Positions 1 through 64,000 of a stretch of 64,000 nucleotides of DNA are shown here, piece by piece. The notes under the pieces are model-generated. The model had not been told where the DNA came from, did no database searches, and saw only the letters and a list, made by a program, of their open reading frames with translations. The DNA is taken from the NCBI GenBank assembly GCA_035477895.1, contig DATIKE010000155.1, positions 5,045 through 69,044 on the forward strand, in the 5' to 3' direction. This stretch comes from Phycisphaerae bacterium (GTDB lineage: Bacteria; Planctomycetota; Phycisphaerae; UBA1845; PWPN01). How positions within the stretch are numbered: position 1 is the stretch's first letter; each line of letters begins with the position of its first letter. The position numbers and the translations under genes were made by a program.

Positions 1-1803
1 GTGATCCGCCTGGTAGAACTTCTCGAAGATGCGCCGCAGATCCCGGCGGGCGATGCCGACGCCGTGGTCGATCACCTCGAACAGGATCCAATCGCCCTCG
101 CACCGGGCCCGCAGGCAGACCCGCTTGTCATTCTGCGAATACTTGCGGGCGTTGTCCAGGAGGTTGACCAGCACGGTGGTCAGAGCGTCGCGGTCACCGA
201 GGACCGCGGGCAGGTCGCCCGGCACCTGGACCTCCAGTTGAAACCTGTCACTCGCGAAGCGTTCTCGGACCGCCTCGACGGCCGCCGCGGCAACTTCGCC
301 CGCGTTGATCGCCCGCAGGTCGAACGTCCGCTTGTTACGTTCCATGCGCGAAAACGTCAGGAAGTTGTCGATCAGGCTGCTGAGCCGGAGGTTCTCCCGG
401 GCGATCAGGCTCAGGTACTCGCGGGTTTTGCTTGCATCATGGGTTTTCCCGTCCAGCAGCGTCTCGGTGAGCAGCCGGATCGAGGCCAGCGGGGTCTTCA
501 ACTCGTGCGACACTGTGGCGATCAGGTCGTTCTTCAGCCGGGTAAGCCGTACCTGCCGGCTCAGGTAACGGACCAGCAGCAGGGCCAGCGCCGCCACGGT
601 CCCCATGGCCAGGATGCCCGTCCAGAGGTAGACCGCGATTCGCCGCTCGGCCGCGTTCGAGAACGGATCGGGCCCGGTCAGTCGCAGTGCGATACGCCAG
701 TCCGGCAGGATCGCGCCGGCCCAGGTCTCCAGCAGCGGCTCCTGCCGAGCGGGTAATACCGTTGCCGGCCGGATCTCGGTGACCGCATCCGTGGCGTTAC
801 CCTCGGAGGCGGCCAGTTGTTCCATGCGATCGATCAGCTGATCCTCGCGGAACAGGGCTACGACCCGCTGGTTCGGCGAGGTCCACTGCCAGACGCCGGA
901 CATCGCCGATCGGACCAGCACGCCCGGTACCGCCGGGCGCCCTCCGCGATCGAGAAACTGCGCTGCGAGCGTCTCGGCCTCGAAGGTCGGCAGGGGAGCC
1001 AGGCCCGGTTCCAACCGCCGCAGTTCGATCATCAGGAACAGCCGTTGCGAGGCCGGCATCACCGGCAGCGAATAGTCCATCAACCGCGCACGCAGTTCGG
1101 CCGCCAGTTGTGTCCACTCGGGTACGAGCCGATCCCGCGGCAGCGTCAGAGCAAAGAGTTGCATGTTGGGGACGATCAATCTTCCTATCGGATCGCGAGT
1201 GGCGCGATAGTTCGGCTCGGCCATCACATGCCGGGTCACATCCAGGGCTGCGTCGATCTTTCCGATTCGAGCCAGGCAACGGGCTTGGGCCTGCAACGCG
1301 CGGGCCGCCAAGTCGGCCTCGCTGCTCTCGCGGGCGATCCGGGCGTAGAGTTCCGCGGCGTGGATGTCATCATGCTCCGCCTCTTCGAGTTGGACCGCCT
1401 TTAGCCAGTCAGAGCCAGTTTTCTCCTCAATAGAAGAAATGACGCTCTCGAAGGCCGGATACTCAGGCCGGTCCTGCGGGTCATAGAACGTCAGGCTGTC
1501 GGCCGTTCCGTTCGTGACCAGCCGGGCGAACGACTCGACGGCGGGCACCTTCGGATCGAGACCCGTCAACTCACGAGCCCGGGCCTGCCAGAACGCCTCG
1601 ACCTTCTGGCTAACCCGCTCGATACGGGGCATATACGCGTTTTGCAGCCGCTGGCGCACCGCCAGCCGCTCGTTGCTCATCGCCTGCACCATGAACCACA
1701 GCACACACGCGGTGGGCGTGACCACCGCCACGACCAGCAACAGCAACACCGGCCACTGCCCGCGGCTGGTGTTTGCGCGTCGCGTCAAGTCGGGTCTGGT
1801 CAC
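1..1803 (-). CDS. Sensor histidine kinase (3' end truncated by the window edge)
   Basis: Absent from the ORF track because it runs off the window. Reverse-complement translation gives the H-box LKNDLIATVSHELKTPLASI. The HATPase_c region reads DRDALTTVLVNLLDNARKYS...VIDHGVGIARRDLRRIFEKFYQADH and ends in frame at base 1. GTG start at 1803 is followed by a TM helix (WPVLLLLVVAVVTPTACVLWFMV). Confidence 0.85.
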   Translation of the reverse strand, partial: MTRPDLTRRANTSRGQWPVLLLLVVAVVTPTACVLWFMVQAMSNERLAVRQRLQNAYMPRIERVSQKVEAFWQARARELTGLDPKVPAVESFARLVTNGTADSLTFYDPQDRPEYPAFESVISSIEEKTGSDWLKAVQLEEAEHDDIHAAELYARIARESSEADLAARALQAQARCLARIGKIDAALDVTRHVMAEPNYRATRDPIGRLIVPNMQLFALTLPRDRLVPEWTQLAAELRARLMDYSLPVMPASQRLFLMIELRRLEPGLAPLPTFEAETLAAQFLDRGGRPAVPGVLVRSAMSGVWQWTSPNQRVVALFREDQLIDRMEQLAASEGNATDAVTEIRPATVLPARQEPLLETWAGAILPDWRIALRLTGPDPFSNAAERRIAVYLWTGILAMGTVAALALLLVRYLSRQVRLTRLKNDLIATVSHELKTPLASIRLLTETLLDGKTHDASKTREYLSLIARENLRLSSLIDNFLTFSRMERNKRTFDLRAINAGEVAAAAVEAVRERFASDRFQLEVQVPGDLPAVLGDRDALTTVLVNLLDNARKYSQNDKRVCLRARCEGDWILFEVIDHGVGIARRDLRRIFEKFYQADH

Positions 1804-2097
1804 GTGAGTGGTCTCCGCGGATTGCTCATACGGCCATGCCTGAGGTCAGTCAATGCACTTGTCGGATTCTCCAACCTGCTGGGCCATCGCTTCGGAGATC
1901 GTTCGACCGAGGGCTTCCACGTCTCTCGCGTAGAGGCGGATACGAAGCGCGCGCCCACGATACCAGTGTTTCACGGATCTTCGGACTGAGTTTCCACATA
2001 TCGCCCCGGCAGGCAGGATCGTCCCACCTGGACGTCCCTGATCCATTCGCGATCCGTTAGTATGCCTTTCTCGTAACCTTGAAAAGGTTGAATTCCC

Positions 2098-4464
2098 TTA
2101 TCTGCCTGTCGTCTTGGTCTTGGCGCCATGCTCCTTCCACCATGACCGCCACTTCTCCTTGGAGTCGCCGAGATACTGCCCGGTGATCTGGGCCAGGGCC
2201 AGGCGCGAATAGACCTTCACGTTCAGGTTGCCGTGGTCGATCAATTCGATGAGTGTGGGGACGGCGGCCTTGTCGCCGATGCGCCCGAGACCCCGAACGG
2301 CCATCCACTTGGGCCGGTTGTTGGACATCGGTTCCTCGGCGACGGCGATCAACGCGGCCACCGCGCCCTCGCAGCGGATGTTGCCCAGGGCGGCAATGGC
2401 CCGCGTGCGGGTCTTGAAGTCGTCGCCGCGGGCCTCCTGAATCCACCGCTCGGACATGGCGTCTTTCCCGCTCTGCGAGGCGGCCTCGTACCGACCCTCC
2501 GGCCTGAACCAGCTCGCGAACTCCCGCTCGTACTTCTCGACCTGTTTCCTCGTCTCGCCATCGAGCATTGACATGGCATCCGACGCGGCGGGCTGAGAGG
2601 ATACCTCCCGCGAGAGATCGTTGATCGCCTTGGCCCGTGCGATCATCTCTTCGGGTATCGGCGTCGGCTTGCCATCGGCACCCCTGGTCGCAAACAGGAT
2701 CACGCAGGGCTGGGCGGCCAGTTTGTCCGGCGTCTGGAAGTTGGTGTACTCCCCATTGTTGATGCCGACCCAGTATACCTTGCCGGGTTCGAGCTGGACC
2801 GGAAGTGAGCACGTCTTCAGTGTCCCGTCGTACCGCGGCTCACCGGTGGTCTTCGGGAACGTCTCCTTCGATTCCTGCACCCACGACCAGCTCAGATCCA
2901 TCATCTTTCGATCAAACGTGACCGAGATCTCTTTCAACGACGCGGACACACCGTTGGCAAATGCTTCCGGCGAAGTTTTCACCGCGCTCGGCCGGGCCGG
3001 CGCGGACGCCGGGCTCTTGGCCGCGAAACTGCCGACGATGCCGTCATACGTCGCCCGCATCGCGTCGAAGCCGTTCTTCTCGATCCGGAACACGAACCAG
3101 TATACGGCCTGCTTGCCGACAATGTAGGTGCGGTACTCAATCATGTTCTTGCCGTCATTCTGGTAATCGGCGATGAACCGGGCGGCGGGCAGGTCGGCCA
3201 CCCGGAGGTCCTGCCAACTGTCCTTCCGCACCGTGTAATCCTTGAAGTGGTCTTTCAGCACCCTGATTTCGCCCTCGGCAACTTTCCGGACTGACAGGTT
3301 CTCCACCGAGCCCTTGTCGACGGCCAACACGGCCCAGGTGTCCAGGCCCGGCGGCAGCAACTGGATGATTTCGTGATTCGCCTTGTGGCGGACGAACTGC
3401 CAGCCGGCAGGCAGGGTCATGGACACGCCCAACTCCGCGTCCGCAAGCTGTACCGGCTTGTCGCGGACGATCGTGGAAACCTCGGTCAGTTCCATCACCG
3501 CTGCGCCGGATTCGTACTTGGCCAGCCATCGGTGGGCGTCGGCCGTGAACCACAGGTGGTGCTCGAGTGCCTTCACCGTGCTGTCCCACACCGACAGGTC
3601 CATCTTGTGGCACTCATAGGTCCCGGCCGGCACGGTCACCTCCTCCTTGCCCGTCACTTCAATCCGGCATTGGACAATGGTGCCTCCAATCACTGGAAAT
3701 ATCCAGAATGACGCCTTGTACCCCTCGGCCAGCGGCATCCGCCGCAGCATCTGGAGGGCCTCTTCGTTGTCGTATACCGGTCGATTCAGGTCCAGGGTGT
3801 GTGTTTTATCCTGCCCTTTGGCATGTACCGTGAGCTTGACCTTGTCGGGCTGATAGACGGCCTGGAAGTCGCCCAGAAGGCTGTTGGCGGTCCGGCCGGT
3901 GACCGGCGCGAAGCTGTCGCGGTCGGCATCGACCCGCGTGTACTGCAGCATGTTGTTAATGCTGGTGAAAAGCCAGGACTCGAGTTGCCAGACGTCGCGG
4001 CCGCCGGCCTTGCCGGATCGGACGGCGTAGATCGTCGAGCCGAGGTTGGCGCCGGCGGCGCTGCTGATTCGCAGGCGCATGATCTCGCCGTCGGCCCACG
4101 GCGCCGGCTGCAGCTTCAACGGCTGGTAGTCCAGTTTGCTGAGCTGCTGGAGCGCCTTGGCGACGACGTCCTTCTGGTCGGCGTAATCGGCGGTGACTCT
4201 CTTGAAGGCCTCGATGGCTTCCTTATTCTGCCCCTTGCGTGCCAGACACTGGCCGAGGCGGTAGTACGCCTGGGCCACGAGTGCCCGATCGGCCTCGACC
4301 GTCTTGACGATCTGCTGATAGAGTTTGATCGCCCCGTCGAGGTCGCCGGCTGTCTCCTCGGTGTAGACGGCCTTCTCCAGCAGCGTCGACATCGGCTCGG
4401 CTGATCCGATGCCGGCCCAGGTCAGCATGCACACGATGGCGGGAATGAGCAGGCGACGGGTCAT
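2098..4464 (-). CDS. Secreted TPR / HEAT-repeat protein of unknown function
   Basis: 794-aa ORF. The likely start is the ATG at 4464 (MTRRLLIPAIVCMLTWAGIGSA signal peptide) with GGAGGA 6 nt upstream. It has N-terminal TPR-like helices and C-terminal HEAT/PBS-lyase-like repeats (ALGNIRCEGAVAALI..., GLGRIGDKAAVPTLIELI). Confidence 0.7.
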   Translation of the reverse strand: MTRRLLIPAIVCMLTWAGIGSAEPMSTLLEKAVYTEETAGDLDGAIKLYQQIVKTVEADRALVAQAYYRLGQCLARKGQNKEAIEAFKRVTADYADQKDVVAKALQQLSKLDYQPLKLQPAPWADGEIMRLRISSAAGANLGSTIYAVRSGKAGGRDVWQLESWLFTSINNMLQYTRVDADRDSFAPVTGRTANSLLGDFQAVYQPDKVKLTVHAKGQDKTHTLDLNRPVYDNEEALQMLRRMPLAEGYKASFWIFPVIGGTIVQCRIEVTGKEEVTVPAGTYECHKMDLSVWDSTVKALEHHLWFTADAHRWLAKYESGAAVMELTEVSTIVRDKPVQLADAELGVSMTLPAGWQFVRHKANHEIIQLLPPGLDTWAVLAVDKGSVENLSVRKVAEGEIRVLKDHFKDYTVRKDSWQDLRVADLPAARFIADYQNDGKNMIEYRTYIVGKQAVYWFVFRIEKNGFDAMRATYDGIVGSFAAKSPASAPARPSAVKTSPEAFANGVSASLKEISVTFDRKMMDLSWSWVQESKETFPKTTGEPRYDGTLKTCSLPVQLEPGKVYWVGINNGEYTNFQTPDKLAAQPCVILFATRGADGKPTPIPEEMIARAKAINDLSREVSSQPAASDAMSMLDGETRKQVEKYEREFASWFRPEGRYEAASQSGKDAMSERWIQEARGDDFKTRTRAIAALGNIRCEGAVAALIAVAEEPMSNNRPKWMAVRGLGRIGDKAAVPTLIELIDHGNLNVKVYSRLALAQITGQYLGDSKEKWRSWWKEHGAKTKTTGR

Positions 4465-4697
4465 GTCATATCCTCCATTCAAAGTTCATGGAAACCTTCA
4501 CTGGAGGAAGTCTACATCGCCGATGTTACCGATGTGTTACCTCGGTTTCCCTTTTGTGTCCTTTTTTCGGGCCATGGAGTAGTTTAACTGTCGCTGCAGG
4601 CGGGCGTGTCGGCCGGTCCCCGATCAACACGGATCAACGTCCGGCAGGGGCACCGGACGCCACGGTTTTTCCGATGTTGCCACAGGCAATGATGCAA

Positions 4698-5786
4698 TCA
4701 CCGCCGCACGAAGTACTGCTGAGTGGGCCAGGGTTTTCGGCCGGCACATTCGAGTTCGTACAGGTGCTGTTGTTCGGCCCGAAAGGCTTCGTAGTCCGCC
4801 TGCAGCCCGCGTTCGAGCTTGTCTTCCGGCTTGAAGTGGGGCGACCAGGGGAAGGTATGCTGGGTCCACGTGAGCCGATCATCCTGACAGCGGAAGACGG
4901 TGTAGCCGGGCGGCGAGCCGACCCAGTCGCCCGCCCACCAGCCGCCGCTGGCCGCCGCACTGGTCAGGTACCACACACCGTTGAGGCGGTATTCCTCGAT
5001 CCGGTGATTGTGGCCCTGGAGCAAGGCCTTGACCTTGTGCCGTTCCAGGATGGTGCGAAGCTGGACGGAGTCGGTGATGACCCGGCCGCCCAGGCCCTTG
5101 CTTTCGGTATTGCCGGCGATCTGGATGTTGTTGCAGAACGCGGGGATGTGGGTGACGGCCACCGTCGGCTTGCCCTTGGCGGCGCCCAGGTCGTAGGCCA
5201 GCCACTCGAGCTGCTCGGGGCCGATCTTCGCTTCGTAGCCCGGCCCGTCGGCGGTGCTGACGGGAGAGACGGAGTCGAGCATCACGAAGTGCCAGCCGGC
5301 GAAGTCGAAGCTGTAGTGGCTCTTCTCCCAGCCGAGGCGATCCATGATCATCTTTTTGCCGATCTGGGGATCGTCGACCGCCACCTTGCGTCGTGAGGTC
5401 CAGCCGAGCACGTCGTGGTTGCCCATGCACGGATACCACGGGATTTCGAGCGAATCGCTGATCATCTTGAACAGGCGGATGTACTCCTCGACCTCGGCCT
5501 TGGTGTGATAGCCGGCGTCGAAGATCATGTCGCCGCCCATGAGCGCGAAAGCCGGTTTCGGGTCGAGCCGGCGAACCGACTCGATGCACGTCCGGTAGCC
5601 CTGGTCCCCCTTGCGTCTGGGGGTCACGTGAATATCGGTGAGGTGCACGAAGCTGAACGGCTCGCCGACGGCCGGCGAGGCCGCCACGGGTGTCTGGGTC
5701 GCCCTCGCCCGTTCCTCGCGGCCCAGCATTGCCACAGCGCCGACGGCACAGGCATTTCGGATCAGATCGCGTCGGGTGATGTTCAT
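4698..5786 (-). CDS. Tat-exported metallophosphoesterase (calcineurin-like)
   Basis: Internal start MNITRRDLIRNACAVGAVAML (twin-arginine signal) with GAAAGGGG upstream. Metallophosphoesterase motifs are present: HLTDIH, GGDMIFD, GNHD, VTHIP, GHNH. The upstream 46 codons of the track ORF are probably not translated. Confidence 0.8.
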   Translation of the reverse strand: MNITRRDLIRNACAVGAVAMLGREERARATQTPVAASPAVGEPFSFVHLTDIHVTPRRKGDQGYRTCIESVRRLDPKPAFALMGGDMIFDAGYHTKAEVEEYIRLFKMISDSLEIPWYPCMGNHDVLGWTSRRKVAVDDPQIGKKMIMDRLGWEKSHYSFDFAGWHFVMLDSVSPVSTADGPGYEAKIGPEQLEWLAYDLGAAKGKPTVAVTHIPAFCNNIQIAGNTESKGLGGRVITDSVQLRTILERHKVKALLQGHNHRIEEYRLNGVWYLTSAAASGGWWAGDWVGSPPGYTVFRCQDDRLTWTQHTFPWSPHFKPEDKLERGLQADYEAFRAEQQHLYELECAGRKPWPTQQYFVRR

Positions 5787-6048
5787 CACAACCCCTTTCT
5801 CTCGATCGAGTGAGGAAAATCGACTTCCGGCGAACGATTGCCCGGCCGGCGACTCGAACAGATATAGGCCCCGAACCAGGGCTTGGCAACCCGGTCCTGC
5901 CGGTCCGCCCGTTGCGGGAAACACCGGCCGGGGCTACATTTCATGCCTACAATCAGCCGCGGCGTCCCGAGACGTTGAACGCGAGGCAATCCGTCGATCG
6001 CCTCGGTATTAGTGAACGAACGCCCACACCTTTGAAGGGAGAAGGTTC

Positions 6049-6537
6049 ATGTTGTCCGACAAGATGCTCAAGGCCCTGAACGACCAGATGGATTTCGAGT
6101 TCAGCTCCGCCTACCTGTACCTGGCGATGGCCGCCCACTGCGAAGCCCGGAACCTGCCGGGCTTTGCCCAATGGTTCAAGGCCCAATTCGGCGAGGAGCA
6201 GGCCCACGCGATGAAACTTTTCGGGTACGTTGCCGACCGCGGGGGCACGGTCGCGCTCGGGGCGATCGCCAAGCCGACGTCGGCTTTCGGCTCGCCGCTC
6301 GATACGTTCAAGGAAGTCCTCGCCCACGAGCAGAAAGTGACCGCGGCGATCAACAAGCTCTACGAAGTCGCTCTGGCCGAGAAGGACTACGCGACCCAGA
6401 CCTTCCTGCAGTGGTACATCAACGAGCAGGTCGAGGAGGAGAAGACCGCCGAGGACATTATCCGCCAGCTCGAGGCCATCGGCGGCAAGGCTCACCTCAT
6501 GCTGATGCTCGATCATCGCCTGGGTGAGCGAAAGTAA
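6049..6537 (+). CDS. ftn: Non-heme ferritin
   Basis: 162 aa. MLSDKMLKALNDQMDFEFSSAYLYLAMAAH...EEQAHAMKLFGYV is a typical ferritin di-iron helix bundle. RBS GAAGGGAGAAGG precedes the start. Confidence 0.9.
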   Translation: MLSDKMLKALNDQMDFEFSSAYLYLAMAAHCEARNLPGFAQWFKAQFGEEQAHAMKLFGYVADRGGTVALGAIAKPTSAFGSPLDTFKEVLAHEQKVTAAINKLYEVALAEKDYATQTFLQWYINEQVEEEKTAEDIIRQLEAIGGKAHLMLMLDHRLGERK

Positions 6538-6596
6538 AGTAGAGCCCCCCTTGTGAGGGCTGGACGGTCGGTACGATAGGCGGCACCAGCCGATCT

Positions 6597-6637
6597 AAAA
6601 AACCGCCGCTTGGCTGGACGACAGCCAAGCGGCGGTT
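6597..6637 (-). terminator. Intrinsic terminator oriented for a minus-strand transcript
   Basis: Perfect 15-bp inverted repeat aaccgccgcttggct / agccaagcggcggtt (6601-6615 / 6623-6637) with a 7-nt loop. The A-run at 6597-6602 reads as a U-tract only on the minus strand. There is no T-run after the hairpin on the plus strand. Confidence 0.65.
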
Positions 6638-7705
6638 CGGCGCATAAAAATGCGACGCGAGGTTCGACGCAAGCGTGTCCTTCGGAGTTTTCGGTTCCGC
6701 TCCTCGCCCGCCTGTGTCACCACCTGCGAGCGTCCTCTCATGGAATCGGCTGCTCGTTCAGAGTTCTCACCCGCCTGGGTACCGCCTTATTGGTTTGGCG
6801 AGCCCACTTTGCCGTTGGACCATTTACCTCGGCTATGTGGGTTTCCCGTGGCGGGCCTCGCTGGTCGCGGTTAAACGTCCAGCAATACCCTCTCTTCGAG
6901 TTTCGCGTTCCTCCAGAGTCTTACCTAGCGTCACCTAGCCGGCCGGCCACAGCCCGCCAGCTCCTCCCATGGACTTTTGCTCCCTACAGCACATCAGGAA
7001 CCGAAGGTCCACTTCACACGGGCTTTACCTGCCCGCTTCGTTCCGCCCTCAGGGTTTGGCTACCCTCTCGACGGTTTCCTCCCTTCGATCCCGTGCCGGC
7101 TTTTTTTCACGCCGGCAGCGCTCATGGGATTCACCCTTCGGAGCATTCCCCTCTCGAAAGGTCACCCGCACGTTTCCGCACGGCTGATACCCACCTACCG
7201 TTCCTCCTGCAGCTTAACCACCTACCGAGGCAGGAGGCCGGCCCTGCAGGCCGCGGTTTCTGGGTCTACCCTTCCGAGAGTTCCTGGCGACCGGACGTGG
7301 GTTTAGCACACCGACCGCTGGTTGCTCCCCTGGGGTTTTCCCTTCTAGGGCTCTCTCTCGACAGCCTCGACCGGGATTTCGCCCAGCCTCCTCCCACGCG
7401 CTTTATCGGTCTGTGGTTGCCCACCTACCGACCGGCGCCCCGGAGTCTCGATCGGCCGCCGCCTGCCCCTGGTCTCTTCCCCAAGTGCAAGCACTCAAGG
7501 ACGATCAGGGAGGCCCTTCTAGGGTTCCTGCACCGGAACACTCCCGAGCATTCGAGTCCGACCCGTCTCTGGCTATCTTTTTCACCTCTCGCCGCGTGGT
7601 CCATTACTGCCCACCGCCCGGCGATCTTCGAGACAGGTTCCGGACTCTACCGGAGTTGTCGGGACTGCCTGAGGTGCCTTGCGATTGCGACCTCAGCGTC
7701 GCAAC
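6597..7705 (-). ncRNA. Candidate large (~1.1 kb) structured non-coding RNA, class unrecognised; 5' boundary approximate
   Basis: No minus-strand ORF of 60 aa or more lies between 6517 and 7815. The plus strand is open in all three frames because it is pyrimidine-rich. The minus-sense sequence is purine-rich with recurring motifs: CGGTAGGTGG x3, CTAGAAGGG x2, and many (T)CGAAGGG / TCGAGAGGG. Local hairpins include gccggc-gtgaaaaaaa-gccggc and ttgcgac-gctgag-gtcgcaa. It ends at the minus-strand terminator. A weak promoter-like TTGCCT-N14-TGcTACATA (minus, 7738-7710) lies upstream. Confidence 0.35.
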
Positions 7706-8352
7706 ACTCTATGTAGCACAGGATTGGATAAGAGGCAAACGAGTTGGCGCGTTTTTCGGTATTTCACAGGGCCGATTGGGCGACTTGCGCGCAGCCGCGA
7801 TGGCCGAACCCGTTTCAGGCTAATAATCTAGAGGCATGAGCGCGTCCGTAAGATTTTTCGACAAACCGTATCAGTTTTTCCAAATTCACAAAGCCCGGTC
7901 CATTGTGAACTCGACAGGCATGATTCCAGTGCGAGAGAATGACCGTGCGGCATGGCAATCTGGGTAAGATGTGCCGGTTCTCTTGATGCTCGGGCGTCCG
8001 GGGAGGGGACTTAGACTTGAGCCGCCGGGCGTCTTTGCGCATGGCGAAAAACCGCCGGGCAGAACCAAGAGTATAGATGCTTCAGCCGACCGGGATGGCC
8101 TGCTCCAGGTCGATCAGGCGTTGAACGGTCCAATCAGGCTGCAAGTCGCCCTTGTGCGGGGTTGCATCTCAAGCCCGGCCGGAGAGCATAGTGCTCGAAG
8201 TGGGAATTCCGAACTCGCCTGGCGACGCGCAAGTCGCGCAGAGGCAAGCGGCGGGTAGAGCTTGCGCTGCAGGCCCGTGCCATCCGCCGACTTGGACATG
8301 AGAAGGACCAACAACAGCGCCGGCAGAGGCTGGGCGCGGAAAGGAGATTCGC

Positions 8353-11079
8353 TTGCGTACACACGACCGTCACCGATATCGGCTTACACGCATGCTCCTG
8401 GCGACTATGACCCTCGCGATGATTGCATCCACGGCTGGTGCTGAGACGCTGTATGTCTCACCCCAGGGCAAGGACGCATGGACGGGCCGACCGGAGCACC
8501 CGAGCGCGGACGGCACCGATGGTCCGCTGGCTTCGCTGCAGGGCGCGCGCGACGCGATTCGCCGGATCAAGACTCAGGGGCCGCTCCGCGAGCCGATCAC
8601 CGTCCAGGTCGCCGACGGCCGATACACGATCGCGGAGCCCGTGGTTTTCGAGCCGACCGACAGCGGCACGAAGGACAATCCGATCACATATGCCGCCGCG
8701 CCGGGAGCCCGGCCGGTGTTCTCGGGTGGAAAACCGATCACCGGTTTCAAACCAGGGCCGGACGGCGTGTGGACCGCGCAGGTTCCCGAGGTGAAGGAGG
8801 GCAAATGGTACTTCGAGCAGCTTTTCGTGAACGGCCGGCGGGCGACGCGTGCCCGGACGCCCAACGAGGGCTACCTGCACATGGTTCGGCCGGTGGCATC
8901 CGGCACGCTGCCCGGGGAGGATAAGCCGCGGAACCTCGAGCAACGGGCATTCATGGCCCGCAACGGTGACCTGGAGCCGTTGTCGAAGCTCACGGGCCAA
9001 ACCCGCGACGACGCGAACATCGTGGTGTATCACTCGTGGGAGATCAGCCGACATCGCATCGCCTCGCTGGACGCGAAGGCCGGCACCGTCGTGTTCACCG
9101 GCGACGCCCACTGGCCGCTGGGGAAGTGGGGCGCCTCGCAGCGATACCATCTTGAGAACTATAAAGAGGCACTGGACGCCCCGGGCGAGTGGTTCCTCGA
9201 CCGCGAGGGAACCCTGTACTATCGGCCGCTGCCGGACGAGGACATGACGCGGGCGGAGGTCGTCGCGCCGGCCGCGACGGACTTCGTGCGTCTGGCCGGC
9301 CGGCCGGAGGACAACGGGTTCGTCGAGCACCTGGCGTTCAAGGGCCTGTCGTTCCGGCACGGCCAGTACCTGCTGCCCGCGGAGGGCTACTCGGACCCCC
9401 AGGCGGCGTTCGGCATCGAGGCGGCGGTGATGGCCGACGGAGCCCGCCACGTCACTTTCGAGCGGTGCGAAATCGCGCATATCGGCACGTATGCGATGTG
9501 GTTCCGTCGGGGATGCACGGACTGCCGCGTGCAACAGTGTTATCTTCACGATCTGGGCGCGGGCGGCGTGCGGATCGGCGAGGGGGCGATCCGGCCGGAA
9601 GGCCCGGAACGCACCGGTAGGATCGTCGTGGACAACAACATCATTCAGACCGGCGGGCGGATCTTCATGGGCGCGGTCGGCGTCTGGATCGGCCAGAGCG
9701 GGGACAACCGGGTCACGCACAACGACATCGGCGATTTCTTCTACACCGGTGTGTCGGTGGGCTGGACCTGGGGCTACGGCGACAGCCTCGGCCGGAACAA
9801 CCACATCGACTTCAACCACATCCACCACCTGGGCTACTGCGTGCTCAGCGACATGGGGGCGGTGTACACCCTGGGCATCTCCGACGGCACGACGGTCAAC
9901 AACAACGTCGCCCACGACATCTCGTGCTACCAGTACGGCGGGTGGGGGCTGTACAACGACGAGGGCAGCACGCACATCCTCATGGAGAACAACCTCGTCT
10001 ACAACACCACTGATGGCAATTACCACCTTCACTATGGGAAAGAGAATACCGTCCGCAACAACATCCTGGCCTGCTCGCGCCAGGTCCAGGTTCGGGGCAG
10101 CCGGCCCGAGCAGCACCTCCGGTTCACCTTCGAGGGCAACATCGTCTACTTCAAGGAGGGCGACCTGTTGATGGGCCAGTTCGACGAGACGGTCACCATG
10201 GACCGCAACCTGTATTTCGACGCCTCGGGCCGACCGCTACGATTCCTGAACATGGACCTTGCCCAGTGGCAGGCCAAGGGCAAGGATACCCGTTCGATCG
10301 TGGCAGATCCGAAGTTCATGAATCCGGCCGGCTATGACTTCCGGCTTCAGCCGGACTCGCCGGCGAGCCGGATCGGCTTCGAGCCTTTCGATTACACCAG
10401 GGCAGGCGTGTACGGAGAGGCCGAGTGGATCGCGCTGGCCCGCCGGGCCCCGTTTAACTCACAACCGTTCCCGACCATCCCGCCGCCACAGCCGCCGACC
10501 GAGATCAACGACGACTTCGAGCAGACGGCAGCGGGTGGGGTACCGGCCCTGCTGCAGGTTTACGCGGAGAACCGCAAGGACGCGGTGGCGGTCACCGACG
10601 ATACCGCAGCCGCGGGCACCCACAGCCTGAAGGCGGCCGACTCGCCGGACTTCAAGACGCCCTACAATCCGCACTTCTTCTACCCGCTGAACCACAAGGA
10701 AGGTGTCACGACTTCGTCGTTCGACATACGGATCGAGCCGAACACGGTGATGTACCACCAGTGGCGAGACGGCGACAACCCCTACAAGGTCGGCCCCACG
10801 TTCGATATCCGCGGCGGCAGGCTGGTGGCCGGCGGCGAGTCCATCGATCTGCCGACCGGACAGTGGTGCCACGTCGAGATCTCCGTCGGCCTCGGGCCGA
10901 AGTCAACGGGCACCTGGGATCTGTCGATCACCTTGCCCGGCCAGCCGGCGCGGAAACTGGCCGGCCTGAAGAACCCAAACCCGGAGTTCAAGAGCCTCTC
11001 CTGGTTCGGTTTCAGTTCCACGGCCGTGGACAAGACGACCTTCTGGCTGGACAATCTGCGGATTGTGAACAGGCAATGA
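8353..11079 (+). CDS. Secreted right-handed parallel beta-helix repeat protein (pectate-lyase-fold), 908 aa
   Basis: Signal peptide [24 protein letters not shown]. The body has repeated beta-helix-type segments (NNIIQTGG..., [41 protein letters not shown]). TTG start is preceded by GGAAAGGAG. Confidence 0.75.
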
Positions 11080-11124
11080 GGCGGCCACTCTCACAGCGGG
11101 TGCGGCCGCCGCTGGAGAGTTAGC

Positions 11125-11862
11125 ATGGCGAAGATTTCCGTGATCGTGGTAGCGGCCGGCAAGGGAACGCGATTCGGCGGGAAGGAAAAAAAGATCCTGG
11201 CCAAGGTCGACGGCCAGCCGATGTTCCTGCGCTCGCTGCAGCAGTTCATCAACCGCGAGGACGTGCTGGAGACGATCCTGGTGGTGTCGCCCGACGATGA
11301 AGGGCTGATCAAGGAGAAGTACGGGGCAAACCTGGGTTTCCTGGGCGTCAAGATGGCCGCGGGCGGAGCCGCCCGGGTCGACTCAGTGGCCAACGGCCTG
11401 GCCCGGCTGTCGGAGGATGCCGAGTACGTGGCCATCCACGACGCCGCCCGGCCGTGCGTCTCCCAGGACATGATCGACCGGGTGTTCGCCGAGGCGGGCA
11501 AAACGGGGGCCGCCATCCTGGCCGCACCACTCCGAGGCACGATCAAGCGGGCCAGCGGCGCGGGGGTGATCGACGAGACGGTCTCCCGGGAAGGGCTCTG
11601 GGAGGCCCAGACGCCCCAGGTCTTCAAGCGAGACCTGATCGAGCAGGCCTACGCCCAGCGCAACCAGGTCCAGGGCGAGCCCACGGATGACGCCCAACTG
11701 GTCGAAGCCCTGGGGCACCCGGTGCAGGTGGTCGCGAGCGACCTGTCGAATCTCAAGATCACCAGCCAGGGGGACCTCAGCCTGGCCAACGCCCTGCTTA
11801 AAGGCCGACCCGCCCCACGGCCCAAAGGGCCGCTCCGCCCGTTCGAGGAAGCCCAGTGGTAA
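11125..11862 (+). CDS. ispD: 2-C-methyl-D-erythritol 4-phosphate cytidylyltransferase
   Basis: MAKISVIVVAAGKGTRFGG...VAIHDAARP...EAQTPQVF is the characteristic IspD signature. Confidence 0.9.
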   Translation: MAKISVIVVAAGKGTRFGGKEKKILAKVDGQPMFLRSLQQFINREDVLETILVVSPDDEGLIKEKYGANLGFLGVKMAAGGAARVDSVANGLARLSEDAEYVAIHDAARPCVSQDMIDRVFAEAGKTGAAILAAPLRGTIKRASGAGVIDETVSREGLWEAQTPQVFKRDLIEQAYAQRNQVQGEPTDDAQLVEALGHPVQVVASDLSNLKITSQGDLSLANALLKGRPAPRPKGPLRPFEEAQW

Positions 11863-12253
11863 GCCGCAAGGCCGGCGGCCGCGATGTGCACGGCCGGCCG
11901 TTGCCCGGATGGGAAGAACGAAGGGATCGGAAATCCTCCGGGAAACGGTCTTGCCGGACCGAGATACTTATATCGGCCCTTCCGGTGCGGTGGGCTCAAC
12001 AGGCAAAAGAGAAACGCTGGAAGACTCCCGGCCCCCTGCCCGGCCGAAGAAGTCAAACGGCGCATCTTGACGGTACGGCCGACTTGTGCTTAATGTAATT
12101 CCATTGTCCGAACAGCACTTAGGGCGGTTTCGCCCTTGGCGTGGCGGCCGATCGCCGAAGTGGCGTGGTTCGAGGCGTCGGCGGCTGCCACGCAAAACAT
12201 GAAACGGCATGACGAACTCTAGATGCGATGCTACGTCGCAGGAGGCGGACGTG

Positions 12254-13150
12254 ATGTCCACGATCGCACAGCGGATCGCGAGGCCCGGGATCCTGATGCT
12301 CGGCATGATGCTGGCTGCGGGTCTTACCGGCGGATGCAAAACGGATGAGCTGGCCAACCCCAAGCGGGAGCGCGCCGAGGGGCCGACGACCAGCCTCGAG
12401 AACCCCCCGCAAATCCGGGTGCCCGATATTCCGATCGCCGACCGCACCGAGGTCGACCTGGTCGAGGAGATGATGCTGCACCGGACGATGTACGCCCGGT
12501 ACCTCCGGGCACTGGTGCAGTTCTACTCCGAGCACGGCAACAACGAGAAGGCCACGTGGGCCCGCACCGAGCTGAGCGACCTGACCCTTCACGTGAAGCC
12601 CTATTCTTACGTGCCCGATGCCGAACTGCCCGCGGCCAAGATCGGCCCGACAACCTCCATCGCCGAGGCCGACAAGCTCTATAACGACGGCATGGCCCTC
12701 ATGAAAAAGGGCGGCCACGGCTTCCCGGCCCTCTTCAACCAGGAAACCATGAAGCAGGCCCTGGCCAAGCTGAAGGAGCTGGTCAACAGGTTTCCAAGCA
12801 GCGACAAGACCGACGACGCCTGCTTCTTCATCGGGGAGATTCACAAGGAATACTTCGAGGAGAAAGACAACACGATCGCCGTCGAGTGGTACAAGCGGGC
12901 GCTGGACCTGAACCCCAGGACGCCGCACCCGGTCCGTTTCCAGACCGCGGTGATTTACGATTACCGCCTGCACGAGCGGGAAGAGGCCCTCAGGTGGTAT
13001 AATCGCGTGCTGACCGAGGAGCCGGACATGGAGAAGAGCAACACCGAGTTCGCCAAGCTCCGGATTCGGCAGCTCACCACGGAGGAAACGCGGAACGCCC
13101 CGGCCGAGATTCCACCGGAGCCCGGCAGGGTTGCCCCGCAACCCAAGTGA
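12254..13150 (+). CDS. TPR-repeat lipoprotein
   Basis: Start MSTIAQRIARPGILMLGMMLAAGLTGGC (lipobox LTGGC) with AGGAGG upstream. TPR-like helices are present (WYKRALDLNP, ALRWYNRVLTEEP). Confidence 0.7.
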   Translation: MSTIAQRIARPGILMLGMMLAAGLTGGCKTDELANPKRERAEGPTTSLENPPQIRVPDIPIADRTEVDLVEEMMLHRTMYARYLRALVQFYSEHGNNEKATWARTELSDLTLHVKPYSYVPDAELPAAKIGPTTSIAEADKLYNDGMALMKKGGHGFPALFNQETMKQALAKLKELVNRFPSSDKTDDACFFIGEIHKEYFEEKDNTIAVEWYKRALDLNPRTPHPVRFQTAVIYDYRLHEREEALRWYNRVLTEEPDMEKSNTEFAKLRIRQLTTEETRNAPAEIPPEPGRVAPQPK

Positions 13151-13198
13151 GCCGTTTCCGCCCCGGCCGATGTTCTTCGGCTGAAATAACGATTCAAG

Positions 13199-13237
13199 CC
13201 GCCGCGATGGGATCACCCGTCGCGGCGGTTCTGCTTT
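13199..13237 (+). terminator. Intrinsic terminator after the TPR lipoprotein gene
   Basis: 9-bp GC stem ccgccgcga / tcgcggcgg (13199-13207 / 13220-13228) followed by ttctgcttt. Confidence 0.55.
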
Positions 13238-13333
13238 GACGACTTTTCCTCGCCAACGGCAGACTGTACTATCTATCTGGCCCGTAGCCCGACGCGGAGG
13301 GCGGCACGACAAGAACCCCGGAAGGAGGATTTC

Positions 13334-14179
13334 ATGAAATTGGCCACCTGCAACGAGCCCTGGCGGGAGACACCGGTCGAGGAAGTGTTCCCGATCGCGG
13401 CTGAACTGGGTTTTGACGGCGTCGAGATCGCCCCGTTCACGATCGCCGAGAACGCGGCCGACATCCCACCCGACCGCCGGCGGCGGATCGTCAAGGCCGC
13501 GGCCGACGCCGGCGTCGAGATCGTCGGGCTGCACTGGCTGTTCATCTCGCCCAAGGGACTGCACCTGACCACGCCGGACGCGGCCGTCCGCCGACAGGCG
13601 GCCGACTACCTGAAACACCTGGCCGACTTCTGCGGCGACCTCGGCGGGAAGGTCATGATCTTCGGCTCGCCCAAACAGCGTCATATCGAGCCGCCGACCA
13701 CCTATGCCGACGCCTGGGCCCGGGCCGGGGAGGTGTTCAGCGCCGCGGCCGACACCCTGGCCGCCCGGGGGGTGACGCTCTGCATCGAGGCCCTGGCCCC
13801 GGCGGAGACGAACTTCATCCAGACGCTCGACGAGTCCACGAAGCTGGCCGACGAGATCGGCCATCCGAACATCGACGTCATGATCGACTGCAAGGCGATG
13901 TCGTCCATGCCCGACGGCGTGGTCGGCACGATCCGCCGATTCGGAAAACGGGCGAAACACTTTCACGCCAACGAAGCGGGCGGCAAGGGCGTGGGCATGC
14001 CGATCGGGCCCGGCGAACCTCCGGCCATCGACTTTGCCGCCGTTATGAAGGCATTGGTCGAGACCGGCTACGACCGCTGGGTCTCGGTTGAACCGTTCGA
14101 CTACAAGCCGGACCCGACCACGGTGGCGAGAACAGCGATCGAGACACTCAAGAGCGCTCTGGCCTCCGCGAAGGCTTGA
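13334..14179 (+). CDS. Sugar phosphate isomerase/epimerase (xylose isomerase-like TIM barrel)
   Basis: 281 aa. MKLATCNEPW..., GFDGVEIAP and IEALAPAETNFI give the typical AP-endonuclease-2/TIM-barrel pattern. Confidence 0.8.
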   Translation: MKLATCNEPWRETPVEEVFPIAAELGFDGVEIAPFTIAENAADIPPDRRRRIVKAAADAGVEIVGLHWLFISPKGLHLTTPDAAVRRQAADYLKHLADFCGDLGGKVMIFGSPKQRHIEPPTTYADAWARAGEVFSAAADTLAARGVTLCIEALAPAETNFIQTLDESTKLADEIGHPNIDVMIDCKAMSSMPDGVVGTIRRFGKRAKHFHANEAGGKGVGMPIGPGEPPAIDFAAVMKALVETGYDRWVSVEPFDYKPDPTTVARTAIETLKSALASAKA

Positions 14180-14195
14180 TGATCAGGAGTAGAAC

Positions 14196-15440
14196 GTGCG
14201 TACGAATCGGTTTCATCTGACAATCGCTTGCGGCATCCTGGCAACCGCGATATCGACATCGTTGACCCGCGGCGCGGACACCCAGTGCAGCCATGCTCCT
14301 GTCGCCGGGCCGGTCTGCCTGAAGCCGCCCAAGGCGGTCGAGCCGCTCAAGGAATATCGCCTGGACTCGACGCAAGGGCCCTTCATGGCCCAGACCGATG
14401 CCGACGGCAGGCTCTGGGCGTGGGGACGGGTTTTGATGAAGGACGGCAAGGCTTACTTTGCCCCGGCACCCTCGCCGATGGACTGCCCCGACGCCGGCGT
14501 GAAGGTGACGCAGGTCAAGGATGGGCTGATCGAAATCAAAATCGACGGCAAACTTTTTACCGAGTTCCGCTGGGGCGACGACGAGCCCAAGCCGTTCCTG
14601 TGGCCGGTCATCGGACCAACCGGCGAGCCGGTCACCCGGGCGTATCCGATGAAGGACCTCGAGGCCGAGCGCAAGGACCACATCCACCACCGCTCGATCT
14701 GGACCGCGTGGGGCGACATCCGCACCACCAACCTGAAGGAGCCGGGTTCCAATTACTGGCTCCAGACCAAGGACCCCAGGAAGCAGGATCGCCAGATCGT
14801 GCGGAAGATCGTCCGGACCGTCAGCGGGCCGGTGTTCGGCCAGATCGTCGCCGAGATCGACTGGGTGCACCACTCGGGCAGGCGGGACTTCTCCGAGGTC
14901 CGCACCTACACGTTCCATCGCGGCGACGAGAGCAACCGGATGATCGACGTCCGAAATGTGTTCAAGTTCGACGACGGCGAGGTGATGTTCGCGGACACCA
15001 AGGAGGCGGGCATCCTGTCGATCCGGATCGCGACCAGCATGGACGAAATCACGCTCGACAAGAAGCCGGGGCCGGGCGTCATGCGGAACTCGGTCGGCGG
15101 CAAGGGGTCCGGCGAGTGCTGGGGCCGGCCGGCGGCGTGGTGCGATTACGTCGGCCCGGTCGAAGGGCAAACTATCGGCATCGCGGTGTTCGACAACCCG
15201 AAAAATCCGGGCCACCCGCCGCGATGGCACATTCGTGATTACGGCCTGTTCACGGTGAACCCCTACGGCATCAAGGACTTCCCCGACGGCAAGGGCAAGG
15301 ACGGCTCGCACCTGTTCAAGAAGGGTGAGAAGACGCAATTCGACTACCGGATCGTGATTCACAAGGGCGACACCGACACCGCGAAGGTGGCCGACCAGTA
15401 CAAGCTCTACAGGGACACCCCGACCGCCGCGGTTCCATGA
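14196..15440 (+). CDS. Secreted PmoA-family (DUF6807-like) protein
   Basis: Signal peptide, then LWPVIGPTGEPVTRAYP...DHIHHRSIWTAWGDI...NYW..., recalled as typical of the PmoA/DUF6807 family. GTG start has AGGAG upstream. Confidence 0.65.
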   Translation: MRTNRFHLTIACGILATAISTSLTRGADTQCSHAPVAGPVCLKPPKAVEPLKEYRLDSTQGPFMAQTDADGRLWAWGRVLMKDGKAYFAPAPSPMDCPDAGVKVTQVKDGLIEIKIDGKLFTEFRWGDDEPKPFLWPVIGPTGEPVTRAYPMKDLEAERKDHIHHRSIWTAWGDIRTTNLKEPGSNYWLQTKDPRKQDRQIVRKIVRTVSGPVFGQIVAEIDWVHHSGRRDFSEVRTYTFHRGDESNRMIDVRNVFKFDDGEVMFADTKEAGILSIRIATSMDEITLDKKPGPGVMRNSVGGKGSGECWGRPAAWCDYVGPVEGQTIGIAVFDNPKNPGHPPRWHIRDYGLFTVNPYGIKDFPDGKGKDGSHLFKKGEKTQFDYRIVIHKGDTDTAKVADQYKLYRDTPTAAVP

Positions 15441-15462
15441 CCGTGGAGCAAGGGCGCCAGGC

Positions 15463-16086
15463 ATGTCAGGCAACGAACGACAGCAGGCGTTCGACCGGTT
15501 GTGTCGCGAGGCCGCCCGCTGCCGGCGCTGCCCGCGAATGTCCCGGCGCAAGGCGGTGCTCGGGCCGCTCAACGGGACGTTGAGGCCGAAGGTGCTGTTC
15601 ATCGGCGAGGCTCCCGGCCGACAAGGCGCCGAGATCACCCGTAAGCCTTTCTGCGGTGATGTGTCAGGCCGGAAGTTCGAGATGCTTTTGGCCTCGGCCG
15701 GCCTGTCCCGGGACGATGCTTTCATCACCAACGCCGCCCTGTGCTGCCCGGCCGACGACCGCCGCAACAACACGCCGACGGCCGCCGAGGTCCGCAACTG
15801 CCGGCCCTTCCTGCAACGACTGATCGACCTGCTGGAGCCGCCGGTCGTCGCCACCGTCGGGGCCGTCGCCTTGAAAGCGATCGAGCCCCTGACCGGTTCG
15901 GCGCGAGAAGGGATTCTCGCACCAGCGAGCCGGGGCCTGAAACTCGCCGAGGTGGCGGGCACCGTCATCCGCGGTGCTCGATTTCTGCTGGTGCCGCTGT
16001 ACCACACCAGTCCGCGCGTGCTCAACACGACCCGGAGTTTCGCACAGCAGCAGGCGGACTTTCTGAAACTCCGCGAAGCGATCTGA
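15463..16086 (+). CDS. Uracil-DNA glycosylase family protein (family 4/5-like)
   Basis: CRRCPRM...VLFIGEAPGRQGA...ITNAALCCP...PLYHTSPR are UDG-superfamily motifs. Confidence 0.85.
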   Translation: MSGNERQQAFDRLCREAARCRRCPRMSRRKAVLGPLNGTLRPKVLFIGEAPGRQGAEITRKPFCGDVSGRKFEMLLASAGLSRDDAFITNAALCCPADDRRNNTPTAAEVRNCRPFLQRLIDLLEPPVVATVGAVALKAIEPLTGSAREGILAPASRGLKLAEVAGTVIRGARFLLVPLYHTSPRVLNTTRSFAQQQADFLKLREAI

Positions 16087-16332
16087 TGCCTGATTCAAGG
16101 GCGAGGCGGGCCGAGCCCGCCCTACGGGTCTCTTCGCGGCCTGGCCTGTCGCCGGCGCTCCAGGTTCTGATCACCCGCGCAGACCCAGCCGCATAAACAG
16201 TGACGGATCCCCCAGGGCTTCACCGGTCCCCTGCATTATTGATGGCCCCGGAGAGCGCGGCTATGATGCGGTACTTCGCGGCTTTCGGGGGACGCGCGAG
16301 CCGCAGGAAAACGTCAAACGAAAGGACAGCAC

Positions 16333-17649
16333 ATGCCTGAGCGAAAGAATCTCAGTCGTCGAGCATTCATGAAGGGCGCGGCGGCGGCCGTGGCGGCACC
16401 GTACTTCGTTCCCGCTTCCGCCTTGGGCAAAAGCGGCTGGCTGCCGCCGAGCGAGCGGATCACGGTCGGGTTCATCGGCATCGGCAACATGGGCGGCGGC
16501 CACCTTCGCGGATTTATCGATGACAAGCAACTCCAGGTGGTGGCCGTCTGCGATGTCGACGCCGTCAAGCGCAAGAAGTCCAAGGACAGCGTCGAGGAAA
16601 AGTACGCGACCGACCGACAGGCGGGCACCTTCAAGGGCTGCGACGAATACAACGAGTTCGAGCGGTTGCTGGAGCGCAAGGACATCAACGCGGTGCTGAT
16701 CGCCACGCCGGATCACTGGCATGCGATCATCGCCATTGCCGCGGCCCGCGCGGGCAAGGACATCTACTGCGAAAAGCCGTTGACGCTGACCATCCGCGAG
16801 GCCCAGGCGATGGAGGAGGCGGTCCGTCGGTATGGCCGGGTGTTCCAGACCGGCAGCCAGCAGAGAAGCGACAAGAACTTCCGCCAGGCCTGCGAGCTGG
16901 TCCGCAGCGGGCGCATCGGCAAGCTGCTCAAGGTCAACGTCGGCGTGGGCGGCCCGTCGTCCGAGGCATACCTGCCCGAGCAGCCGGTCCGCGAGGGCCT
17001 GGACTGGGATCGTTGGCTCGGCCCGGCTCCCTGGCAGCCCTACAACGAAGATCGTGGCAGCGGCAGCTACAGCGGGGGGTGGCGGCACATCCGCGATTAC
17101 TCCGGCGGCATGATGACCGACTGGGGCGCCCACCACTTCGACATCGCCCAGTGGGGTCTGGGCATGGACGGCAGCGGACCCGTCGAAGTGATCCCGCCGA
17201 AAACCCCGCCCGCCATCCGACAGACGCCCGATCCCGAGAAAGGCGAGGGCCTCGTATACAAGTACGCCAACGGCGTGCCGGTCTATCACGGCGGAGCGAA
17301 CGGCGTCCTGTTCACCGGCACCGACGGCAAGGTCGAGGTTAACCGCGGCTACTTCCGCACCTGGCCCGACGAGATCGGCCGGGAGCCGCTGGGAGCCAAC
17401 GACGTGCGTCTGTACGAGAGCCCCGGCCACCGGCAGGACTGGATCAACTGCATCCGCACGAGGCAGCGGCCTATCTGCGACGTGGAGATCGGAGCCAGCA
17501 CGATCACCGTCTGCCACCTGGGCAACATCGCGTACTGGCTCGGGCGGCCCATCAAGTGGGACCCGGCCAGACAGGAAATCATCGGCGACGAAGAGGCGAG
17601 CCGCTGGCTGGATCGGCCCAGGCGGGCACCGTGGCACCTTTACCTGTAA
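16333..17649 (+). CDS. Tat-signal Gfo/Idh/MocA family oxidoreductase
   Basis: SRRAFMKGAAAAVAAP twin-arginine signal. GFIGIGNMGGGH Rossmann motif. EKPLTLTIREA motif. Confidence 0.9.
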   Translation: MPERKNLSRRAFMKGAAAAVAAPYFVPASALGKSGWLPPSERITVGFIGIGNMGGGHLRGFIDDKQLQVVAVCDVDAVKRKKSKDSVEEKYATDRQAGTFKGCDEYNEFERLLERKDINAVLIATPDHWHAIIAIAAARAGKDIYCEKPLTLTIREAQAMEEAVRRYGRVFQTGSQQRSDKNFRQACELVRSGRIGKLLKVNVGVGGPSSEAYLPEQPVREGLDWDRWLGPAPWQPYNEDRGSGSYSGGWRHIRDYSGGMMTDWGAHHFDIAQWGLGMDGSGPVEVIPPKTPPAIRQTPDPEKGEGLVYKYANGVPVYHGGANGVLFTGTDGKVEVNRGYFRTWPDEIGREPLGANDVRLYESPGHRQDWINCIRTRQRPICDVEIGASTITVCHLGNIAYWLGRPIKWDPARQEIIGDEEASRWLDRPRRAPWHLYL

Positions 17650-17655
17650 GAGCCC

Positions 17656-17712
17656 ATCCCAAAACCCTGAAATCCGACCGGCTGGAAGCCGGTCCCACAC
17701 GGGTTTTGGGAT
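17656..17712. repeat. REP-like nested palindrome (family 1)
   Basis: atcccaaaaccc ... gggttttgggat (12-bp arms) encloses the hairpin gaccggc-tggaa-gccggtc. Related copies occur at 21634-21750 and 36618-36698. Confidence 0.6.
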
Positions 17713-17769
17713 AGGCTTTAAGTCCCTTGATCGCGACACAAGACGCGGGTCTGAATACGAGGAGCAATC

Positions 17770-19926
17770 ATGAAACGTAAACTTTCGATTCACGCAACGA
17801 TCACGATACTGCTGGTGACGGCGGGCGTTTTCGTGCCGGCCTTCGCGGCCGCCGACGCCGACCTGCGAAAGCACTTTCTGGCCAAGATCGACGAGTTGCT
17901 GCCCGGCATGGGCGCGGAGAACCTCGTCGACCGTGAGAAGCCTCAACAGGCGCTCGAGCGGATGTGCTTTGAGAACAGCGGGCCCGGCAAGGAGACCTGG
18001 CGGGCGGCCCTTTGTGCAGCCATGATGGAGCGGGTCGGCCCGGATGTGGCCAAGCCCGCGCGTGTCTGGCTGCTGCGCAAGGTTGAATCCATCGGCCGCG
18101 GCGAGGTGGTCCCGCGCCTGACCGAGCTGCTGCACGATCCGGACCCGCAGATCCGCGAGGAGGCCCGCCAGGCCCTGCAGAACAATCCGGTCTCCAAGGC
18201 CGGCGCCGCCCTGCGCGACGAGCTGAAGATCGCCGGGGACGACGCCTGGCGCGTCGCACTGATCAACGCCCTGGCGTTTCGGCGCGACCGCGATGCGGTG
18301 TCGCAAATCTCGAAACTTGCCTCTGATCAGAACCAGGACGTGGCCGCGTCGGCAATTGCGGCCCTCGGCTCGATTGCCGACGACAAGTCGATCGCAACCC
18401 TGGCGGTGTTGCGAAAAGAGGCCGCAGCGGAAATGCAGGACGCAGTCGCGGATGCCGGCATCCGGGCCGCTGAAACCCTCGTGACAAAAGGTGACAAACG
18501 CAAGGCGGCCGGCATCTACGAAGAGCTGTTCGCGCCGTCCCGGCCGGAATCCGTCCGCATCGCAGCCCTGCGGGGAATCGCAGCCGCCAAGGGCGCCGAC
18601 GCGATGCCTGAGCTGCTCAAGCTGATGGCCGGCCGGGACGATCGCCTGCGGATGGTCGCCGGGCAGTGCGCCGAGAGTATTCCAGGCAAGCAGGTCACGA
18701 CGCGGTTGATCGACGCCCTGGCCGATGCTTCGTCCGACGCCCAAGTTGTCCTGCTCGATGTCCTGGGTCGGCGCGGTGACAAGGCGGCCCTGCCGGCAGT
18801 CATGAAGTCCGTCGAGTCGACCTCGCCGGAGGTGCGAGTCGCCGCCGTCGGCGCGTTGCGTCACATCGGCAACGGCTCGAACGTTGAGATGCTCGCCGCA
18901 TTGGCGGCCCAATCCACCGACGCGGAACGCGACGCCGCGCGCGAGACTCTCGCACGAATGCGCGGACAGGACGTGGATGACGCGATCCTGAAGCTGATCC
19001 CCTCGGTCGCCGACCGTGTGAAGGCTGAACTGGTTCGGGCCGCCGCGGCGCGGTTCATGAAGCCCGCGTTCGATATCCTGCTGCAGAACACCAACGATGC
19101 CGACGAATCCGTTCGCGTGCTGGTGATCGACAGCATCGGCCGGCTCGCGCGACCGAAGGATTTGCCCGGCGTCCTCAAGGCCTTCGCGAAACTCGACGGA
19201 GACCGGGCCTGCAAAGCCGCCAGGAACGCCCTGGTGGAGATTTGCAGATATCTGCCCGATGCCGACCAGCAATCGAAGCCGCTGATCGACGCGATGGGTT
19301 CCGCGGAACCCTCCGCCCAGGTGCTGATACTTCAGGCGGTGGCTGAGCTGCGCGGAGAAGGCGCGTTGGACACCATCCGCAAATCCGTGCAGTCCGACAA
19401 CCCGCAGGTCAAACAGGCGGCGGCCAAGGCCCTGTCTGACTGGGGCCCGTTCTACTGCGCGCAATGGGTGTTCGCCGGGCCCTACAAGAAAGAAGGCGCC
19501 AAAAGCAAAGATATCTTTGATGTGGCCTTCGCTCCCGAAGACGCCAACGCGACCGTGGAATGGAAGCCGCTGGCCCGAGGCCAAAAGGCCAGGGAAGATC
19601 AGATCGATCTGGATCGCATCGGCAATGAGCAGGACTGCTGTGCCTACCTGCGGACCCAGGTGTGGTCGGAGACGGACCAGGAAGTGACGCTGACCTTCGG
19701 CAGCGACGACGGCATCAAGGCCTGGCTCAACGGGGCCGTGGTCCACGCCAACAACACCACCCGCGGCTGCCAGCCCAACGAGGACCAAGTCCCCGCGAAG
19801 CTGAAAAAAGGCTGGAATGTGCTGATGGTCAAGGTAACCCAGGGCGACGGCAACTGGGCGTTCTCGTGCGGAATCAAGGCGGCCGAGGGCGGACCGCCTG
19901 CGGGCATCAAGTGCGAGGCGCGATGA
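17770..19926 (+). CDS. Secreted HEAT-repeat protein with a C-terminal beta-sandwich-like domain
   Basis: Signal peptide followed by more than 10 HEAT-like repeats (LLHDPDPQIREEARQAL, LASDQNQDVAASAIAALG, VQSDNPQVKQAAAKAL). The C-terminus reads ...GSDDGIKAWLNGAVV...GWNVLMVKVTQGDGNWAFSC. Confidence 0.75.
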   Translation: MKRKLSIHATITILLVTAGVFVPAFAAADADLRKHFLAKIDELLPGMGAENLVDREKPQQALERMCFENSGPGKETWRAALCAAMMERVGPDVAKPARVWLLRKVESIGRGEVVPRLTELLHDPDPQIREEARQALQNNPVSKAGAALRDELKIAGDDAWRVALINALAFRRDRDAVSQISKLASDQNQDVAASAIAALGSIADDKSIATLAVLRKEAAAEMQDAVADAGIRAAETLVTKGDKRKAAGIYEELFAPSRPESVRIAALRGIAAAKGADAMPELLKLMAGRDDRLRMVAGQCAESIPGKQVTTRLIDALADASSDAQVVLLDVLGRRGDKAALPAVMKSVESTSPEVRVAAVGALRHIGNGSNVEMLAALAAQSTDAERDAARETLARMRGQDVDDAILKLIPSVADRVKAELVRAAAARFMKPAFDILLQNTNDADESVRVLVIDSIGRLARPKDLPGVLKAFAKLDGDRACKAARNALVEICRYLPDADQQSKPLIDAMGSAEPSAQVLILQAVAELRGEGALDTIRKSVQSDNPQVKQAAAKALSDWGPFYCAQWVFAGPYKKEGAKSKDIFDVAFAPEDANATVEWKPLARGQKAREDQIDLDRIGNEQDCCAYLRTQVWSETDQEVTLTFGSDDGIKAWLNGAVVHANNTTRGCQPNEDQVPAKLKKGWNVLMVKVTQGDGNWAFSCGIKAAEGGPPAGIKCEAR

Positions 19927-19952
19927 GGCAGGGCCCCGAAGCGCGGTGATCA

Positions 19953-20840
19953 TCAGCCCAACCGGCTCTCGACGCGGGTCCGGCGGGCCGCCTGGCAAAT
20001 CCGCGACCGCACGTCGCACCTGTATCTTTGACGAAAAGCGGGGTCGAAGAGCACGCGGCGATACAGCTCATACAGGTCCGGGCAGTGCCGACGGAGGACC
20101 TGCTGGACGGCCGGCCAGACTCGCGGGCGGGCGTTCAGCGGGTCGGTCCAGATGCGGTCCACGCGGGCCTCTGCCGCCAGGGAGAACAGCCGCCGCAGGG
20201 CGTCATCCGTGTCGCTGATCCCCGGAAGCAGCGGGCCGAACATCACCGCCGTCTCCAGGCCGGCCGACCTGGCCTGACGCAACACCTCGATGCGGTCGGC
20301 CACGCTGGAAGCGCCCGGTTCCCACGCGCGGGCCCAGGATTCATCCGGCGTGGTGATCGTCACGCCCAACCTCACCGGGCGACCGGCGAACACATCCAGA
20401 TCGCGCAGCGCCAGCCGGCTCTTGGTCAGCACGGTCAGCGAAAACCCGGCCTGCAGCAGCAATCGACAACACTCGCGCGTGAGTTGATACCGCTCCTCGA
20501 CCCGCTGCCAGCCGTCACACGCGCTGCAGGTGAACACCGAACCGGCCGGCGAGCGGCGGAGTTGCCTTGTCAGCACCTCGGCGGCGTTGATCCGTACATC
20601 AACGAAACGACCCCACTCCTCGTCATGCGGATGAAACCGCTGCATGAAACGCGCGTAGCAATACCCGCACCCGTGGGCGCACCCGACATAGCAGTTGAAC
20701 GAATAGTCGGCGATGCCGCATCGGTTGAGCAGCGAACGGCAGCGCACCTCGCGCACGACCACGCCGTCCTGAAGATATTGCCTCGCGGGCGGGTCGGTGT
20801 TTCCCAGGTCGAACAGCGATTCCTGCCGCTCCTCAGTCAT
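19953..20840 (-). CDS. Radical SAM protein (SplB / DNA-photolyase-like family)
   Basis: CYVGCAHGCGYCYARF is a CxxxCxxC cluster motif. The start ATG at 20840 overlaps the upstream stop as ATGA. Confidence 0.8.
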   Translation of the reverse strand: MTEERQESLFDLGNTDPPARQYLQDGVVVREVRCRSLLNRCGIADYSFNCYVGCAHGCGYCYARFMQRFHPHDEEWGRFVDVRINAAEVLTRQLRRSPAGSVFTCSACDGWQRVEERYQLTRECCRLLLQAGFSLTVLTKSRLALRDLDVFAGRPVRLGVTITTPDESWARAWEPGASSVADRIEVLRQARSAGLETAVMFGPLLPGISDTDDALRRLFSLAAEARVDRIWTDPLNARPRVWPAVQQVLRRHCPDLYELYRRVLFDPAFRQRYRCDVRSRICQAARRTRVESRLG

Positions 20841-21502
20841 CCCGGATGTCCGATCGGCAGCAGGTAAAGAACCTGCCACCCCTTGGGAAGTCGGATCGCG
20901 GCGGCGGCCTTGTCATCCTCAAACGCTCCGACCGGCACGCCGCCGAGATTCAGGGCGGTCGCCTGAAGCAGCACGTTTTGTGCGACGTGGCCGGCCTCCA
21001 TCCAGCAGTACCGTTCGGCACGGTCGCGATACTTGCGGGCGGTTCGCGATACATCCGCCGCCACCACGATGGACGCCGGCGCCTGTCCGACCTGCGACTG
21101 CCCAAGGGCCGCTCGTTGCAGCTCCTTACGCACATCGCCCGCCAGGTGACGCTGCATCGCGTGCTTCTCGGGCACATACCGGTCGACGCCCTCGGCGGTC
21201 ACGACGAACAGCTCGACCGGATACAGTGCGCCGGCCGACGGAGACGCCCGGAAGCCGTGCTCGCGATCGGTGATCCCCTGGCCGGCCCAGCAGAGTTGGC
21301 CGATCTCCTTCGGCCTCAGCGGCTGTTCGCTGAAATGCCTGCACGACCGTCGCAGACGGATCGCGTCTTCGAGGCCCATCGTGCTTTCGGAGGATGGGGC
21401 GGGCAGCGGCACCAACCCGGCTGTCCCCGCCGGCTGTGTCCCCGGCTCGGCCGCAGCCAATGCCAGGACCACACCCAATCCCAACACAATCATCGGTTTC
21501 AT
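20837..21502 (-). CDS. SagB-type / nitroreductase-family protein with an N-terminal signal or anchor
   Basis: Start MKPMIVLGLGVVLALAAA with AAGGAGG upstream. RRSCRHF...SPSAGALYP...CWMEAGHVAQNVLLQATALNLGGVPVGAF is the nitroreductase fold signature. The upstream 138 codons of the track ORF are rejected. Confidence 0.8.
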   Translation of the reverse strand: MKPMIVLGLGVVLALAAAEPGTQPAGTAGLVPLPAPSSESTMGLEDAIRLRRSCRHFSEQPLRPKEIGQLCWAGQGITDREHGFRASPSAGALYPVELFVVTAEGVDRYVPEKHAMQRHLAGDVRKELQRAALGQSQVGQAPASIVVAADVSRTARKYRDRAERYCWMEAGHVAQNVLLQATALNLGGVPVGAFEDDKAAAAIRLPKGWQVLYLLPIGHPG

Positions 21503-21633
21503 GATTTGGCCTCCTTGTCGTTTGCCTCCCATCATGAGTATACCCGAGATCATCGGAAAAGGCGGGGATGGCGGAAGGTCGAAACGGCGTCCCCGGCACG
21601 TTTGCCGGAAACAGACCATCGGGGTTAGCATGC

Positions 21634-21750
21634 GTCCCAAAACACATTTGTGGGACCGGCATCCTGCCGGCCAATTGTTTTGTGGGGCCGGCATCCTGCC
21701 GGTCAATGACGGGCTGCCTGCCTGCCGCAGGCAGGGAAGCCCGTCCCACA
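21634..21750. repeat. Cluster of REP-like palindromes (family 1)
   Basis: Contains gtcccaaaacacatttgtgggac, two copies of ccggcatcctgccgg, and gggctgcctgcctgccgcaggcagggaagccc. It lies in the divergent intergenic region. Confidence 0.6.
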
Positions 21751-21806
21751 CTGTTTCATGGTGCACTCTCATAAAGGACGCCGTTTCCAATAAAGAAGGA
21801 GATCCC

Positions 21807-22772
21807 ATGACCCTTCGCTGGTTTCTGGTATCGCTCTGGCCGCTGCTGGCGCCGTGTGAAGTACCTGCGACGAGCTCGGCTGCCCTGCCCGCTTTCACTC
21901 GCACCGGGGACGTCATTTACGGCAGGAAGTTCGGAACGGCCCTGACCCTGGATGTGTTCACACCAACCGGCCAAACCAACGGCGCGGCCGTCATCTGGGC
22001 GGTCAGCGGCGGGTGGTTCTCCGACCATGAACACATCAACGCCGGCCTGTACGCCGAGTTTCTGGAGCGCGGATACACCGTCTTTGCCGTCGTTCACGGC
22101 AGCCAGCCGAAGTACACGATCCCCGAAGTGCTGGAGGACATGAATCGAGCGGTCCGGTTTATCCGGGCGAACGCCGCCCGCTTCGGCATCGATCGGAACC
22201 GGATCGGCATCTCGGGGGCATCCGCCGGCGGGCATCTGTCACTCATGGTCGGCCTGGCCGGCGCCCCACCCAAGCCGAACAACAAGGACCCGGTCATGCA
22301 CGAGGCCGGCCGGGTACAGGCCGTCGCCTGCTTTTTCCCGCCGACCGACTTTTTGAACTACGGCGAAAGCGGCCGGGACGTTTTCCGCGCCATGCTCGAG
22401 GAGTTGAAACCTTTCCAAGCGCCATTTGACTTTCACGAGATGGATGTTGAGAAAAAGATGTTCGTCCCGATCGCCGACGGGCCGCGCCGCCTCGATATCG
22501 CCCGTCAGATCTCGCCGATCGCGCATGTCTCGCCGGACGATCCGCCCACGCTAATCATCCACGGCGACGCCGACAAGCTGGTGCCGATTCAGCAGTCCGA
22601 GGGCCTGATTGAGAAGCTGAAAGCCGCCGGCGTCACCGCCAGGCTGGTCAGCAAACCCGGCGCGGGGCATGGCTGGCCGGACTTCCGGAACGATATCGCC
22701 CTTTTCGCCGACTGGTTCGATGCGCACCTCGCCAAACCCGCTGCCGCGGGCCTCCAATCGGAGCAACCTTGA
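21807..22772 (+). CDS. Secreted alpha/beta hydrolase (esterase/lipase-like)
   Basis: Start MTLRWFLVSLWPLLAP with AAGGAG upstream. Nucleophile elbow GISGASAGGHLS. ...HGDADKLVP... is the typical catalytic Asp/His region. Confidence 0.8.
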   Translation: MTLRWFLVSLWPLLAPCEVPATSSAALPAFTRTGDVIYGRKFGTALTLDVFTPTGQTNGAAVIWAVSGGWFSDHEHINAGLYAEFLERGYTVFAVVHGSQPKYTIPEVLEDMNRAVRFIRANAARFGIDRNRIGISGASAGGHLSLMVGLAGAPPKPNNKDPVMHEAGRVQAVACFFPPTDFLNYGESGRDVFRAMLEELKPFQAPFDFHEMDVEKKMFVPIADGPRRLDIARQISPIAHVSPDDPPTLIIHGDADKLVPIQQSEGLIEKLKAAGVTARLVSKPGAGHGWPDFRNDIALFADWFDAHLAKPAAAGLQSEQP

Positions 22773-22987
22773 TGGCGGAAGCGGCTCGTAGTCCATGAGC
22801 CTCGACAAAGAACTCACGCATAATCGCCCGGAACGCGCGGAGTGCAGGCTCGTTCGTCTTCTTTGCGTCCTTTGCGCCATGGCAGTTCCTCTCTTCTCGC
22901 TTCATTCTCTTACTCTTTGCACTGCCATGTGGCCGCTCGTATCATCAACCCGCCAACGTTGGACATTCTTCCTCCCCGGAGTCCGGC

Positions 22988-23932
22988 ATGCGGGTGATGT
23001 TTTTCGGCTCAGGCGATTTCGGCGAGCCCGCCCTGCGCTGGCTGGCCAACAGCAAGCACGAGGTCGTGGCTGTCGTGACCCGGCCCGACCGTCCCGCCGG
23101 CCGGGGCAAGCAGCTTCAGCCCACGCCCATCGCCCTGCGGGCGGCCACGGAGACGTTACGGATCATCAAGTGCGACGATGTCAATCGGCCGGCCGCGATA
23201 GACGATTTCAAGAAGTTCGGCGCGGACCTTGCGGTAGTCATTGACTTCGGACAGAAGTTGAAGGAACCGCTCCGCTCGGTCTTTCCCGGCGCGTGCATCA
23301 ATCTGCATGGCTCGCTTCTGCCGAAGTACCGCGGGGCCGCCCCCATCGCCCGGGCAATGCTGGCCGGCGAGGCCAAGACGGGCGTCACCGCCTTTCGACT
23401 CGTGGACCGGATGGACGCCGGCCCGATGCTGGTCAAGCGCGAGACGATGATCGGCCGGTACGAGACGGCGGACGAGCTGCACGGCCGACTGGCGGGCATC
23501 GCCTGCGACGCGCTGGACGCCGCCCTGAAACTGTACGAGAGCGACCCCCTCACACCCGGCGAGCCGCAGAACGAGTCCGAGGCCACCTGCGCCCCTAAAC
23601 TCAGCAGGGCCGACGGCCGACTGGACTTCAACGAATCTGCCGAGGCGATCGGCCGGCGTTGCCGGGCCATGTGGCCGTGGCCCGGCGCGCGTTGCCGATT
23701 CGTCGGCGCCGGCAAGAGCGTCGACGTGACGATCTGCTCTGCCACCGCGAATCCCGCCCCGGCCGCCGATCCTCCCGGCACGATCACGGCCGTTCTGACC
23801 GTGGCGACGGGAGGCGGCACGCTGGAGATTCACAGCCTGCAGCCGGCGGGCAAGCGGGCCATGGGGTGGCAGGATTTCGTGAACGGGCGGCACGTGCAAC
23901 CCGGCGACCGATTCGAGAGTATCGAGCCTTGA
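22988..23932 (+). CDS. fmt: Methionyl-tRNA formyltransferase
   Basis: MRVMFFGSGDFG..., NLHGSLLPKYRGAAPI..., and the C-terminal ...LQPAGKRAM..W.DF.NG. Confidence 0.92.
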   Translation: MRVMFFGSGDFGEPALRWLANSKHEVVAVVTRPDRPAGRGKQLQPTPIALRAATETLRIIKCDDVNRPAAIDDFKKFGADLAVVIDFGQKLKEPLRSVFPGACINLHGSLLPKYRGAAPIARAMLAGEAKTGVTAFRLVDRMDAGPMLVKRETMIGRYETADELHGRLAGIACDALDAALKLYESDPLTPGEPQNESEATCAPKLSRADGRLDFNESAEAIGRRCRAMWPWPGARCRFVGAGKSVDVTICSATANPAPAADPPGTITAVLTVATGGGTLEIHSLQPAGKRAMGWQDFVNGRHVQPGDRFESIEP

Positions 23933-25497
23933 TGCAGTTCATCGTCTTTGCCGCGTTCGCCATCGTGCTCAGCGTGCCCGACAGCGGCCCGCCCTGGCAT
24001 ACCCTGCGGAATCCTCTGGCCACATGGGCGATCATGCTGGGCCAGGTCCCGATGGCCGCCCTGGTGGCGGCACTCTACAGCCGACGGGTCCTGGTCAAGC
24101 TGGAGCGCGAGCCCGCCTGGCTGCCCGGCGCCCAGCGACTGCTCGCCCAGGGCAACGCAGCCATCCGGGGCACGCTGGTCCTCGGCCTGTGCGCCAGCCT
24201 CTACATGACACCCGTCTCCGCAATCGTCCGCCGCTGGCCGATGATGGATCGTTTCTTCGGCCTGGACGAGATGGTCCTGCTGCTGCCGTTTCTCTGCGCG
24301 ATCGTCGTTTCCTGGACGATCCTCTACCCGGCGGACCGGGCGGTGCGGCGGGTTTCGCTCGAACTGCAGCTCTGGGCCTCGGTACCCGCCCATCCGGTCT
24401 GGAGCCTCTGGTCCTACCTCAACTTCATGCTTCGCCAGAACGTACTCATCATCTTCATGCCGATGCTGCCCATCGTGGTCGCCAACGACTTCGTGAACGC
24501 CTATAGCCGCCCGATCCGAGAGTTCACCCGGATTGCCTGGGCCGACCAGGCCGTCCTCGTGATCATCGCCGGCGTCGTTTTCTTTTTCGCGCCGGTGCTC
24601 CTGCGGTACATCTGGCACACACGGCCGCTGCCCGGCGGCGAATTGCGCCACCGACTGGAAGACCTCTGCCGGCGGATCGGCCTGACCTACCGCGAGATAC
24701 TCGTCTGGCAAAGCGACGGGATGGTCGTCAACGCGGCGGTCATGGGTCTGTTCAGGCCGGTCCGCTACATCCTGCTGTCCGACGGCCTGATCGAGATGAT
24801 GGAAGACGAAAAGATCGAGGCGGTCTTCGGCCACGAGGCCGGGCACATCAAATGCCGACACATGCACTACTACCTGCTGTTCGCCATTCTGAGCATGCTC
24901 ATCGTCGGCGGGCTGACCGAGCTGGTCGTCCGGCTCCGGCCCGACCTGATCCAGAACAGCGCGGTCTTTCAGGACTATCTCCAGGTGGGTGCGATGGCCA
25001 GCGTGGTGCTCATCTGGTTGTTCGGCTTCGGGGCGGTCTCCCGCCGCTTCGAGTGGCAGGCCGACCTGTTCGGAGCCCGCAGCGTGACCCCGCCGCCCGA
25101 GGGCTGCAGGCTCCCCTGCTTCCACCACGCGACCGCCGAGATCCGCGGGCCCGATCCACAGCACCCGGTGCCGACCGATCCGGTCTGCGCGACCGGGGCC
25201 GATACTTTCGCGGACGCTTTGACCCGCATCGCGGTGCTGAACGGCATTCCGCTGGAAGCCCGAAGCTGGCGGCACTCGAGCATCGCCAACCGCGTACGGT
25301 TGCTGCGGTCCTATGCTCACGAACCGGTCAAGGCCGCCCAACTCGAACGTTCGGTGCTGGCGATCAAAGCCCTGCTGCTGATCGGCGTGCTGATCGGCCT
25401 GTCCATCGGCCTGAAGCTCTACTGGCCCCGGACGGGACAGCACCACCCGCCCGTGAAACCGCCGCCGGCCATCGAAAGCCCCGCGATTCGGGTCTGA
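23932..25497 (+). CDS. Membrane M48-family zinc metallopeptidase
   Basis: The ATG shares one base with the fmt stop (TGATG). Multiple TM helices. HEAGH zinc motif (FGHEAGHIKCRH). Confidence 0.8.
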   Translation: MQFIVFAAFAIVLSVPDSGPPWHTLRNPLATWAIMLGQVPMAALVAALYSRRVLVKLEREPAWLPGAQRLLAQGNAAIRGTLVLGLCASLYMTPVSAIVRRWPMMDRFFGLDEMVLLLPFLCAIVVSWTILYPADRAVRRVSLELQLWASVPAHPVWSLWSYLNFMLRQNVLIIFMPMLPIVVANDFVNAYSRPIREFTRIAWADQAVLVIIAGVVFFFAPVLLRYIWHTRPLPGGELRHRLEDLCRRIGLTYREILVWQSDGMVVNAAVMGLFRPVRYILLSDGLIEMMEDEKIEAVFGHEAGHIKCRHMHYYLLFAILSMLIVGGLTELVVRLRPDLIQNSAVFQDYLQVGAMASVVLIWLFGFGAVSRRFEWQADLFGARSVTPPPEGCRLPCFHHATAEIRGPDPQHPVPTDPVCATGADTFADALTRIAVLNGIPLEARSWRHSSIANRVRLLRSYAHEPVKAAQLERSVLAIKALLLIGVLIGLSIGLKLYWPRTGQHHPPVKPPPAIESPAIRV

Positions 25498-25534
25498 ATG
25501 TTCATCGAGGCCCGCATCGGCCGTCTTCCCCTGA

Positions 25535-26206
25535 CGAACCTGCGATCATGAGGCGCAAAGCGAGACCGAGGAGAATAATGTCTGGCGGATCGACCCGCCC
25601 TACGGCATCAAGTACGGGTCCAACTTCCAGCCGTTCGTCAATAAACGTGATGTCAAGGACGGTAAGGATGAGGATCTCAGCCAGGAACCGGAGATGATCC
25701 GGGCCTTCCGCGACACATGGGAGCTCGGTATCCATTCGTATCTGGGCTGCCTGCGCGACCGACTGTTGCTGGCCCACGAGCTGCTGCACGAGAGCGGCTC
25801 ATGCTTTGTGCAGATCGGTGACGAGAATCTTCACCATGTCCGGGAACTGATAGACGAGGTATTTGGCGCTCAGAACTTGGTTTCGGTTGTGTCCTTTCGC
25901 ACCAAGATTCCTTTGAATCCCATCTACGTGGCCAACATTGCCGACTACCTCGTCTGGTATGCTCGGGACCGCTCCAAGCTGAAATTCCGGCGTGTGTTCA
26001 CTACCCGCCAAATTGGCAGCGATACGCAGTTTCAGTATGTAGAACTCCTAGACGGGTCGCGAAGGAAGATGACCCACGAAGAAAGAACCGATACGCGATT
26101 GCTTCCATCCGGGTCAAGGGCATATCGAATAACCGATCTGTTAGCGTCGGGACACACGGACTCAGCTCCTTCTGCACGACTTCGGACGGTATGCGACCAC
26201 GGATGA
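25535..26206 (+). pseudogene. Fragment of a DPPY (N6/N4, type III Mod-like) DNA methyltransferase
   Basis: The frame opens after an in-frame TGA (25532-25534) with no start codon. It reads ...NNVWRIDPPYGIKYGSNFQPF...MIRAFRDTWELGIHSYL...SCFVQIGDENLHHVRELIDEVFG.... The C-terminal AdoMet motif I region is missing. Confidence 0.7.
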
Positions 26207-26423
26207 ACACCGCCTGATTGCCCACTTCAATCGACGGACGACGAGCTTTAAGTTCGAGACCCTCCGCGCGATTCTCAACCGGGGCATCCGCAAAAAGTAT
26301 GGTCGTAAGGTGGATGTGGTACGGAGCATCGAAGCGGTGGACTCCAAGGACAGCGATGTGCTCCAGGTCGCCGATGTTCTCATGGGGGCCATCGGCTACC
26401 ACTGGAACGATTGCCACCTGTGA
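26133..26423 (+). pseudogene. DUF3800-like fragment
   Basis: Translation is ...EHRLIAHFNRRTTSFKFETLRAI...VDSKDSDVLQVADVLMGAIGYHWN. The xxSxDSxxLQxADxLxGAI pattern is recalled from DUF3800. It has no start, ends at TGA 26421-26423, and appears to continue in another frame (KIALADYLAEK). Confidence 0.45.
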
Positions 26424-26450
26424 CCAGGAGCCCGGCAGGCCAAGATCGCC

Positions 26451-26636
26451 TTGGCCGACTACCTCGCGGAAAAAGTGAAGGGGCAGGACAGTCAACAGGA
26501 CAAGACGAAGCGCGAGTTCCTGGCCGAGTGGGTCAAAGCTGTGAATTCCCATGGTGGGTTCGGACGATGGGCCTGGGATGTATCACTCACTCCAAAAATG
26601 ATCAATGACATTCTTTCGCGGCACGCCGGTCCCTGA
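26451..26636 (+). pseudogene. Orphan C-terminal tail resembling type III restriction/helicase (Res) proteins
   Basis: KREFLAEWVKAVNSHGGFGRWAWDV resembles the conserved W..AVN..G.fGrW tail that I recall from Res-subunit-like helicases. No helicase core is present. Confidence 0.4.
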
Positions 26637-27942
26637 GACGAGGAATCTCAGGCTCCTGCCTGATTACCTCGTCCCGGCGATAATCGAAACCTGCGGTTCC
26701 CAAAGGCCAGGTTGCCCATACCATCGTCGCCAGCGCAAGCCAGCAGTGCAGTCCGGCCAGCCGCAGCACGGTCAGGCCCAGCAGCGGAATCGCCAGCAGC
26801 CACAGGGCGAACAGAACCTCGCTCCAGCCGACTCGATGCTTCTCCCGGCGTCGCCGCCAGACGTCGGCGGACAACACCGCCATCGCGGGCAGCAGCAGCA
26901 CGAAATAGTGCGTCCAGTAGATCGGCACGAACGCCACAACACCCGCCAGCCACGCGCCGTATGACCGGAAGTCGCCGGCAGGAGTCGCACCCTTGCGGCG
27001 AGCCCAGGTCGCGATCAACAGAAATCCGAGAACCGCGCCGGCGGACAGGTAGTACAGGCCGCGGGACTGACCGATGGTGAGTCGAAGCAAATGAACAGGC
27101 CGATCTTTTCTACCCGTCGATCCCGGGTCCGTCGTCAGCCGGCGCACCACCGCGGCCAGACTCTGGTTGTTGTGGCGGTGAAACTGGTTCCGCTGTTGCC
27201 AGAACAGCAGGTGGCCGAGCCGATCCCCGCCCGCCAGTTCCTCGGGTGTCTGGTACTTCCGCCCGCGGACCTCGGCCAGCCACAGCCGATGGGCGGCCTT
27301 GCTGCCTTCCCAGCCGAAACCCGCCGCACTCAGCCCGCCGGTCAGCAACACAAACGCGATGGCCGCCGACGCGAACGCCCGCCATCGGCCGCGAGCAAGC
27401 CAGAAAAGCACCAGAAGCAGCGGATAGATCTTGATGACACCGGCCAGCGCGATCAATGCACCGGCCGTCATGTCACGCCGGCTTTCCCAGCATCGGCTGA
27501 ACGCCAGCACACCCAGGCAGAGCACCGGCAGGTTCACCTGCCCCAGTCCCAGCGTGCTGTGCAGGTAGGGCAGTACCAGCACGATCGGCCAGACCCGGCG
27601 GACAGAGAACGGCAGCGGATCGCGATCGCTCCGGGCAAGCACCCGCCCGCATTCGCGGACGGTCACCAGCAGCAGCGCGATGTTCAGCACCGTCCACAGC
27701 GGCGCGACGAGCTTCAGCGGCCAGGCCACCAGCGGGGCGACCAGAATCACGAAGGCTGGCAGGTAGTGGCGAACCCCTTCTCCCTGTGTGAACTCGCCGG
27801 TTTGCCACCAGTGCAGACCGGTCCGATGAAAGTCGATCAGATCGGAATCGTCGATGTGCACCCGATATGAGGCCCAGGCGACGTAGAAGGCCGCCAGTCC
27901 CAGCCCGACGCAGACCCAGACTGTGTGCCCGCGTCGATGCAT
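26602..27942 (-). CDS. Polytopic membrane glycosyltransferase-like protein (GT87/DUF2029-like)
   Basis: Roughly 10 or more predicted TM helices throughout. The likely start is MHRRGHTVWVCVGLGLAAF at 27942, preceded by GAAGGGCGGG. The family assignment is tentative. Confidence 0.5.
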   Translation of the reverse strand: MHRRGHTVWVCVGLGLAAFYVAWASYRVHIDDSDLIDFHRTGLHWWQTGEFTQGEGVRHYLPAFVILVAPLVAWPLKLVAPLWTVLNIALLLVTVRECGRVLARSDRDPLPFSVRRVWPIVLVLPYLHSTLGLGQVNLPVLCLGVLAFSRCWESRRDMTAGALIALAGVIKIYPLLLVLFWLARGRWRAFASAAIAFVLLTGGLSAAGFGWEGSKAAHRLWLAEVRGRKYQTPEELAGGDRLGHLLFWQQRNQFHRHNNQSLAAVVRRLTTDPGSTGRKDRPVHLLRLTIGQSRGLYYLSAGAVLGFLLIATWARRKGATPAGDFRSYGAWLAGVVAFVPIYWTHYFVLLLPAMAVLSADVWRRRREKHRVGWSEVLFALWLLAIPLLGLTVLRLAGLHCWLALATMVWATWPLGTAGFDYRRDEVIRQEPEIPRLRDRRAAKECH

Positions 27943-27953
27943 GGTCCCGCCCT

Positions 27954-29048
27954 TCACGCGGCGCCTTTGGTCGCCGCGGCGGCTTGTCGCCACTGACCCA
28001 TGGCCAGCCGACGCAGCCAGACGTTCCTGCTATACACGTACCGGGTCAGCAGGATCGGGCCGATCAGCCCGATCGCCACGCCTGACGCCAGCAGCACCGG
28101 CCGCCACGCATCCGCCATCCACGGCAACACCGCCACCAGCCCGTGCCGGACAACGATCCGAGTCGCCGCCTGCATCACCCCGCCGTTGAGGTAGATCTCG
28201 TACGAATAGTCCGCCAGGCACTTGACAACACCCGCGACTTGCCCACCGACGACCGCAAGCTGAATCGCCAGCGTCCAACTGACCGCGATTCCCGCGAGAG
28301 CGTAAATCACTCCCAGAAACCACATTTTCGGCAGGTGCTCCCAGGCCGGCAGCAGGGCGGAAAAATAGATCAGGCCGCCGGCCAGAATGATATGCCGACC
28401 GCGAAGCAGCCGCTGCTGGATGGCATCCCCCCGCTGCCCGGCCATGAACCCGAGAAAGAAATACACCGCGTAGCGAGTGACAAAACTCCACCCCAGAAGC
28501 GAGTTCAGAGGCGTGCCCACCGAGAAGTAGCTGGCCGCAGCCAGGAGTAATAGCACAAACAACGCCGTCGTCGGCCTGCGGTAGTCCGGCCTCAGCACCA
28601 CACTGACACACAGGAAGAGCATCTGGACCAGAAACAGCGAGTAGATGAACCACAGCAGCAGCAGCGGGTTCTGCTGCGGATAAAGCAGGATATCGGTCAG
28701 CAGCCGACCCCAGTTCAGCGGCCGATACACCATCGACGACGGAACACCCACCTTCAGGAGGATGCCCAGCAGACTGTAGAAGAAGTAAACCAGCAGCAAT
28801 CTCTTGAGCTGGTTGACGACGATCCGGCCGGCACTCCCGCGGCTCACGAAGAAGAACTTGCTCCCGAAAAAACCGGAGAGAAAAAAGAACGTGTGCATGT
28901 GAAAGGCGTGGATGACGCTGTTGACGGTTTCCAATCGCGACCCGGAGTTGTCGTAGGCCGGTGTGATCGCGTGCCCCAGGATGACGAGCACGATGACGAT
29001 GCCGCGAAGCAGGTGCAGAGACGGATTGAAGCCGGCGTTGTCGGGCAT
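27954..29048 (-). CDS. Acyltransferase family 3 membrane protein
   Basis: The N-terminus LHLLRGIVIVLVILGHAI plus about 10 TM helices is the typical acyltransferase_3 pattern. Confidence 0.8.
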   Translation of the reverse strand: MPDNAGFNPSLHLLRGIVIVLVILGHAITPAYDNSGSRLETVNSVIHAFHMHTFFFLSGFFGSKFFFVSRGSAGRIVVNQLKRLLLVYFFYSLLGILLKVGVPSSMVYRPLNWGRLLTDILLYPQQNPLLLLWFIYSLFLVQMLFLCVSVVLRPDYRRPTTALFVLLLLAAASYFSVGTPLNSLLGWSFVTRYAVYFFLGFMAGQRGDAIQQRLLRGRHIILAGGLIYFSALLPAWEHLPKMWFLGVIYALAGIAVSWTLAIQLAVVGGQVAGVVKCLADYSYEIYLNGGVMQAATRIVVRHGLVAVLPWMADAWRPVLLASGVAIGLIGPILLTRYVYSRNVWLRRLAMGQWRQAAAATKGAA

Positions 29049-29312
29049 GGTCGCTACTTCGAGTGCAAAGATGAACTCCAGACCATTCGATCCGTGTCAG
29101 GCGCGAGTGGATCTTACCGCTTGTCGGGCATCGTAGATACGGGTGAGGGGCTGGCGACCTTCCAGAGATCGCCATCAACCTTGACGTCGACAGCCTGGGC
29201 GGGACGCGGCCGGTCAATGCCCGAGAGCGTAAGTCCATAGGCTCGGACCTCAGTGGAATCGCAACCAAGGCAACCGGTCCCCGCTCTCCACGTCGGACGA
29301 TTGGCGCCAATC

Positions 29313-30236
29313 TTACAGATCGCCGTTCTCCCGTGCCCAGGCGATGCCCTTGGGGATGCCGGCGGTCAGGGTGGTCCGGGGCTCGTAGCCCAGCAGTTGG
29401 CGGGCCTTGGAGATGTCGGCCACGTAGCGGGTCACTTCGCCGGGGCGGGCCGGTTCGTACCGGGCATTCGGCGTCTTGCCCAGAGCCAGGGCGATGATGT
29501 TCACCGCGTCGACCAGCGTGCGGCCCTCGCCGGCGGCCAGGTTGATCGTCTGGTTGGCCACCTTCCCCGACACCAGCTTGTCGATCCCCAGCGTGATGCC
29601 CGCCACGCAGTCGTCCACGTAAGTGAAATCGAGAACCTTTTCCTTCCCGAACACGACGATCGGTTCACCCTTCTCGATCTTGAACGTGAACAGCGGCAGC
29701 ACACGCTCCAGGCGCTGGATGTCGTTGTCGTAGCGGCCATAGACGTTACTGAAGCGGAACACCAGGTACGGCAGGCCGTAGCACTCGGCATACGAGTAGA
29801 TGAACGCCTCGCCGGCGATCTTGCTGGCCGAGTACGGGCTTTCGGCCACGACGAAGTCCGCCGCCGACTCCTCGGTCACGTGCCGATGAATATCGCCATA
29901 CACCTCGCGCGAGCTGCCGAAGATGAACGGGATGCGGTGCAGCCGGGCATACTCCAGGGCCGCGAAGCACATGGTGATGTTCTCGAGCGCCCGCGAGGGA
30001 TTCTCCACCAGCTCGAAAACCTTGGCGTGGGCCGCCAGGTGGATCACGATATCGAAAGGTCCCGCGGGCAGATCGGCCGGCTTGGCCGTGCGAAGGTCCA
30101 GCAGTTGCGTGTCGACCTTGTCCGTCCAGGTGTTCGCCCGATTGTCGATGCCCACCACCTGGTCGCCCCGGGCCAGCAGGCCCAACCCCAGGTTTGTCCC
30201 GATCTGTCCGCTCGAACCGGTAATCAGCACTCTCAT
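29313..30236 (-). CDS. NAD-dependent epimerase/dehydratase
   Basis: Internal start MRVLITGSSGQIGTNLG (GxxGxxG) with GGAAGGTG upstream. YSASK catalytic motif. The upstream 52 codons of the track ORF are rejected. Confidence 0.88.
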   Translation of the reverse strand: MRVLITGSSGQIGTNLGLGLLARGDQVVGIDNRANTWTDKVDTQLLDLRTAKPADLPAGPFDIVIHLAAHAKVFELVENPSRALENITMCFAALEYARLHRIPFIFGSSREVYGDIHRHVTEESAADFVVAESPYSASKIAGEAFIYSYAECYGLPYLVFRFSNVYGRYDNDIQRLERVLPLFTFKIEKGEPIVVFGKEKVLDFTYVDDCVAGITLGIDKLVSGKVANQTINLAAGEGRTLVDAVNIIALALGKTPNARYEPARPGEVTRYVADISKARQLLGYEPRTTLTAGIPKGIAWARENGDL

Positions 30237-30395
30237 GTCTTCGTCACCTTCCGGAACCGGATTGTCATGCCGCCGGGCGGTTTGAGCCCGGCCTGCGGCC
30301 GGGGCCGACCCCGGCGTTAAGGGGCAAAGTATAACGTGCTTTTCGCTGACCGACCACACCGCAGGGCGGCTGCCTTCACCGGTCTCGTGCAACGG

Positions 30396-31964
30396 CTATC
30401 GTAATGAACGGAACTTCGCCCAACCGATCCCAAGCTTACGCATCCGGCCGCGAAGGGTATATGGGTTGATGCCCAGTAGTTCGGCGGTGCCGTTGCGGCC
30501 CTCGATACGGCCGTTGCTTTTCGCCAAGGCGAGCTCGATGTGTCGTCGCATGGCGGCGTCGAGCGTCGGGAACGGGGACGCGGATGTCGCGGAGAGTTGG
30601 TGACCAATACCCGCGTGGGACCGAACGTTGGGCGAGGCAGGCGCTTCCGTCGCGCCGAGGGCCTTGGCGATTTCGAGTCGCTGGCCGTTCCCGAGGATCA
30701 CGGCGCGATCCATGACCGCGCCGAGCTCGCGCACGTTGCCCGGCCACGGGTAAGAGATCAACAAGTGCAGGTCATCGGTAGTCGGCGCAATCGGCGTCAG
30801 CCCGAATCGCCGGGCTGACTTCAATGCAAAGTGCGACGCCATTTCGGGAATGTCTTCCGGACGATCGCGAAGGGCCGGAAGGTAGATCGGGAAAACGGCA
30901 ATCCGATACCACAGGTCCTCGCGGAACCGGCCCTCGGCGACCATCGCCTGAAGATTTCGGTGTGTCGCGGCGACGATGCGAACATTCACGTGTAGCTGCC
31001 GCTGTCCTCCGACACGCTCGAATGTTCCATCCTGAAGGATGCGAAGCAGACGGACCTGGGCGGCCACCGGAAGTTCGCCGATTTCGTCGAGGAAGAGTGT
31101 TCCGCTGTCGGCGCGCTCGAACCATCCCTTACGCAGGTTGGTCGCACCGGTGAAGCTCCCTTTCTCGTGCCCGAAGAGTTCGGAGTCCATCAGGTCCGGC
31201 GGAATCGCGCCGCAGTTCACGCGAAGAAACGGCCCAGCCGCCCTGGGCGATCGCGCATGGAGGGCCCGGGCGACAACTTCCTTGCCCGAACCGGTTTCGC
31301 CGAAGAGCAGGACGGGGGCGTCGGACGGCGCTACCAATTCGACGCGCTCCATAACCTGACGCAGGCCGTTGTCCGCTCCGACGATCACGTCGGTGATGTC
31401 CTGCCGTCCGAGGCGCGTCAGAAGCGACCGTTTGTCCGCCTCGGCGGCCTCACGTAGCGTGGCGATTTCTCGAAGGCGGGCGTCGTTCAGCATCGCCACC
31501 GACAGTGGTTCGAGGAGTTTTCCGAACAGCGATTCGAGTGTCGCATCGAATCGCTGGCCGCGCCGAGCGGTGAAAACCAAGATGCCGATCGGCGTTTCTT
31601 CATCCGAGAGGGGGCCGATCATCAGGTCGCCGCGCAATTGCCCGGGCAATCCTGATCGCAATGGGGCAGTGACCTTCGCTGCCGGGGACCGCAGGATTGC
31701 GTTTCGCCGACACCATGCGAGCAGGTCGGTCATCAACTCGGGTTTGCACTCCGTCCGAGGCGGCCAGTCAGCAGGTTGCCCACACGCTGCGTGAGCGACA
31801 GTCTCGATGGCGGAGCGGTGCAGATCGAACTGGCGAATCAGAAGGTCCTGGATGGGCAGAGCGGACGCAAGCAAGCCGGCGATCCGGTCCGCCGCTTCCT
31901 GAATCTCGATGTGGCGGCACACCTTGCGCCAAACATCCAGCACCATCGGTCCCAAACGATCCAT
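30396..31964 (-). CDS. Sigma-54-dependent transcriptional activator, GAF-AAA+-HTH (NifA/FhlA-like architecture)
   Basis: Start MDRLGPMVLDVWRKV with GAAAGGTG upstream. N-terminal GAF-like domain. AAA+ Walker A GETGSGKE. GAFTGA-type loop EKGSFTGA. Walker B LFLDEIGEL. C-terminal Fis-type HTH (TAELLGINPYTLRGRMRKLGI). Confidence 0.9.
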   Translation of the reverse strand: MDRLGPMVLDVWRKVCRHIEIQEAADRIAGLLASALPIQDLLIRQFDLHRSAIETVAHAACGQPADWPPRTECKPELMTDLLAWCRRNAILRSPAAKVTAPLRSGLPGQLRGDLMIGPLSDEETPIGILVFTARRGQRFDATLESLFGKLLEPLSVAMLNDARLREIATLREAAEADKRSLLTRLGRQDITDVIVGADNGLRQVMERVELVAPSDAPVLLFGETGSGKEVVARALHARSPRAAGPFLRVNCGAIPPDLMDSELFGHEKGSFTGATNLRKGWFERADSGTLFLDEIGELPVAAQVRLLRILQDGTFERVGGQRQLHVNVRIVAATHRNLQAMVAEGRFREDLWYRIAVFPIYLPALRDRPEDIPEMASHFALKSARRFGLTPIAPTTDDLHLLISYPWPGNVRELGAVMDRAVILGNGQRLEIAKALGATEAPASPNVRSHAGIGHQLSATSASPFPTLDAAMRRHIELALAKSNGRIEGRNGTAELLGINPYTLRGRMRKLGIGWAKFRSLR

Positions 31965-32028
31965 ACGAAGGACACCTTTCGGTCGTATATGACGGACTGC
32001 TGTCTTTTGTGACAGACAAAACCATGAT

Positions 32029-32046
32029 ATCCGACGGCTGTCGGAT
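32029..32046. promoter_or_regulatory. Inverted repeat, candidate enhancer (UAS) for the adjacent activator
   Basis: ATCCGAC-ggct-GTCGGAT (7-bp arms) lies about 70-80 bp upstream of the candidate -24/-12 element. Confidence 0.3.
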
Positions 32047-32110
32047 GTCAAGGGCGACAAGAACGCCGATTTCAGGCTCCGAGCGGCGTTTCGCGGGTTT
32101 GCTCGACGTG

Positions 32111-32126
32111 CGGCACGCCGGGTGCT
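32111..32126 (+). promoter_or_regulatory. Candidate sigma-54 (-24/-12) promoter
   Basis: cGGCACGccgggTGCTc has GG (32112-13) and GC (32124-25) separated by exactly 10 nt. It matches TGGCACG-N4-TTGCW at most positions and points toward the 32247/32458 genes, divergent from the sigma-54 activator. Confidence 0.5.
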
Positions 32127-32246
32127 CTTGGATGGACGACGGTGCTCTGCCAGCCGCATGTCGCGGCGGGGTTGCGGACCGAGAGGAGCCAGTAGCGCCG
32201 GGGGCTCAGCCTGCAGCCGCCTACATGGCTCGGAGCGGGTCGACCC

Positions 32247-32393
32247 ATGTGGATGCTCGTGATTGTCGTCAGCTCCTTTTACGCCGGTTTCCTGATGGCG
32301 TCGCTCTTCGCCATAGGAAAGGCCGCGAGTGCAGCCGGGAGTGAGGCGGGTCGGCCGAATGACGGGCGCAAACCAAGCACCGATGGAGCTTGA
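32247..32393 (+). CDS. Possible 48-aa single-TM leader peptide/small membrane protein
   Basis: Too short for the ORF track. ATG...TGA translates to MWMLVIVVSSFYAGFLMASLFAIGKAASAAGSEAGRPNDGRKPSTDGA. GGAGCGGG lies upstream. It sits between the candidate sigma-54 promoter and the ABC ATPase gene. Confidence 0.3.
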   Translation: MWMLVIVVSSFYAGFLMASLFAIGKAASAAGSEAGRPNDGRKPSTDGA

Positions 32394-32457
32394 TGGACGG
32401 TAGTTACGGATTCCGCATGAAGCCGGTGATGTGTGTTGAGCGTGCAGGGGCGACGAC

Positions 32458-33243
32458 ATGATCGACCAGATCATATTGATGGGCGGGAAGGGAAAGGATG
32501 GAACGCCTGAGGCGGTCACCGAGGTTGTGTTCAAAATGGGTGACGTTGTCAGCGTTGTAGGCCCGACGGGGTCAGGCAAAACGACGCTCATCAACGATAT
32601 TGAGTTGTTTGCGGATGGTTCAACACCCACTGGGCGCCGAGTGCTGATTGACGGAGTCGCGCCGGGACGGGAGTACCGCGACGATCCCGCCCATCATCCG
32701 ATCGCGCTTATCACCCAGCACACGAATTTTCTCTCGGACTTGCCGGTTCCGGAGTTCCTCTCGATTCACGCGGAGATTCGGAACTCGAACGGGGCGTCAA
32801 CGGATGAGACGGTAGCACGCACAATGGCATTTGCGAACTCGTTGACCGGCGAAGCCATCCTGCCGGCGTACCGCATGACCGAGTTGTCCGGAGGGCAGAC
32901 GCGGGCGCTATTGATCGCCGATGCAGTGGTCATCGGCAATGCGCCGATCGTGTTGCTCGACGAGATCGAGAACGCTGGCATTCATCGCATGCGGGCGCTC
33001 GAACTGCTACGCCGATTCCAGAAGATTTTCGTCTTCGTTACGCACGATCCCTACATCGCGCTGCTCTCCGACTTTCGCATTGTCATAGCCAACGGAGCGA
33101 TGAGGGCCGTCATTCGCAGCGGGGAACCCGAACACCTTCTCGCCGGTAGAGTCCGCCGAGCCGACGATCTGCTCTCCTACTTCCGAGACAGAATTCGTTC
33201 CGGCGGCCTGCTCACGCCCGAGGATGTAGAGGTGCTGGCATGA
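32458..33243 (+). CDS. Stand-alone ABC-type ATPase (no cognate permease in the locus)
   Basis: Walker A GPTGSGKTT, signature LSGGQ, Walker B VLLDEIE, H-loop VTHD. Confidence 0.85.
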   Translation: MIDQIILMGGKGKDGTPEAVTEVVFKMGDVVSVVGPTGSGKTTLINDIELFADGSTPTGRRVLIDGVAPGREYRDDPAHHPIALITQHTNFLSDLPVPEFLSIHAEIRNSNGASTDETVARTMAFANSLTGEAILPAYRMTELSGGQTRALLIADAVVIGNAPIVLLDEIENAGIHRMRALELLRRFQKIFVFVTHDPYIALLSDFRIVIANGAMRAVIRSGEPEHLLAGRVRRADDLLSYFRDRIRSGGLLTPEDVEVLA

Positions 33244-33941
33244 GACTGGCGATTTGCGCGGGGCCCGCGACAACGGGCAAAACCTCAGTGTTGCGGCACG
33301 TAATCCGCAAGCTGCTGGCGGTGGGGCAGCAGGTCGCTTTCCTCAAGATCGATGTGCAGTTCGCGGAGGAGGATGAAGAGTTGGCTCGCGAACTCGGCAT
33401 CCCGACAAAGAAGGTCTATTCCGGCGAACTGTGCCCTGATCATTGTAGTGTCATGGTATTGGGCGATGCCCTGCAATGGGCGCAGAGTCTGGGCTGCGAC
33501 GTGCTTCTGGTCGAAACGGCGGGGCTGTGTTTGCGCTGCTCCCCCTACGTTGACGGAGGGCTGGGCATCGTAGTGCTGGAAGCGACCAGCGGGATGAATC
33601 TCCCGCGCAAGATCGGGCCGATGCTCAGCCTCGCGGACATCGCCGTGGTGACGAAGATCGATCTGGTCTCGCAGGCCGAGCGGGAAGTCTTCCGCGCCCG
33701 CATCCTCGACGCCGCTCCGGGCGTTCGCGTCCGCGAAGTAAACGCCCTGCACGGAATCGGCATTGATCCGCTCGTCGAACGGATCGGCGTGACCGAGCAC
33801 GTTAACGGCGAATTGCTGCTGCGCGGCAACCCGCCCGTGGGAACATGCACGATCTGCGTCGGCAAGAAAACGATCGGCTGGCAATCGCATTTCGGCGTGG
33901 TGCGGCCACTCGAGAATCAGACGTTCTACCGAGGTGAATGA
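33240..33941 (+). CDS. G3E-family (HypB/UreG/CobW-like) P-loop GTPase with CxxC motifs
   Basis: ATGA overlap with the upstream gene. P-loop GPATTGKTS. Walker B plus metal motif LLVETAGLCLRC. TKID (NKxD-like). C-terminal GTCTIC. Confidence 0.75.
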   Translation: MRLAICAGPATTGKTSVLRHVIRKLLAVGQQVAFLKIDVQFAEEDEELARELGIPTKKVYSGELCPDHCSVMVLGDALQWAQSLGCDVLLVETAGLCLRCSPYVDGGLGIVVLEATSGMNLPRKIGPMLSLADIAVVTKIDLVSQAEREVFRARILDAAPGVRVREVNALHGIGIDPLVERIGVTEHVNGELLLRGNPPVGTCTICVGKKTIGWQSHFGVVRPLENQTFYRGE

Positions 33942-35140
33942 GCATGCCGGGTACGGCGCGCATCTACTTCGACAACGCGGCAACGACGCCACTGGACCCG
34001 CGCGTGCGAGCGGCCATGCAACCGTATCTCGATAGCGCGTTCGGGAACCCGTCGAGTCTGCACTGCGAAGGGCGCGCCGCAAAAGAGGCCGTGGAGGAGG
34101 CGCGGGGCTATACCGCCGCACTCGTCGGAGCGAAACCGAGCGAAGTTGTCTTCACAAGCGGCGGCACTGAAGCGGATAGCCTCGCCATCCGGGGCGTCGT
34201 CCGGGCATACAGGGGTCGGTCCGTCCATGTGATTACCAGCGCCATCGAACACCCGGCCGTTCGCGAGGCGTGCCGCGACCTTGCCATCGATGGTATCGGG
34301 GGCACGTTGCTCAGGGTAAGTGCGAATGGCATTGTCGATCCGGACGAACTCTCCCGAACGATCCGCCCAGATACACGGCTCATCTCCATTATGGCGGCCA
34401 ACAACGTCGTCGGCACGTTGCAACCGGTGCAGGAGTTCGCCCGCATAGCTCGCGACCACGGCGTGCTGTTTCACACCGACGCGGTCCAGGCCGCCGGCAA
34501 GGTGCCGTTGGACGTTCATCGCGACGGTATCGACCTGTTATCCGTCTCCGGGCACAAGCTGCATGGGCCTAAGGGGGCTGGCGCACTCGTCGTCCGCGAC
34601 GGCGTACCACTGGCCCCCTTGATCCTCGGAGGCGGACAGGAAGCCGGGCGGCGCCCGGGTACGGAGAACGTAGCCGCGATCGTCGGCTTGGGAGAAGCGG
34701 CGCGGATCTACGGCGAGTTGGGTAGCGAGGAGAACGCGCGCCTGGTACGGCTCCGCGAGCGACTAATCGAGGGTGCGCTTGCACGGGGCCCCGATGCCTA
34801 CCTCATCGGCGACCGCCACCGCCGCCTTCCGGGGCACGTCTGCCTGGGGTTCGCTGGCCTGGAGGGCGAGGCGATCAAGCTATTGCTGGCGCTGGATGAA
34901 TTGGGGGTGTCGGTTTCGTCCGGTAGCGCGTGCGGCGCAAACCATGCGGGCGAACCTTCCCATGTGTTGACGGCCATGGGGTTCGACTCCCTTCGCGCCC
35001 GCGGCGCGGTGCGCATCACACTGGGTCGGTTCAATACGGAGGATGAAGTGGACCACTTTCTCCGGGTGTTGCCGGGTGTCGTTGGCCGGTTAAACCCCAT
35101 CACGCGGCGGGCGCGCGCAGAAGCGGGAGCCTGCGCATGA
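33938..35140 (+). CDS. Cysteine desulfurase (NifS/IscS class V aminotransferase)
   Basis: ATGA overlap. PLP lysine motif SGHKLHGPKG. Active-site loop SSGSACG. Typical N-terminus IYFDNAATTPLDPRV. Confidence 0.92.
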   Translation: MSMPGTARIYFDNAATTPLDPRVRAAMQPYLDSAFGNPSSLHCEGRAAKEAVEEARGYTAALVGAKPSEVVFTSGGTEADSLAIRGVVRAYRGRSVHVITSAIEHPAVREACRDLAIDGIGGTLLRVSANGIVDPDELSRTIRPDTRLISIMAANNVVGTLQPVQEFARIARDHGVLFHTDAVQAAGKVPLDVHRDGIDLLSVSGHKLHGPKGAGALVVRDGVPLAPLILGGGQEAGRRPGTENVAAIVGLGEAARIYGELGSEENARLVRLRERLIEGALARGPDAYLIGDRHRRLPGHVCLGFAGLEGEAIKLLLALDELGVSVSSGSACGANHAGEPSHVLTAMGFDSLRARGAVRITLGRFNTEDEVDHFLRVLPGVVGRLNPITRRARAEAGACA

Positions 35141-35886
35141 CCGAAAACAGAGCGACGTTGCCGGGGCTGGATTGCGGTCTGTGCGGATTTCGCCGGTGCG
35201 AGGAATTCATGGAACAGCTGGCGCAGAAGCCGGAACTGCTTGATCGTTGCATTCATCTTCGCGGGCTGGAACCGGTCGCGGGAACCATCGGCGCTGACGC
35301 TGAACCGGGGACCGCGGTGATGGCCCCCCAAGGCGCGATGGCAGTGGCGCCCGGCGATGGCGGCACAAGGATCCTCAGGAAGCCGGCGACAGTTTCGCTG
35401 CCGACCTACCAGGAATCCAACTGGCGGGACAGCCTGGGCCGGGAATTCGATTTCTATCTCGAGCATTTCCCCGAGGAACCGGGACCGCGCGAGGCCATTC
35501 TCCCGCACAATCCCATGATCGCTCGGGAGATGAGCGTCCAGCCGGGTGACATTCTCATCGGCCGCCCGCTGGGCATGTCGTGCGGGTGCCCGATTACCCA
35601 TTGCGGCGTCGTGATGGACGTTGATCCACGAATCGGGTTGATCAACTGGTGCGTAACCGGTCCCCTGCGAGCGCGCCAGACAGGGTACAAAGATCTCGGG
35701 TATTACGTCGCCGAAGCCTACGAAGGGCTGATCCGACAGGCGCGCGGCGAGATACGGATCGGTATGCGTTATTTCTTCCAACCGCGGATGTGTATGCTCC
35801 AATGGCGGCACAGCGGGCTGGTGAACTATCTGAATCGGACAAAGGATGGACTGCAGGTGCGAGTCGAGGGACTGTGGATCGGTTAG
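35137..35886 (+). CDS. Cys-rich (Fe-S)-binding protein: N-terminal Cx2Cx4Cx16C (RnfB-type FeS domain) plus an uncharacterised C-terminal domain
   Basis: ATGA overlap. LPGLDCGLCGFRRCEEFMEQLAQKPELLDRC has exactly Cx2Cx4Cx16C spacing. The C-terminal domain carries GMSCGCPITHCGVV, INWCVTGP and RMCMLQW. Confidence 0.75.
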   Translation: MTENRATLPGLDCGLCGFRRCEEFMEQLAQKPELLDRCIHLRGLEPVAGTIGADAEPGTAVMAPQGAMAVAPGDGGTRILRKPATVSLPTYQESNWRDSLGREFDFYLEHFPEEPGPREAILPHNPMIAREMSVQPGDILIGRPLGMSCGCPITHCGVVMDVDPRIGLINWCVTGPLRARQTGYKDLGYYVAEAYEGLIRQARGEIRIGMRYFFQPRMCMLQWRHSGLVNYLNRTKDGLQVRVEGLWIG

Positions 35887-36004
35887 CAATCTTTTCCAGC
35901 GTGGCGACGGGGGCTCCCGACGTCACAGGAGGAGGTTCACCGGCTGGCGATGCAGACCGTTCGTGCGATGTACCCGGATTCCCAAAGTCCCGGTGACGCG
36001 GAGC

Positions 36005-36604
36005 GAAAGGAAATGATCCGGCCAGGTCGATGCGGTCTCGGATGAATTTCACGAGGATTGAGGTTTTTGCGGCAACCGCGAGAAACTCCGCAAGGGTATT
36101 CCGCAAAGCGATGGCCACTACCTGTTCGGAGGGGGCCGGTTCGGGTCGAATGGTCCGGCTCCACGAGCCGAATGACTGCCAGACCCGTTGGGGATTTCTG
36201 GCGGAGAGTATCTGCAGCAGGCCCTGGGCGATGAGCCCGAGTGGGATGTGGCGGTGATAGGCGGCGATCTTTCGGCGGACGGCGTCGCGGTAAGCATCGC
36301 ACTTGTGGTGGAGGTACTGGTTGCCGCTGATGCGCCGTATCGGCATCATGGCCGCCATCCAGAAGTGATGGGCATAGGCCCCGACGACGCACAGGGCCTG
36401 CCTGAAGGACACTTCGATCTTGAACCGCAGTCCGTAGATTCGGATGATCTCCAGGAGGCCCAGATTCAGGTCGGCGCTCACCAGCGGGATGGTGCCGCGA
36501 CGGGGATGGTCCACAGCCACGAAGCGAACGAGGGCCCCGACGGGGCGCCGCAGAAGGTCGGCCGTCCTGAACCGGATGGTCACCTCTTCATCGTCGTAGA
36601 CCGG
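36005..36604 (-). pseudogene. C-terminal fragment of an IS4-superfamily DDE transposase
   Basis: ...LLEIIRIYGLRFKIEVSFRQA... contains the Y(2)R(3)E signature of IS4-type transposases. The N-terminal catalytic half is absent and replaced upstream by a REP element. The rest of track ORF 35642-36904 is read-through. Confidence 0.6.
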
Positions 36605-36617
36605 GCTGAGAGTGCAT

Positions 36618-36698
36618 CCTAAAACCCTGGAATCACACAGGCGGCCTGCCTGCCGCAGGCAAGGGGGTTTCGGCCCCCGGCAGGCCTGAAACGGCCGG
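36618..36698. repeat. REP-like element (family 1)
   Basis: cctaaaaccctggaatc...ggcctgcctgccgcaggcaaggggg...ccggcaggcc shares the core with the 17656 and 21634 copies. Confidence 0.5.
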
Positions 36699-37057
36699 CT
36701 GACACTCGCGCTTTCGTCGCATCCGGCGAGCCAGTCCCCGGTTTGGTCGCCCCCCCAAGCCGGCGCGCACCCGCGCCGGCAAAGGCCGGTCGAGGGGTTT
36801 GCCCGACGGGGGCGACTGTGGTACACTGCTGCGTTCTTGTCCCGTCCATCCCCCTCCGGGGCTGTGCGGGGCTTCAGCCGCGTAACTCGGCAGGCTGACG
36901 GCATCAGGCAGGGTCCGTGCGCTTATCGACTGAGCGGCGTGCAGGGATTCCAGTCCGGCCGGCGGGCGACAGGGTACACAGCTAGTTGGACCCCGGTTTT
37001 GCCGGTGCGATCAACACCGACACCCGGTGGGTTCAGACAGCGTCAGGGAGCAGGTGC

Positions 37058-37312
37058 ATGGTACGAATTCGGCTCAAGCGCATGGGACGCCGTAACAAGC
37101 CGTCGTTCCGGTTGACGGCCGTGGATATCCGCGGGGCCCGCGATGGTCGGGTTCTTGAGGAACTGGGGGCTTACATTCCGGCCCACAAGCATCCGGCGGA
37201 GCGGCTCAGCCTGAAGATGGATCGGATCCAGTACTGGCTGAGCGTCGGGGCCCAGCCGACGGACACGGTGCGAGATCTGCTGAAAAAGATCGGCAAGGCG
37301 GCGCAGGCGTAA
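37058..37312 (+). CDS. rpsP: 30S ribosomal protein S16
   Basis: MVRIRLKRMGRRNKPSFRLTAVD... with GGGAG upstream. The upstream 24 codons of the track ORF are rejected. Confidence 0.93.
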   Translation: MVRIRLKRMGRRNKPSFRLTAVDIRGARDGRVLEELGAYIPAHKHPAERLSLKMDRIQYWLSVGAQPTDTVRDLLKKIGKAAQA

Positions 37313-37333
37313 CCCACGCCCGGGGGGCAGGCC

Positions 37334-38050
37334 GTGCGGATCGACGTGCTGACCCTCTTTCCGGAGGTGATCGAGCCGTTCTGCGGCTCGAGCATCATCG
37401 GGCGGGCGCAGCGGGCCGGTCTGGTCGCGATCCGGACGACGAACATCCGCGATTTTGCCACGGATCGGCACAAGAGCGTGGACGACCGCCCGTTCGGCGG
37501 CGGCCCGGGCATGGTGATGATGTGCCCCCCGCTGTTCGACGCGGTGGAAAAGGTGGAAAGTGAAGATGCGACGCCCGCGACGCGGGTTCTGCTCTGCCCG
37601 CAGGGCGAGCGGTTCACGCAGGCAATGGCCCGCGAGCTGGCCGGGGTGCCCCGGCTGCTGATCATCTGCGGGCACTACGAGGGGTTCGACGAGCGGATTC
37701 GCCTGGGGCTCAGGCCCCGCGAGATTTCGATCGGCGATTACGTGCTGAGCGGCGGCGAGGCGGCGGCCACGGTCCTGATCGACGCGGTCGTCCGGCTATT
37801 GCCCGGGGCACTGGGGGACGAGGAGTCGACCACCGAGGAATCCTTCTCGGCCGGCCTGCTGGAGTACCCCCACTACACAAGGCCCCGCGAATTTCGCGGT
37901 ATGCCCGTGCCGGAGGTGCTGCTCAGCGGCGACCACGCGAAGATCGAGGCCTGGCGAAAAGCCGAGGCCATGAAACGGACCCGGGACCGGCGCCCAGACC
38001 TGTTCGAGGAGTACACGAACAACACACCGTCCGGCGGTACCGGCAAGTGA
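37334..38050 (+). CDS. trmD: tRNA (guanine37-N1)-methyltransferase
   Basis: [12 protein letters not shown]...[13 protein letters not shown]...[10 protein letters not shown]...[11 protein letters not shown]. Confidence 0.93.
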
Positions 38051-38121
38051 CCGCGAGAGGGCGGAGAACCGGCGGGTATCCAAACCGCCGTCGTGCAACG
38101 TACGAGTGAAGGAGCGAGATC

Positions 38122-38508
38122 ATGATCAACCGCTTGATCAAGGCTGTGGAAGACTCGGCTCGGCAGGAAAAGGCCCCCGAGTTCAAGATTGGTGACACCG
38201 TGACCGTGTCCGTCCGAATCGTCGAGGGCGACAAGCACCGCATCCAGACCTACAGCGGCGTGGTGATCGCACGTCGCGGCAAGGGCATGGGCGAGTCGTT
38301 CACCGTCCGGCGAATCGTGAACAACGAGGGCGTCGAGCGGATCTTCCCCCTGCATTCGCCGAAGATCGCCAAGGTCGAGGTCGAGCGGGCCGGCCACATC
38401 CGCCGGGCCAAGCTCTACTACCTGCGCGACCGGGTTGGCAAGGCCCGCCGGGTCAAGGACGCCAAGCGGACGACCACCAGGGAAGAGGCGGCCGCCGCCG
38501 CCCAGTAA
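38122..38508 (+). CDS. rplS: 50S ribosomal protein L19
   Basis: [33 protein letters not shown]...ESFTVRR...[11 protein letters not shown], with AAGGAG as RBS. Confidence 0.93.
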
Positions 38509-38545
38509 GCGGGACCCCGACCAGGAAGCCCGGCGACCGATTTCA

Positions 38546-38581
38546 CGCACGGTCGGGCCCGACGCCCGGCCGTGCGTTTTG
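38546..38581 (+). terminator. Intrinsic terminator after rplS
   Basis: cgcacggtcgggc / gcccggccgtgcg forms a 13-bp stem with one G-U pair, followed by TTTTG. Confidence 0.6.
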
Positions 38582-38669
38582 CTGCGCTTGACGACGCTCC
38601 TGCGCATCGAGCACAGTAGAGTGGCCGACTCCCATCACTTCCTGACCTGGGATCGGCAGGCGGCATCAG

Positions 38670-39044
38670 ATGAACGATCTGGCCAAACTCGGGCAGGCCG
38701 GCGAAAAGCAGGCCGAGCGGTTCCTGAAGAAACAGGGCTACCGCATCGTCACCCGCAACTACGGCTGCGCCGGCGGCGAGCTGGACATCGTCGCCCTGGA
38801 CGGCAAGACCATCGTCTTCATCGAGGTCAAGACCCGCAGCAGCGCCGACCACGCCGACCCCCAGGACGCGGTCACGCCGGTCAAGCAGCAACGGGTCATC
38901 AACGCCGCCAAAACCTTCATCCAGCACACGCACTCGCAAGACCGGGCCTATCGCTTCGACGTGGTCGCGATCACCCTGGACGATGACAAGCCCGCCAAGA
39001 TCGAATTGTTCAAAAACGCGTTTTCGCCGGGGCAGCCAGGATGA
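38670..39044 (+). CDS. yraN: YraN-family (UPF0102) endonuclease-like protein
   Basis: GEKQAERFLKKQGYRIVTRNY...GELDIVALDGKTIVFIEVKTR. Confidence 0.85.
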   Translation: MNDLAKLGQAGEKQAERFLKKQGYRIVTRNYGCAGGELDIVALDGKTIVFIEVKTRSSADHADPQDAVTPVKQQRVINAAKTFIQHTHSQDRAYRFDVVAITLDDDKPAKIELFKNAFSPGQPG

Positions 39045-39116
39045 TGCCCCATAACACGATTGCGGCGGGGCAAGCCACCCCCTACGATGATGACATTCTC
39101 AGCTAAGGAGCATTCC

Positions 39117-39965
39117 ATGATCCACATCGGCATGCACGTCGACAACTGGCGGCACCAGGATGCGCCGCTGAAGGTGCCGTGCGAGTTCGCGAAGAAACAC
39201 GGTCTGCAGTACGTCGAGCTGGGCTCGGTCTGGGGCGACTACTTCGTGCAGGCCCTGGGCTACAACCCGCACGTGCCGCTGCACACCGACCCCCTGCGAC
39301 TGAAGAAGTACCTTGACGGCCTGGGCTTGAAAGTGTCGCAGGTCGACGCAGCCTACCCGATCTCCTTTCCCGAGGGGCAATACCGCGGGATCCCCTACAC
39401 CATCGACGCGATCAAGTTCGCATGGGCGATCGGCTGCCCCTGCGTGGACACGACCGACGGCGCCACCCGGCCGGCCGGCTACACCGACGACGAGGTCATG
39501 GTTCTCATCAAGCAGTACTATCGCGTCATCCTCGAATGGGCCGAAAGCCACGACATCATCATCAACGTCGAGCCGCACGGCCCATACACCACCAACCCCG
39601 ACACCATGGAACGTATCCTGTCGATGTTTGACTCGCCCCGCCTACGGATGAACTTCGACACCGGCAATACGTTCATCAGCGGCAACGATCCGGTGAAATA
39701 CCTGGAGCGGTTCAAGCACAAGGTCGCCCACGTGCACATCAAGGACGTGAGCGAGTCGCTGGCCAAGGCCTGCCGAGGCGAGGAGACGGGCATCGCGACG
39801 TCGGTGGTCGCGATCGGAGAAGGCGTCAACGCCGACAACATCTCCGGCTGCATCGAGATCCTCAAGAAGATCAATTGGAGCGGCGTCCTCTCCATCGAGG
39901 CCGAGGCCGCCCCCGGAAAGATCGAGCAGTCCATCGAATGGCTGAGAAAGCAGGTCGCCAAGTGA
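39117..39965 (+). CDS. Sugar phosphate isomerase/epimerase (xylose isomerase-like TIM barrel)
   Basis: Start MIHIGMHVDNW with AAGGAG upstream. ...NVEPHGP...NFDTGN...HVHIKD... are the typical metal-ligand motifs. Confidence 0.8.
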   Translation: MIHIGMHVDNWRHQDAPLKVPCEFAKKHGLQYVELGSVWGDYFVQALGYNPHVPLHTDPLRLKKYLDGLGLKVSQVDAAYPISFPEGQYRGIPYTIDAIKFAWAIGCPCVDTTDGATRPAGYTDDEVMVLIKQYYRVILEWAESHDIIINVEPHGPYTTNPDTMERILSMFDSPRLRMNFDTGNTFISGNDPVKYLERFKHKVAHVHIKDVSESLAKACRGEETGIATSVVAIGEGVNADNISGCIEILKKINWSGVLSIEAEAAPGKIEQSIEWLRKQVAK

Positions 39966-40014
39966 GATACCGTAGCCAAAGCGCCGGATTTCACATGTCA
40001 TTTCAGGTGGATCG

Positions 40015-40263
40015 ATGGATTTTCAAGGTGCTGTCATCACCGAACATGCGGCCGAACGGATGGCCCGACGGCAGGTGAGCGAAGCGGACGTGCGAAGGGT
40101 GCCGGCCACACCGGATGTGGTGGCTTCCGCTCGACCCGGCCGAGTGGTGGCTCATGGTATGACTGGGACATATCTGTTGCGGGTCTTTGTGGATGCGGAC
40201 CGTGTCCCAGCGGAAGTCGTAACCGTTTATCGCACGAGCAAGATCGACAGGTACAGGAGTTGA
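40015..40263 (+). CDS. DUF4258-domain protein (putative toxin)
   Basis: 82 aa. ITEHAAERMARRQVSEADV...YLLRVFVD...VVTVYRTSK is the pattern recalled for DUF4258. Confidence 0.65.
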   Translation: MDFQGAVITEHAAERMARRQVSEADVRRVPATPDVVASARPGRVVAHGMTGTYLLRVFVDADRVPAEVVTVYRTSKIDRYRS

Positions 40264-40265
40264 CC

Positions 40266-40463
40266 ATGAAAACCGTCTATGACCTGGGAACGGACACGCT
40301 GACGGCGGAGTTGAAGCCCGGACCGGTGGCTGAAAGCGATGAAGATAAACCCGGTGTGATTCTGGACTATGACGCCGAAGGCAACTTGGTCGGCATTGAG
40401 GTCATGGACGCCTCAAAACGCGTGGCTGATACACGAAGCATGCAGTTTCAGGTAGCCGGGTAA
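40266..40463 (+). CDS. DUF2283-domain protein (putative antitoxin)
   Basis: MKTVYDLGTDTLTAEL...GVILDYDAEGNLVGIEVMDASKR, with AGGAG 7 nt upstream. It starts 3 nt after the DUF4258 stop. Confidence 0.65.
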   Translation: MKTVYDLGTDTLTAELKPGPVAESDEDKPGVILDYDAEGNLVGIEVMDASKRVADTRSMQFQVAG

Positions 40464-40503
40464 CGATTACACCCTGCCGGACCTTCAAGGTAAAGATTGC
40501 GCC

Positions 40504-41412
40504 GTGATCGCATCGGTAAGGAATGTGAGAATGTGGAGAGATCGGCACTTGCAGGATTGCCTTACATGGTGGGTGGTGCTCGTTCCGTGCATGATCTTCG
40601 GCTGCCAGGAGCCGATGAGGATATCGCCGAATCAGTCCCCCACGGGGCAGAAGGTCACGCAATACGCCCGCTTCCAGGCCGGCTCCACGATCTCGTACGG
40701 CATCGTCGAAGGCGACCGCGTGCGACAGATCGACGGGGATCTTTTCGGCCAATGGCGACGGACCGACAAGACGTACGACTTGGATGGCGTGAAGCTGCTC
40801 GTGCCGACGACGCCGACGAAGATCCTCGCGATGGCCGGAAACTACAAATCCCACCTGCATGATCAGCCTATGCCGAAGAACCCCGAGTTGTTCCTCAAGC
40901 CACCCTCCTGCCTGATACCTGCCGGTGCCGACATCGTCATCCCACGCGGGGCCGAGCCGGTGCATTACGAGGCCGAGTTGGTCATCGTCATCGGCAAGCG
41001 GGCCGAGAAAGTGCCCAAGGATAAAGCCCTCGACTACGTTCTCGGCGTGACCTGCGGAAACGACGTGAGCGCCCGCGACTGGCAGGCCAACGACAAACAA
41101 TGGTGGCGGGCCAAGGGCAGCGATACGTTCGGCCCCTGCGGCCCGTTCATCGTCTCCGGGATCAATTACGACAACCTGCTCCTGCAACTCCGCCTGAACG
41201 GCCAGGTCAAGCAGGAACAGAGAACGAAGGATCTGATCTACGGCGTGGCTGATATCATCAGCTTCGCCAGCCGACACATGACCCTCGAGCCCGGCGACCT
41301 GATCTACACCGGCACGCCCGGCACCACTGGCCCGATGAAACCCGGCGACATCATCGAAGTCGAAATCGAGAACGTCGGCGTGCTGCGTAACGGCGTCACC
41401 GCGGCGAAGTGA
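40504..41412 (+). CDS. Fumarylacetoacetate hydrolase (FAH) family protein
   Basis: ...NYKSHLHD...PKNPELFLKPPS...HYEAELVIVIGK...GVTCGNDVSARDWQ...K..DTFGPCGP... The start is uncertain. The N-terminal extension contains a lipobox-like VPCMIFGC. Confidence 0.85.
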   Translation: MIASVRNVRMWRDRHLQDCLTWWVVLVPCMIFGCQEPMRISPNQSPTGQKVTQYARFQAGSTISYGIVEGDRVRQIDGDLFGQWRRTDKTYDLDGVKLLVPTTPTKILAMAGNYKSHLHDQPMPKNPELFLKPPSCLIPAGADIVIPRGAEPVHYEAELVIVIGKRAEKVPKDKALDYVLGVTCGNDVSARDWQANDKQWWRAKGSDTFGPCGPFIVSGINYDNLLLQLRLNGQVKQEQRTKDLIYGVADIISFASRHMTLEPGDLIYTGTPGTTGPMKPGDIIEVEIENVGVLRNGVTAAK

Positions 41413-41489
41413 CTTCGTCCACCTGGCCGGCCGCTCCGAATAACCGGTACTGTTCCGCGTTCAGCCCGGCCGACATACAATCCGCGTCC

Positions 41490-42278
41490 ATGCCGGCAAC
41501 GATCATCGACACCCACTGCCATCTGACGGACAAGGCGCTCTTCGAGCGTCGTCGGGAGGTCGTCCAGGACGCCGTGCGAGCAGGCGTCACGCGCATGATC
41601 GAGGTCGCATGCACGCCGGCCGACCTGGAACCCGCGCTGCAGTTGCGAAAGGAGTTCCCAGGGCACGTCGCACTGGCCTGCGGGATTCATCCTCATGAGG
41701 CCGGCAAAGTCATAGAGGCTGAGATTGAGCGATTCGCCCGGCTATGGCACGAAAACACCGCTGTCGTCGCCGTTGGCGAAATCGGGCTGGATTATCACTA
41801 CGATTTCAGCCCGCGCGACGTGCAGCGGACAATCTTTCGTAAGCAACTCGACCTGGCCGCGGACACGTCGCTGCCGATCGTCATTCACTCCCGCGAAGCC
41901 CACGACGACGTGGTGACGATCCTCAGGGAGTGCGGCTACGTCGGCCGGAAGGTCGTTTTTCACTGTTTCGGCGGTGACGCCGCGCAGGCGGCCGAGTTGC
42001 GGTCCCTGGGTTGGCGGGCCTCGTTCACCGGCGTCCTCACATTCAAGGGCGCCGTAAACATCCGGCAGGCATACCTGGAAACCCCTGCCGACATGCTCAT
42101 GTTCGAGACCGATTGCCCCTACATGTCCCCCGAGCCGGTCCGAATGATCCGTCCCAACGAACCGCAATACCTCGTCCACACCGTCCGCTTTGCCGCCTCT
42201 CTGCGCGGAATCACTTTCGAGGCCCTGGCCGGACAATCAACCGCCAACGCCGTCGATTTCTTCAACCTCGCTCACTGA
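41490..42278 (+). CDS. tatD: TatD-family metal-dependent hydrolase
   Basis: Start MPATIIDTHCHLTD. ...AVGEIGLDYHY...PIVIHSREA...HCFGG...ETDCPYM. Confidence 0.88.
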   Translation: MPATIIDTHCHLTDKALFERRREVVQDAVRAGVTRMIEVACTPADLEPALQLRKEFPGHVALACGIHPHEAGKVIEAEIERFARLWHENTAVVAVGEIGLDYHYDFSPRDVQRTIFRKQLDLAADTSLPIVIHSREAHDDVVTILRECGYVGRKVVFHCFGGDAAQAAELRSLGWRASFTGVLTFKGAVNIRQAYLETPADMLMFETDCPYMSPEPVRMIRPNEPQYLVHTVRFAASLRGITFEALAGQSTANAVDFFNLAH

Positions 42279-44764
42279 GCCGGCGCGGAAGCGATCGGCT
42301 TGCTCGGGCCCGCCTTCTCCAGGGCCTCGACCACGGCCGAGGCGGAGAACAGCAGCTCGTCCAGCAGGATCGGCTCGTCGGGTCGGCCCGCCGGATAGAT
42401 GACGTACATCGGCACGCCCGAGCGGCCGAAATCCTCCAAATCCTTCTTTATCTCGGGATCAAACGACGTGTAATCCGCCTTGAAAGGCACAACACCGAGC
42501 CGACGCATGGCTTCGCGGACCTCCCGCGAACTCAGGATAAGCCTTTCGTTCGTCTTGCAGGTCGCGCACCAGTCCGCGGTGTAGTCGACGAAGACGGTCT
42601 TGCCCGCCTTGACCGTCTCCGTCACCCCTTGCCGGGTGTAGACCACCCAGGGAATGTCCGGACCATCCCAGCCCCGCACGATGCCGATCCCGCCGGCCCG
42701 CACCGCCCTCTGGGCCGCCGCCAGTTCGGGTATCGTGTGCACCACCCGGAAGCACAGCACCCACCCGCCGACGACAAGAATCGCGATGATCGACCAGGAA
42801 CGCAACTTGCGGGCGGGCGGCGCGTCGAAACCCAGTCGTCCGTATACCCACGCCGCCACCGCCACCAGCAGCAGGAATACCAGTGCCCACTGCAAACCGT
42901 CGCCGCCGATCTGGGCGGTCAGCGGATTGAGCAGCCACACGACCGTCGCCAGCAGGCAGAAGCCGACGAGGTGCTCGAACGTCGCCATCCACGCTCCAGG
43001 CCGCGGGATGATCTTGATCCACGCCGGCTGGGCCGCCAGCAGCAGGTACGGAAACGCCATGCCCACACCCGCGGTCGCGAAGATCAGCAGCCCGTTGGCG
43101 GGCGGCTGCTTCACAGCGATCGCCACCACCGCGCTCAGGAACGGCGCCGTGCAGGCCGTGCCCAGAAACGTCGCCAGAAGCCCCATGCCGAACGCGCTCA
43201 AATGCCCTTCACGCTGCACCTTCCCGCCGAGTTCGTTGACCACCGTCGGCGGGTTCAGCGAGAACACGCCGAACAGGCTGAGCGCAAACGCCAGCACCAC
43301 CGCCGACAACCCGATCACAACCTGCGGGCTCTGAAAAAGACCGCCCCACTGCTGGCTCACCCCGAGGTACTGCCCCAGCCCGATGATAATCCCGCCCAGC
43401 ACCAGGAACGACACCTCGATTCCCAAAGCGAATACCGCCCCCAGTGTGAAGATCCGCAACCGGCTCTCCCCGGCCTGCTGGACAAACGACAGAATCTTGA
43501 TCGAAATGACCGGCAGAACGCAGGGCATCAGGTTCAGGATGAAACCCCCGATCAACGCCATCACCAGGTAGCCCACAATGCCCAGGCCCGCCAGGCGGGC
43601 CTGAACGCGCTGCAGCCAACTGCCTGCCTCCCGTGTGCCCGATCCTTCAGCCGAACGTTGTGTCCCCGCTCCGGGTCCCGATTCCGTGAAGACATCTTCG
43701 TTAACGGACCGGACGGCCTCGCCCACTCGGGCGATCGGCAGTGTGACCTCCCACTCCGCGCCGGTTGGCGGGTAACACTGCTTGGTTTTGTCCTCGCACG
43801 CCTGATAGGTGAGCACGCCGCCGATCCGAACCCGCTCCCCTTCCAACTCGTTGTCCGCCTCGATCGGCAGGACAATCACCGTCCGGCCGCTGTAAAGCGA
43901 TAACTCGCCAAGCTCGCTTTTCTCGATCCTGCCAGCCGGAAATACGGGCTGCTCGAAGTTCAGCCCTTCGACCTTGTAAGGAAACACGTCTGTGGGGATC
44001 AGCCCCTTGATGAGCGGTTTATTGGAATTGACATGGAAACCCGGCTCGACCTCCAGCACGACGGCCACGCGAAACTTCGCACCCGGCGCCAGCCGATCCA
44101 CGTCCGCCGCTGCCGTCAGTGTTTCCAGATGTTTGGCCTTGGCCGCTTCAAGCGGAAGTCGTCCGCCGGCGTATTTGAAATCATCAGCGTGTGTCAGCTT
44201 TGCCTCGCTCGCCCCGGCCGCCACCGGAAGCTTCAACTCAAGCTCCTGCGTCTCGATCACGCAGACTTCCCGGCAGGCCAACCAGCGCGCATTAGCTCCA
44301 ATAACCACCTCGCCCCCCGGCTTGAGGTCGGCCGGCACTTTCAACACGGTCAACAGAACCGGCTCGCCTTCCAGGACGTACGTGTGGGCGCCGATCGCAT
44401 CGACGTGCCGCTTGGGGAGTGGAAAACGAATCGGGCCAACCTCGAAACCCTCCGGCATAATCCACTTGAAGCTCGGAGCCATTCCCCCTTCGCCGGAGTT
44501 CTGCCAATAGATGTGCCAACCTTCGGCAATCTCGAACCCGATACCCAACTGGATGGCTTGGCCGGGAACCAGTGCGCTGCGATCCGCGAACAGACGGGCT
44601 TTGACCTTGGCCACCTTGACTGGAAGCTTCTCAGCCGGAGCCGACAGCCCGGTAGGCGGGACGAAAGTCTTGTCCTGAAGCTGGCCCCATCCGGTTTCAC
44701 CAGCAACCCCAAACCAGAAAACGACCCAAGCCCCCCATGAGCGCCAAAGCCGGGAAGTAGTCAT
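42272..44764 (-). CDS. dsbD: DsbD-family thiol:disulfide interchange protein (extended N-terminal domains, TM core, C-terminal thioredoxin)
   Basis: TM-core motif LNLMPCVLPVISIK and a second TM Cys (FLGTACTAPFL). C-terminal thioredoxin DYTADWCATCK. N-terminal signal peptide. Confidence 0.85.
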   Translation of the reverse strand: MTTSRLWRSWGAWVVFWFGVAGETGWGQLQDKTFVPPTGLSAPAEKLPVKVAKVKARLFADRSALVPGQAIQLGIGFEIAEGWHIYWQNSGEGGMAPSFKWIMPEGFEVGPIRFPLPKRHVDAIGAHTYVLEGEPVLLTVLKVPADLKPGGEVVIGANARWLACREVCVIETQELELKLPVAAGASEAKLTHADDFKYAGGRLPLEAAKAKHLETLTAAADVDRLAPGAKFRVAVVLEVEPGFHVNSNKPLIKGLIPTDVFPYKVEGLNFEQPVFPAGRIEKSELGELSLYSGRTVIVLPIEADNELEGERVRIGGVLTYQACEDKTKQCYPPTGAEWEVTLPIARVGEAVRSVNEDVFTESGPGAGTQRSAEGSGTREAGSWLQRVQARLAGLGIVGYLVMALIGGFILNLMPCVLPVISIKILSFVQQAGESRLRIFTLGAVFALGIEVSFLVLGGIIIGLGQYLGVSQQWGGLFQSPQVVIGLSAVVLAFALSLFGVFSLNPPTVVNELGGKVQREGHLSAFGMGLLATFLGTACTAPFLSAVVAIAVKQPPANGLLIFATAGVGMAFPYLLLAAQPAWIKIIPRPGAWMATFEHLVGFCLLATVVWLLNPLTAQIGGDGLQWALVFLLLVAVAAWVYGRLGFDAPPARKLRSWSIIAILVVGGWVLCFRVVHTIPELAAAQRAVRAGGIGIVRGWDGPDIPWVVYTRQGVTETVKAGKTVFVDYTADWCATCKTNERLILSSREVREAMRRLGVVPFKADYTSFDPEIKKDLEDFGRSGVPMYVIYPAGRPDEPILLDELLFSASAVVEALEKAGPSKPIASAPAQ

Positions 44765-44947
44765 CGGATCTCTCTTTCCAGCAAGAGATTACGTACGCGC
44801 CGGACTCGGAATCCTCGACCGGGGACGGTCGCCGGGCGAGGCCTTGCCGTCCCGCCCCGGCCTTCATGCTACGCTCGTGTCCCGGTGCCGGCCGGCCGGA
44901 TTATCGTCGCCTTGAGAGGATAAAGCGCTACGTCAAGTCTCTCACTC

Positions 44948-44975
44948 TTGACCGCACCGGGCGAGCCATTATAAT
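44948..44975 (+). promoter_or_regulatory. Near-consensus sigma-70-type promoter TTGACC-N16-TATAAT
   Basis: TTGACC at 44948-44953 and TATAAT at 44970-44975, with a 16-nt spacer. The -10 lies inside a perfect 12-nt palindrome CCATTATAATGG. Located in ~1 kb of DNA with no credible CDS. Confidence 0.4.
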
Positions 44976-45759
44976 GGACTTGCTGGTAGTGCGCGAGCAA
45001 TCGCGCAACTTGTTTTCCATCATGAGGTTGCGGAGCCAGGCGCGCATCGGATCGGATGTGCGGAAGTGCGACCGCGACCCGGGCATCGAGGTGGCTGCGG
45101 AACGATCCGCGGTCACGATGCGTGGAGAGTGATTCGATGACCTGAACGCGCGATGGCCTGGCAAGTGTGGGGGTCGGCTTCTTTCAATCCGATCGGGCCA
45201 TGCGATCAGCCAGGGCGTGTTCAGCGGGTGAGCCTGCCAAGATGGCGGGACGCAAGCAGGGTTTCGGTATTGCCGAGGCGCCGGTCGAGCGGGCGCAGGC
45301 TGCGTGATGTGAATCGGGAACAGCCGATTCCATGAAGCGCGTTGCCGTTCGTTACCGTGGCCAAGGCCGGCTTGGGCGGATAACACTGCAGGAGCGATGA
45401 GCACAGGATGAAAAACCGCGGCCACCGTGCGGGATATGATCCTGCCGGCGGTCGGCAAGAACGGGCGATCGCTCGATTCAGTGAGATTCCGACCTGGCGC
45501 AACCTGAACCGAAGGCCTGACAGCGCGGTCCGCCGACGTGCTTGGTGCGCCCCTGAAGCGCGGCGATCCGCCCCGCTTCAATCCTTCCGGTCGGCATCGG
45601 CCGACTCTCCCCATCCCGACTCGATCCCGATGTGAGACAACGACGGACCGACTGGACGGCTCGACCCCGACGTGCCGCCCTTGTGGCGAACCGACATGGG
45701 GCGGGCATTGGGCATAAGTGACATGTTCGAGCGCAGCAATCAAACAGAAAGGTGGAACC

Positions 45760-47343
45760 ATGGGACTGCCCTTCGTTTTGGCAGCCATGCCGACCTGGGT
45801 GCTTCCTGTTTTTGTCGGTGGGGCGATCGGCGTCTGCCTGATGTACGGACTTCTCGTACTCATGGGCAAGAAGCAGATGATCCTCGCCAAACGGGAAGCG
45901 GAAAGAACGGTCGGCGAGGCCAGAAACCAAGCAGATGTCATCGTCAAGGAAGCACATGTTGACGCCAAGGCCCAGTTCATTCAACGGCTGGAGGAGTTCG
46001 AGAAACAGACGTCGAAGGTCCGGGACGAACTGAAGGAGGCGGAACGGCGACTCGAGAAGCGGGCGGACAATCTGGACAAGAAACTGGATACCCTGGCCGC
46101 CAAGGAGCGGATGCTCGAACAGGGCGATCAGCAGATCCGCGAACGCCAGGAGAAGCTGGGCCAACAGGAGGAGGAAATCCGCCACATTCTGGAACAGGAG
46201 CGGCAACAACTGCTCCGGATCAGCGGGCTGGGCATCGAAGACGCCAAGGCGATTCTGCTCAACCAGCTTCGCAACGAGGTCGAACACGACGCCGCCCAGA
46301 TGGTCGAGAGGGTCGTCAGCGAGGCCAAGGAGACCGCCCACGAAAAGTCCCGCGAAATCGTCATCACCGCGATCCAGCGCTACGCCACCGAACACACCAG
46401 CGCCAGCACCGTCAGCACGGTCGATATCCCCTCCGACGACATGAAGGGTCGAGTCATCGGGCGCGAAGGTCGAAACATCCGGGCCTTCGAAAAGGCGACC
46501 GGAGTGGACGTGATCGTCGACGACACACCCGGCGTGGTCGTGGTCAGCGCGTTCGACCCGGTGCGCCGCGAAATCGCCCGGCTGGCACTCGAACGACTCA
46601 TCCAGGACGGGCGGATCCACCCGAGCCGGATCGAGGAAATCGCCCAGGAGGTCGGCCAGGAGGTGGCCCGCGAGATCGTCGAGCGAGGCAAGAAGGCCGC
46701 GGTCGAGGCGAACGTCGGCGGGCTGAACCGCAAGCAGATCGACCTGCTCGGCCGGCTCAGCTACCGCACGAGCTACGGCCAGAACGTGCTCCAACACAGC
46801 ATTGAGGTGGCCTTCCTGTGCCAGGTCATGGCGGACGAACTCGGCCTGGACGGCACGCTGGCCCGGCGATGCGGCCTGCTGCATGACATCGGCAAGGCCG
46901 TCGACCATGAGGTCGAGGGCGGGCACCCGCAGATCGGGGCGGACATCTGCCGGCGGTTCAACGAGCGGTCGGAGGTGATCAACGCGATTGCCGGGCACCA
47001 CGGCGACATCGAGGCCACCAGCCCGTACACGCCGCTGGTGGCGGCCGCCGACGCGGTCAGCGCGTCCCGCCCGGGCGGCCGACGCGAGTCGCTCGAGCGC
47101 TACATCAAGAGACTTGAGCAGTTGGAGGCGATTGCCACCTCGTTCAACGGAGTCCGGCAGGCCTACGCCATCCAGGCCGGCCGAGAGGTCCGGGTCATCG
47201 TCGACGCCAGCCGCGTCGACGACAGCACCGCCGCCAAGACCGCCTACGAGATCGCCAAGAAGATCGAGGCCGAGATGACCTACCCCGGTGAGGTGAAGGT
47301 CACTCTCATCCGCGAGGTCCGGGCCACGGAGTACGCACGGTAG
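45760..47343 (+). CDS. rny: Ribonuclease Y
   Basis: Start [21 protein letters not shown] (N-terminal TM) with AAAGGTGGA upstream. Coiled-coil region. KH domain ([15 protein letters not shown]). HD domain ([12 protein letters not shown]...AGHHGD). Confidence 0.92.
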
Positions 47344-47371
47344 AAAACGCGGAATCAGCCAAAGTCGAACC

Positions 47372-47650
47372 GTGCGAATCGGGAAGTTGGAGCGGTGGCA
47401 CAAGGGCCTCAAGAGCGAGTGCATCCGGCCGGGCACGCCGCTGTCTCTCGACGATGCCCGGCGGTTGGTGGCCGGTTACGTGGAGCATTACAACACGATC
47501 CGGCTGCACAGCGCCATCGGCTATGTGGCCCCGGCGGACAAGCCGGCCGGGAGCCGGCGATCTTCACCGAACGGGACCGCAAGCTGGAGGAGGCTCGTCA
47601 ACGGCGAGCGGTTCAACGGGCTGCAGCGAGGACTAAGCCCTGCGGGCCCA
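47372..47650 (+). pseudogene. Frameshifted C-terminal fragment of an rve-type (IS3/IS481-like) integrase/transposase
   Basis: ...LKSECIRPGTPLSLDDARRLVAGYVEHYNTIRLHSAIGYVAP.... The continuation (ERDRKLEEARQRR) lies in another frame. No catalytic core is present upstream. Confidence 0.65.
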
Positions 47651-48013
47651 TGATCGCGGCATTGCCTTTCGCCGCCAGCGGACTTGCAACGACGATGGGC
47701 GAAAGGGATAATTTTCAGTTAGCCGGTGAAACGGAAGCGGGCTCTGGAGGCGTCCAACCCGCCAGGGATAGCCGGTCGGGTTTTCGACGAATGGTCGCGG
47801 GGAACGGAGGTCGCGATCCGTCCCCCAACCCTCATCCACCATTCGGAGCATTCCCCTATGCCCAAAACGAAAAAATCCGACGGCGGGATGTACGTAAGGC
47901 ACGTGACCTTACTCTCCAATTCAGGCTGAGCCAGGACAGCGAACCGGCCCGAGGGTCGGCGCAATGACCCCGCCGCGATAATCGATCTGCCGGCCCTGCC
48001 TGCGGCAGGCAGG

Positions 48014-49021
48014 TTGGAAGGACCTAGACCCTTGGAATCCCGACTCATCAGCATCGTGGTCCCGGTGTTCAACGAGCAGTTCTCGCTTGAGGGGCTGTGG
48101 CAGGAAATCCACGAGGTGGCCGCGAGCCAGAACCTCCAGGTGCAGACTGTTTTCGTTGATGACGGCAGCACGGACGACAGTTGGGGGGTCATCAGCCGGC
48201 TGGCCGAGGCGGACTCGCGGGTCGGCGGCATCCGTTTCCGCAGCAACGTCGGCAAGGCCGCCGCCCTGATGGCCGGCTTCGCCGCCGCCCGCGGCCAGGT
48301 CGTCATCACCATGGACGCGGATCTGCAGGACCCGCCCGCCGAAATCCCTCGTCTGCTGCAGGGCCTCGACAACGGCTTCGACGTGGTCAGCGGGTGGAAG
48401 CAGCACCGGCTCGACCCCTGGCACAAGGTCTATCCCTCGTGGGTGTTCAACAAGCTGATCGGCTGGCTGACCGGGGTGAAGCTGCACGATCACGTATGCG
48501 GCCTGAAGGCCTACCGGATCGAGGCGGCTCGGCAACTGCGGATCTACGGTGAGCTGCATCGTTTCCTGACCGTGTTCGCCGCCGCCAAGGGATTCCGGGT
48601 CACGGAGATTCCGACGCGCCACCGACCGCGGACGACGGGAGTGGGCAAGTACGGATTCGCCCGGTTCACCAAGGGTTTCCTGGACCTGATCACGGTGCTG
48701 GTGCTGATACGCTACCGCTGGCGGCCTCAGCATCTCATCGGCAGCGTGGGGGTCTGGGCCGCGATCCTGGGCGCTTTCTTCTTCGCGATCTGTCTCTTCC
48801 TCGGCAGACACTGGGGCTTTCTGGGTGCGCCGCTGGCCGGCCTGATCCTGATCGCCGTCGGTCTCGTGGCCGAGATCATCATCCACGAGCATCCCCTGGA
48901 CGGCCTATACGACGTGTCCGAGCGCGTCGGCTGGTGCCAACACACCGGCGAGACGCCGGTGCCACACGAGGCGAGACACCGGCGAGACGCCGGTGCCGCA
49001 CAAGGCGGGAATGAACCATGA
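48014..49021 (+). CDS. Family 2 glycosyltransferase (polyprenyl-phosphate sugar synthase / Dpm1-like) with C-terminal TM helices
   Basis: ISIVVPVFNE...VDDGSTDDS...TMDADLQDPP..., followed by 2 TM helices. The last ~30 codons are encoded by repeat DNA, so the true C-terminus is uncertain. Confidence 0.8.
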   Translation: MEGPRPLESRLISIVVPVFNEQFSLEGLWQEIHEVAASQNLQVQTVFVDDGSTDDSWGVISRLAEADSRVGGIRFRSNVGKAAALMAGFAAARGQVVITMDADLQDPPAEIPRLLQGLDNGFDVVSGWKQHRLDPWHKVYPSWVFNKLIGWLTGVKLHDHVCGLKAYRIEAARQLRIYGELHRFLTVFAAAKGFRVTEIPTRHRPRTTGVGKYGFARFTKGFLDLITVLVLIRYRWRPQHLIGSVGVWAAILGAFFFAICLFLGRHWGFLGAPLAGLILIAVGLVAEIIIHEHPLDGLYDVSERVGWCQHTGETPVPHEARHRRDAGAAQGGNEP

Positions 49022-49041
49022 ACATCCGCCCCCAACCAATC

Positions 49042-49125
49042 ACACCGGCGAGACCTGTCTGCGTGCGTACCTGCCTGTGCGTGTGCGCACGCAGACAGGC
49101 ACGCACAGGCAGACGCCGGTGCCAC
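49042..49125. repeat. 84-nt nested palindromic element (family 2, long form)
   Basis: acaccggcgagac-[ctgtctgcgtgcgtacctgcctgtgcgtgtgcgcacgcagacaggcacgcacaggcagac]-gccggtgccac. The reverse complement is nearly identical to 51144-51223. Short forms without the 60-nt core occur at 48941-48970 and 48975-49004. Confidence 0.7.
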
Positions 49126-49143
49126 ACGAGTTGAGGATGCACT

Positions 49144-50538
49144 ATGGACATCCGCCCCGAACCAACTTCCGTCTGCCTGCCGCCTGAGCAGCCTGTGGGC
49201 ACTCCCGCGAACCTGACGGCCCTCTTTCTGCTCCTGGCAGCCGGGCTCATGATCGGCACCATCCTGAACCACAAGGAACCGGTGTACGGAGCCAACGACG
49301 CCTCGCGCTGGAATACGGTCTATTACCTTGTCGAGCACGGCACGTACGAGTACCTGCCCAAGCACGGCGCCTGGTGGGGCCATCCCGATCCAACGCTGCC
49401 CCGACAGATCCCCCCATTCGCAACAATTGACATGATCCGCATCCCTGACGCCCAGGGCGGCGATCGCTACTACTCCAGCAAGCCGCCTTTGCTGCCGACC
49501 GTCCTGGCCGGCGTGGTGCTGCTGATCGAGAAGCTGTCCCTCGGTCATGCCGACTTCCGGCAGAATCCGTGGTTCATCATCCGCACGACGCTCATTCTCG
49601 TTCAGGTGGTTCCGCTGCTGGCGGCGTTCTGGCTGATCCGCCGCGACGTGCTGCGGGGGCGCGACACCCCGTTCGCCCACGCCTTCAGCCTGGCCGCGAT
49701 CGCGCTGGGAACTTATCTGACCGCCTATGCGGTGACGTTGAACAACCACGTGATCGCGGCGGCCACGGGCATGTTCGCCGCCCACGCGATGATACGAATC
49801 TGGTACGACGAGCGGCGAGGCCGGCACTGGTACGCCATCACCGGGTTCTTCGGTGCATTCACCGCGGCCGTCGAGCTGCCGGCCGGCCTGCTGCTGGCCG
49901 GGCTGTTTCTTCTGATGCTGATCAGGGATTGGCGTCGAACGCTGATCGCCGCTTTGCCCGCCGCCCTGCTCCCCACCGTCGTCGCCCTGTACACCAATTA
50001 CCTGGTCACCGGCTCGATCTGGCCGGCCTACACCGAGGTCTTCAAGCCGGGCGGCTGGTACGACTTCCCCGGCAGTTACTGGAGCCAGCCCTCCGGCATC
50101 GACGCCGCCCAGGAGAGCAAACTCGCCTACCTCACCCACATGCTGATCGGGCACCACGGATTCTTCTCGCTCACACCGATACTGCTCATCTGCCTGTTAG
50201 GCATGATCCGGGAGATGATGCGTCCGGCGGACGGCCGACGGTGCCTGGCAAGCGTGACGCTGCTGCTGACTGCCGTGGTGGCCGCTGTGTATGTGTACAC
50301 GACCAACAACTACGGCGGGCTGTGCGAGGGGTTCCGCTGGCTGTTCTGGGTGGTTCCGCTGTGGCTTCTGTTCGTGGCCGAAGGCGCGGACCTCCTGGGT
50401 CGAAATCGCCTGGGCCGACTGGTCTGCTATGCTTTCCTGGCTGTCTCCGTCCTCAGCATGGCCGACGCCCTGCCCAGGCCGTGGGCCCAGTCATGGCTCC
50501 ATCGCCTCTTCCTGCAATACCAGTGGGTCAATTACTGA
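49144..50538 (+). CDS. Polytopic GT-C-like glycosyltransferase candidate (ArnT/PMT_2-like)
   Basis: About 12 TM helices. A first-loop acidic motif and YSSKPPLLPTVLAG (the KPPL motif recalled from ArnT/PMT-type enzymes). Confidence 0.6.
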   Translation: MDIRPEPTSVCLPPEQPVGTPANLTALFLLLAAGLMIGTILNHKEPVYGANDASRWNTVYYLVEHGTYEYLPKHGAWWGHPDPTLPRQIPPFATIDMIRIPDAQGGDRYYSSKPPLLPTVLAGVVLLIEKLSLGHADFRQNPWFIIRTTLILVQVVPLLAAFWLIRRDVLRGRDTPFAHAFSLAAIALGTYLTAYAVTLNNHVIAAATGMFAAHAMIRIWYDERRGRHWYAITGFFGAFTAAVELPAGLLLAGLFLLMLIRDWRRTLIAALPAALLPTVVALYTNYLVTGSIWPAYTEVFKPGGWYDFPGSYWSQPSGIDAAQESKLAYLTHMLIGHHGFFSLTPILLICLLGMIREMMRPADGRRCLASVTLLLTAVVAAVYVYTTNNYGGLCEGFRWLFWVVPLWLLFVAEGADLLGRNRLGRLVCYAFLAVSVLSMADALPRPWAQSWLHRLFLQYQWVNY

Positions 50539-50571
50539 GTATGGATCGAGGTGAACCCGCGTCGTTTGCCG

Positions 50572-50850
50572 TTACCGGAAGATGCCTCGCACCGTGTCCG
50601 GCGTGATTCGACCCGCGACCAGTGGTCGTTCGATCACCGCGGCCTGAAGTTCATCGCCGACCCGGCGCGCACCGGCGATCAACGCTTCTTCCATGTCGTC
50701 GAACAGGTCCGTGGCGACCGGCGGGGTCGCGCACTGAAGCCGCCACTTATTCTGCTCGTGGACAAGCTGAACCGGCACCGGGGTCTGGATGCACAAACCG
50801 TTGCCTTTTTGATCGACTTCGACGGTCATGTTGATGCGAAAGCCGGCCAT
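50572..50850 (-). CDS. Hypothetical 92-aa protein
   Basis: Start MAGFRINMTVEVDQKG with GGGAGGA upstream. No family is recognised. The upstream part of track ORF 50572-51057 is rejected. Confidence 0.4.
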   Translation of the reverse strand: MAGFRINMTVEVDQKGNGLCIQTPVPVQLVHEQNKWRLQCATPPVATDLFDDMEEALIAGARRVGDELQAAVIERPLVAGRITPDTVRGIFR

Positions 50851-51143
50851 CCTGATCCTCCCTGCGGGTGACGGTTCCCCTCCAAGGCATGTGGATCGCC
50901 CCGGCGGATCCTTCGCGTCTTGGACTGATGCCGGCCGACCCCTGTCTCCTGCGGGGCCCGGCAGGCACGGAAAGCATCCGTAAGATCGGTTGGAAAACGG
51001 GGGCACCTGCGATGAGGACCGGCTGCCGCGCGGATTTGCCGACGAGGCCGATAACACCGCCGTCGCCGGATGGCCGGCGGAGTTTTTATGAGACGCCCGA
51101 ACAGTTTATTGGGGGTATTCTTCGCGTGCGCCCTAAAACCCAT

Positions 51144-51223
51144 GCGGCACCGGCGTCTGCCTGTGCGTGCCTGTCTGCGTGCGTACGCGCACAGGCAGGT
51201 ACGCACGCAGACAGGTCTCGCCG
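51144..51223. repeat. Family 2 nested palindrome, inverted copy of 49042-49125
   Basis: gcggcaccggcgtctgcctgtgcgtgcctgtctgcgtgcgtacgcgcacaggcaggtacgcacgcagacaggtctcgccg aligns by eye to the reverse complement of 49042-49125 with only a few mismatches. Confidence 0.7.
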
Positions 51224-51281
51224 CGAGTGCCGGTCGATCGAGGATCGGCGCGCCCGGATTGCCGCGGGTCTTCTCATACAC

Positions 51282-51701
51282 TCAGCCGTCGCGGCCGGCC
51301 AGAAAGGATTCGAGCAGAACCTGGGCGGCCACCGCGTCCTGGCGGGCTTTCTTGCCTTTTCGGGTCAGGCCGCGTTCGACCAGGCGGGCGTCGGCTGCGT
51401 GAGAGGTCAGCCGTTCATCGTGAAGGTGCACGGCCAGCGGGCTGAGCCGCCGAAGGGCGTCGGCAAGCGATCGGCTCACTTTCGCCTGCCGCCCTTCCGT
51501 CCCGTCCATATTCAGGGGAAGCCCGACGATAATGGCTTCGGCGGCGTACTCGCCGGCCACCCGCAGAATCTCGCCCGCGTTCTCTTCCGGGTTCGGGCGC
51601 GCAGGCAACACCGCCAGCGGCGAGACGATCCCCCCCGGCTCGCTCAAGGCCAAGCCGATCCGCTTCGTCCCCAGGTCGACACCAAGACAGCGAACGTACA
51701 T
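51282..51701 (-). CDS. ruvX: Holliday junction resolvase-like protein RuvX (YqgF)
   Basis: MYVRCLGVDLGTKRIGLALSEP...IIVGLPLNMDGTEG...DERLTS. Confidence 0.88.
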   Translation of the reverse strand: MYVRCLGVDLGTKRIGLALSEPGGIVSPLAVLPARPNPEENAGEILRVAGEYAAEAIIVGLPLNMDGTEGRQAKVSRSLADALRRLSPLAVHLHDERLTSHAADARLVERGLTRKGKKARQDAVAAQVLLESFLAGRDG

Positions 51702-51845
51702 TTCGCCCCGTTCGCTAAGGCCTAACCCATGAAATGTCAAGTCGGGTATCATTCAGGCCCAGTCAGGAGGTCCGTGACAGTTTAGGCGGGTCCCAACAGA
51801 ACCCCGAGCGCCTGTCTGCCGCAGGCAGGCAAGCGGGTGGGCCCG

Positions 51846-51931
51846 CCTGCCTGTGCGTGCCCGCACGCAAACAGGCCCGTCGCCGGCGCTTCGGGTTCTG
51901 ACCTGCCTGTGCGTTTCTGCGCGCAGACAGG
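51846..51931. repeat. Two further family 2 palindromes
   Basis: cctgcctgtgcgtgcccgcacgcaaacagg (51846-51875) and cctgcctgtgcgtttctgcgcgcagacagg (51902-51931). The adjacent cacccgcgcagacccagccgc also occurs at ~16170. Confidence 0.55.
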
Positions 51932-52019
51932 TCACCCGCGCAGACCCAGCCGCCTCAACTGTCACGGACCCCCAGTCAGGCTCCGGGGATCCACGCCTAT
52001 CAGCCAGGAGCATGACCAA

Positions 52020-54128
52020 ATGCCTCGCCGGCCCGACAACATTCCGCAAGCGACGTCCTGCCACCGCTGGCTGGTCGTCCTCGTGCTGGCCGCGGGCGCC
52101 TTGGCGTACGCCAACAGCCTGAGCGGGCCGTTCATCTTCGACGACCTTGAGAGCATCCCGCAGAATCCGAACATCCGGCAACTCTGGCCGGTCCGGCAGG
52201 CGATGGCCGCACCGCCGCGCAGCACGATCGTCGCCCGGCCGGTCGTCTCGTTGTCACTCGCACTCAACTACGCCGTCGGCGGCCTGGACGTGCGCGGGTA
52301 TCACGTCTTCAACATTGCCGTTCACCTCGCCTCGTCGCTGCTTCTGATGGGAGTTGTTCGACGAACACTGCTCTCGCCGGCGATCGGCGGTCGATATGAT
52401 CGGTCGGCCCATTACCTCGCAGCCGCGGTCGCGATGATCTGGACCGTCCATCCTCTTCAGGCCGAAAGTGTCACCTACATCATTCAGCGGACCGAGTTGC
52501 TGATGGCCCTGTTCGCCCTGCTGACTCTGTATTGTGCCGTTCGAGGCTGGACCTCGGGCCGAGGTGGATGGTTTGCGGCGACAATCGCCTCCTGTGTTCT
52601 CGGCATGGGCAGCAAGGAGACGATGGTGGTCGCGCCATTGCTCGTGCTGCTGTACGACCGCGCGTTCGTGTCGGGGACTTTCCGTCAATCGCTCAAAGAT
52701 CATCGCGGCCTCTACATCGGATTGGCCGCAAGCTACCTTGTCCTGGCAATCGCACTGGCAACCGGTCCGCCGCGGGAGACGGCCGGCTTCGGCCTGGGAA
52801 TTTCATGGTGGGACTACCTCAAAACCCAGGCCGGCGTCATCGTGTGGTACTGGCGGCTGTGCTTCTGGCCCGATCCGCTGGTGATCTCATATCACGACTG
52901 GCCGATCGCCCGCCGACTGGCCGACGTCTGGCCGCAATGCCTGCTGGTGATGACGATTCTGGCGACCTGTACATGGGCTCTGAGGTACCGCCCGACCCTG
53001 GGTTTCCTGGGCGGCTGGTTCTTTCTGATCCTGGCTCCGACCTCGAGCATTTACCCGATGGTCCTGGAGATCGCGGGCGAACGGCGGATGTACCTGCCCC
53101 TGGCGGCGGTGACGGTGCTGGTGGTCGTCGTCGGGCACGAATGGATCGCGAGCGCGTGCCGGCGGCTCGGAACTTCGACGCGCCGCCGGGCCGGCATCAC
53201 CGGGACCGTCTTGATGCTTGTTGTGACTACTTTGTGCGGCCTCACCAGTCTCAGGAACCGGGACTACCGGGACGAACTCACGATCTGGCGCGACACGGTC
53301 GAAAAGCGGCCGGGCAACTCGATCGCCCACAACAACCTGGCCACGGTCCTGATCGACCGCGGCGAGATCGAGAGCGCCTGGCCGCACGTGGAAGCCGCCC
53401 TGCGGATCGAGCCGACCCTGGCGGAGGCCCACAACAACCACGGCGTCATCCTCGCCAAACGGGGCCGGGTCGCCGAAGCGGCGAGTGCATACCGGCAGGC
53501 GTTGGCACTAAAAGCCGATTATCCACAGGCCCACACGAACCTGGGACGAGTCTTCACCATGCAGGGCAACCCGGAGGAAGCCCTTCGATGCCACATGGAA
53601 GCGGTACAGCTCGACCCGCACTTGGCGGAGGCCCGTAATAACCTCGCAACCGTGCTTTCCGCCCGGGGGGATCCGGAAGGGGCCATCGAGCATCTCGTCG
53701 AGGCCGTCCGACTGAAACCCGACTTCATGGAAGCTCATTACAACCTGGGAAACATACTGGCCCAGGCAAGACGACTCGACGAGGCCATCCTGCAGTACCG
53801 GAAAACGCTGGAGCTGAGCCCCGACCATGGCGACACGCTGAACAACCTGGGAGCGGCTCTTTACCACAAGGGTCTCAAGCAGCACGCCCGGGACTGCTGG
53901 GAACGAGCCCTGCGAAATCGACCGGACTCGCCGGAGATCCACACCAACCTGGGCGGGGTGTGCTTCGAGCAAGGGGATGCAGAGCGGGCCTTTCGGCATT
54001 GGCAGACCGCGTTGCGCCTCGATCCCGACTTCGCGCCGGCCAGGGCCCATCTCGAAATGGCCTTGAGCCATAACGGTCATCCGCCGAAGGCCAATCCGAC
54101 ATCCACGCCGGCGGCCAACGGCCAATGA
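52020..54128 (+). CDS. TMTC-like membrane protein: N-terminal polytopic GT-C-like domain fused to C-terminal TPR repeats
   Basis: Start MPRRPDNIPQ with AGGAG upstream. LAYANSLSGPFIFDDLESI is the typical N-terminus of DUF1736/TMTC-type proteins. About 10 TM helices, then 9 or more TPR repeats (AHNNLATVL, AHNNHGVIL, AHTNLGRVF...). Confidence 0.75.
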   Translation: MPRRPDNIPQATSCHRWLVVLVLAAGALAYANSLSGPFIFDDLESIPQNPNIRQLWPVRQAMAAPPRSTIVARPVVSLSLALNYAVGGLDVRGYHVFNIAVHLASSLLLMGVVRRTLLSPAIGGRYDRSAHYLAAAVAMIWTVHPLQAESVTYIIQRTELLMALFALLTLYCAVRGWTSGRGGWFAATIASCVLGMGSKETMVVAPLLVLLYDRAFVSGTFRQSLKDHRGLYIGLAASYLVLAIALATGPPRETAGFGLGISWWDYLKTQAGVIVWYWRLCFWPDPLVISYHDWPIARRLADVWPQCLLVMTILATCTWALRYRPTLGFLGGWFFLILAPTSSIYPMVLEIAGERRMYLPLAAVTVLVVVVGHEWIASACRRLGTSTRRRAGITGTVLMLVVTTLCGLTSLRNRDYRDELTIWRDTVEKRPGNSIAHNNLATVLIDRGEIESAWPHVEAALRIEPTLAEAHNNHGVILAKRGRVAEAASAYRQALALKADYPQAHTNLGRVFTMQGNPEEALRCHMEAVQLDPHLAEARNNLATVLSARGDPEGAIEHLVEAVRLKPDFMEAHYNLGNILAQARRLDEAILQYRKTLELSPDHGDTLNNLGAALYHKGLKQHARDCWERALRNRPDSPEIHTNLGGVCFEQGDAERAFRHWQTALRLDPDFAPARAHLEMALSHNGHPPKANPTSTPAANGQ

Positions 54129-54131
54129 GAT

Positions 54132-54548
54132 TCATTCGCCGATGACCGTCACGACGATCTCGCGGTTGCGCGGCTTGATGTCGCATTCAAGGTGAAAAAC
54201 CTGCTGCCAGGTGCCCAGCACGAGGCAACCTTCGCGGACGGGCACGGTCAAGTCAGGCCCCAGCCACGTCGCCTGCAGGTGCGAGTGTCCGTTGCCGTCG
54301 TTCCAGGCCAGCTCATGGCCGTAGTCCCGGCTTGGAGGGATAAGTTTGTCCAGCATCTCGGGCAGGTCGCGATTCAGGCCCGGCTCGAACTCGATGGTCC
54401 CCACCGCTCCCGTGCTGCCCACATTGAACACATGCGCGATACCGGTGCGTATCCGCGAGGCCTGCACGACCCGGCTGACCTCGTCGGTTATATCGTGCAT
54501 CTCCCGGTGGCCGGTCGTCCGAAAAGTGATGCGATCCTGGTAGACCAT
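54132..54548 (-). CDS. yjbQ: YjbQ-family (UPF0047) secondary thiamine-phosphate synthase-like protein
   Basis: Start MVYQDRITFRTTGHREMHDITDEV with GGAGG upstream. ...NGHSHLQA...GTWQ. Confidence 0.88.
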   Translation of the reverse strand: MVYQDRITFRTTGHREMHDITDEVSRVVQASRIRTGIAHVFNVGSTGAVGTIEFEPGLNRDLPEMLDKLIPPSRDYGHELAWNDGNGHSHLQATWLGPDLTVPVREGCLVLGTWQQVFHLECDIKPRNREIVVTVIGE

Positions 54549-54614
54549 CTCTGCGCCTCCATCACCAACGAGGCGCACATTCTACCGCACCGGTACGACG
54601 ATCGTCATCGGGTC

Positions 54615-55787
54615 CTACGCGCCGTCGCGGCCGAGGCCGCGCTCAAGGTCGACGATCAGGTCATCAGGGTGCTCGATTCCGATGGACAATCGGATTGTCG
54701 AAGGGCTGATGCCGGCTTCGGTGCGCCGCTGCTCGCTGATCGAGGAATGGCTCATCGTCCACGGCTGCTCGACGAGCGACTCCACGCCGCCAAGAGACTC
54801 GGCCAGCGAGAACAGCCGCAGCCGGCCCACGAAGTCCTCGACGGGAACACGCTCGAGGTCCAGGTCGAAACTGACCATACCACCGAAACCCTTCATCTGG
54901 AGACGGGCCAGTGCATGGCCGGGGTGATCCTCAAGGCCGGGGTAGTACACCTTGCGCACATGCGGATGCCGGACCAGCCGGCGGGCGACCGCCGTCGCGT
55001 TGCGCTGGTGGGCCTCCATCCGATAGGGCAACGTCTTGATCCCGCGCAGCACCAGCCAGGCGTCGAATGGCGAACAGGCCGTCCCCAGCGCGTTCACCAG
55101 GAACCCGACGCGCTCGGCCAGCTTCGCGTCGCGCACGATAATCGCCCCGCCGACCACGTCGCTGTGCCCGTTGAGATACTTGGTGGTCGAGTGCACGATG
55201 ATGTCGGCCCCGAAGTCGAAAGGCCGCTGGAAATACGGGCTCATGAAGGTGTTGTCCACGATGGACAGCAACCCGCGCTCGCGGACCATTCCGATCACGG
55301 CCGACAGATCCACCAGGTTCAACAGCGGATTCGACGGCGTCTCGATGAACACGGCCCGCGTCTCCGGACGGATCGCTCGACGGACCTCCTCCGGGTCACC
55401 CATCCGGACAAAGGAGACCTCGATGCCGAGTTGCGGCAGCACCTGCTCGAAAAGCCGCATCGTCCCGCTGTAAATGTCGTGCCCGGTGACGATGTGATCG
55501 CCCGTTTTGAACAACATCATCACCGACGTGACCGCCGACATCCCGGTGCACGTCGCCCACGCCGCCGTTCCGCCCTCCAGCGAGGCCAGACTGTCCTGCA
55601 GGGCCTGCCGGGTCGGGTTCCCCGAACGCGTGTAGTCGTAACCCTTGTGCACCCCGATCCGCTCGAAAGCGAACGTCGAAGTCGGGTAAATCGGAGTGGT
55701 CACGGAGTTGTAGGCCGTGTCCTTGTACACACCCTGATGCACGGCCAGGGTTTCCGGTCTCAATGGGTCAGCGGGTTGATGGTTCAT
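54615..55787 (-). CDS. Cys/Met-metabolism PLP enzyme (cystathionine gamma-synthase/lyase or O-acyl-homoserine sulfhydrylase family)
   Basis: Start MNHQPADPLRPETLAVHQG.... PLP-lysine region HSTTKYLNGHSDV. The upstream 136 codons of the track ORF are rejected. Confidence 0.88.
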   Translation of the reverse strand: MNHQPADPLRPETLAVHQGVYKDTAYNSVTTPIYPTSTFAFERIGVHKGYDYTRSGNPTRQALQDSLASLEGGTAAWATCTGMSAVTSVMMLFKTGDHIVTGHDIYSGTMRLFEQVLPQLGIEVSFVRMGDPEEVRRAIRPETRAVFIETPSNPLLNLVDLSAVIGMVRERGLLSIVDNTFMSPYFQRPFDFGADIIVHSTTKYLNGHSDVVGGAIIVRDAKLAERVGFLVNALGTACSPFDAWLVLRGIKTLPYRMEAHQRNATAVARRLVRHPHVRKVYYPGLEDHPGHALARLQMKGFGGMVSFDLDLERVPVEDFVGRLRLFSLAESLGGVESLVEQPWTMSHSSISEQRRTEAGISPSTIRLSIGIEHPDDLIVDLERGLGRDGA

Positions 55788-55803
55788 GACTCTCAATCCC
55801 CTT

Positions 55804-56757
55804 TCAAGCCGTCTCGAACAAAGGTGTCGACAGGTAACGTTCCCCGAAACTGCAGGCGACGGTGATGATCGCCTTGCCGCGATATTCCGGTCGGGCGGCG
55901 ACGCGGGCGGCGGCACACACGTTCGCCCCCGTGCTGATGCCGCCCAGGATGCCCTCCTGTTTGGCCAGTCGGCGGGCCCAGTCGAAGGCCTCCTCGTTCG
56001 TGACCGTCTCCACGCCGTCCAGCAGCGAGGTATCCAGATTCCGGGGTATGAATCCCGCGCCGATACCCTGAATCTTGTGCGGGCCGGGCTTGATCGGCTG
56101 GTCGGAACGCAGTTGGGTGATGACCGGCGAATCCACCGGCTCGACAGCAATGGCCTTGAACGACGGATTCCGAGCCCGGATGTGGCGCGTGACACCCGTG
56201 ATCGTCCCGCCGGTTCCCACGCCGGTAACGATCAGGTCTACCTTGCCGCCGGTGTCCGCCCAGATCTCGGCCCCGGTGGTCTGCTCGTGAATCTGGGGGT
56301 TGGCCGGGTTGTCGAACTGCTGCGGCATCCAGGCGTTCTTTGTGTCCGCCGCCAACTCGTTGGCCTTGGCGATCGCGCCGCGCATACCCTCGCCGGCCGG
56401 GGTCAGAACCAGTTGCGCCCCCAGGGCCTGCAGCAGCCGGCGTCGCTCGATGCTCATCGATTCCGGCATCGTCAACGTCAGGCGATACCCCTTGGCGGCA
56501 CATACGAAGGCCAGGGCAATCCCGGTGTTGCCGCTGGTCGGCTCGATGATGTGAGTGCCCTCCTTGAGCACCCCGGACTTCTCAGCCGCCTCGATCATCG
56601 CCCGCCCGATCCGGTCCTTCACGCTGGACAAGGGATTGAAGAACTCCAGCTTGAGCAGGACCGCAGCGTGGTCGGCCGGAATGATCCGATTCAGCCGAAC
56701 CAACGGCGTGTTGTACGTCGTTTCCAGTACGCCTGGGTAGGTTTTCCCGTGCGGCAT
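55804..56757 (-). CDS. cysK: Cysteine synthase A (O-acetylserine sulfhydrylase)
   Basis: [10 protein letters not shown]...[15 protein letters not shown]...[12 protein letters not shown]...[10 protein letters not shown]. Confidence 0.93.
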
Positions 56758-56825
56758 GACTTGCTCCTGATAGCCCCGGCCATCATCCGGGGGGGGGCGT
56801 CAACGGAGAGCCCCGGCCCATGAAA

Positions 56826-56849
56826 ATATCGACGATACTAGTCGTCTAT
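56826..56849. promoter_or_regulatory. Candidate Rrf2-regulator operator (site 1, upstream of cysK)
   Basis: ATATCGACgatactaGTCGTCTAT has the dyad CGAC-N7-GTCG flanked by AT-rich arms. The same CGA-N8-GTCGTM core with AT-rich flanks recurs at 57362, 62125 and, inverted, 62248. Confidence 0.45.
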
Positions 56850-56878
56850 TAATCCAGACTGAAGCCGCCTTTTCCGGC

Positions 56879-57343
56879 TCAGATTCCCGCGCCGCCCATG
56901 AACTCGGGGGCAAACACTTCCTGCCGTGTCACCGGCGCGCCAGCAAAGACCTTCGCCAGCGTCGCTCCGTCCATGAGCTTGTTGGTCATGTTCCTGATGT
57001 CCAGCAGAACCCGCCGAAAGCGGCACACCGGTTCCTGGCTGCATCGCTCATACTGGCTGACCGATACGCATCCGATCGGGGCCATCAATCCGTCGAAATA
57101 CCGGACCACCTGGCCCATTGTGATCTTGTCCGGGCTCTTGGCCATCACGTAGCCGCCCTTCTTGCCCGAAACGCTGCGGACCCACCCCCGGGCCTTCATG
57201 TCGAGCATGATGTGCTCGAGAAACCGCTTGGGCACATCATTACGTCGGGCCAGTTCCCGGATCGGGATCGGCCCGCGCCCGAAATGCTCCACGAGCGTGA
57301 ACAGCGCCCGTAATCCGTAGTCGGTTCTCTGGGACAGTTTCAT
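56879..57343 (-). CDS. Rrf2-family transcriptional regulator (IscR/CymR-like)
   Basis: MKLSQRTDYGLRALFTLVEH...IPIRELARRNDVPKRFLEHIMLDMK... is a winged HTH. It has three Cys (CVSVSQYERCSQEPVC), consistent with a cluster-ligating Rrf2. Confidence 0.9.
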   Translation of the reverse strand: MKLSQRTDYGLRALFTLVEHFGRGPIPIRELARRNDVPKRFLEHIMLDMKARGWVRSVSGKKGGYVMAKSPDKITMGQVVRYFDGLMAPIGCVSVSQYERCSQEPVCRFRRVLLDIRNMTNKLMDGATLAKVFAGAPVTRQEVFAPEFMGGAGI

Positions 57344-57361
57344 GCGCCACCCGGCAGCTTA

Positions 57362-57385
57362 ATATCGATCATTTCTGTCGTATAT
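57362..57385. promoter_or_regulatory. Candidate Rrf2 operator (site 2, immediately upstream of the Rrf2 gene)
   Basis: ATATCGATcatttctGTCGTATAT lies 19 nt upstream of the Rrf2 start codon. Confidence 0.45.
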
Positions 57386-57436
57386 TAACTCCCGTATTTC
57401 AGCTTGTCAACCCCATCGCCGCAGATATTTCGTGTC

Positions 57437-58834
57437 TCAGTCCTGCGTAAGGGTCGCCGCGGACGGATCGAATGCCCGGCGGTGCTCCGACCAGGTAATC
57501 CGGGCCGCATCGTCGGCAAACCAGATCTGCGCCTTCCAGACCCCCACTCCATACGCCTGAACGTAAGCGTCGATTTCTTCGGGACTTGTGATCACGATCG
57601 CATCGTGGGCGGGTAACGGTCGGCCCAGGTCCGGATGAAGTCGGCGGATCAGAAGACTCAGCCGGACAAGGCTGTCGCCGGCGACCAGCCCCGCCTGTTC
57701 GAGGCCGGCGACCTGGCGCGATTCACCGACCACCAGGATGCCGGCCCCTGAGCTTGCTTCCGGTGTCCGGGCGATTTGCTCCGCCGACCGGCCCGCGAGG
57801 ATCAGATCCGGGCGAACCCCCTGCTCGCGCAGCCGGCGGGCGACTGGATCATCGGCTGCCACCACTTTCACCCCCGCCAGCGAGCGGGCATCGCCGCCGA
57901 GATCGTTGATCCCCTGGAAAAAGATCTGGAGAGTGGTCGAATCGGCGAAAACCACCCGGCCGTAACGTCCGCGACGCAGATCATTCAGGCAATCAGTCAG
58001 CAGAGAACGGGCGGACTCGATCGGCTCGGCGACCAGGGCCGGCCAATGAATCACGTCGCCCAAGTGGCGGAAATCGTCGGGGTGCTGACCGGCAAAGAGT
58101 ATCCTCGGACGGCGAGGCAGTTCCGTCTCCCAGGCCGCGCCCACGCCGACCACCAGAATCGCCGGGGCGGCGATCGCCATGTCGTCCAGCATCGGAGCGA
58201 TGGTTTCCAGCGTGCCGCTGCAGCGGTTCTCCCAGGGCATCGACACGCGCGACAAGACGGCCGCGGGGGTTTCCGGCGGCCAGCCTTGCTCGATCAGCCG
58301 GGCGGCAATCTCGCCGAGAACACTGATCCCCATGAAAACGATGAGCGTGTCCGCCTTGGGGTAATCGGGGTTGAGTCGGCCTCCCGAACAGCGGGCGGTG
58401 ACCACGGCGAAGGATCGCCCGCGATCTCGGGAGGTCAACGGCATGGCGGCCAGCGTCGGGCCGGCGATGGACGCGCTGACGCCCGGCACGACCTCCCAAA
58501 AGATGCCACGACTGGTAAAAAACTCATTCTCCTCGCATCCCCGCCCAAACAGGAACGGGTCTCCGTTCTTGAGCCTGACGACCACTTCGCCCGCCTCGGC
58601 CGCCCGAGCCATGCGCTCGAGGATCTGCTCATGATGGTCGCGGGTGTCGCCGTGTTGAAGACAGGTCAACCTGACGCGGGCCGGGATACCCAGTTCGGAG
58701 AGGTATTCACCAGTCAGCAGCGAGTCGGCAATCACCCATGAAGCCCCGCGAAGCGCTCGCAGCCCGCGCAGGGTGATCAGGTCGGGCGAGCCGGGGCCGG
58801 CTCCGACGAGATAGACCTTGCCGGGGGGTGTCAT
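57437..58834 (-). CDS. cobA: Uroporphyrinogen-III C-methyltransferase fused to a uroporphyrinogen-III synthase-like domain
   Basis: Start MTPPGKVYLVGAGPGSPDLITLRG (SUMT motif) with GGAGGA upstream and an ATGA overlap with sirC. The C-terminal ~200 aa is HemD-like. Confidence 0.85.
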   Translation of the reverse strand: MTPPGKVYLVGAGPGSPDLITLRGLRALRGASWVIADSLLTGEYLSELGIPARVRLTCLQHGDTRDHHEQILERMARAAEAGEVVVRLKNGDPFLFGRGCEENEFFTSRGIFWEVVPGVSASIAGPTLAAMPLTSRDRGRSFAVVTARCSGGRLNPDYPKADTLIVFMGISVLGEIAARLIEQGWPPETPAAVLSRVSMPWENRCSGTLETIAPMLDDMAIAAPAILVVGVGAAWETELPRRPRILFAGQHPDDFRHLGDVIHWPALVAEPIESARSLLTDCLNDLRRGRYGRVVFADSTTLQIFFQGINDLGGDARSLAGVKVVAADDPVARRLREQGVRPDLILAGRSAEQIARTPEASSGAGILVVGESRQVAGLEQAGLVAGDSLVRLSLLIRRLHPDLGRPLPAHDAIVITSPEEIDAYVQAYGVGVWKAQIWFADDAARITWSEHRRAFDPSAATLTQD

Positions 58835-59406
58835 GATGAGTCCTCCGCCGTTTCGAGCGGCCTTTCGGCAAGAAGTGCGACGATGTGGTCGAGGAGTCGT
58901 TTGGCGTAACGGGGGCTTCGGCCGCGGGTGTGAACGGCGATCGTGGCCGGTCCCCGGGTGTGCATGGCCGGGAAGAATACGCCCGAGTCCTCGGCCGAGG
59001 AGGAATTGCACAAGAGCAGGCCTCTCCGGCGCGCGTCGCGGGCAACGGCGGCATTCACCGCGGGATCCGAAGTGGCGGCCACGACGATCCGGGCGCCATC
59101 AAGATGCTCGGGACGGTAGCAATCGCGTATCCACTCGATGCGTCCCCGATCGACCAGGGGCCGAAGTCGGTCGGCGATCTCGGGTGATATGATCCTGACG
59201 CGCCCGCCCTGCCGAGCCAGACTAAGGGCCTTGCGGCCGCCGACCACGCCCCCGCCGACAACAACGATCGGAAGTTCGTCGGCCGCGATCGCCAGGGTGA
59301 CGAAGGACCGCGAGGGTCCCGGCCGGGCCTCGAGCGGAGAGTCGGCAGCGCGATTATCGCGCGGGGCCGCATCCGGGTGAATGACTGGAGAGAGAGACTG
59401 TCTCAT
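58831..59406 (-). CDS. sirC: Precorrin-2 dehydrogenase / sirohydrochlorin ferrochelatase (SirC/CysG-N-like)
   Basis: Rossmann motif VVGGGVVGGRKALSLARQGGRVRIISPE. Confidence 0.85.
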   Translation of the reverse strand: MRQSLSPVIHPDAAPRDNRAADSPLEARPGPSRSFVTLAIAADELPIVVVGGGVVGGRKALSLARQGGRVRIISPEIADRLRPLVDRGRIEWIRDCYRPEHLDGARIVVAATSDPAVNAAVARDARRRGLLLCNSSSAEDSGVFFPAMHTRGPATIAVHTRGRSPRYAKRLLDHIVALLAERPLETAEDSS

Positions 59407-61244
59407 GGCACGCGCTCCGGGAACAGCGTTTCGGGCGATCGGGCGGCGTCATTCAGAAGCTCCGCGGTCTTTTCCATCAGGTTGGCGGTCCGGGTATTCT
59501 CCTTGAACAGGCGTATCGCCTCGGCCATGCCGACGCGACGCAGCAGGTCGCCCAGCGACTCGCCCTCGCGGCCATTGTCGCGGTGATACTCGAAGAGCAC
59601 CTCCATGACGTTGGCCAACTCGTCGCGGTGAACGCTCTTGAGGTACATGCGGCCCTGTTCGTCGACGATGGGGATGCCCTGGTGCCGGCCATCCTCGGTG
59701 CCCATCAGCTTGAGCTGGTAACGATCGACCCCGGCGCCGACCCAGCCGATCGCCTTGGTCGCCGGGCGCGAACACTGACGCTCGCAGCCGCTCATGCCGA
59801 TCGACTCCGCCCGGTCGCCCCAGCCCCGATCCTCCATTTGGTCGACAATTTCCGGCAAACACCGCTCGGACTCGGTGTAGGACAGCCGGCAGGTTTTAAG
59901 TCCGACGCAGGCGACCGAGTGTCGCCGCAGTACGGAGAACTCCCGGCCGTTCCGCCGCCCGTAACCGAACTGCCGCATGTCGGCCTCGAAGGACTTCCGC
60001 GCGTCGTCGGGGATGTCGAGGAACAACAGGTCATCGTTGGGTGTGATCGCCAGCCGGATCGGGTAATTTTCCATCAGGTGGCGAACCATCGTTTTCTGCC
60101 GCCCGTTGGATCCGTCGATGATCCGGCCGTTCTCGATAAACGCGCCGTAAGCCCACCGGCCTGTGGACGGCAGGCGAATCCACCCGTGGTGCAGGCATCG
60201 CGGGCCGGGGTCGAATTCGGGGATCGGCGGATCGAAGCGCGCGCCGCGGGCCTGGGTCTGCTCGCGGAACCACTCCATGCCCATCTTGTGCACGACGTAC
60301 TTGAGCCGGGCCCAGTGCCGGTTCTGGCGGTCGCCCCACTCCTCCTGCACGTGCACGATGGCATCGAGCCCCTTGATGAGATCGTTTGCCGCGAACACGC
60401 CAAACGGGCCGCCCAGGGCGCAGAATGTCGGCTTGCCGTTGCGCTCGCCCTGTCCGCCCCCGATGTAGACCATGAACCGGTCGACCTTGCCGTCCGCCGG
60501 CAACGGGGCGATGCCCACGTCGTTGGTGCGCAGCTCGACGCAGTTGTCCGACTGGTATCCGTTTTCCGTGCGATGGACGGCCGAGAAGCCGATCTTGAAC
60601 TTACGGTTAAGCAGCTTCGGTCCGTAGTGATATCGCTCGTCGGGGGTGCGCATCGCGTTCGGATCGATCTCGAAGATATGAATGTGCGGCTCGGCGGGCA
60701 GGCGAAAATACTGCCCGGCCCGGCGAGCCCAGTCGCTGACATCAAAGACGCTGGTGTAGGACGACAGCGGGCAGGCCATCACGTTCCGCACGTTGTCACC
60801 ACAGCCGTTGAGCGTGCCCAGGCCGCTTTCCGCCATTCCGCGAACGATCTCGATCACGTGTTCCTTCCGCACCCAGTGGAACTGGATGTCCTGCCGGGTG
60901 GTCGCCCTCAGCGAGGGCACACCTTCGGGATTGCACCCATACCTGTCGGACAGCTCGTCGAGCACCCGCCACTGCTCGCGGGTCAGCGGTCCGCCCGCCG
61001 GGATGCTGACCCGAATCATGTAGATCCATTCCTTGGCCTGGCCGCCGGTGTCGCGGTTGTATTCGAGGTAAATGCCGTGGCTCTTGGCGAGCTGCTCGGT
61101 CGCGTCCTCGACATCCTGTCGGCTCGGATCGCGCAGGTCTTCCGCGATCCGGCCGCGTACGCCGTTGGAAGCGAGCTTGTATCGTTCGACCTCGCCCAGC
61201 GCGTCGTCCGGCGTTCTGAAGTTCGGCGTGATCTGTTTGGCCAT
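59403..61244 (-). CDS. sir: Assimilatory sulfite reductase hemoprotein (nitrite/sulfite reductase siroheme-4Fe4S family)
   Basis: 613 aa with a duplicated NIR_SIR ferredoxin-like / 4Fe-4S layout. Cluster Cys region: SVACVGLKTCRLSYTES...GMSGCERQC. Confidence 0.88.
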   Translation of the reverse strand: MAKQITPNFRTPDDALGEVERYKLASNGVRGRIAEDLRDPSRQDVEDATEQLAKSHGIYLEYNRDTGGQAKEWIYMIRVSIPAGGPLTREQWRVLDELSDRYGCNPEGVPSLRATTRQDIQFHWVRKEHVIEIVRGMAESGLGTLNGCGDNVRNVMACPLSSYTSVFDVSDWARRAGQYFRLPAEPHIHIFEIDPNAMRTPDERYHYGPKLLNRKFKIGFSAVHRTENGYQSDNCVELRTNDVGIAPLPADGKVDRFMVYIGGGQGERNGKPTFCALGGPFGVFAANDLIKGLDAIVHVQEEWGDRQNRHWARLKYVVHKMGMEWFREQTQARGARFDPPIPEFDPGPRCLHHGWIRLPSTGRWAYGAFIENGRIIDGSNGRQKTMVRHLMENYPIRLAITPNDDLLFLDIPDDARKSFEADMRQFGYGRRNGREFSVLRRHSVACVGLKTCRLSYTESERCLPEIVDQMEDRGWGDRAESIGMSGCERQCSRPATKAIGWVGAGVDRYQLKLMGTEDGRHQGIPIVDEQGRMYLKSVHRDELANVMEVLFEYHRDNGREGESLGDLLRRVGMAEAIRLFKENTRTANLMEKTAELLNDAARSPETLFPERVP

Positions 61245-61277
61245 CGTTGCCTCCTCGGCCTGGATTCCGTCCGACGA

Positions 61278-62039
61278 TCAGATACCACTGCCCTGGTCGT
61301 GCAGGTGCAGGCCGCATTCGGTCTTGTCAAATCCCGCCCAGCGACCCGACCGGGGATCCTCGCCGGGACGAATCTTCCGCGTGCAGTAGCCCTCCTCCGG
61401 CTGGCAGCCGATGCTGAGGTAACCCTGCTCGCGCAGAGGATGGTAAGGCAAACCGTGCTCCTGGAGGTAATCGTGAACGTCCTTGGCCGACCAGCGGGCG
61501 ATCGGACACAGCTTGACCAGGCCCAGATGATCGCGCTGCACAATCGGGCTGTTCCTGCGGGTCACGGACTGCTCGCGGCGAATCCCGGTCATCCAGCAGC
61601 CAATCCCCAGCTCGCGCTTGGCACGATCAAAAGGCTCCCGCTTGTTGAACGCGCAGCACGCATCCGGGTTGGAGCGCCACATTCTGCCATGCTCATTGAT
61701 GAAGCTCTCGCGGTCGAGCACGGGACGATAGATCAACAGGTTGAGGTTCAGCCGCCGAGCCAGCTCGTCGCGGAACCGAACGGTCTCCGGAAACAGGAAG
61801 CCCGTGTCCACGCTGATGACCTTGATGTCGGGCTTGACGCGGGTGGCCAGGTAAAGCATCACCGCGGAGTCGGCGCCGAACGAGGAAGACACGGCGGTCG
61901 CGTCGCCAAATTGCTCGGCCGCCCAGCGGATCAGATCCGAGGCGGAGTAGTTTTCGAAGAGTTCATTGATTGCTTTCAGGTCATCCCCGGAGCCGGGAAA
62001 CACGGGCAGACTCCGGGATTGCGACCGTTCACCATCCAT
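61278..62039 (-). CDS. cysH: PAPS/APS reductase (thioredoxin-dependent); the CC pair suggests an Fe-S (APS-type) enzyme
   Basis: Start MDGERSQ with GGAGGGGAG upstream. SSFGADSAVMLYL P-loop-like motif. DACCAFNK. SIGCQPEEGYCT. C-terminal ECGLH. Confidence 0.88.
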   Translation of the reverse strand: MDGERSQSRSLPVFPGSGDDLKAINELFENYSASDLIRWAAEQFGDATAVSSSFGADSAVMLYLATRVKPDIKVISVDTGFLFPETVRFRDELARRLNLNLLIYRPVLDRESFINEHGRMWRSNPDACCAFNKREPFDRAKRELGIGCWMTGIRREQSVTRRNSPIVQRDHLGLVKLCPIARWSAKDVHDYLQEHGLPYHPLREQGYLSIGCQPEEGYCTRKIRPGEDPRSGRWAGFDKTECGLHLHDQGSGI

Positions 62040-62124
62040 GCGTTCTCCCCTCCGGGCCGGCCTCCAACACTTCGGCCGAACCGATCGAGCGACTCGTTGA
62101 ACCATCCGGAAGACACTGTTTTCT

Positions 62125-62149
62125 ATAAACGATAATCATGGTCGTCTTT
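62125..62149. promoter_or_regulatory. Candidate Rrf2 operator (site 3, upstream of cysH operon)
   Basis: ATAAACGATaatcatgGTCGTCTTT. Confidence 0.4.
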
Positions 62150-62247
62150 CTCATGTTAGGATTCCCGACATACGCCGCCGGGTTGAACAGGCTCACTTAC
62201 ACGCCAGTCGCTCATCAGACTGGCATCACACAGGTTGATGCCGGACA

Positions 62248-62274
62248 ATAGACGACTTTCATGGTCGATTATAT
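62248..62274. promoter_or_regulatory. Candidate Rrf2 operator (site 4, inverted orientation, upstream of cysH operon)
   Basis: The reverse complement reads ATATAATCGACcatgaaaGTCGTCTAT. Confidence 0.45.
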
Positions 62275-62680
62275 ATAGATGACCCCGGGCAGTCAACACC
62301 CACGCTCAGCCACAAAGGGAACCCCGGAAATCCCTGGTCTGCACACCTCCGCCTGTGGATAGCAGTCCGGCAACGCCGGCAGCGGAGTGACTGATTCCAT
62401 AGCGTATGTCTCAAAATAGAGCGGGACAGGATTTTTTCATTGCCCCGCACTTGTGCGATATGCTAGGATGGGGACGAGTCGGGAAGGGCTATCAATCGCC
62501 GGACATGCCAACGCGACGAAGCCCAGGCATATCTCATTTCAGGGGAGGGTGGAATCATGGCACGGTGGGTTTTGATTGTTTCCATTGTGCGTGCTGGGTT
62601 TCTGCCAGATGACGGCCCAAGCCAACAACTGTCCGTCAGGCTACCCGAACGAAATCTTCTGTGATGATTTCAACACGTAT

Positions 62681-62753
62681 TGGGTAGGGTGAGAGTTGAA
62701 CTCACGACACATGGATTTTCAGTCCATTGCTCTACCACCTGAGCTACCTACCC
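62681..62753 (-). tRNA. tRNA-Phe: tRNA-Phe (anticodon GAA), CCA not encoded
   Basis: The reverse complement GGGTAGGTAGCTCAGGTGGTAGAGCAATGGACTGAAAATCCATGTGTCGTGAGTTCAACTCTCACCCTACCCA folds as a cloverleaf. It has a 7-bp acceptor stem, a GCTC/GAGC D-stem, an ATGGA/TCCAT anticodon stem with loop CTGAAAA, and a GTGAG-TTCAACT-CTCAC T-arm. Confidence 0.93.
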
Positions 62754-62983
62754 GGAGATCATGTCCGGCGGACAGTTACGGTCATGCCGGGCACGAGGTC
62801 GGAGCGTTTTTCACAGGCTCCCGCTCGGGCCGGAAACCCGTGTTCCGAACAATGAGCCAGTTTACGCAGGGCGCGCCATCCGGTCAAGGACGCGGCGACG
62901 GAACTCCCGGCGGAAAGTCCGTGACACTTTCGGCGGGGCAGGACCATCCTCACAACGGCAGGAACCGCGGACGAATCGTTCGA

Positions 62984-63913
62984 TCAGCAGGTCTCGGGCA
63001 TGAAGGTGGGCATGTTGACGCCGTCAAGGCCCGGCCAGTGCCCGCGCACCTGTTGAAAGTGCAGTTCGCAGTTGCGGGCGCCCAGGGCATACATCTCCCG
63101 CACGAGGTCGGCACAGTGCACAGGTACGAGAAACACCGGCGTGTGGCCGCGGTGCCGGTCGAGTTCGGCCAGGATGAGAGCGGCGGCCTGCTGTTCGGTT
63201 CGGGCGGCGCCAGGCCCGATCATCCGCGACGCCGGATGCGCACAGGATGCCAGGAAGCCGTCGAGTTGGCCGGTTTTTCCCTCCAGCACCGATACGTGCC
63301 AGATACCCTCGGGGTTCTCGATGAAATGGCGGTAGTCGCCGTCGCGGCGGGTGTGGTTGACGGCCAATTCGAGTTCGGCGATGCGGGCGACGTCCTCGAG
63401 TGTTGCCGGGTGCGCTTTCTCCGAGAGCGGCAGGCGGCCAACGCCGTTCGAGGAAACTTTGAGATACATATCCTGGTATGCGACCCGTGGCACGAAGCCT
63501 TTGCGCGTGTAGAGCGAGAAGGAATCGAGATTGACCGCGCTGGAAACAAGGCGAAGGGGCTTGGCCTCGCGCTCGGCGATCTCGATGACCCGGTCAAGCA
63601 AGTCGCCTGCGATGCCCCGGCCAAAGTGGTCCGGGTGAACGTTCATGATGCCAAGCGAGACGTGCGTCGGCCGAACGTGGTAGAAGCACGAACCGGTCAG
63701 TTGGTCGTTCCGCGGGTCCTCAGCCACGATGCCCGCGCTGCCCGGCAGGGCATGGTAGACGTCGAAGAACAAGGCGGTTTCGCCCGGATCACCGCGAAAG
63801 ATGGCCGGGCGACCGTGAGACGTGTACCAGGCGTTGGTGGAATGGTGGACCAGCTCGGCCACGGGGATCCGGTCCGCAGGAGTCATCGGCCGCATGTGGC
63901 AGGAAGCATCCAT
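62984..63913 (-). CDS. GNAT-family N-acetyltransferase (two-domain)
   Basis: ...GIMNVHPDHFGRGIAGDLLDRVIEIAE... is the acetyl-CoA binding motif (Q/RxxGxG/A type). The start may be the internal MRPMTPADR. Confidence 0.8.
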   Translation of the reverse strand: MDASCHMRPMTPADRIPVAELVHHSTNAWYTSHGRPAIFRGDPGETALFFDVYHALPGSAGIVAEDPRNDQLTGSCFYHVRPTHVSLGIMNVHPDHFGRGIAGDLLDRVIEIAEREAKPLRLVSSAVNLDSFSLYTRKGFVPRVAYQDMYLKVSSNGVGRLPLSEKAHPATLEDVARIAELELAVNHTRRDGDYRHFIENPEGIWHVSVLEGKTGQLDGFLASCAHPASRMIGPGAARTEQQAAALILAELDRHRGHTPVFLVPVHCADLVREMYALGARNCELHFQQVRGHWPGLDGVNMPTFMPETC

Positions 63914-64000
63914 GGCGCCATACCAGAGACACGATCAGGGACTTGAATCGGTTCCTTTCGCCGTTCGACGGGCTCACGGCTGAGGGCGCGGTTCAACAAT

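What the first reader, a model, noticed from the sequence alone, without database searches (positions are those of the whole stretch)
6597..7745. About 1.1 kb CDS-free, strand-asymmetric segment ending in a minus-strand terminator: candidate large structured ncRNA
No credible protein gene lies between the ferritin gene and the beta-helix gene. The minus strand has no ORF of 60 aa or more from 6517 to 7815. The plus strand is open in all three frames (track ORFs 6610-7716, 6650-6874, 6675-6938, 6969-7187, 6977-7306, 7413-7823), which is what a pyrimidine-rich strand with few stop codons produces. The 368-aa plus ORF has the P/S/R/L-rich junk composition typical of translations antisense to purine-rich stable RNAs. 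In minus sense the sequence carries recurring short motifs: CGGTAGGTGG three times, CTAGAAGGG twice, and a family of (T)CGAAGGG / TCGAGAGGG / CGGAAGGG. It also has GNRA-like loops and clean local hairpins. It terminates at a textbook hairpin plus U-tract that works only for the minus strand (6597-6637), convergent with ftn. I could not match it from memory to rRNA, RNase P, tmRNA, SRP, 6S or group II intron signatures. At ~1.1 kb it would be longer than large bacterial ncRNAs such as OLE, GOLLD and ROOL (roughly 0.6-0.8 kb as I recall them), but I cannot assign it to any of them.
Basis: partly seen in the sequence, partly recalled or inferred. Interest (0 to 1): 0.75.

Follow-up and report, generated by a model that had tools for sequence, protein, structure and literature searches.

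The report
New kilobase-sized structured RNA of Phycisphaerae
The gene-free stretch encodes a 1,051-nucleotide, intricately folded non-coding RNA that is conserved in many uncultured Phycisphaerae (Planctomycetota), turns up as a discrete transcript-sized contig in many environmental assemblies, and matches no RNA family in Rfam 15, so it looks like a new and unusually large bacterial RNA of unknown function.

Summary
Window 7702..6652 (minus strand, 1,051 nt) is a stand-alone gene for a large structured RNA.

- **Known families:** no Rfam 15 family matches, even weakly.
- **Homologues:** about 75 Phycisphaerae/Planctomycetota genome bins and at least 76 short environmental contigs carry one. 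Most of those contigs start and stop at the RNA's own ends, so they look like whole transcripts.
- **Structure:** the consensus fold has 314 base pairs. 90.8% of cells are paired, against 35-43% in slid controls. 262 pairs show compensatory changes. On 73 sequences not used to derive the fold, 90.4% are paired.
- **Architecture:** the 5' and 3' ends pair (P1), and five domains radiate from a central junction. A 4-bp / 3x3 purine loop / 5-bp module recurs about ten times, with A.A<->G.G covariation. One hairpin is nearly invariant.
- **Gene signals:** the promoter is conserved. P1 followed by a U tract ends the gene in 72 of 72 genomic copies.
- **Not a protein gene:** indels ignore the reading frame and there is no codon periodicity.
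- **Relatives:** a related 1.3-1.75 kb family also exists.

Function is unknown. My best guess is the RNA core of a ribonucleoprotein or RNA assembly. A PIN-PhoH gene sits just upstream in about 45% of genomic copies.

The parts
6652..7702 (-). Mature RNA, 1,051 nt (5' GCGACGCUGAGG ... CCUCGCGUCGC 3')
   Evidence: The 5' end is placed by the conserved promoter geometry. It is also placed by head-to-tail junctions ..CGUCGC|GCGACG.. in contigs L125 and L203. 64 of 76 short environmental contigs begin at HMM positions 32-41 (window 7698-7689). Their 3' ends pile up at HMM 1079-1081 (window 6653-6651).
7691..7702 (-). P1, 5' strand of the closing helix (pairs with 6652-6662)
   Evidence: 11 bp, 10 of them with changes on both sides across 66 sequences (helix 1; window coordinates).
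6652..6662 (-). P1, 3' strand, ending at the mature 3' end
7530..7677 (-). Domain I (includes a GUAA-tetraloop hairpin and the conserved GGUGAA..AUAGCC hairpin)
   Evidence: Helices 3-12; coordinates; conservation.
7340..7524 (-). Domain II (base module CCCU-AGA-AGGGC / GCCCU-AGA-AGGG; variable-length hairpin; GAAA-loop hairpin)
   Evidence: Helices 13-23. A.A<->G.G covariation at 7518/7346 and 7520/7344.
7133..7335 (-). Domain III, the core that is also shared with the larger family 2
   Evidence: Helices 24-35. Family-2 contigs align to HMM positions 366-618.
6981..7129 (-). Domain IV, carrying the nearly invariant hairpin
   Evidence: Helices 36-43.
7043..7074 (-). Nearly invariant element CCGUC-GAG-AGGGU-AGCCAA-ACCCU-GAG-GGCGG (loop 7056-7061)
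   Evidence: It is invariant in the genome set, but that set was selected with this motif. It is 97-100% conserved, apart from two loop positions, in 73 contigs selected with a different motif. The central A.A<->G.G covariation is at 7069/7048.
6677..6974 (-). Domain V (largest; three nested 3x3-loop modules)
   Evidence: Helices 44-61. A.A<->G.G covariation at 6914/6739 and 6834/6810.
7710..7738 (-). Promoter: -35 TTGCCT (7738-7733), 17-nt spacer with TG (7718-7717), -10 TACATA (7715-7710), start at G7702
   Evidence: Of 68 genomic homologues, 60 have TAnnnT at this place and 54 have TTG 16-18 nt upstream. This is a consensus match and the start site has not been mapped.
7761..7770 (-). Conserved upstream element CCTGTGAAAT (about -62); a possible regulator site
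   Evidence: TGTSA lies between -75 and -41 in 55 of 68 homologues. 14 carry the palindrome TGACA-N3-4-TGTCA. The regulator role is an inference.
6640..6650 (-). U tract (6650-6646) directly after P1, then AUGCGC
   Evidence: 72 of 72 genomic homologues have at least 5 U in the 9 nt after P1. 51 of 72 then have GCGC.
6597..6637 (-). Additional downstream intrinsic terminator (16-bp hairpin plus U6), convergent with ftn
   Evidence: A separate hairpin like this is seen in only a few homologues.

Best explanation
Window 7702..6652 (minus strand) is a stand-alone gene for a 1,051-nt, highly structured, trans-acting non-coding RNA. It belongs to a family not in Rfam 15 or the searchable literature and is found in uncultured Phycisphaerae/Planctomycetota.

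**Shown by the data:**
- It has a sigma-70-type promoter (-35 TTGCCT, 17 nt, TG-n-TACATA) with a conserved upstream element.
- The transcript folds so that its first 11-12 nt pair with its last 11-12 nt (P1).
- Inside a second short helix, five domains radiate from a central junction. In total there are about 314 base pairs in about 60 helices.
- A module recurs about ten times: a 4-bp helix, a symmetric 3x3 purine-rich internal loop with covarying A.A/G.G pairs, and a 4-5-bp helix.
- There are several GNRA loops and one nearly invariant hairpin (AGGGU-ARCCAA-ACCCU).
- A U tract follows P1 directly in every genomic copy.
- Contigs of 1.0-1.1 kb that begin and end at the RNA's own ends are common in environmental assemblies.

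**Inferred:**
- Formation of P1, once its 3' strand is made, acts together with the U tract as the intrinsic terminator. In this genome the 6601-6637 hairpin is a back-up.
- The RNA is stable and abundant.
- Function: it is the RNA core of a ribonucleoprotein or higher-order RNA particle, in the manner of OLE, ROOL or GOLLD RNAs, and not a cis-regulator or an mRNA (about 0.45).
- The PIN-PhoH (RNA helicase/nuclease-type) gene found just upstream in many genomes is a possible partner (about 0.2-0.25).
- A ribozyme is the main alternative (about 0.15).
For: **No known family.** Rfam 15 gives nothing at gathering score or at E<=10.

**Homologues.**
- Translating the spurious 368-aa ORF found 65 'hypothetical protein' clusters.
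- A conserved 19-mer found 82 loci in species-representative genomes, nearly all labelled Phycisphaerae or Planctomycetota. About 65 carry full-length copies and 5 are chance matches.
76 of them are family members shorter than 2.5 kb.

**Structure.**
- RNAalifold gives 314 pairs.
- 90.8% of cells are paired, against 35-43% for slid partners.
- 262 pairs and 2,700 cells have changes on both sides, against 162-182 pairs and 567-711 cells in slid controls. 0 of 500 shuffles reach the observed values.
- On 73 contigs less than 95% identical to any training sequence, 90.4% are paired against 34-43%, and 249 pairs have double changes.
- 137 of the top 260 mutual-information pairs are predicted pairs. 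The strongest remaining pairs are A.A<->G.G exchanges inside the 3x3 loops.

**Ends and expression.**
- 64 of 76 short contigs start within a 10-nt window, and 3' ends peak at the last base of P1.
- One contig is chimeric with a eukaryotic 5.8S rRNA, so at least that assembly derives from RNA.
- Head-to-tail junctions join ..CGUCGC to GCGACG...

**Gene signals.** The promoter and U tract are conserved.

**Not coding.** Pfam gives nothing. Indel runs are 90 with length divisible by 3 against 1,344 not. Mismatch rates by codon position are 0.325, 0.342 and 0.313.

**Trans-acting.** Neighbouring genes differ between species. Neither motif finds a family member in viral contigs.

**PIN-PhoH.** The gene sits upstream and co-oriented in 25 loci spread over the whole RNA tree.
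Against: - No experiment or RNA-seq exists for this organism.
- I could not confirm that the JGI samples are metatranscriptomes. I infer it from contig lengths and ends and from one rRNA chimera.
- The transcription start is predicted, not mapped. The short contigs begin 8-10 nt downstream of it.
- A closing helix spanning 1 kb is an unusual terminator, and the window also has an ordinary terminator 15 nt further on.
- Alignments are from MAFFT, not structure-guided, and the fold is a thermodynamic/covariation consensus. Individual helices are shaky (for example helices 4, 21, 53 and 60, which are 70-75% paired).
- Both collections were fished with exact motifs, so conservation of those motifs is partly ascertainment.
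- Nothing here shows what the RNA does.
- The PIN-PhoH gene is absent from the window's 64 kb and from more than half of the loci with enough upstream DNA.
Confidence: 0.85

Rival explanations
1. A ribozyme. The size, the multi-domain fold around a central junction, the GNRA loops and a nearly invariant hairpin would form an active site, as in RNase P RNA or group II introns.
For: Five domains radiate from a junction closed by P1 and P2. Strictly conserved nucleotides sit in loops and junctions. Non-canonical covariation points to precise 3D packing.
Against: No covariance model of a known ribozyme matches, even weakly. There is no obvious substrate, flanking exon, or associated reverse transcriptase or maturase. 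Nothing in the sequence data identifies a reaction.
Confidence: 0.15
2. A decayed or unrecognised protein gene on the plus strand (the 368-aa ORF), or a conserved small protein on the minus strand.
For: The 368-aa ORF has 65 database 'homologues' annotated as hypothetical proteins.
Against: - Those hits cover varying parts of the query and have no Pfam domains.
- The longest antisense open frame ranges from 108 to 371 aa between species, and the sense strand has a median of 127 aa.
- Indels are overwhelmingly not multiples of three, and substitutions show no codon periodicity.
- Base-pair covariation explains the conservation.
Confidence: 0.01
3. A cis-acting element: a long leader, 3' UTR or antisense regulator of a neighbouring gene such as ftn in this window.
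For: It is convergent with ferritin here. In L002 it lies upstream of feoAB, which is also an iron-related gene.
Against: Neighbours differ from species to species. Downstream genes include a mannitol dehydrogenase, peptidase M29 and others. The RNA has its own promoter and a U tract at its end in 72 of 72 copies. The environmental contigs end at the RNA's ends, not in neighbouring genes.
Confidence: 0.03
4. A mobile or selfish RNA/DNA element: a phage-borne ornate RNA like GOLLD or ROOL, an intron, or a circular RNA replicon.
For: The genomic context varies. Two contigs carry head-to-tail junctions as a circular molecule would (L125, L203).
Against: - There is one copy in the window and, as a rule, one per locus.
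- No family member is found in 2.9 million viral contigs. The 2 motif matches there are not family members.
- No transposase, reverse transcriptase or integrase is conserved nearby.
- It sits in genomic DNA behind a conserved promoter.
- 64 of 76 contigs start at the same place, which a circular molecule would not give.
Confidence: 0.04

Closest known systems
OLE (ornate, large, extremophilic) RNA of Bacillota
   Same: Both are large, ornate, lineage-restricted bacterial ncRNAs with many conserved nucleotides. OLE is highly expressed, its biochemical function is still unknown, and it works as a ribonucleoprotein (PMC12054373, PMC9723947).
   Different: OLE is about 600 nt and this RNA is 1,051 nt. 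There is no sequence or structure match. The phylum differs. OLE has known protein partners (OapA, OapB, OapC). Here the only recurrent neighbour is a PIN-PhoH gene.
GOLLD and ROOL RNAs
   Same: They are giant ornate bacterial RNAs found by comparative genomics. They are now known to form RNA-only homo-oligomeric assemblies (PMC12286853), which is a model for what a kilobase-sized ornate RNA may do.
   Different: No covariance-model match. From my own knowledge, GOLLD and ROOL are often in prophages or near tRNA genes. This RNA is chromosomal, single-copy, has its own conserved promoter, and is absent from the viral contig collection. It is also longer than either, and its relatives reach 1.75 kb.
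RNase P RNA and group II introns (large multi-domain ribozymes)
   Same: Both have domains radiating from a central junction, GNRA tetraloops and strictly conserved short elements. In RNase P RNA a P1 helix pairs the two ends (established knowledge).
   Different: There is no match to their covariance models even at E<=10. The 5' end is GCGACG, not GUGYG. There is no domain-V-like hairpin, no intron-encoded protein and no flanking exons.
Ribosomal RNA (as a structural analogy only)
   Same: It is purine-rich, about 1 kb, and has recurrent internal-loop modules with A.A<->G.G homopurine covariation. From my own knowledge, that kind of exchange is classically seen in rRNA comparative models.
   Different: It is not homologous to rRNA, since no SSU, LSU or 5S model matches. 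It is restricted to one bacterial lineage.

Membership tests
Any family of Rfam release 15 (4,227 models) | Covariance-model match at the family's gathering score | tested here: not met
   The whole window gives only a tRNA at 62681-62753. 20 homologous contigs give 0 matches.
Any family of Rfam release 15 (4,227 models) | Even a weak match (E<=10 or E<=5, permissive filters) | tested here: not met
   The only matches are hairpin-level chance hits to miRNA or sRNA models on the 6601-6637 terminator. There is one 12.6-bit CsrC hit on a family-2 contig.
OLE RNA | Model match; genomic linkage to OLE-associated protein genes | tested here: not met
   No model match. Clustering of neighbouring genes finds only PIN-PhoH (25 loci) and peptidase M29 (5 loci) as recurrent neighbours. 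I did not search for Oap proteins by name.
GOLLD / ROOL RNAs | Model match; frequent phage or prophage context | tested here: not met
   No model match. Two motif scans of the viral contig collection found no family member.
GOLLD / ROOL / OLE-like behaviour (homo-oligomeric RNA assembly) | Forms defined multimers | not testable with these tools
   This needs SEC-MALS, native gels or cryo-EM of the transcript.
Group II intron | Domain V/VI model match, 5' GUGYG, intron-encoded protein or flanking exons | tested here: not met
   No model match. The 5' end is GCGACG. No reverse-transcriptase ORF is present.
Bacterial RNase P RNA, tmRNA, SRP RNA, 6S RNA | Model match (Rfam) or ARAGORN tmRNA call | tested here: not met
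Structured non-coding RNA gene (generic) | Conserved across species with compensatory base-pair changes beyond controls | tested here: met
   90.8% paired against 35-43% slid, 262 of 314 pairs with double changes, 0 of 500 shuffles; independent set 90.4% paired against 34-43%.
Structured non-coding RNA gene (generic) | Own promoter and terminator; discrete transcript | tested here: inconclusive
   Promoter-like hexamers and a U tract after P1 are conserved. Contig ends coincide with the RNA's ends. There is no direct transcript mapping in this organism, and sample types were not verified.
Protein-coding gene | Conserved reading frame, indels in multiples of three, third-position excess of substitutions, domain match | tested here: not met
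   The hits have no Pfam domains.
Cis-regulatory leader / riboswitch | Constant position upstream of a functionally coherent set of genes | tested here: not met
   Downstream genes vary: ftn is convergent here, and elsewhere there are feoAB, mannitol dehydrogenase, peptidase M29 and others.
Rho-independent terminator | GC-rich hairpin followed directly by a U run on the transcribed strand | tested here: met
   The 6637-6601 hairpin plus U6 is found by the scan. P1 plus a U tract is conserved in 72 of 72 copies. Whether P1 itself terminates transcription is an inference.
Insertion sequence / repeat element | Several copies, terminal repeats, transposase | tested here: not met
   Single copy in 64 kb. 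No conserved transposase nearby.

The most novel reading that the evidence does not exclude
This would be the founding member of a superfamily of kilobase-sized ornate bacterial RNAs: 1.05 kb in Phycisphaerae, with 1.3-1.75 kb relatives in soil and sediment organisms. These would be the largest structured non-ribosomal RNAs known in bacteria. They would build an abundant RNA machine, either a new ribozyme or a self-assembling RNA/RNP particle, possibly serviced by a PIN-PhoH helicase-nuclease.
Probability: 0.3. Interest if true: 0.95.

Novelty: categorically new. Interest (0 to 1): 0.88.

Why it matters
Only a handful of large structured RNAs of unknown function are known in bacteria (OLE, GOLLD, ROOL, raiA and a few others). 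Each has led to new biology or new RNA architecture, and cryo-EM recently showed RNA-only cages for GOLLD and ROOL.

This one is larger than any of them. More than 250 of its base pairs show compensatory changes. It has over 130 distinct sequences, apparently high expression in nature, and a bigger sister family. It would therefore be an excellent target for structure determination and for finding a new RNA function in a poorly studied phylum.

It also matters for annotation. Gene callers place 'hypothetical proteins' on its antisense strand in at least 65 protein clusters.

It further offers a natural case of a 1-kb-range closing helix that seems to double as a transcription terminator.

Tried and rejected
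- **Rfam at both thresholds** on the window, on homologues and on family-2 contigs: nothing.
- **ARAGORN:** no tRNA or tmRNA.
- **Pfam on the three longest plus-strand ORFs:** nothing.
- **Second copy or repeat in the window:** none.
- **Phage association:** two viral-contig scans gave only two chance motif matches.
- **Circular RNA:** two head-to-tail contigs exist, but the uniform contig starts argue for a mainly linear RNA. Other odd contig ends are assembly duplications or chimeras.
- **Iron link** (ftn here, feoAB in L002): not seen in other loci.
- **Multi-base-pair pseudoknot from mutual information:** only isolated extra pairs and non-canonical pairs emerged.
- **Resemblances recalled from memory:** I compared short motifs with RNase P (AAGGGUGAA..GAGCGC, AAAGUCC) and the sarcin-ricin loop (GAGAGGAC). 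I treated these as composition-level coincidences because the covariance models give no hit.
- **Literature:** six searches, including exact sequence strings, found no description.
- **Other skewed regions:** I checked the window's two other most strand-skewed regions (about 24.2 kb and 45.9 kb). Long ORFs cover them, so I did not pursue them.
Full report
**What is in the window**

Between the ferritin gene (6049-6537, plus strand) and the next long plus-strand ORF (8353-11079) there is no credible protein gene. The minus strand has no ORF of 60 aa or more. The plus strand is open in several frames, including a 368-aa ORF at 6610-7716.

The minus strand of 6597-7745 is 58.7% purine. It contains the most strand-skewed 400-nt windows of the 64 kb. 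The hairpin 6637-6601 followed by six U is a terminator for the minus strand only.

**Not a known RNA**

Rfam 15 (4,227 models) gives nothing in this region at gathering score. At E<=10 with permissive filters, only trivial hairpin matches to the terminator appear. ARAGORN finds no tRNA or tmRNA. The same is true for homologues and for the larger related family.

**Finding relatives**

The pyrimidine-rich antisense strand is stop-poor, so gene callers put ORFs on it. I therefore searched the 368-aa translation against the protein collection. It returned 65 clusters of 'hypothetical proteins' without Pfam domains, mostly on contigs of about 1 kb.

DNA fetched for some of them aligned with the window over about 1,060 nt. 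The indels ignore the reading frame.

- A 19-mer from the best-conserved block (AGAGGGTANCCAAACCCTG) found 82 loci among species-representative genomes. Nearly all are bins labelled Phycisphaerae, Phycisphaerales or Planctomycetota.
- About 65 of these are full-length copies of 1,050-1,230 nt, a few are divergent or partial, and 5 are chance matches.
- The closest relative is a Phycisphaerae bin (L004/L039), so the window very probably comes from a Phycisphaerae bacterium.

**Structure**

On a 66-sequence alignment (A1), RNAalifold predicts 314 base pairs in about 60 helices. Counting those pairs gives the following.

| Measure | Predicted structure | Partners slid by 1-3 columns |
|---|---|---|
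| Cells forming standard pairs | 90.8% | 35-43% |
| Pairs with a change on both sides | 262 of 314 | 162-182 |
| Cells with a change on both sides | 2,700 | 567-711 |

None of 500 column shuffles reaches any observed measure.

The structure was derived from that same alignment, so I tested it on 73 environmental contigs that are less than 95% identical to any training sequence. There, 90.4% of cells are paired against 34-43% in slid controls, and 249 pairs have double changes.

In a mutual-information scan of all 139 sequences, 137 of the top 260 pairs are predicted base pairs.

The conservation is not that of a protein.
- Indel runs relative to the window number 90 with a length divisible by three, against 1,344 not.
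- Mismatch rates at the three codon positions of the 368-aa frame are 0.325, 0.342 and 0.313.
- Pfam finds nothing.

**Anatomy in window coordinates, minus strand**

- **P1** pairs 7702-7691 with 6662-6652.
- **P2** pairs 7682-7678 with 6673-6669.
- Inside P2, five domains follow each other with linkers of only 4-6 nt in the window:

| Domain | Window coordinates |
|---|---|
| I | 7677-7530 |
| II | 7524-7340 |
| III | 7335-7133 |
| IV | 7129-6981 |
| V | 6974-6677 |

- Domains II to V each start with the same module: a 4-bp CCC(N)/(N)GGG helix, a symmetric 3x3 purine-rich internal loop, and a 5-bp helix. The module recurs deeper inside the domains, about ten times in all.
- The strongest covariations outside Watson-Crick pairs are A.A<->G.G exchanges between opposite positions of these loops. 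Examples are 7069/7048, 7518/7346, 6834/6810 and 6914/6739. This argues that the loops are ordered non-canonical structures.
- There are several GNRA tetraloops (GUAA and several GAAA).
- The element CCGUC-GAG-AGGGU-ARCCAA-ACCCU-GAG-GGCGG (7074-7043) is 97-100% conserved, apart from two loop positions, even in the set selected with a different motif.

**Ends, promoter, terminator, expression**

*Promoter.* Upstream of P1, 68 genomic homologues share a sigma-70-like promoter. 60 have TAnnnT. 54 have TTG 16-18 nt further up. The consensus is TTGaC/TTGCC - 17 nt - TGnGnTAtatT - 6-7 nt - GCGACG.

In the window this is TTGCCT (7738-7733), TG (7718-7717) and TACATA (7715-7710), with the predicted start at G7702.

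Further upstream, TGTSA occurs in 55 of 68 homologues and the palindrome TGACA-N3-4-TGTCA in 14 of 68, around -62. The window has CCTGTGAAAT at 7770-7761. I read this as a regulator site, which is an inference.

*3' end.* The P1 3' strand (..CGUCGC) is followed at once by at least 5 U within 9 nt in 72 of 72 genomic copies. In 51 of 72, GCGC then follows. Only a few copies, including the window, have a separate hairpin terminator further down.

I infer that P1 formation plus the U tract is the family's terminator, and that 6601-6637 is a back-up in this genome.

*Expression.* Of the 76 family members on short contigs in the metagenome collection:
- 64 begin at HMM positions 32-41 (window 7698-7689).
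- The 3' ends pile up at HMM 1079-1081 (window 6653-6651, the last base of P1).
- Contig lengths cluster at 1,005-1,090 nt.

DNA assemblies would not break at the ends of a gene in dozens of samples. One contig is fused to a eukaryotic 5.8S rRNA. These are therefore almost certainly assembled transcripts, and they point to a discrete and abundant RNA.

Two contigs carry head-to-tail junctions ..CGUCGC|GCGACG.. (L125, L203). Whether these come from a minor circular form or from reverse-transcriptase template switching, they mark the termini. In the window those are G7702 and C6652, which gives 1,051 nt.

The uniform contig starts argue that the RNA is mainly linear. From my own knowledge, the 8-10 nt missing at the 5' ends of the contigs is what random-primed libraries typically lose.

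**Context**

The genes next to the RNA differ between species. Downstream genes include ftn (convergent, here), feoAB, a mannitol dehydrogenase and peptidase M29. The RNA is therefore not a leader or UTR of a particular gene.

The one recurrent neighbour is a PIN-domain plus PhoH-domain gene (PF13638 + PF02562 in L002).
- It lies directly upstream and co-oriented, 209-554 nt from the RNA's 5' end, in 25 loci.
- That is roughly 45% of the loci with enough upstream DNA.
- The RNAs in those loci are spread over the whole RNA tree. Their maximum distance is 0.47, against 0.50 for the whole family.

This could be ancient synteny or a functional link. The window's 64 kb has no such gene. No family member is found in the viral contig collection.

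**A larger sister family**

Forty of the 120 metagenome-collection loci are not family 1. Thirty-one of them form one cluster, and several of the rest also align to its model, so this second family spans 1.3-1.75 kb.
- They again lie on contigs that begin and end at the RNA's ends (5' AAUCGGCUGAGCACCUCGCCGUGAA...).
- The 5' and 3' terminal sequences look complementary, as a family-1-like closing helix would require, although the consensus fold did not pair them.
- They align to family 1 only across domain III.
- They have no Rfam match.
- A 20-sequence alignment gives 89% paired against 34-39% slid, and 153 pairs with double changes against 75-81.

**What it does**

Nothing here shows the function. 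What is shown: it is a stand-alone, conserved, intricately folded and apparently abundant RNA with conserved gene signals.

Its size, the tightly packed five-domain junction, the repeated structured loops, the GNRA loops and one invariant hairpin resemble the large RNAs that act as particles (OLE, ROOL, GOLLD, RNase P). They do not resemble base-pairing regulators.

| Reading | Probability |
|---|---|
| RNA core of a ribonucleoprotein or higher-order RNA assembly | about 0.45 |
| PIN-PhoH helicase/nuclease as a partner (a sub-case of the reading above) | about 0.2-0.25 |
| Ribozyme | about 0.15 |
| Cis-regulator | 0.03 |
| Mobile or phage element | 0.04 |
| Protein gene | 0.01 |

**Novelty**

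The RNA is not in Rfam 15. Six full-text searches, including exact sequence strings, found no description. I cannot exclude a description outside the searchable library.

At 1,051 nt it exceeds OLE (about 600 nt, PMC12054373). From my own knowledge it also exceeds ROOL (about 580 nt) and GOLLD (about 800 nt). I rate it as a new class, not a member or variant of a known one.

Noticed in passing
Loci L097, L098, L132, L133, L146, L153, L154, L158, L170, L172, L187, L190, L194, L196, L208 and others (whole contigs): A second, larger RNA family (1.3-1.75 kb) in environmental contigs. It shares domain III with the window's RNA, and its terminal sequences look complementary, as a closing helix would require. 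It has no Rfam match. In a 20-sequence alignment 89% of cells are paired against 34-39% slid. The host organism is unknown.
   Followed up: partly
L017:2726-4066 (-), L010:4588-5886 (-), L072:2119-3420 (+) and 22 further loci; not present in the window: A PIN + PhoH domain gene lies immediately upstream of the RNA gene and co-oriented with it, 209-554 nt away, in 25 genomes. These genomes are spread over the whole RNA tree. It may be the RNA's protein partner or old synteny.
   Followed up: partly
L125:130-230 and L203:1000-1116: Head-to-tail junctions (3' ..CGUCGC joined to 5' GCGACG..) with terminal direct repeats of 123 and 58 nt. A circular RNA or reverse-transcriptase template switching would both give this.
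   Followed up: partly
window 6640-6650 (minus strand) and the same place in 51 of 72 homologues: GCGC (consensus U6-8-(A)UGCGC) is conserved just after the U tract, beyond the apparent mature 3' end. I have no explanation for it.
   Followed up: no
window 7761-7790 (minus strand): Conserved blocks lie upstream of the promoter. CCTGTGAAAT sits at about -62; TGTSA is present in 55 of 68 homologues, and some carry the palindrome TGACA-N3-4-TGTCA. GCGCAAGTCG sits at about -85 and is shared with several homologues. A transcription-factor site is likely.
   Followed up: partly
window 6610-7716 (+) and 65 protein clusters P0001-P0065: Public gene calls annotate 'hypothetical proteins' on the strand antisense to this RNA. 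These look like spurious ORFs that could be removed from protein databases.
   Followed up: yes
L207 (last 144 nt of the RNA-sense contig): An environmental contig of this RNA is fused to a eukaryotic 5.8S rRNA fragment. This is an assembly chimera, and it shows that the sample is RNA-derived.
   Followed up: no
L012:3933-4083 (-) and L048:4282-5188 (-): L012 has a second, partial copy of the 3' part of the RNA (HMM 917-1065) about 2 kb from the full copy. The L048 copy lacks HMM positions 204-362, which is part of domain II.
   Followed up: no
L042, L045, L050 (and L029, L030, L054): These are divergent or core-only matches. One bin is labelled Pseudomonadota. One unclassified bin has two copies (L045 and L050). 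The family may extend beyond Phycisphaerae, or the bins may be contaminated.
   Followed up: partly
window 7745-8353: About 600 nt upstream of the RNA promoter and before the divergent 908-aa gene have no long ORF. Apart from the conserved promoter-proximal blocks, I did not examine this stretch further.
   Followed up: no

Follow-up and report, generated by a model that had tools for sequence, protein, structure and literature searches.

What is the function of an operon that encodes a soluble ABC-type ATPase, a G3E-class GTPase, a cysteine desulfurase and a cysteine-rich Fe–S protein, next to a divergent gene for a sigma-54 activator? The locus lies in a stretch of 64,000 nucleotides from a Phycisphaerae bacterium (the window). 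An earlier reading of the sequence alone had proposed an uncharacterized, co-produced set for metallocluster or sulfur trafficking, and not a transporter. This core claim is supported by the analysis described here, and it withstands each of the refuting conditions named with that reading that could be checked.

Organization of the locus

The features of the locus are the following.

30396..31964, minus strand: sigma-54 enhancer-binding protein, 522 aa, with AAA+ sigma-54 interaction domain, GSFTGA loop and Fis-type HTH
32024..32051, minus strand: putative sigma-70-like promoter, TTGACA-16-TATCAT (11/12, consensus match only)
32111..32126, plus strand: candidate sigma-54 -24/-12 element, cGGCACG-N4-gTGCt (10/12 consensus)
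32127..32457, plus strand: long leader with a non-conserved 48-codon ORF (32247-32393)
32458..33243, plus strand: soluble ABC-type ATPase, 261 aa (ATG start; ORF listing, domain search)
33240..33941, plus strand: G3E-class P-loop GTPase, 233 aa (ATG start; ORF listing, domain search)
33938..35140, plus strand: NifS/IscS-like group I cysteine desulfurase, 400 aa (ATG start; domain search)
35137..35886, plus strand: FeSX, a COG2000-type Cys-rich Fe–S protein, 249 aa (ATG start; PF04060)
36395..36589 (about), minus strand: short relic of an IS701/IS4-type transposase (E about 1e-5 to 1e-6)

Three ATGA stop/start overlaps of 4 nt each, seen in the ORF listing, chain the four plus-strand genes as described before. 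The third codon positions of the activator gene and the operon have a GC content (GC3) of 0.71-0.77, compared with 0.84-0.89 in the neighbouring genes, which supports the idea that the locus is an accessory insertion. Downstream, rpsP is present together with trmD and rplS. The IS4-type relic is backed by ~65 residues that match the C-terminal part of IS701/IS4 models, but by nothing beyond that stretch. The window also contains a sulfate-reduction and cysteine cluster 19 kb from the module; a connection between the two is not established.

The ATPase, the GTPase and the desulfurase

In profile searches, the first protein of the operon matches ABC_tran with 51 bits (cutoff 25), and the complete set of motifs attributed to it (GPTGSGKT, LSGGQ and LLDE) is read directly in its sequence. 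The protein has no cysteines and no membrane partner.

The second protein matches the cobW/HypB/UreG domain with 47 bits (cutoff 20.7). The motifs GPATTGKT, ETAGLCLRC, TKID and CTIC are read directly, bearing out the G3E assignment with one CxxC after Walker B and another near the C-terminus, and a CPDH motif is found that the sequence-only reading had not listed. CPDH, ETAGLCxRC, TKID and the C-terminal CxxC are invariant in the orthologues, where Walker A and ExxG are also kept; identity is 70-89% across bacterial phyla. In UreG and HypB, metal is bound at the position that these invariant Cys/His motifs occupy. Like the G3E metallochaperones (HypB–HypA, UreG–UreEFD, CobW/COG0523 and MeaB), the protein is a P-loop GTPase in fold and motifs, has a Cys/His metal motif located between the two Walker motifs, and is encoded together with a presumptive client. 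Unlike them, it stays under all equivalog cutoffs, carries extra invariant CxRC and CxxC pairs and is partnered with an ABC ATPase, and its presumptive client is a novel Fe–S protein instead of a hydrogenase, urease or B12 enzyme.

The third protein scores 260 bits against Aminotran_5, and its best NCBIfam match is NifS (452.6 bits, under the cutoff of 530.75). SGHK and SSGSAC are present, in agreement with a NifS/IscS desulfurase with its PLP lysine and active-site cysteine. In two database proteins, the C-terminus of NifS is joined to the FeS domain.

FeSX contains an unassigned domain

FeSX is composed of a four-cysteine FeS domain (residues 8-39), a variable linker and an all-beta C-terminal domain of ~155 aa. 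PF04060 matches only the first of these (36 bits, cutoff 23). The motifs claimed for this protein, C13-x2-C16-x4-C21-x16-C38 and CGCPITHC, are read directly in the sequence. The N-terminal domain aligns with the [4Fe-4S] domain found in CFeSP and RnfB (PDB 4djd_C, E = 3.9e-7), and FeSX resembles the CFeSP large subunit and RnfB in its four-cysteine motif and in the flexible link between the FeS domain and the remaining protein. The remainder of FeSX is unrelated to these proteins and has neither a corrinoid-binding domain nor ferredoxin repeat domains.

The C-terminal domain had been called unrecognized, and profile and structure searches agree: no Pfam or NCBIfam family covers it, and it matches no solved structure and no known enzyme fold. 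R118, C151, P152, H155, C219 and H225 are invariant in this domain, which has two invariant arginines, while C149, C156 and C172 are conserved within this clade. The AlphaFold model is confident, with a pLDDT of 82 overall and above 90 in the C-terminal domain. We infer that C151, H155, C219 and H225 form one Cys/His site; their spatial clustering has not been verified in the model coordinates.

A conserved triad among sulfur genes

The sequence-only reading did not know whether the four genes occur together elsewhere. The ABC and G3E genes immediately precede FeSX in 64 of the 65 species loci with sufficient flank (80 species loci in all), spanning at least 10 phyla, and NifS is inserted between G3E and FeSX in 42 of the 65. 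The conserved core is the triad of ABC ATPase, G3E GTPase and FeSX, to which NifS and the sigma-54 activator have been added in particular lineages.

The triad is also found in an ANME-1 MAG, in Methanospirillum lacunae and Methanogenium organophilum, and in one further contig. Among its archaeal neighbours are HcyBio and the PALP and TPP coenzyme M genes. In Methanogenium, the triad is immediately followed by genes for a 424-aa PALP protein and a TPP enzyme, read from families and order as putative cysteate synthase and sulfopyruvate decarboxylase; a COG1900 gene is absent. Cysteate synthase uses sulfite as substrate.

The combination had not been recognized as a named system. It is uncharacterized, but the archaeal triad has already been seen beside coenzyme M genes with its role stated as unknown (PLoS Genet 2025, PMC12068725, Fig 2 legend); this is a sighting, not a characterized system. 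That methanogen triad (ATPase, Ni2+-binding GTPase and COG2000 Fe–S protein) is identical in families and order to the core in the window, with identities of 60% for the ABC protein and 64% for the GTPase (both for the ANME-1 orthologues) and about 43% for FeSX. Unlike the bacterial module, it lacks NifS, the Rrf2 regulator and sigma-54 control, and its neighbours are ComF/MMP16, cysteate synthase and ComDE, as opposed to cysK, cysE and a sulfate transporter in bacteria.

The bacterial neighbours include cysK (14 loci), cysE (7), cystathionine lyase (4) and an MBL-rhodanese protein (4), and 30 of 57 loci have an Rrf2 regulator without cysteines upstream of the module. In the closest relative (L092/L093) and two Thermoguttaceae loci (L068 and L084), a sulfate transporter operon encloses it, with Sbp on one side of the module and CysTWA on the other. 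An Rrf2, activator or cys gene is near the module in only 46 of the 80 loci, and many loci have no sulfur gene within 8 kb. Hydrogenase, CODH, urease and nitrogenase genes do not recur in about 90 module neighbourhoods. In contrast to the earlier reading, the module is not without client context: across genomes, this context is sulfur assimilation and cysteine metabolism, with coenzyme M genes in methanogens.

Regulation

The activator was described as a GAF-AAA+-HTH protein. Its Sigma54_activat domain (233 bits), AAA lid and GSFTGA loop are found in profile searches, and HTH_8 falls slightly below its cutoff (20 against 22 bits). The GAF domain is unproven: the sensor domain in the N-terminal 189 aa is of unassigned type, without a match in Pfam, in NCBIfam or among PDB sequences. 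The most likely start is the ATG at 31964, rather than one farther upstream. Activator orthologues (52-63% identity) adjoin the module in seven Planctomycetota loci.

The predicted -24/-12 site is present and faces the operon, 348 nt ahead of the ABC start, but alone it is not rarer than chance: six sites of 10/12 quality are observed in the window against 10.5 expected. Matches of at least 11/12 occur at -48 to -111 in 12 of 71 orthologous loci. On the other strand, the sigma-70-like promoter may drive the activator gene; chance alone would yield one such promoter in the region. It is overlapped by an inverted repeat with 14-nt arms (32022-32035 and 32040-32053), a candidate activator-binding site by consensus matching only. 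The small leader ORF, noted before, has no homologue in any of 90 related loci and is unsupported. The leader RNA has no match in Rfam and its fold is not unusual (z-score -0.3).

Possible function

The explanation that we favour, with an even chance of being correct, is that the locus is a laterally acquired copy of a module conserved across domains, here with NifS and a sigma-54 activator, that builds a metal–sulfur centre on FeSX for sulfur incorporation. This explanation assigns the module to the sulfur-assimilation and cysteine regulon by inference. The function, metal, cluster type, client and interactions of the members are likewise inferred, as biochemical data exist for none of them. 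In this lineage, the dedicated activator would control the module. NifS would withdraw sulfur from cysteine as a persulfide, with free sulfide replacing it where NifS is missing, as in archaea. The GTPase dimer would deliver a metal ion through its invariant Cys/His motifs, and sulfur and metal would combine at the invariant Cys/His site of the C-terminal domain of FeSX, with electrons from the flexibly tethered [4Fe-4S] domain. An ABC ATPase dimer may power a conformational cycle of loading and release. The finished centre would then serve neighbouring enzymes in sulfur incorporation. In bacteria, these would be CysK-type PLP enzymes; in methanogens, they would be cysteate synthase and COG1900 sulfurtransferases. 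Against this explanation, a NifS that desulfurates cysteine beside cysteine-synthesis genes seems circular, unless the product differs from cysteine.

FeSX could itself be a small redox enzyme for inorganic sulfur (sulfite, thiosulfate or persulfide for PLP beta-replacement enzymes) that the ABC and G3E proteins only mature, a possibility we consider unlikely. The G3E proteins characterized to date load metal into a co-encoded client (review: PMC9164220), and FeSX has an electron-input domain, a Cys2His2 site and two arginines that may hold an anion. The Methanogenium gene order without COG1900 would also fit, as would the bacterial module beside cysK or within a sulfate-transport operon. However, the lack of any known enzyme fold speaks against it, a domain of 155 aa with neither siroheme nor a molybdenum cofactor is unlikely to catalyse multi-electron sulfur redox chemistry, and the NifS insertion in two thirds of the bacterial loci is left unexplained.

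More doubtful is a general or stress-specific Fe–S biogenesis machine parallel to SUF, ISC, NIF, SMS and MIS, with FeSX as scaffold, the ABC ATPase as SufC, NifS as sulfur donor and the GTPase as iron donor. The composition parallels SufS–SufBC2D, the taxonomic spread is broad and crosses domains, and the ANME-1 triad lies within 6 kb of IscS–IscU, NadA and Thi4. The module shares with SUF (SufS–SufE/U, SufBC2D) the grouping of a soluble ABC-type ATPase with a cysteine desulfurase and a candidate scaffold that bears cysteines, all encoded by translationally coupled genes. Yet SufB, SufD, IscU and A-type carriers are not recurrent nearby, the module itself having no SufB or SufD. Its desulfurase belongs to group I, scoring 452 bits for NifS but 136 bits for SufS, and the module has an extra G3E GTPase. 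The SufC likeness proposed earlier is only an analogy: among the matches listed, the ABC protein passes the cutoff of the ABC_tran domain model but of no other family, and SufC is absent (25 of 132 NCBIfam matches listed). A profile comparison gives no sign of kinship between FeSX and IscU (hhalign probability 0.2%). The regulatory setting is one of cysteine and sulfur rather than iron or oxidative stress; the upstream Rrf2 protein has none of the three cysteines with which an IscR-type sensor would bind its cluster, and cysteine and sulfate genes recur beside the module where Fe–S clients do not.

We give little credence to a sulfur- or redox-sensing device, or a maturase of an unrelated metalloenzyme (hydrogenase, CODH or nitrogenase-like) encoded elsewhere. 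HypB and UreG are the best named relatives of the GTPase, Fe–S proteins frequently serve as sensors and the operon itself has no client; but the equivalog cutoffs are widely missed (HypB 47.7 against 121 bits, UreG 30.7 against 204), such enzymes do not recur in the about 90 neighbourhoods, and a sensor would not usually call for two NTPases. That the ABC protein energizes an ordinary membrane transporter (of sulfate or metal, for example), with the other genes as passengers, is scarcely credible despite its best sequence matches to transporter nucleotide-binding domains and the flanking Sbp and CysTWA genes, given that those sulfate CysT/CysW permeases have their own CysA (only 27% identical to the module protein), that a permease is adjacent in just 2 of the 80 species loci (L068 and L084), that the GTPase always follows the ABC protein, often overlapping it, and that the ABC protein is 60% identical to its archaeal orthologue, a level of conservation that points to a fixed soluble partnership.

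Because the triad is found among sulfur-assimilation genes in both bacteria and methanogens, the module is a good candidate for a still unknown step of sulfur handling in anaerobes.

Organization and conservation of the operon

The sequence-only reading had described four plus-strand genes chained by overlapping stop and start codons. Each is an ATG-started ORF:

Genes of the operon
32458-33243, plus strand, ABC ATPase, 261 aa
33240-33941, plus strand, G3E GTPase, 233 aa
33938-35140, plus strand, NifS-type desulfurase, 400 aa
35137-35886, plus strand, FeSX (Cys-rich two-domain Fe-S protein), 249 aa

In the ORF coordinates each of the three gene junctions is a 4-nt ATGA overlap, as claimed, and all the motifs named for the four proteins are found in their translations, together with an additional GTPase motif, CPDH.

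The expectation that the four genes co-occur beyond this genome was met. FeSX has 2,227 database relatives (protein clusters), typically 60–70% identical across phyla, and, with one genome scanned for each GTDB species, it was located in at least 287 species-level genomes. The carriers, nearly all uncultured, include Planctomycetota, Chloroflexota, Omnitrophota, Bdellovibrionota, Acidobacteriota, Verrucomicrobiota, Desulfobacterota, Elusimicrobiota, Armatimonadota, and others. Among the 65 species loci whose upstream flank is long enough, 64 have the ABC ATPase and G3E genes directly upstream of FeSX, in the same order, and 42 have NifS inserted after G3E and before FeSX. The conserved core is the triad of ABC ATPase, G3E GTPase, and FeSX, into which the insertion of NifS is optional. 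Bacterial G3E orthologues are 70–89% identical to that of the window.

More distant FeSX relatives (28–48% identity) are archaeal. The triad without NifS is present in an ANME-1 MAG, Methanospirillum lacunae, Methanogenium organophilum, and one further contig, and the archaeal loci (L087, L090, L094, and L095) keep the gene order of the window. The ABC ATPase and G3E GTPase share 60% and 64% identity, respectively, with their ANME-1 orthologues. Within the archaeal clade, one protein bears the IMG name 'Predicted Fe-S protein', which is that of COG2000, and the family is putatively assigned to this COG. A divergent triad, with FeSX about 28% identical, occurs in bacterial genomes of ~6 Mb (L088/L089, 7483-9669), flanked by a two-component system and an F-type ATP synthase operon.

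The ABC ATPase and the G3E GTPase

The ABC protein matches PF00005 (ABC_tran) with 51 bits (Pfam cutoff 25), and its translation shows Walker A, the LSGGQ signature, Walker B, and the H-loop. It contains no cysteines. All its NCBIfam scores are under the cutoffs; transporter models give the highest, 36–46 bits, and the 25 NCBIfam matches listed do not include SufC. The suggestion that this ATPase has no permease nearby is borne out: the window contains no partner permease or binding protein, and adjacent permeases are found in only 2 of 80 species loci (L068 and L084) and on the contigs of the closest relative (L092/L093), where they have their own CysA. A search of the window for remnants of Sbp or CysTWA, as expected from IS-driven loss of a sulfate transporter, found none. 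The SUF system is marked by a SufC equivalog score and by SufB and SufD genes; the module meets neither mark, and its neighborhoods show no recurrent cluster resembling SufB or SufD.

The second protein is a G3E GTPase by its match to the cobW domain (PF02492, 47.1 bits against a Pfam cutoff of 20.7). The segments GPATTGKT, ETAG, and TKID are kept across 44 G3E sequences, and Walker A, C65-P-D-H68, ETAGLC96xRC99, TKID, and C203xxC206 are invariant. The CPDH motif presumably sits where UreG and HypB bind metal. The protein scores below both equivalog cutoffs (HypB, 47.7 vs 121.2 bits; UreG, 30.7 vs 204.2 bits), and no hydrogenase or urease genes were found in the module neighborhoods. A selenium link was also considered and dropped, since nothing hinted at it except a low score (18.7 bits) for a CobW-related selenoprotein model.

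The desulfurase

The third protein matches Aminotran_5 (PF00266) with 260 bits and has both the SGHK segment with the PLP lysine and the SSGSAC active-site Cys loop, in line with its earlier identification as a NifS/IscS desulfurase. It is below the NCBIfam cutoffs for NifS (TIGR03402, 452.6 vs 530.75 bits) and IscS (363 vs 548), and is classed by sequence as a cysteine desulfurase of group I, with NifS as its nearest model and no assigned equivalog. NIF and ISC operons include a NifU or IscU scaffold, whereas that of the module has none. In two proteins, P0173 and P0255, the C-terminal part of an Aminotran_5 desulfurase is joined to the FeS domain; these may be true NifS–FeSX fusions or gene-calling read-through at the overlapping stop/start sites.

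FeSX

FeSX consists of a short N-terminal domain, a variable, low-confidence linker, and a large C-terminal domain. Residues 8–39 match the FeS domain PF04060 (36.2 bits, Pfam cutoff 23), and the four cysteines of the Cx2Cx4Cx16C motif are invariant or nearly so. The family profile matches the [4Fe-4S] domains of the corrinoid/Fe-S protein (CFeSP) and RnfB in the PDB with E values from 3.9e-7 (4djd_C) to 2.7e-3, and all PDB matches from sequence and profile searches are confined to query positions 5–54. The RnfB-type domain predicted earlier is of PF04060 type, with cluster binding inferred. The likeness does not extend to either whole protein. The RnfB model TIGR01944 scores 16 bits against 68.7 and FeSX has no ferredoxin repeat domains, while the TIM-barrel/corrinoid domains that follow the FeS domain in CFeSP are absent. 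Many FeSX homologues have an extra CxxC in the linker that the window protein lacks (alignment A1).

The remaining ~210 residues have no Pfam or NCBIfam match, and neither Pfam (2025) nor NCBIfam (2026) covers the C-terminal domain, distant relatives included. An AlphaFold model from a 46-sequence alignment that included distant relatives (pLDDT 82 overall) shows the C-terminal ~155 residues as all-beta with pLDDT above 90; a low-diversity alignment of 28 sequences gave an unusable model (pLDDT 53). Foldseek searches with the model against PDB and BFVD returned best E values of 0.054 and 0.005, with TM below 0.25. The domain, already called unrecognized by the sequence-only reading, remains without a relative in Pfam, NCBIfam, PDB, or Foldseek searches. 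Superfamily-wide invariants are R118, C151, P152, H155, G175, G197, F214, P216, C219, and H225; R143 is nearly invariant, and the bacterial clade adds C149, C156, and C172.

Genomic neighborhood

Neighbor genes were identified by neighbor clustering and targeted tblastn; naive ORF clustering in the GC-rich loci gave clusters (4 and 5) made of antisense shadow ORFs, which were ignored. An Rrf2 regulator lies directly upstream of the module in 30 of 57 loci, often in two copies. Its clade lacks the cluster-binding cysteines and in this respect resembles Bacillus CymR. Many Chloroflexota loci (L002, L011, L014, L032, L039, L041, L048, L064, and L066) have two Rrf2 genes in tandem upstream of the module, each of a different subtype, and some of the second copies have 1–3 cysteines.

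Other neighbors are cysK or CBS-like PLP enzymes (14 loci), cysE (7), cystathionine gamma-lyase or synthase (4), and an MBL–rhodanese protein (4). The closest relative of the window FeSX (77% identity) has the arrangement Sbp-[ABC-G3E-(NifS)-FeSX]-CysT-CysW-CysA, as do two Thermoguttaceae, the latter with a sigma-54 activator divergent upstream. This embedding in a sulfate operon is seen at L092 (3092-10604), L068, and L084. The E. coli cysPUWAM operon carries cysM roughly where the module sits between the sulfate-binding-protein gene and cysTWA. In methanogen loci, the triad is followed by genes for HcyBio (COG1900), PALP (424 aa), and a TPP enzyme, the layout described for ComF/MMP16, cysteate synthase, and ComDE (PMC12068725). 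Across genomes, the neighborhood of the module points to sulfur assimilation.

In one Phycisphaerales locus (L001, 11045-17223), the genes after the module encode an unknown protein of 240 aa, a Fer4_11 protein, an NrfD–cytochrome c fusion, and a multihaem cytochrome, a set that resembles a membrane redox complex of PsrBC or ACIII type.

In the window, a sulfate-assimilation and cysteine cluster lies 19 kb from the module (54615-62105, minus strand); genes of these types adjoin the module itself in other genomes:

Cysteine cluster and other features of the window
61278-62105, minus strand, PAPS/APS reductase (CysH)
59403-61244, minus strand, ferredoxin-type sulfite reductase
57437-59011, minus strand, siroheme-synthase-like TP_methylase/HemD fusion
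56879-57343, minus strand, 3-Cys Rrf2 regulator
55816-56760, minus strand, CysK
54615-55763, minus strand, cystathionine gamma-lyase or synthase
54132-54578, minus strand, UPF0047 family protein, immediately downstream of the cysteine genes
26602-30239, minus strand, cell-envelope group (GT87 glycosyltransferase, membrane acyltransferase-like ORF, NAD-dependent epimerase), just upstream of the activator
6049-6537, plus strand, ferritin-like ORF, identified by eye

Regulation and origin of the window copy

A sigma-54 enhancer-binding protein is encoded on the minus strand, divergently from the operon, as had been proposed. It has a Sigma54_activat AAA+ domain (PF00158, 233 bits) with a GSFTGA loop, an HTH_8 match just below the Pfam cutoff (20 vs 22 bits), and NCBIfam scores under those required for NorR (328 vs 476) and NifA (327 vs 529 bits). 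Its most plausible start is the ATG at 31964, with a Shine–Dalgarno-like AAAGG upstream. The 'GAF' label given to it is unproven, since searches of Pfam, NCBIfam, and PDB sequences found no match to the N-terminal 189 residues.

Candidate promoter elements
32051-32024, minus strand, sigma-70-like promoter for the activator, 11/12 consensus, overlapping a palindrome with 14-nt arms
32111-32126, plus strand, candidate -24/-12 element, cGGCACG-N4-gTGCt, 10/12 consensus positions

The -24/-12 element that had been taken to point at the operon is only partly supported. It lies 348 nt from the ABC ATPase start, and sites as good number 6 in the window against 10.5 expected, so that alone it is no rarer than chance. 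Sites in orthologous Planctomycetota loci outweigh this count as evidence. Of 71 orthologous loci, 12, all from Planctomycetota, have a match of at least 11/12 to TGGCACG-N4-TTGCW within the stretch 48–111 nt before the ABC gene (background, 0.003 per 300 nt), and activator orthologues (52–63% identity) flank the module in 7 loci. On these grounds, predicted sigma-54 control is a genuine lineage-specific feature of the module; the exact site in the window is probable, not proven. Related loci contain no homologue of the 48-codon ORF in the leader. No Rfam match, riboswitch, or structured RNA was found in the leader, whose predicted fold is not unusual.

The activator and the four operon genes (30396-35886) have a GC3 of 0.71–0.77, compared with 0.84–0.89 in flanking genes (epimerase, trmD, rplS, cysK, and sir), and a short IS701/IS4 relic lies downstream of the operon. 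The earlier idea of an accessory insertion gains from both: the GC3 gap and the relic support lateral acquisition of this copy, a compositional island that would fit a recent transfer.

Proposed role of the module

In the loci compared, two NTPases form a fixed triad with a two-domain Fe-S protein, translationally coupled and conserved across domains. The triad has no membrane partner and is placed in a sulfur-assimilation neighborhood under the control of a Cys-less Rrf2 or sigma-54. By kind, we rate the module as nucleotide-driven metallocenter or sulfur-trafficking machinery. We infer a family of models to which we give an even chance. The GTPase would deliver metal to the Cys/His site of FeSX, sulfur would come from NifS or sulfide, and electrons from the tethered [4Fe-4S] domain; loading and release would be powered by the ABC dimer, and PLP beta-replacement enzymes or COG1900 sulfurtransferases would use the product to incorporate sulfur.

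A bolder proposal, possible but held only tentatively, is that the triad represents an unrecognized ancient class of nucleotide-driven sulfur or metal–sulfur delivery machine with a new fold, the missing donor in anaerobes. It would then be the physiological sulfur donor for cysteine-desulfurase-independent incorporation, feeding COG1900 sulfurtransferases (homocysteine, coenzyme M) and CysK-type enzymes, and the coupling to NifS would be a later bacterial addition.

It is doubtful, though conceivable, that FeSX is itself a sulfur-redox enzyme served by two maturases. An alternative general Fe-S biogenesis system seems unlikely: the Rrf2 upstream of the module is Cys-less, scaffold or carrier neighbors are lacking, and FeSX has no similarity to IscU (hhalign probability 0.2%). 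We see still less reason to regard the module as a sensor or as a maturase for an unrelated enzyme. An ordinary transporter ATPase, the kind of model that the ABC protein scores best against, was considered and rejected, and its chance is close to nil given how rarely permeases adjoin the module.

Significance

The component families are all known, and the archaeal triad has already been noticed by one paper, whose methanogen ATPase/GTPase/COG2000 triad comprises the same three adjacent genes, homologous to those of the window (PMC12068725). A figure legend in that paper is the only mention of this gene combination that we found, and the paper is the only relevant one on COG2000 in the literature searched. 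We found no account of what the triad does, of the NifS-containing form in bacteria, of the regulators, of the embedding in sulfate operons, or of the new FeSX domain.

The physiological sulfur donor of COG1900 sulfurtransferases is unsettled (PMC12068725, discussion), and how sulfur enters cysteine, homocysteine, coenzyme M, and clusters in anaerobes is still open, especially without a cysteine desulfurase source. The module is a concrete candidate for this step because it is found as a fixed set in at least 287 genomes, with 60–64% identity between planctomycete and ANME proteins, and because the main domain of FeSX has no curated family or structural relative. It is testable, since the triad is reported from cultured methanogens for which genetic tools exist. 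Such a role would give G3E metallochaperones a new type of client and ABC ATPases a new soluble role.
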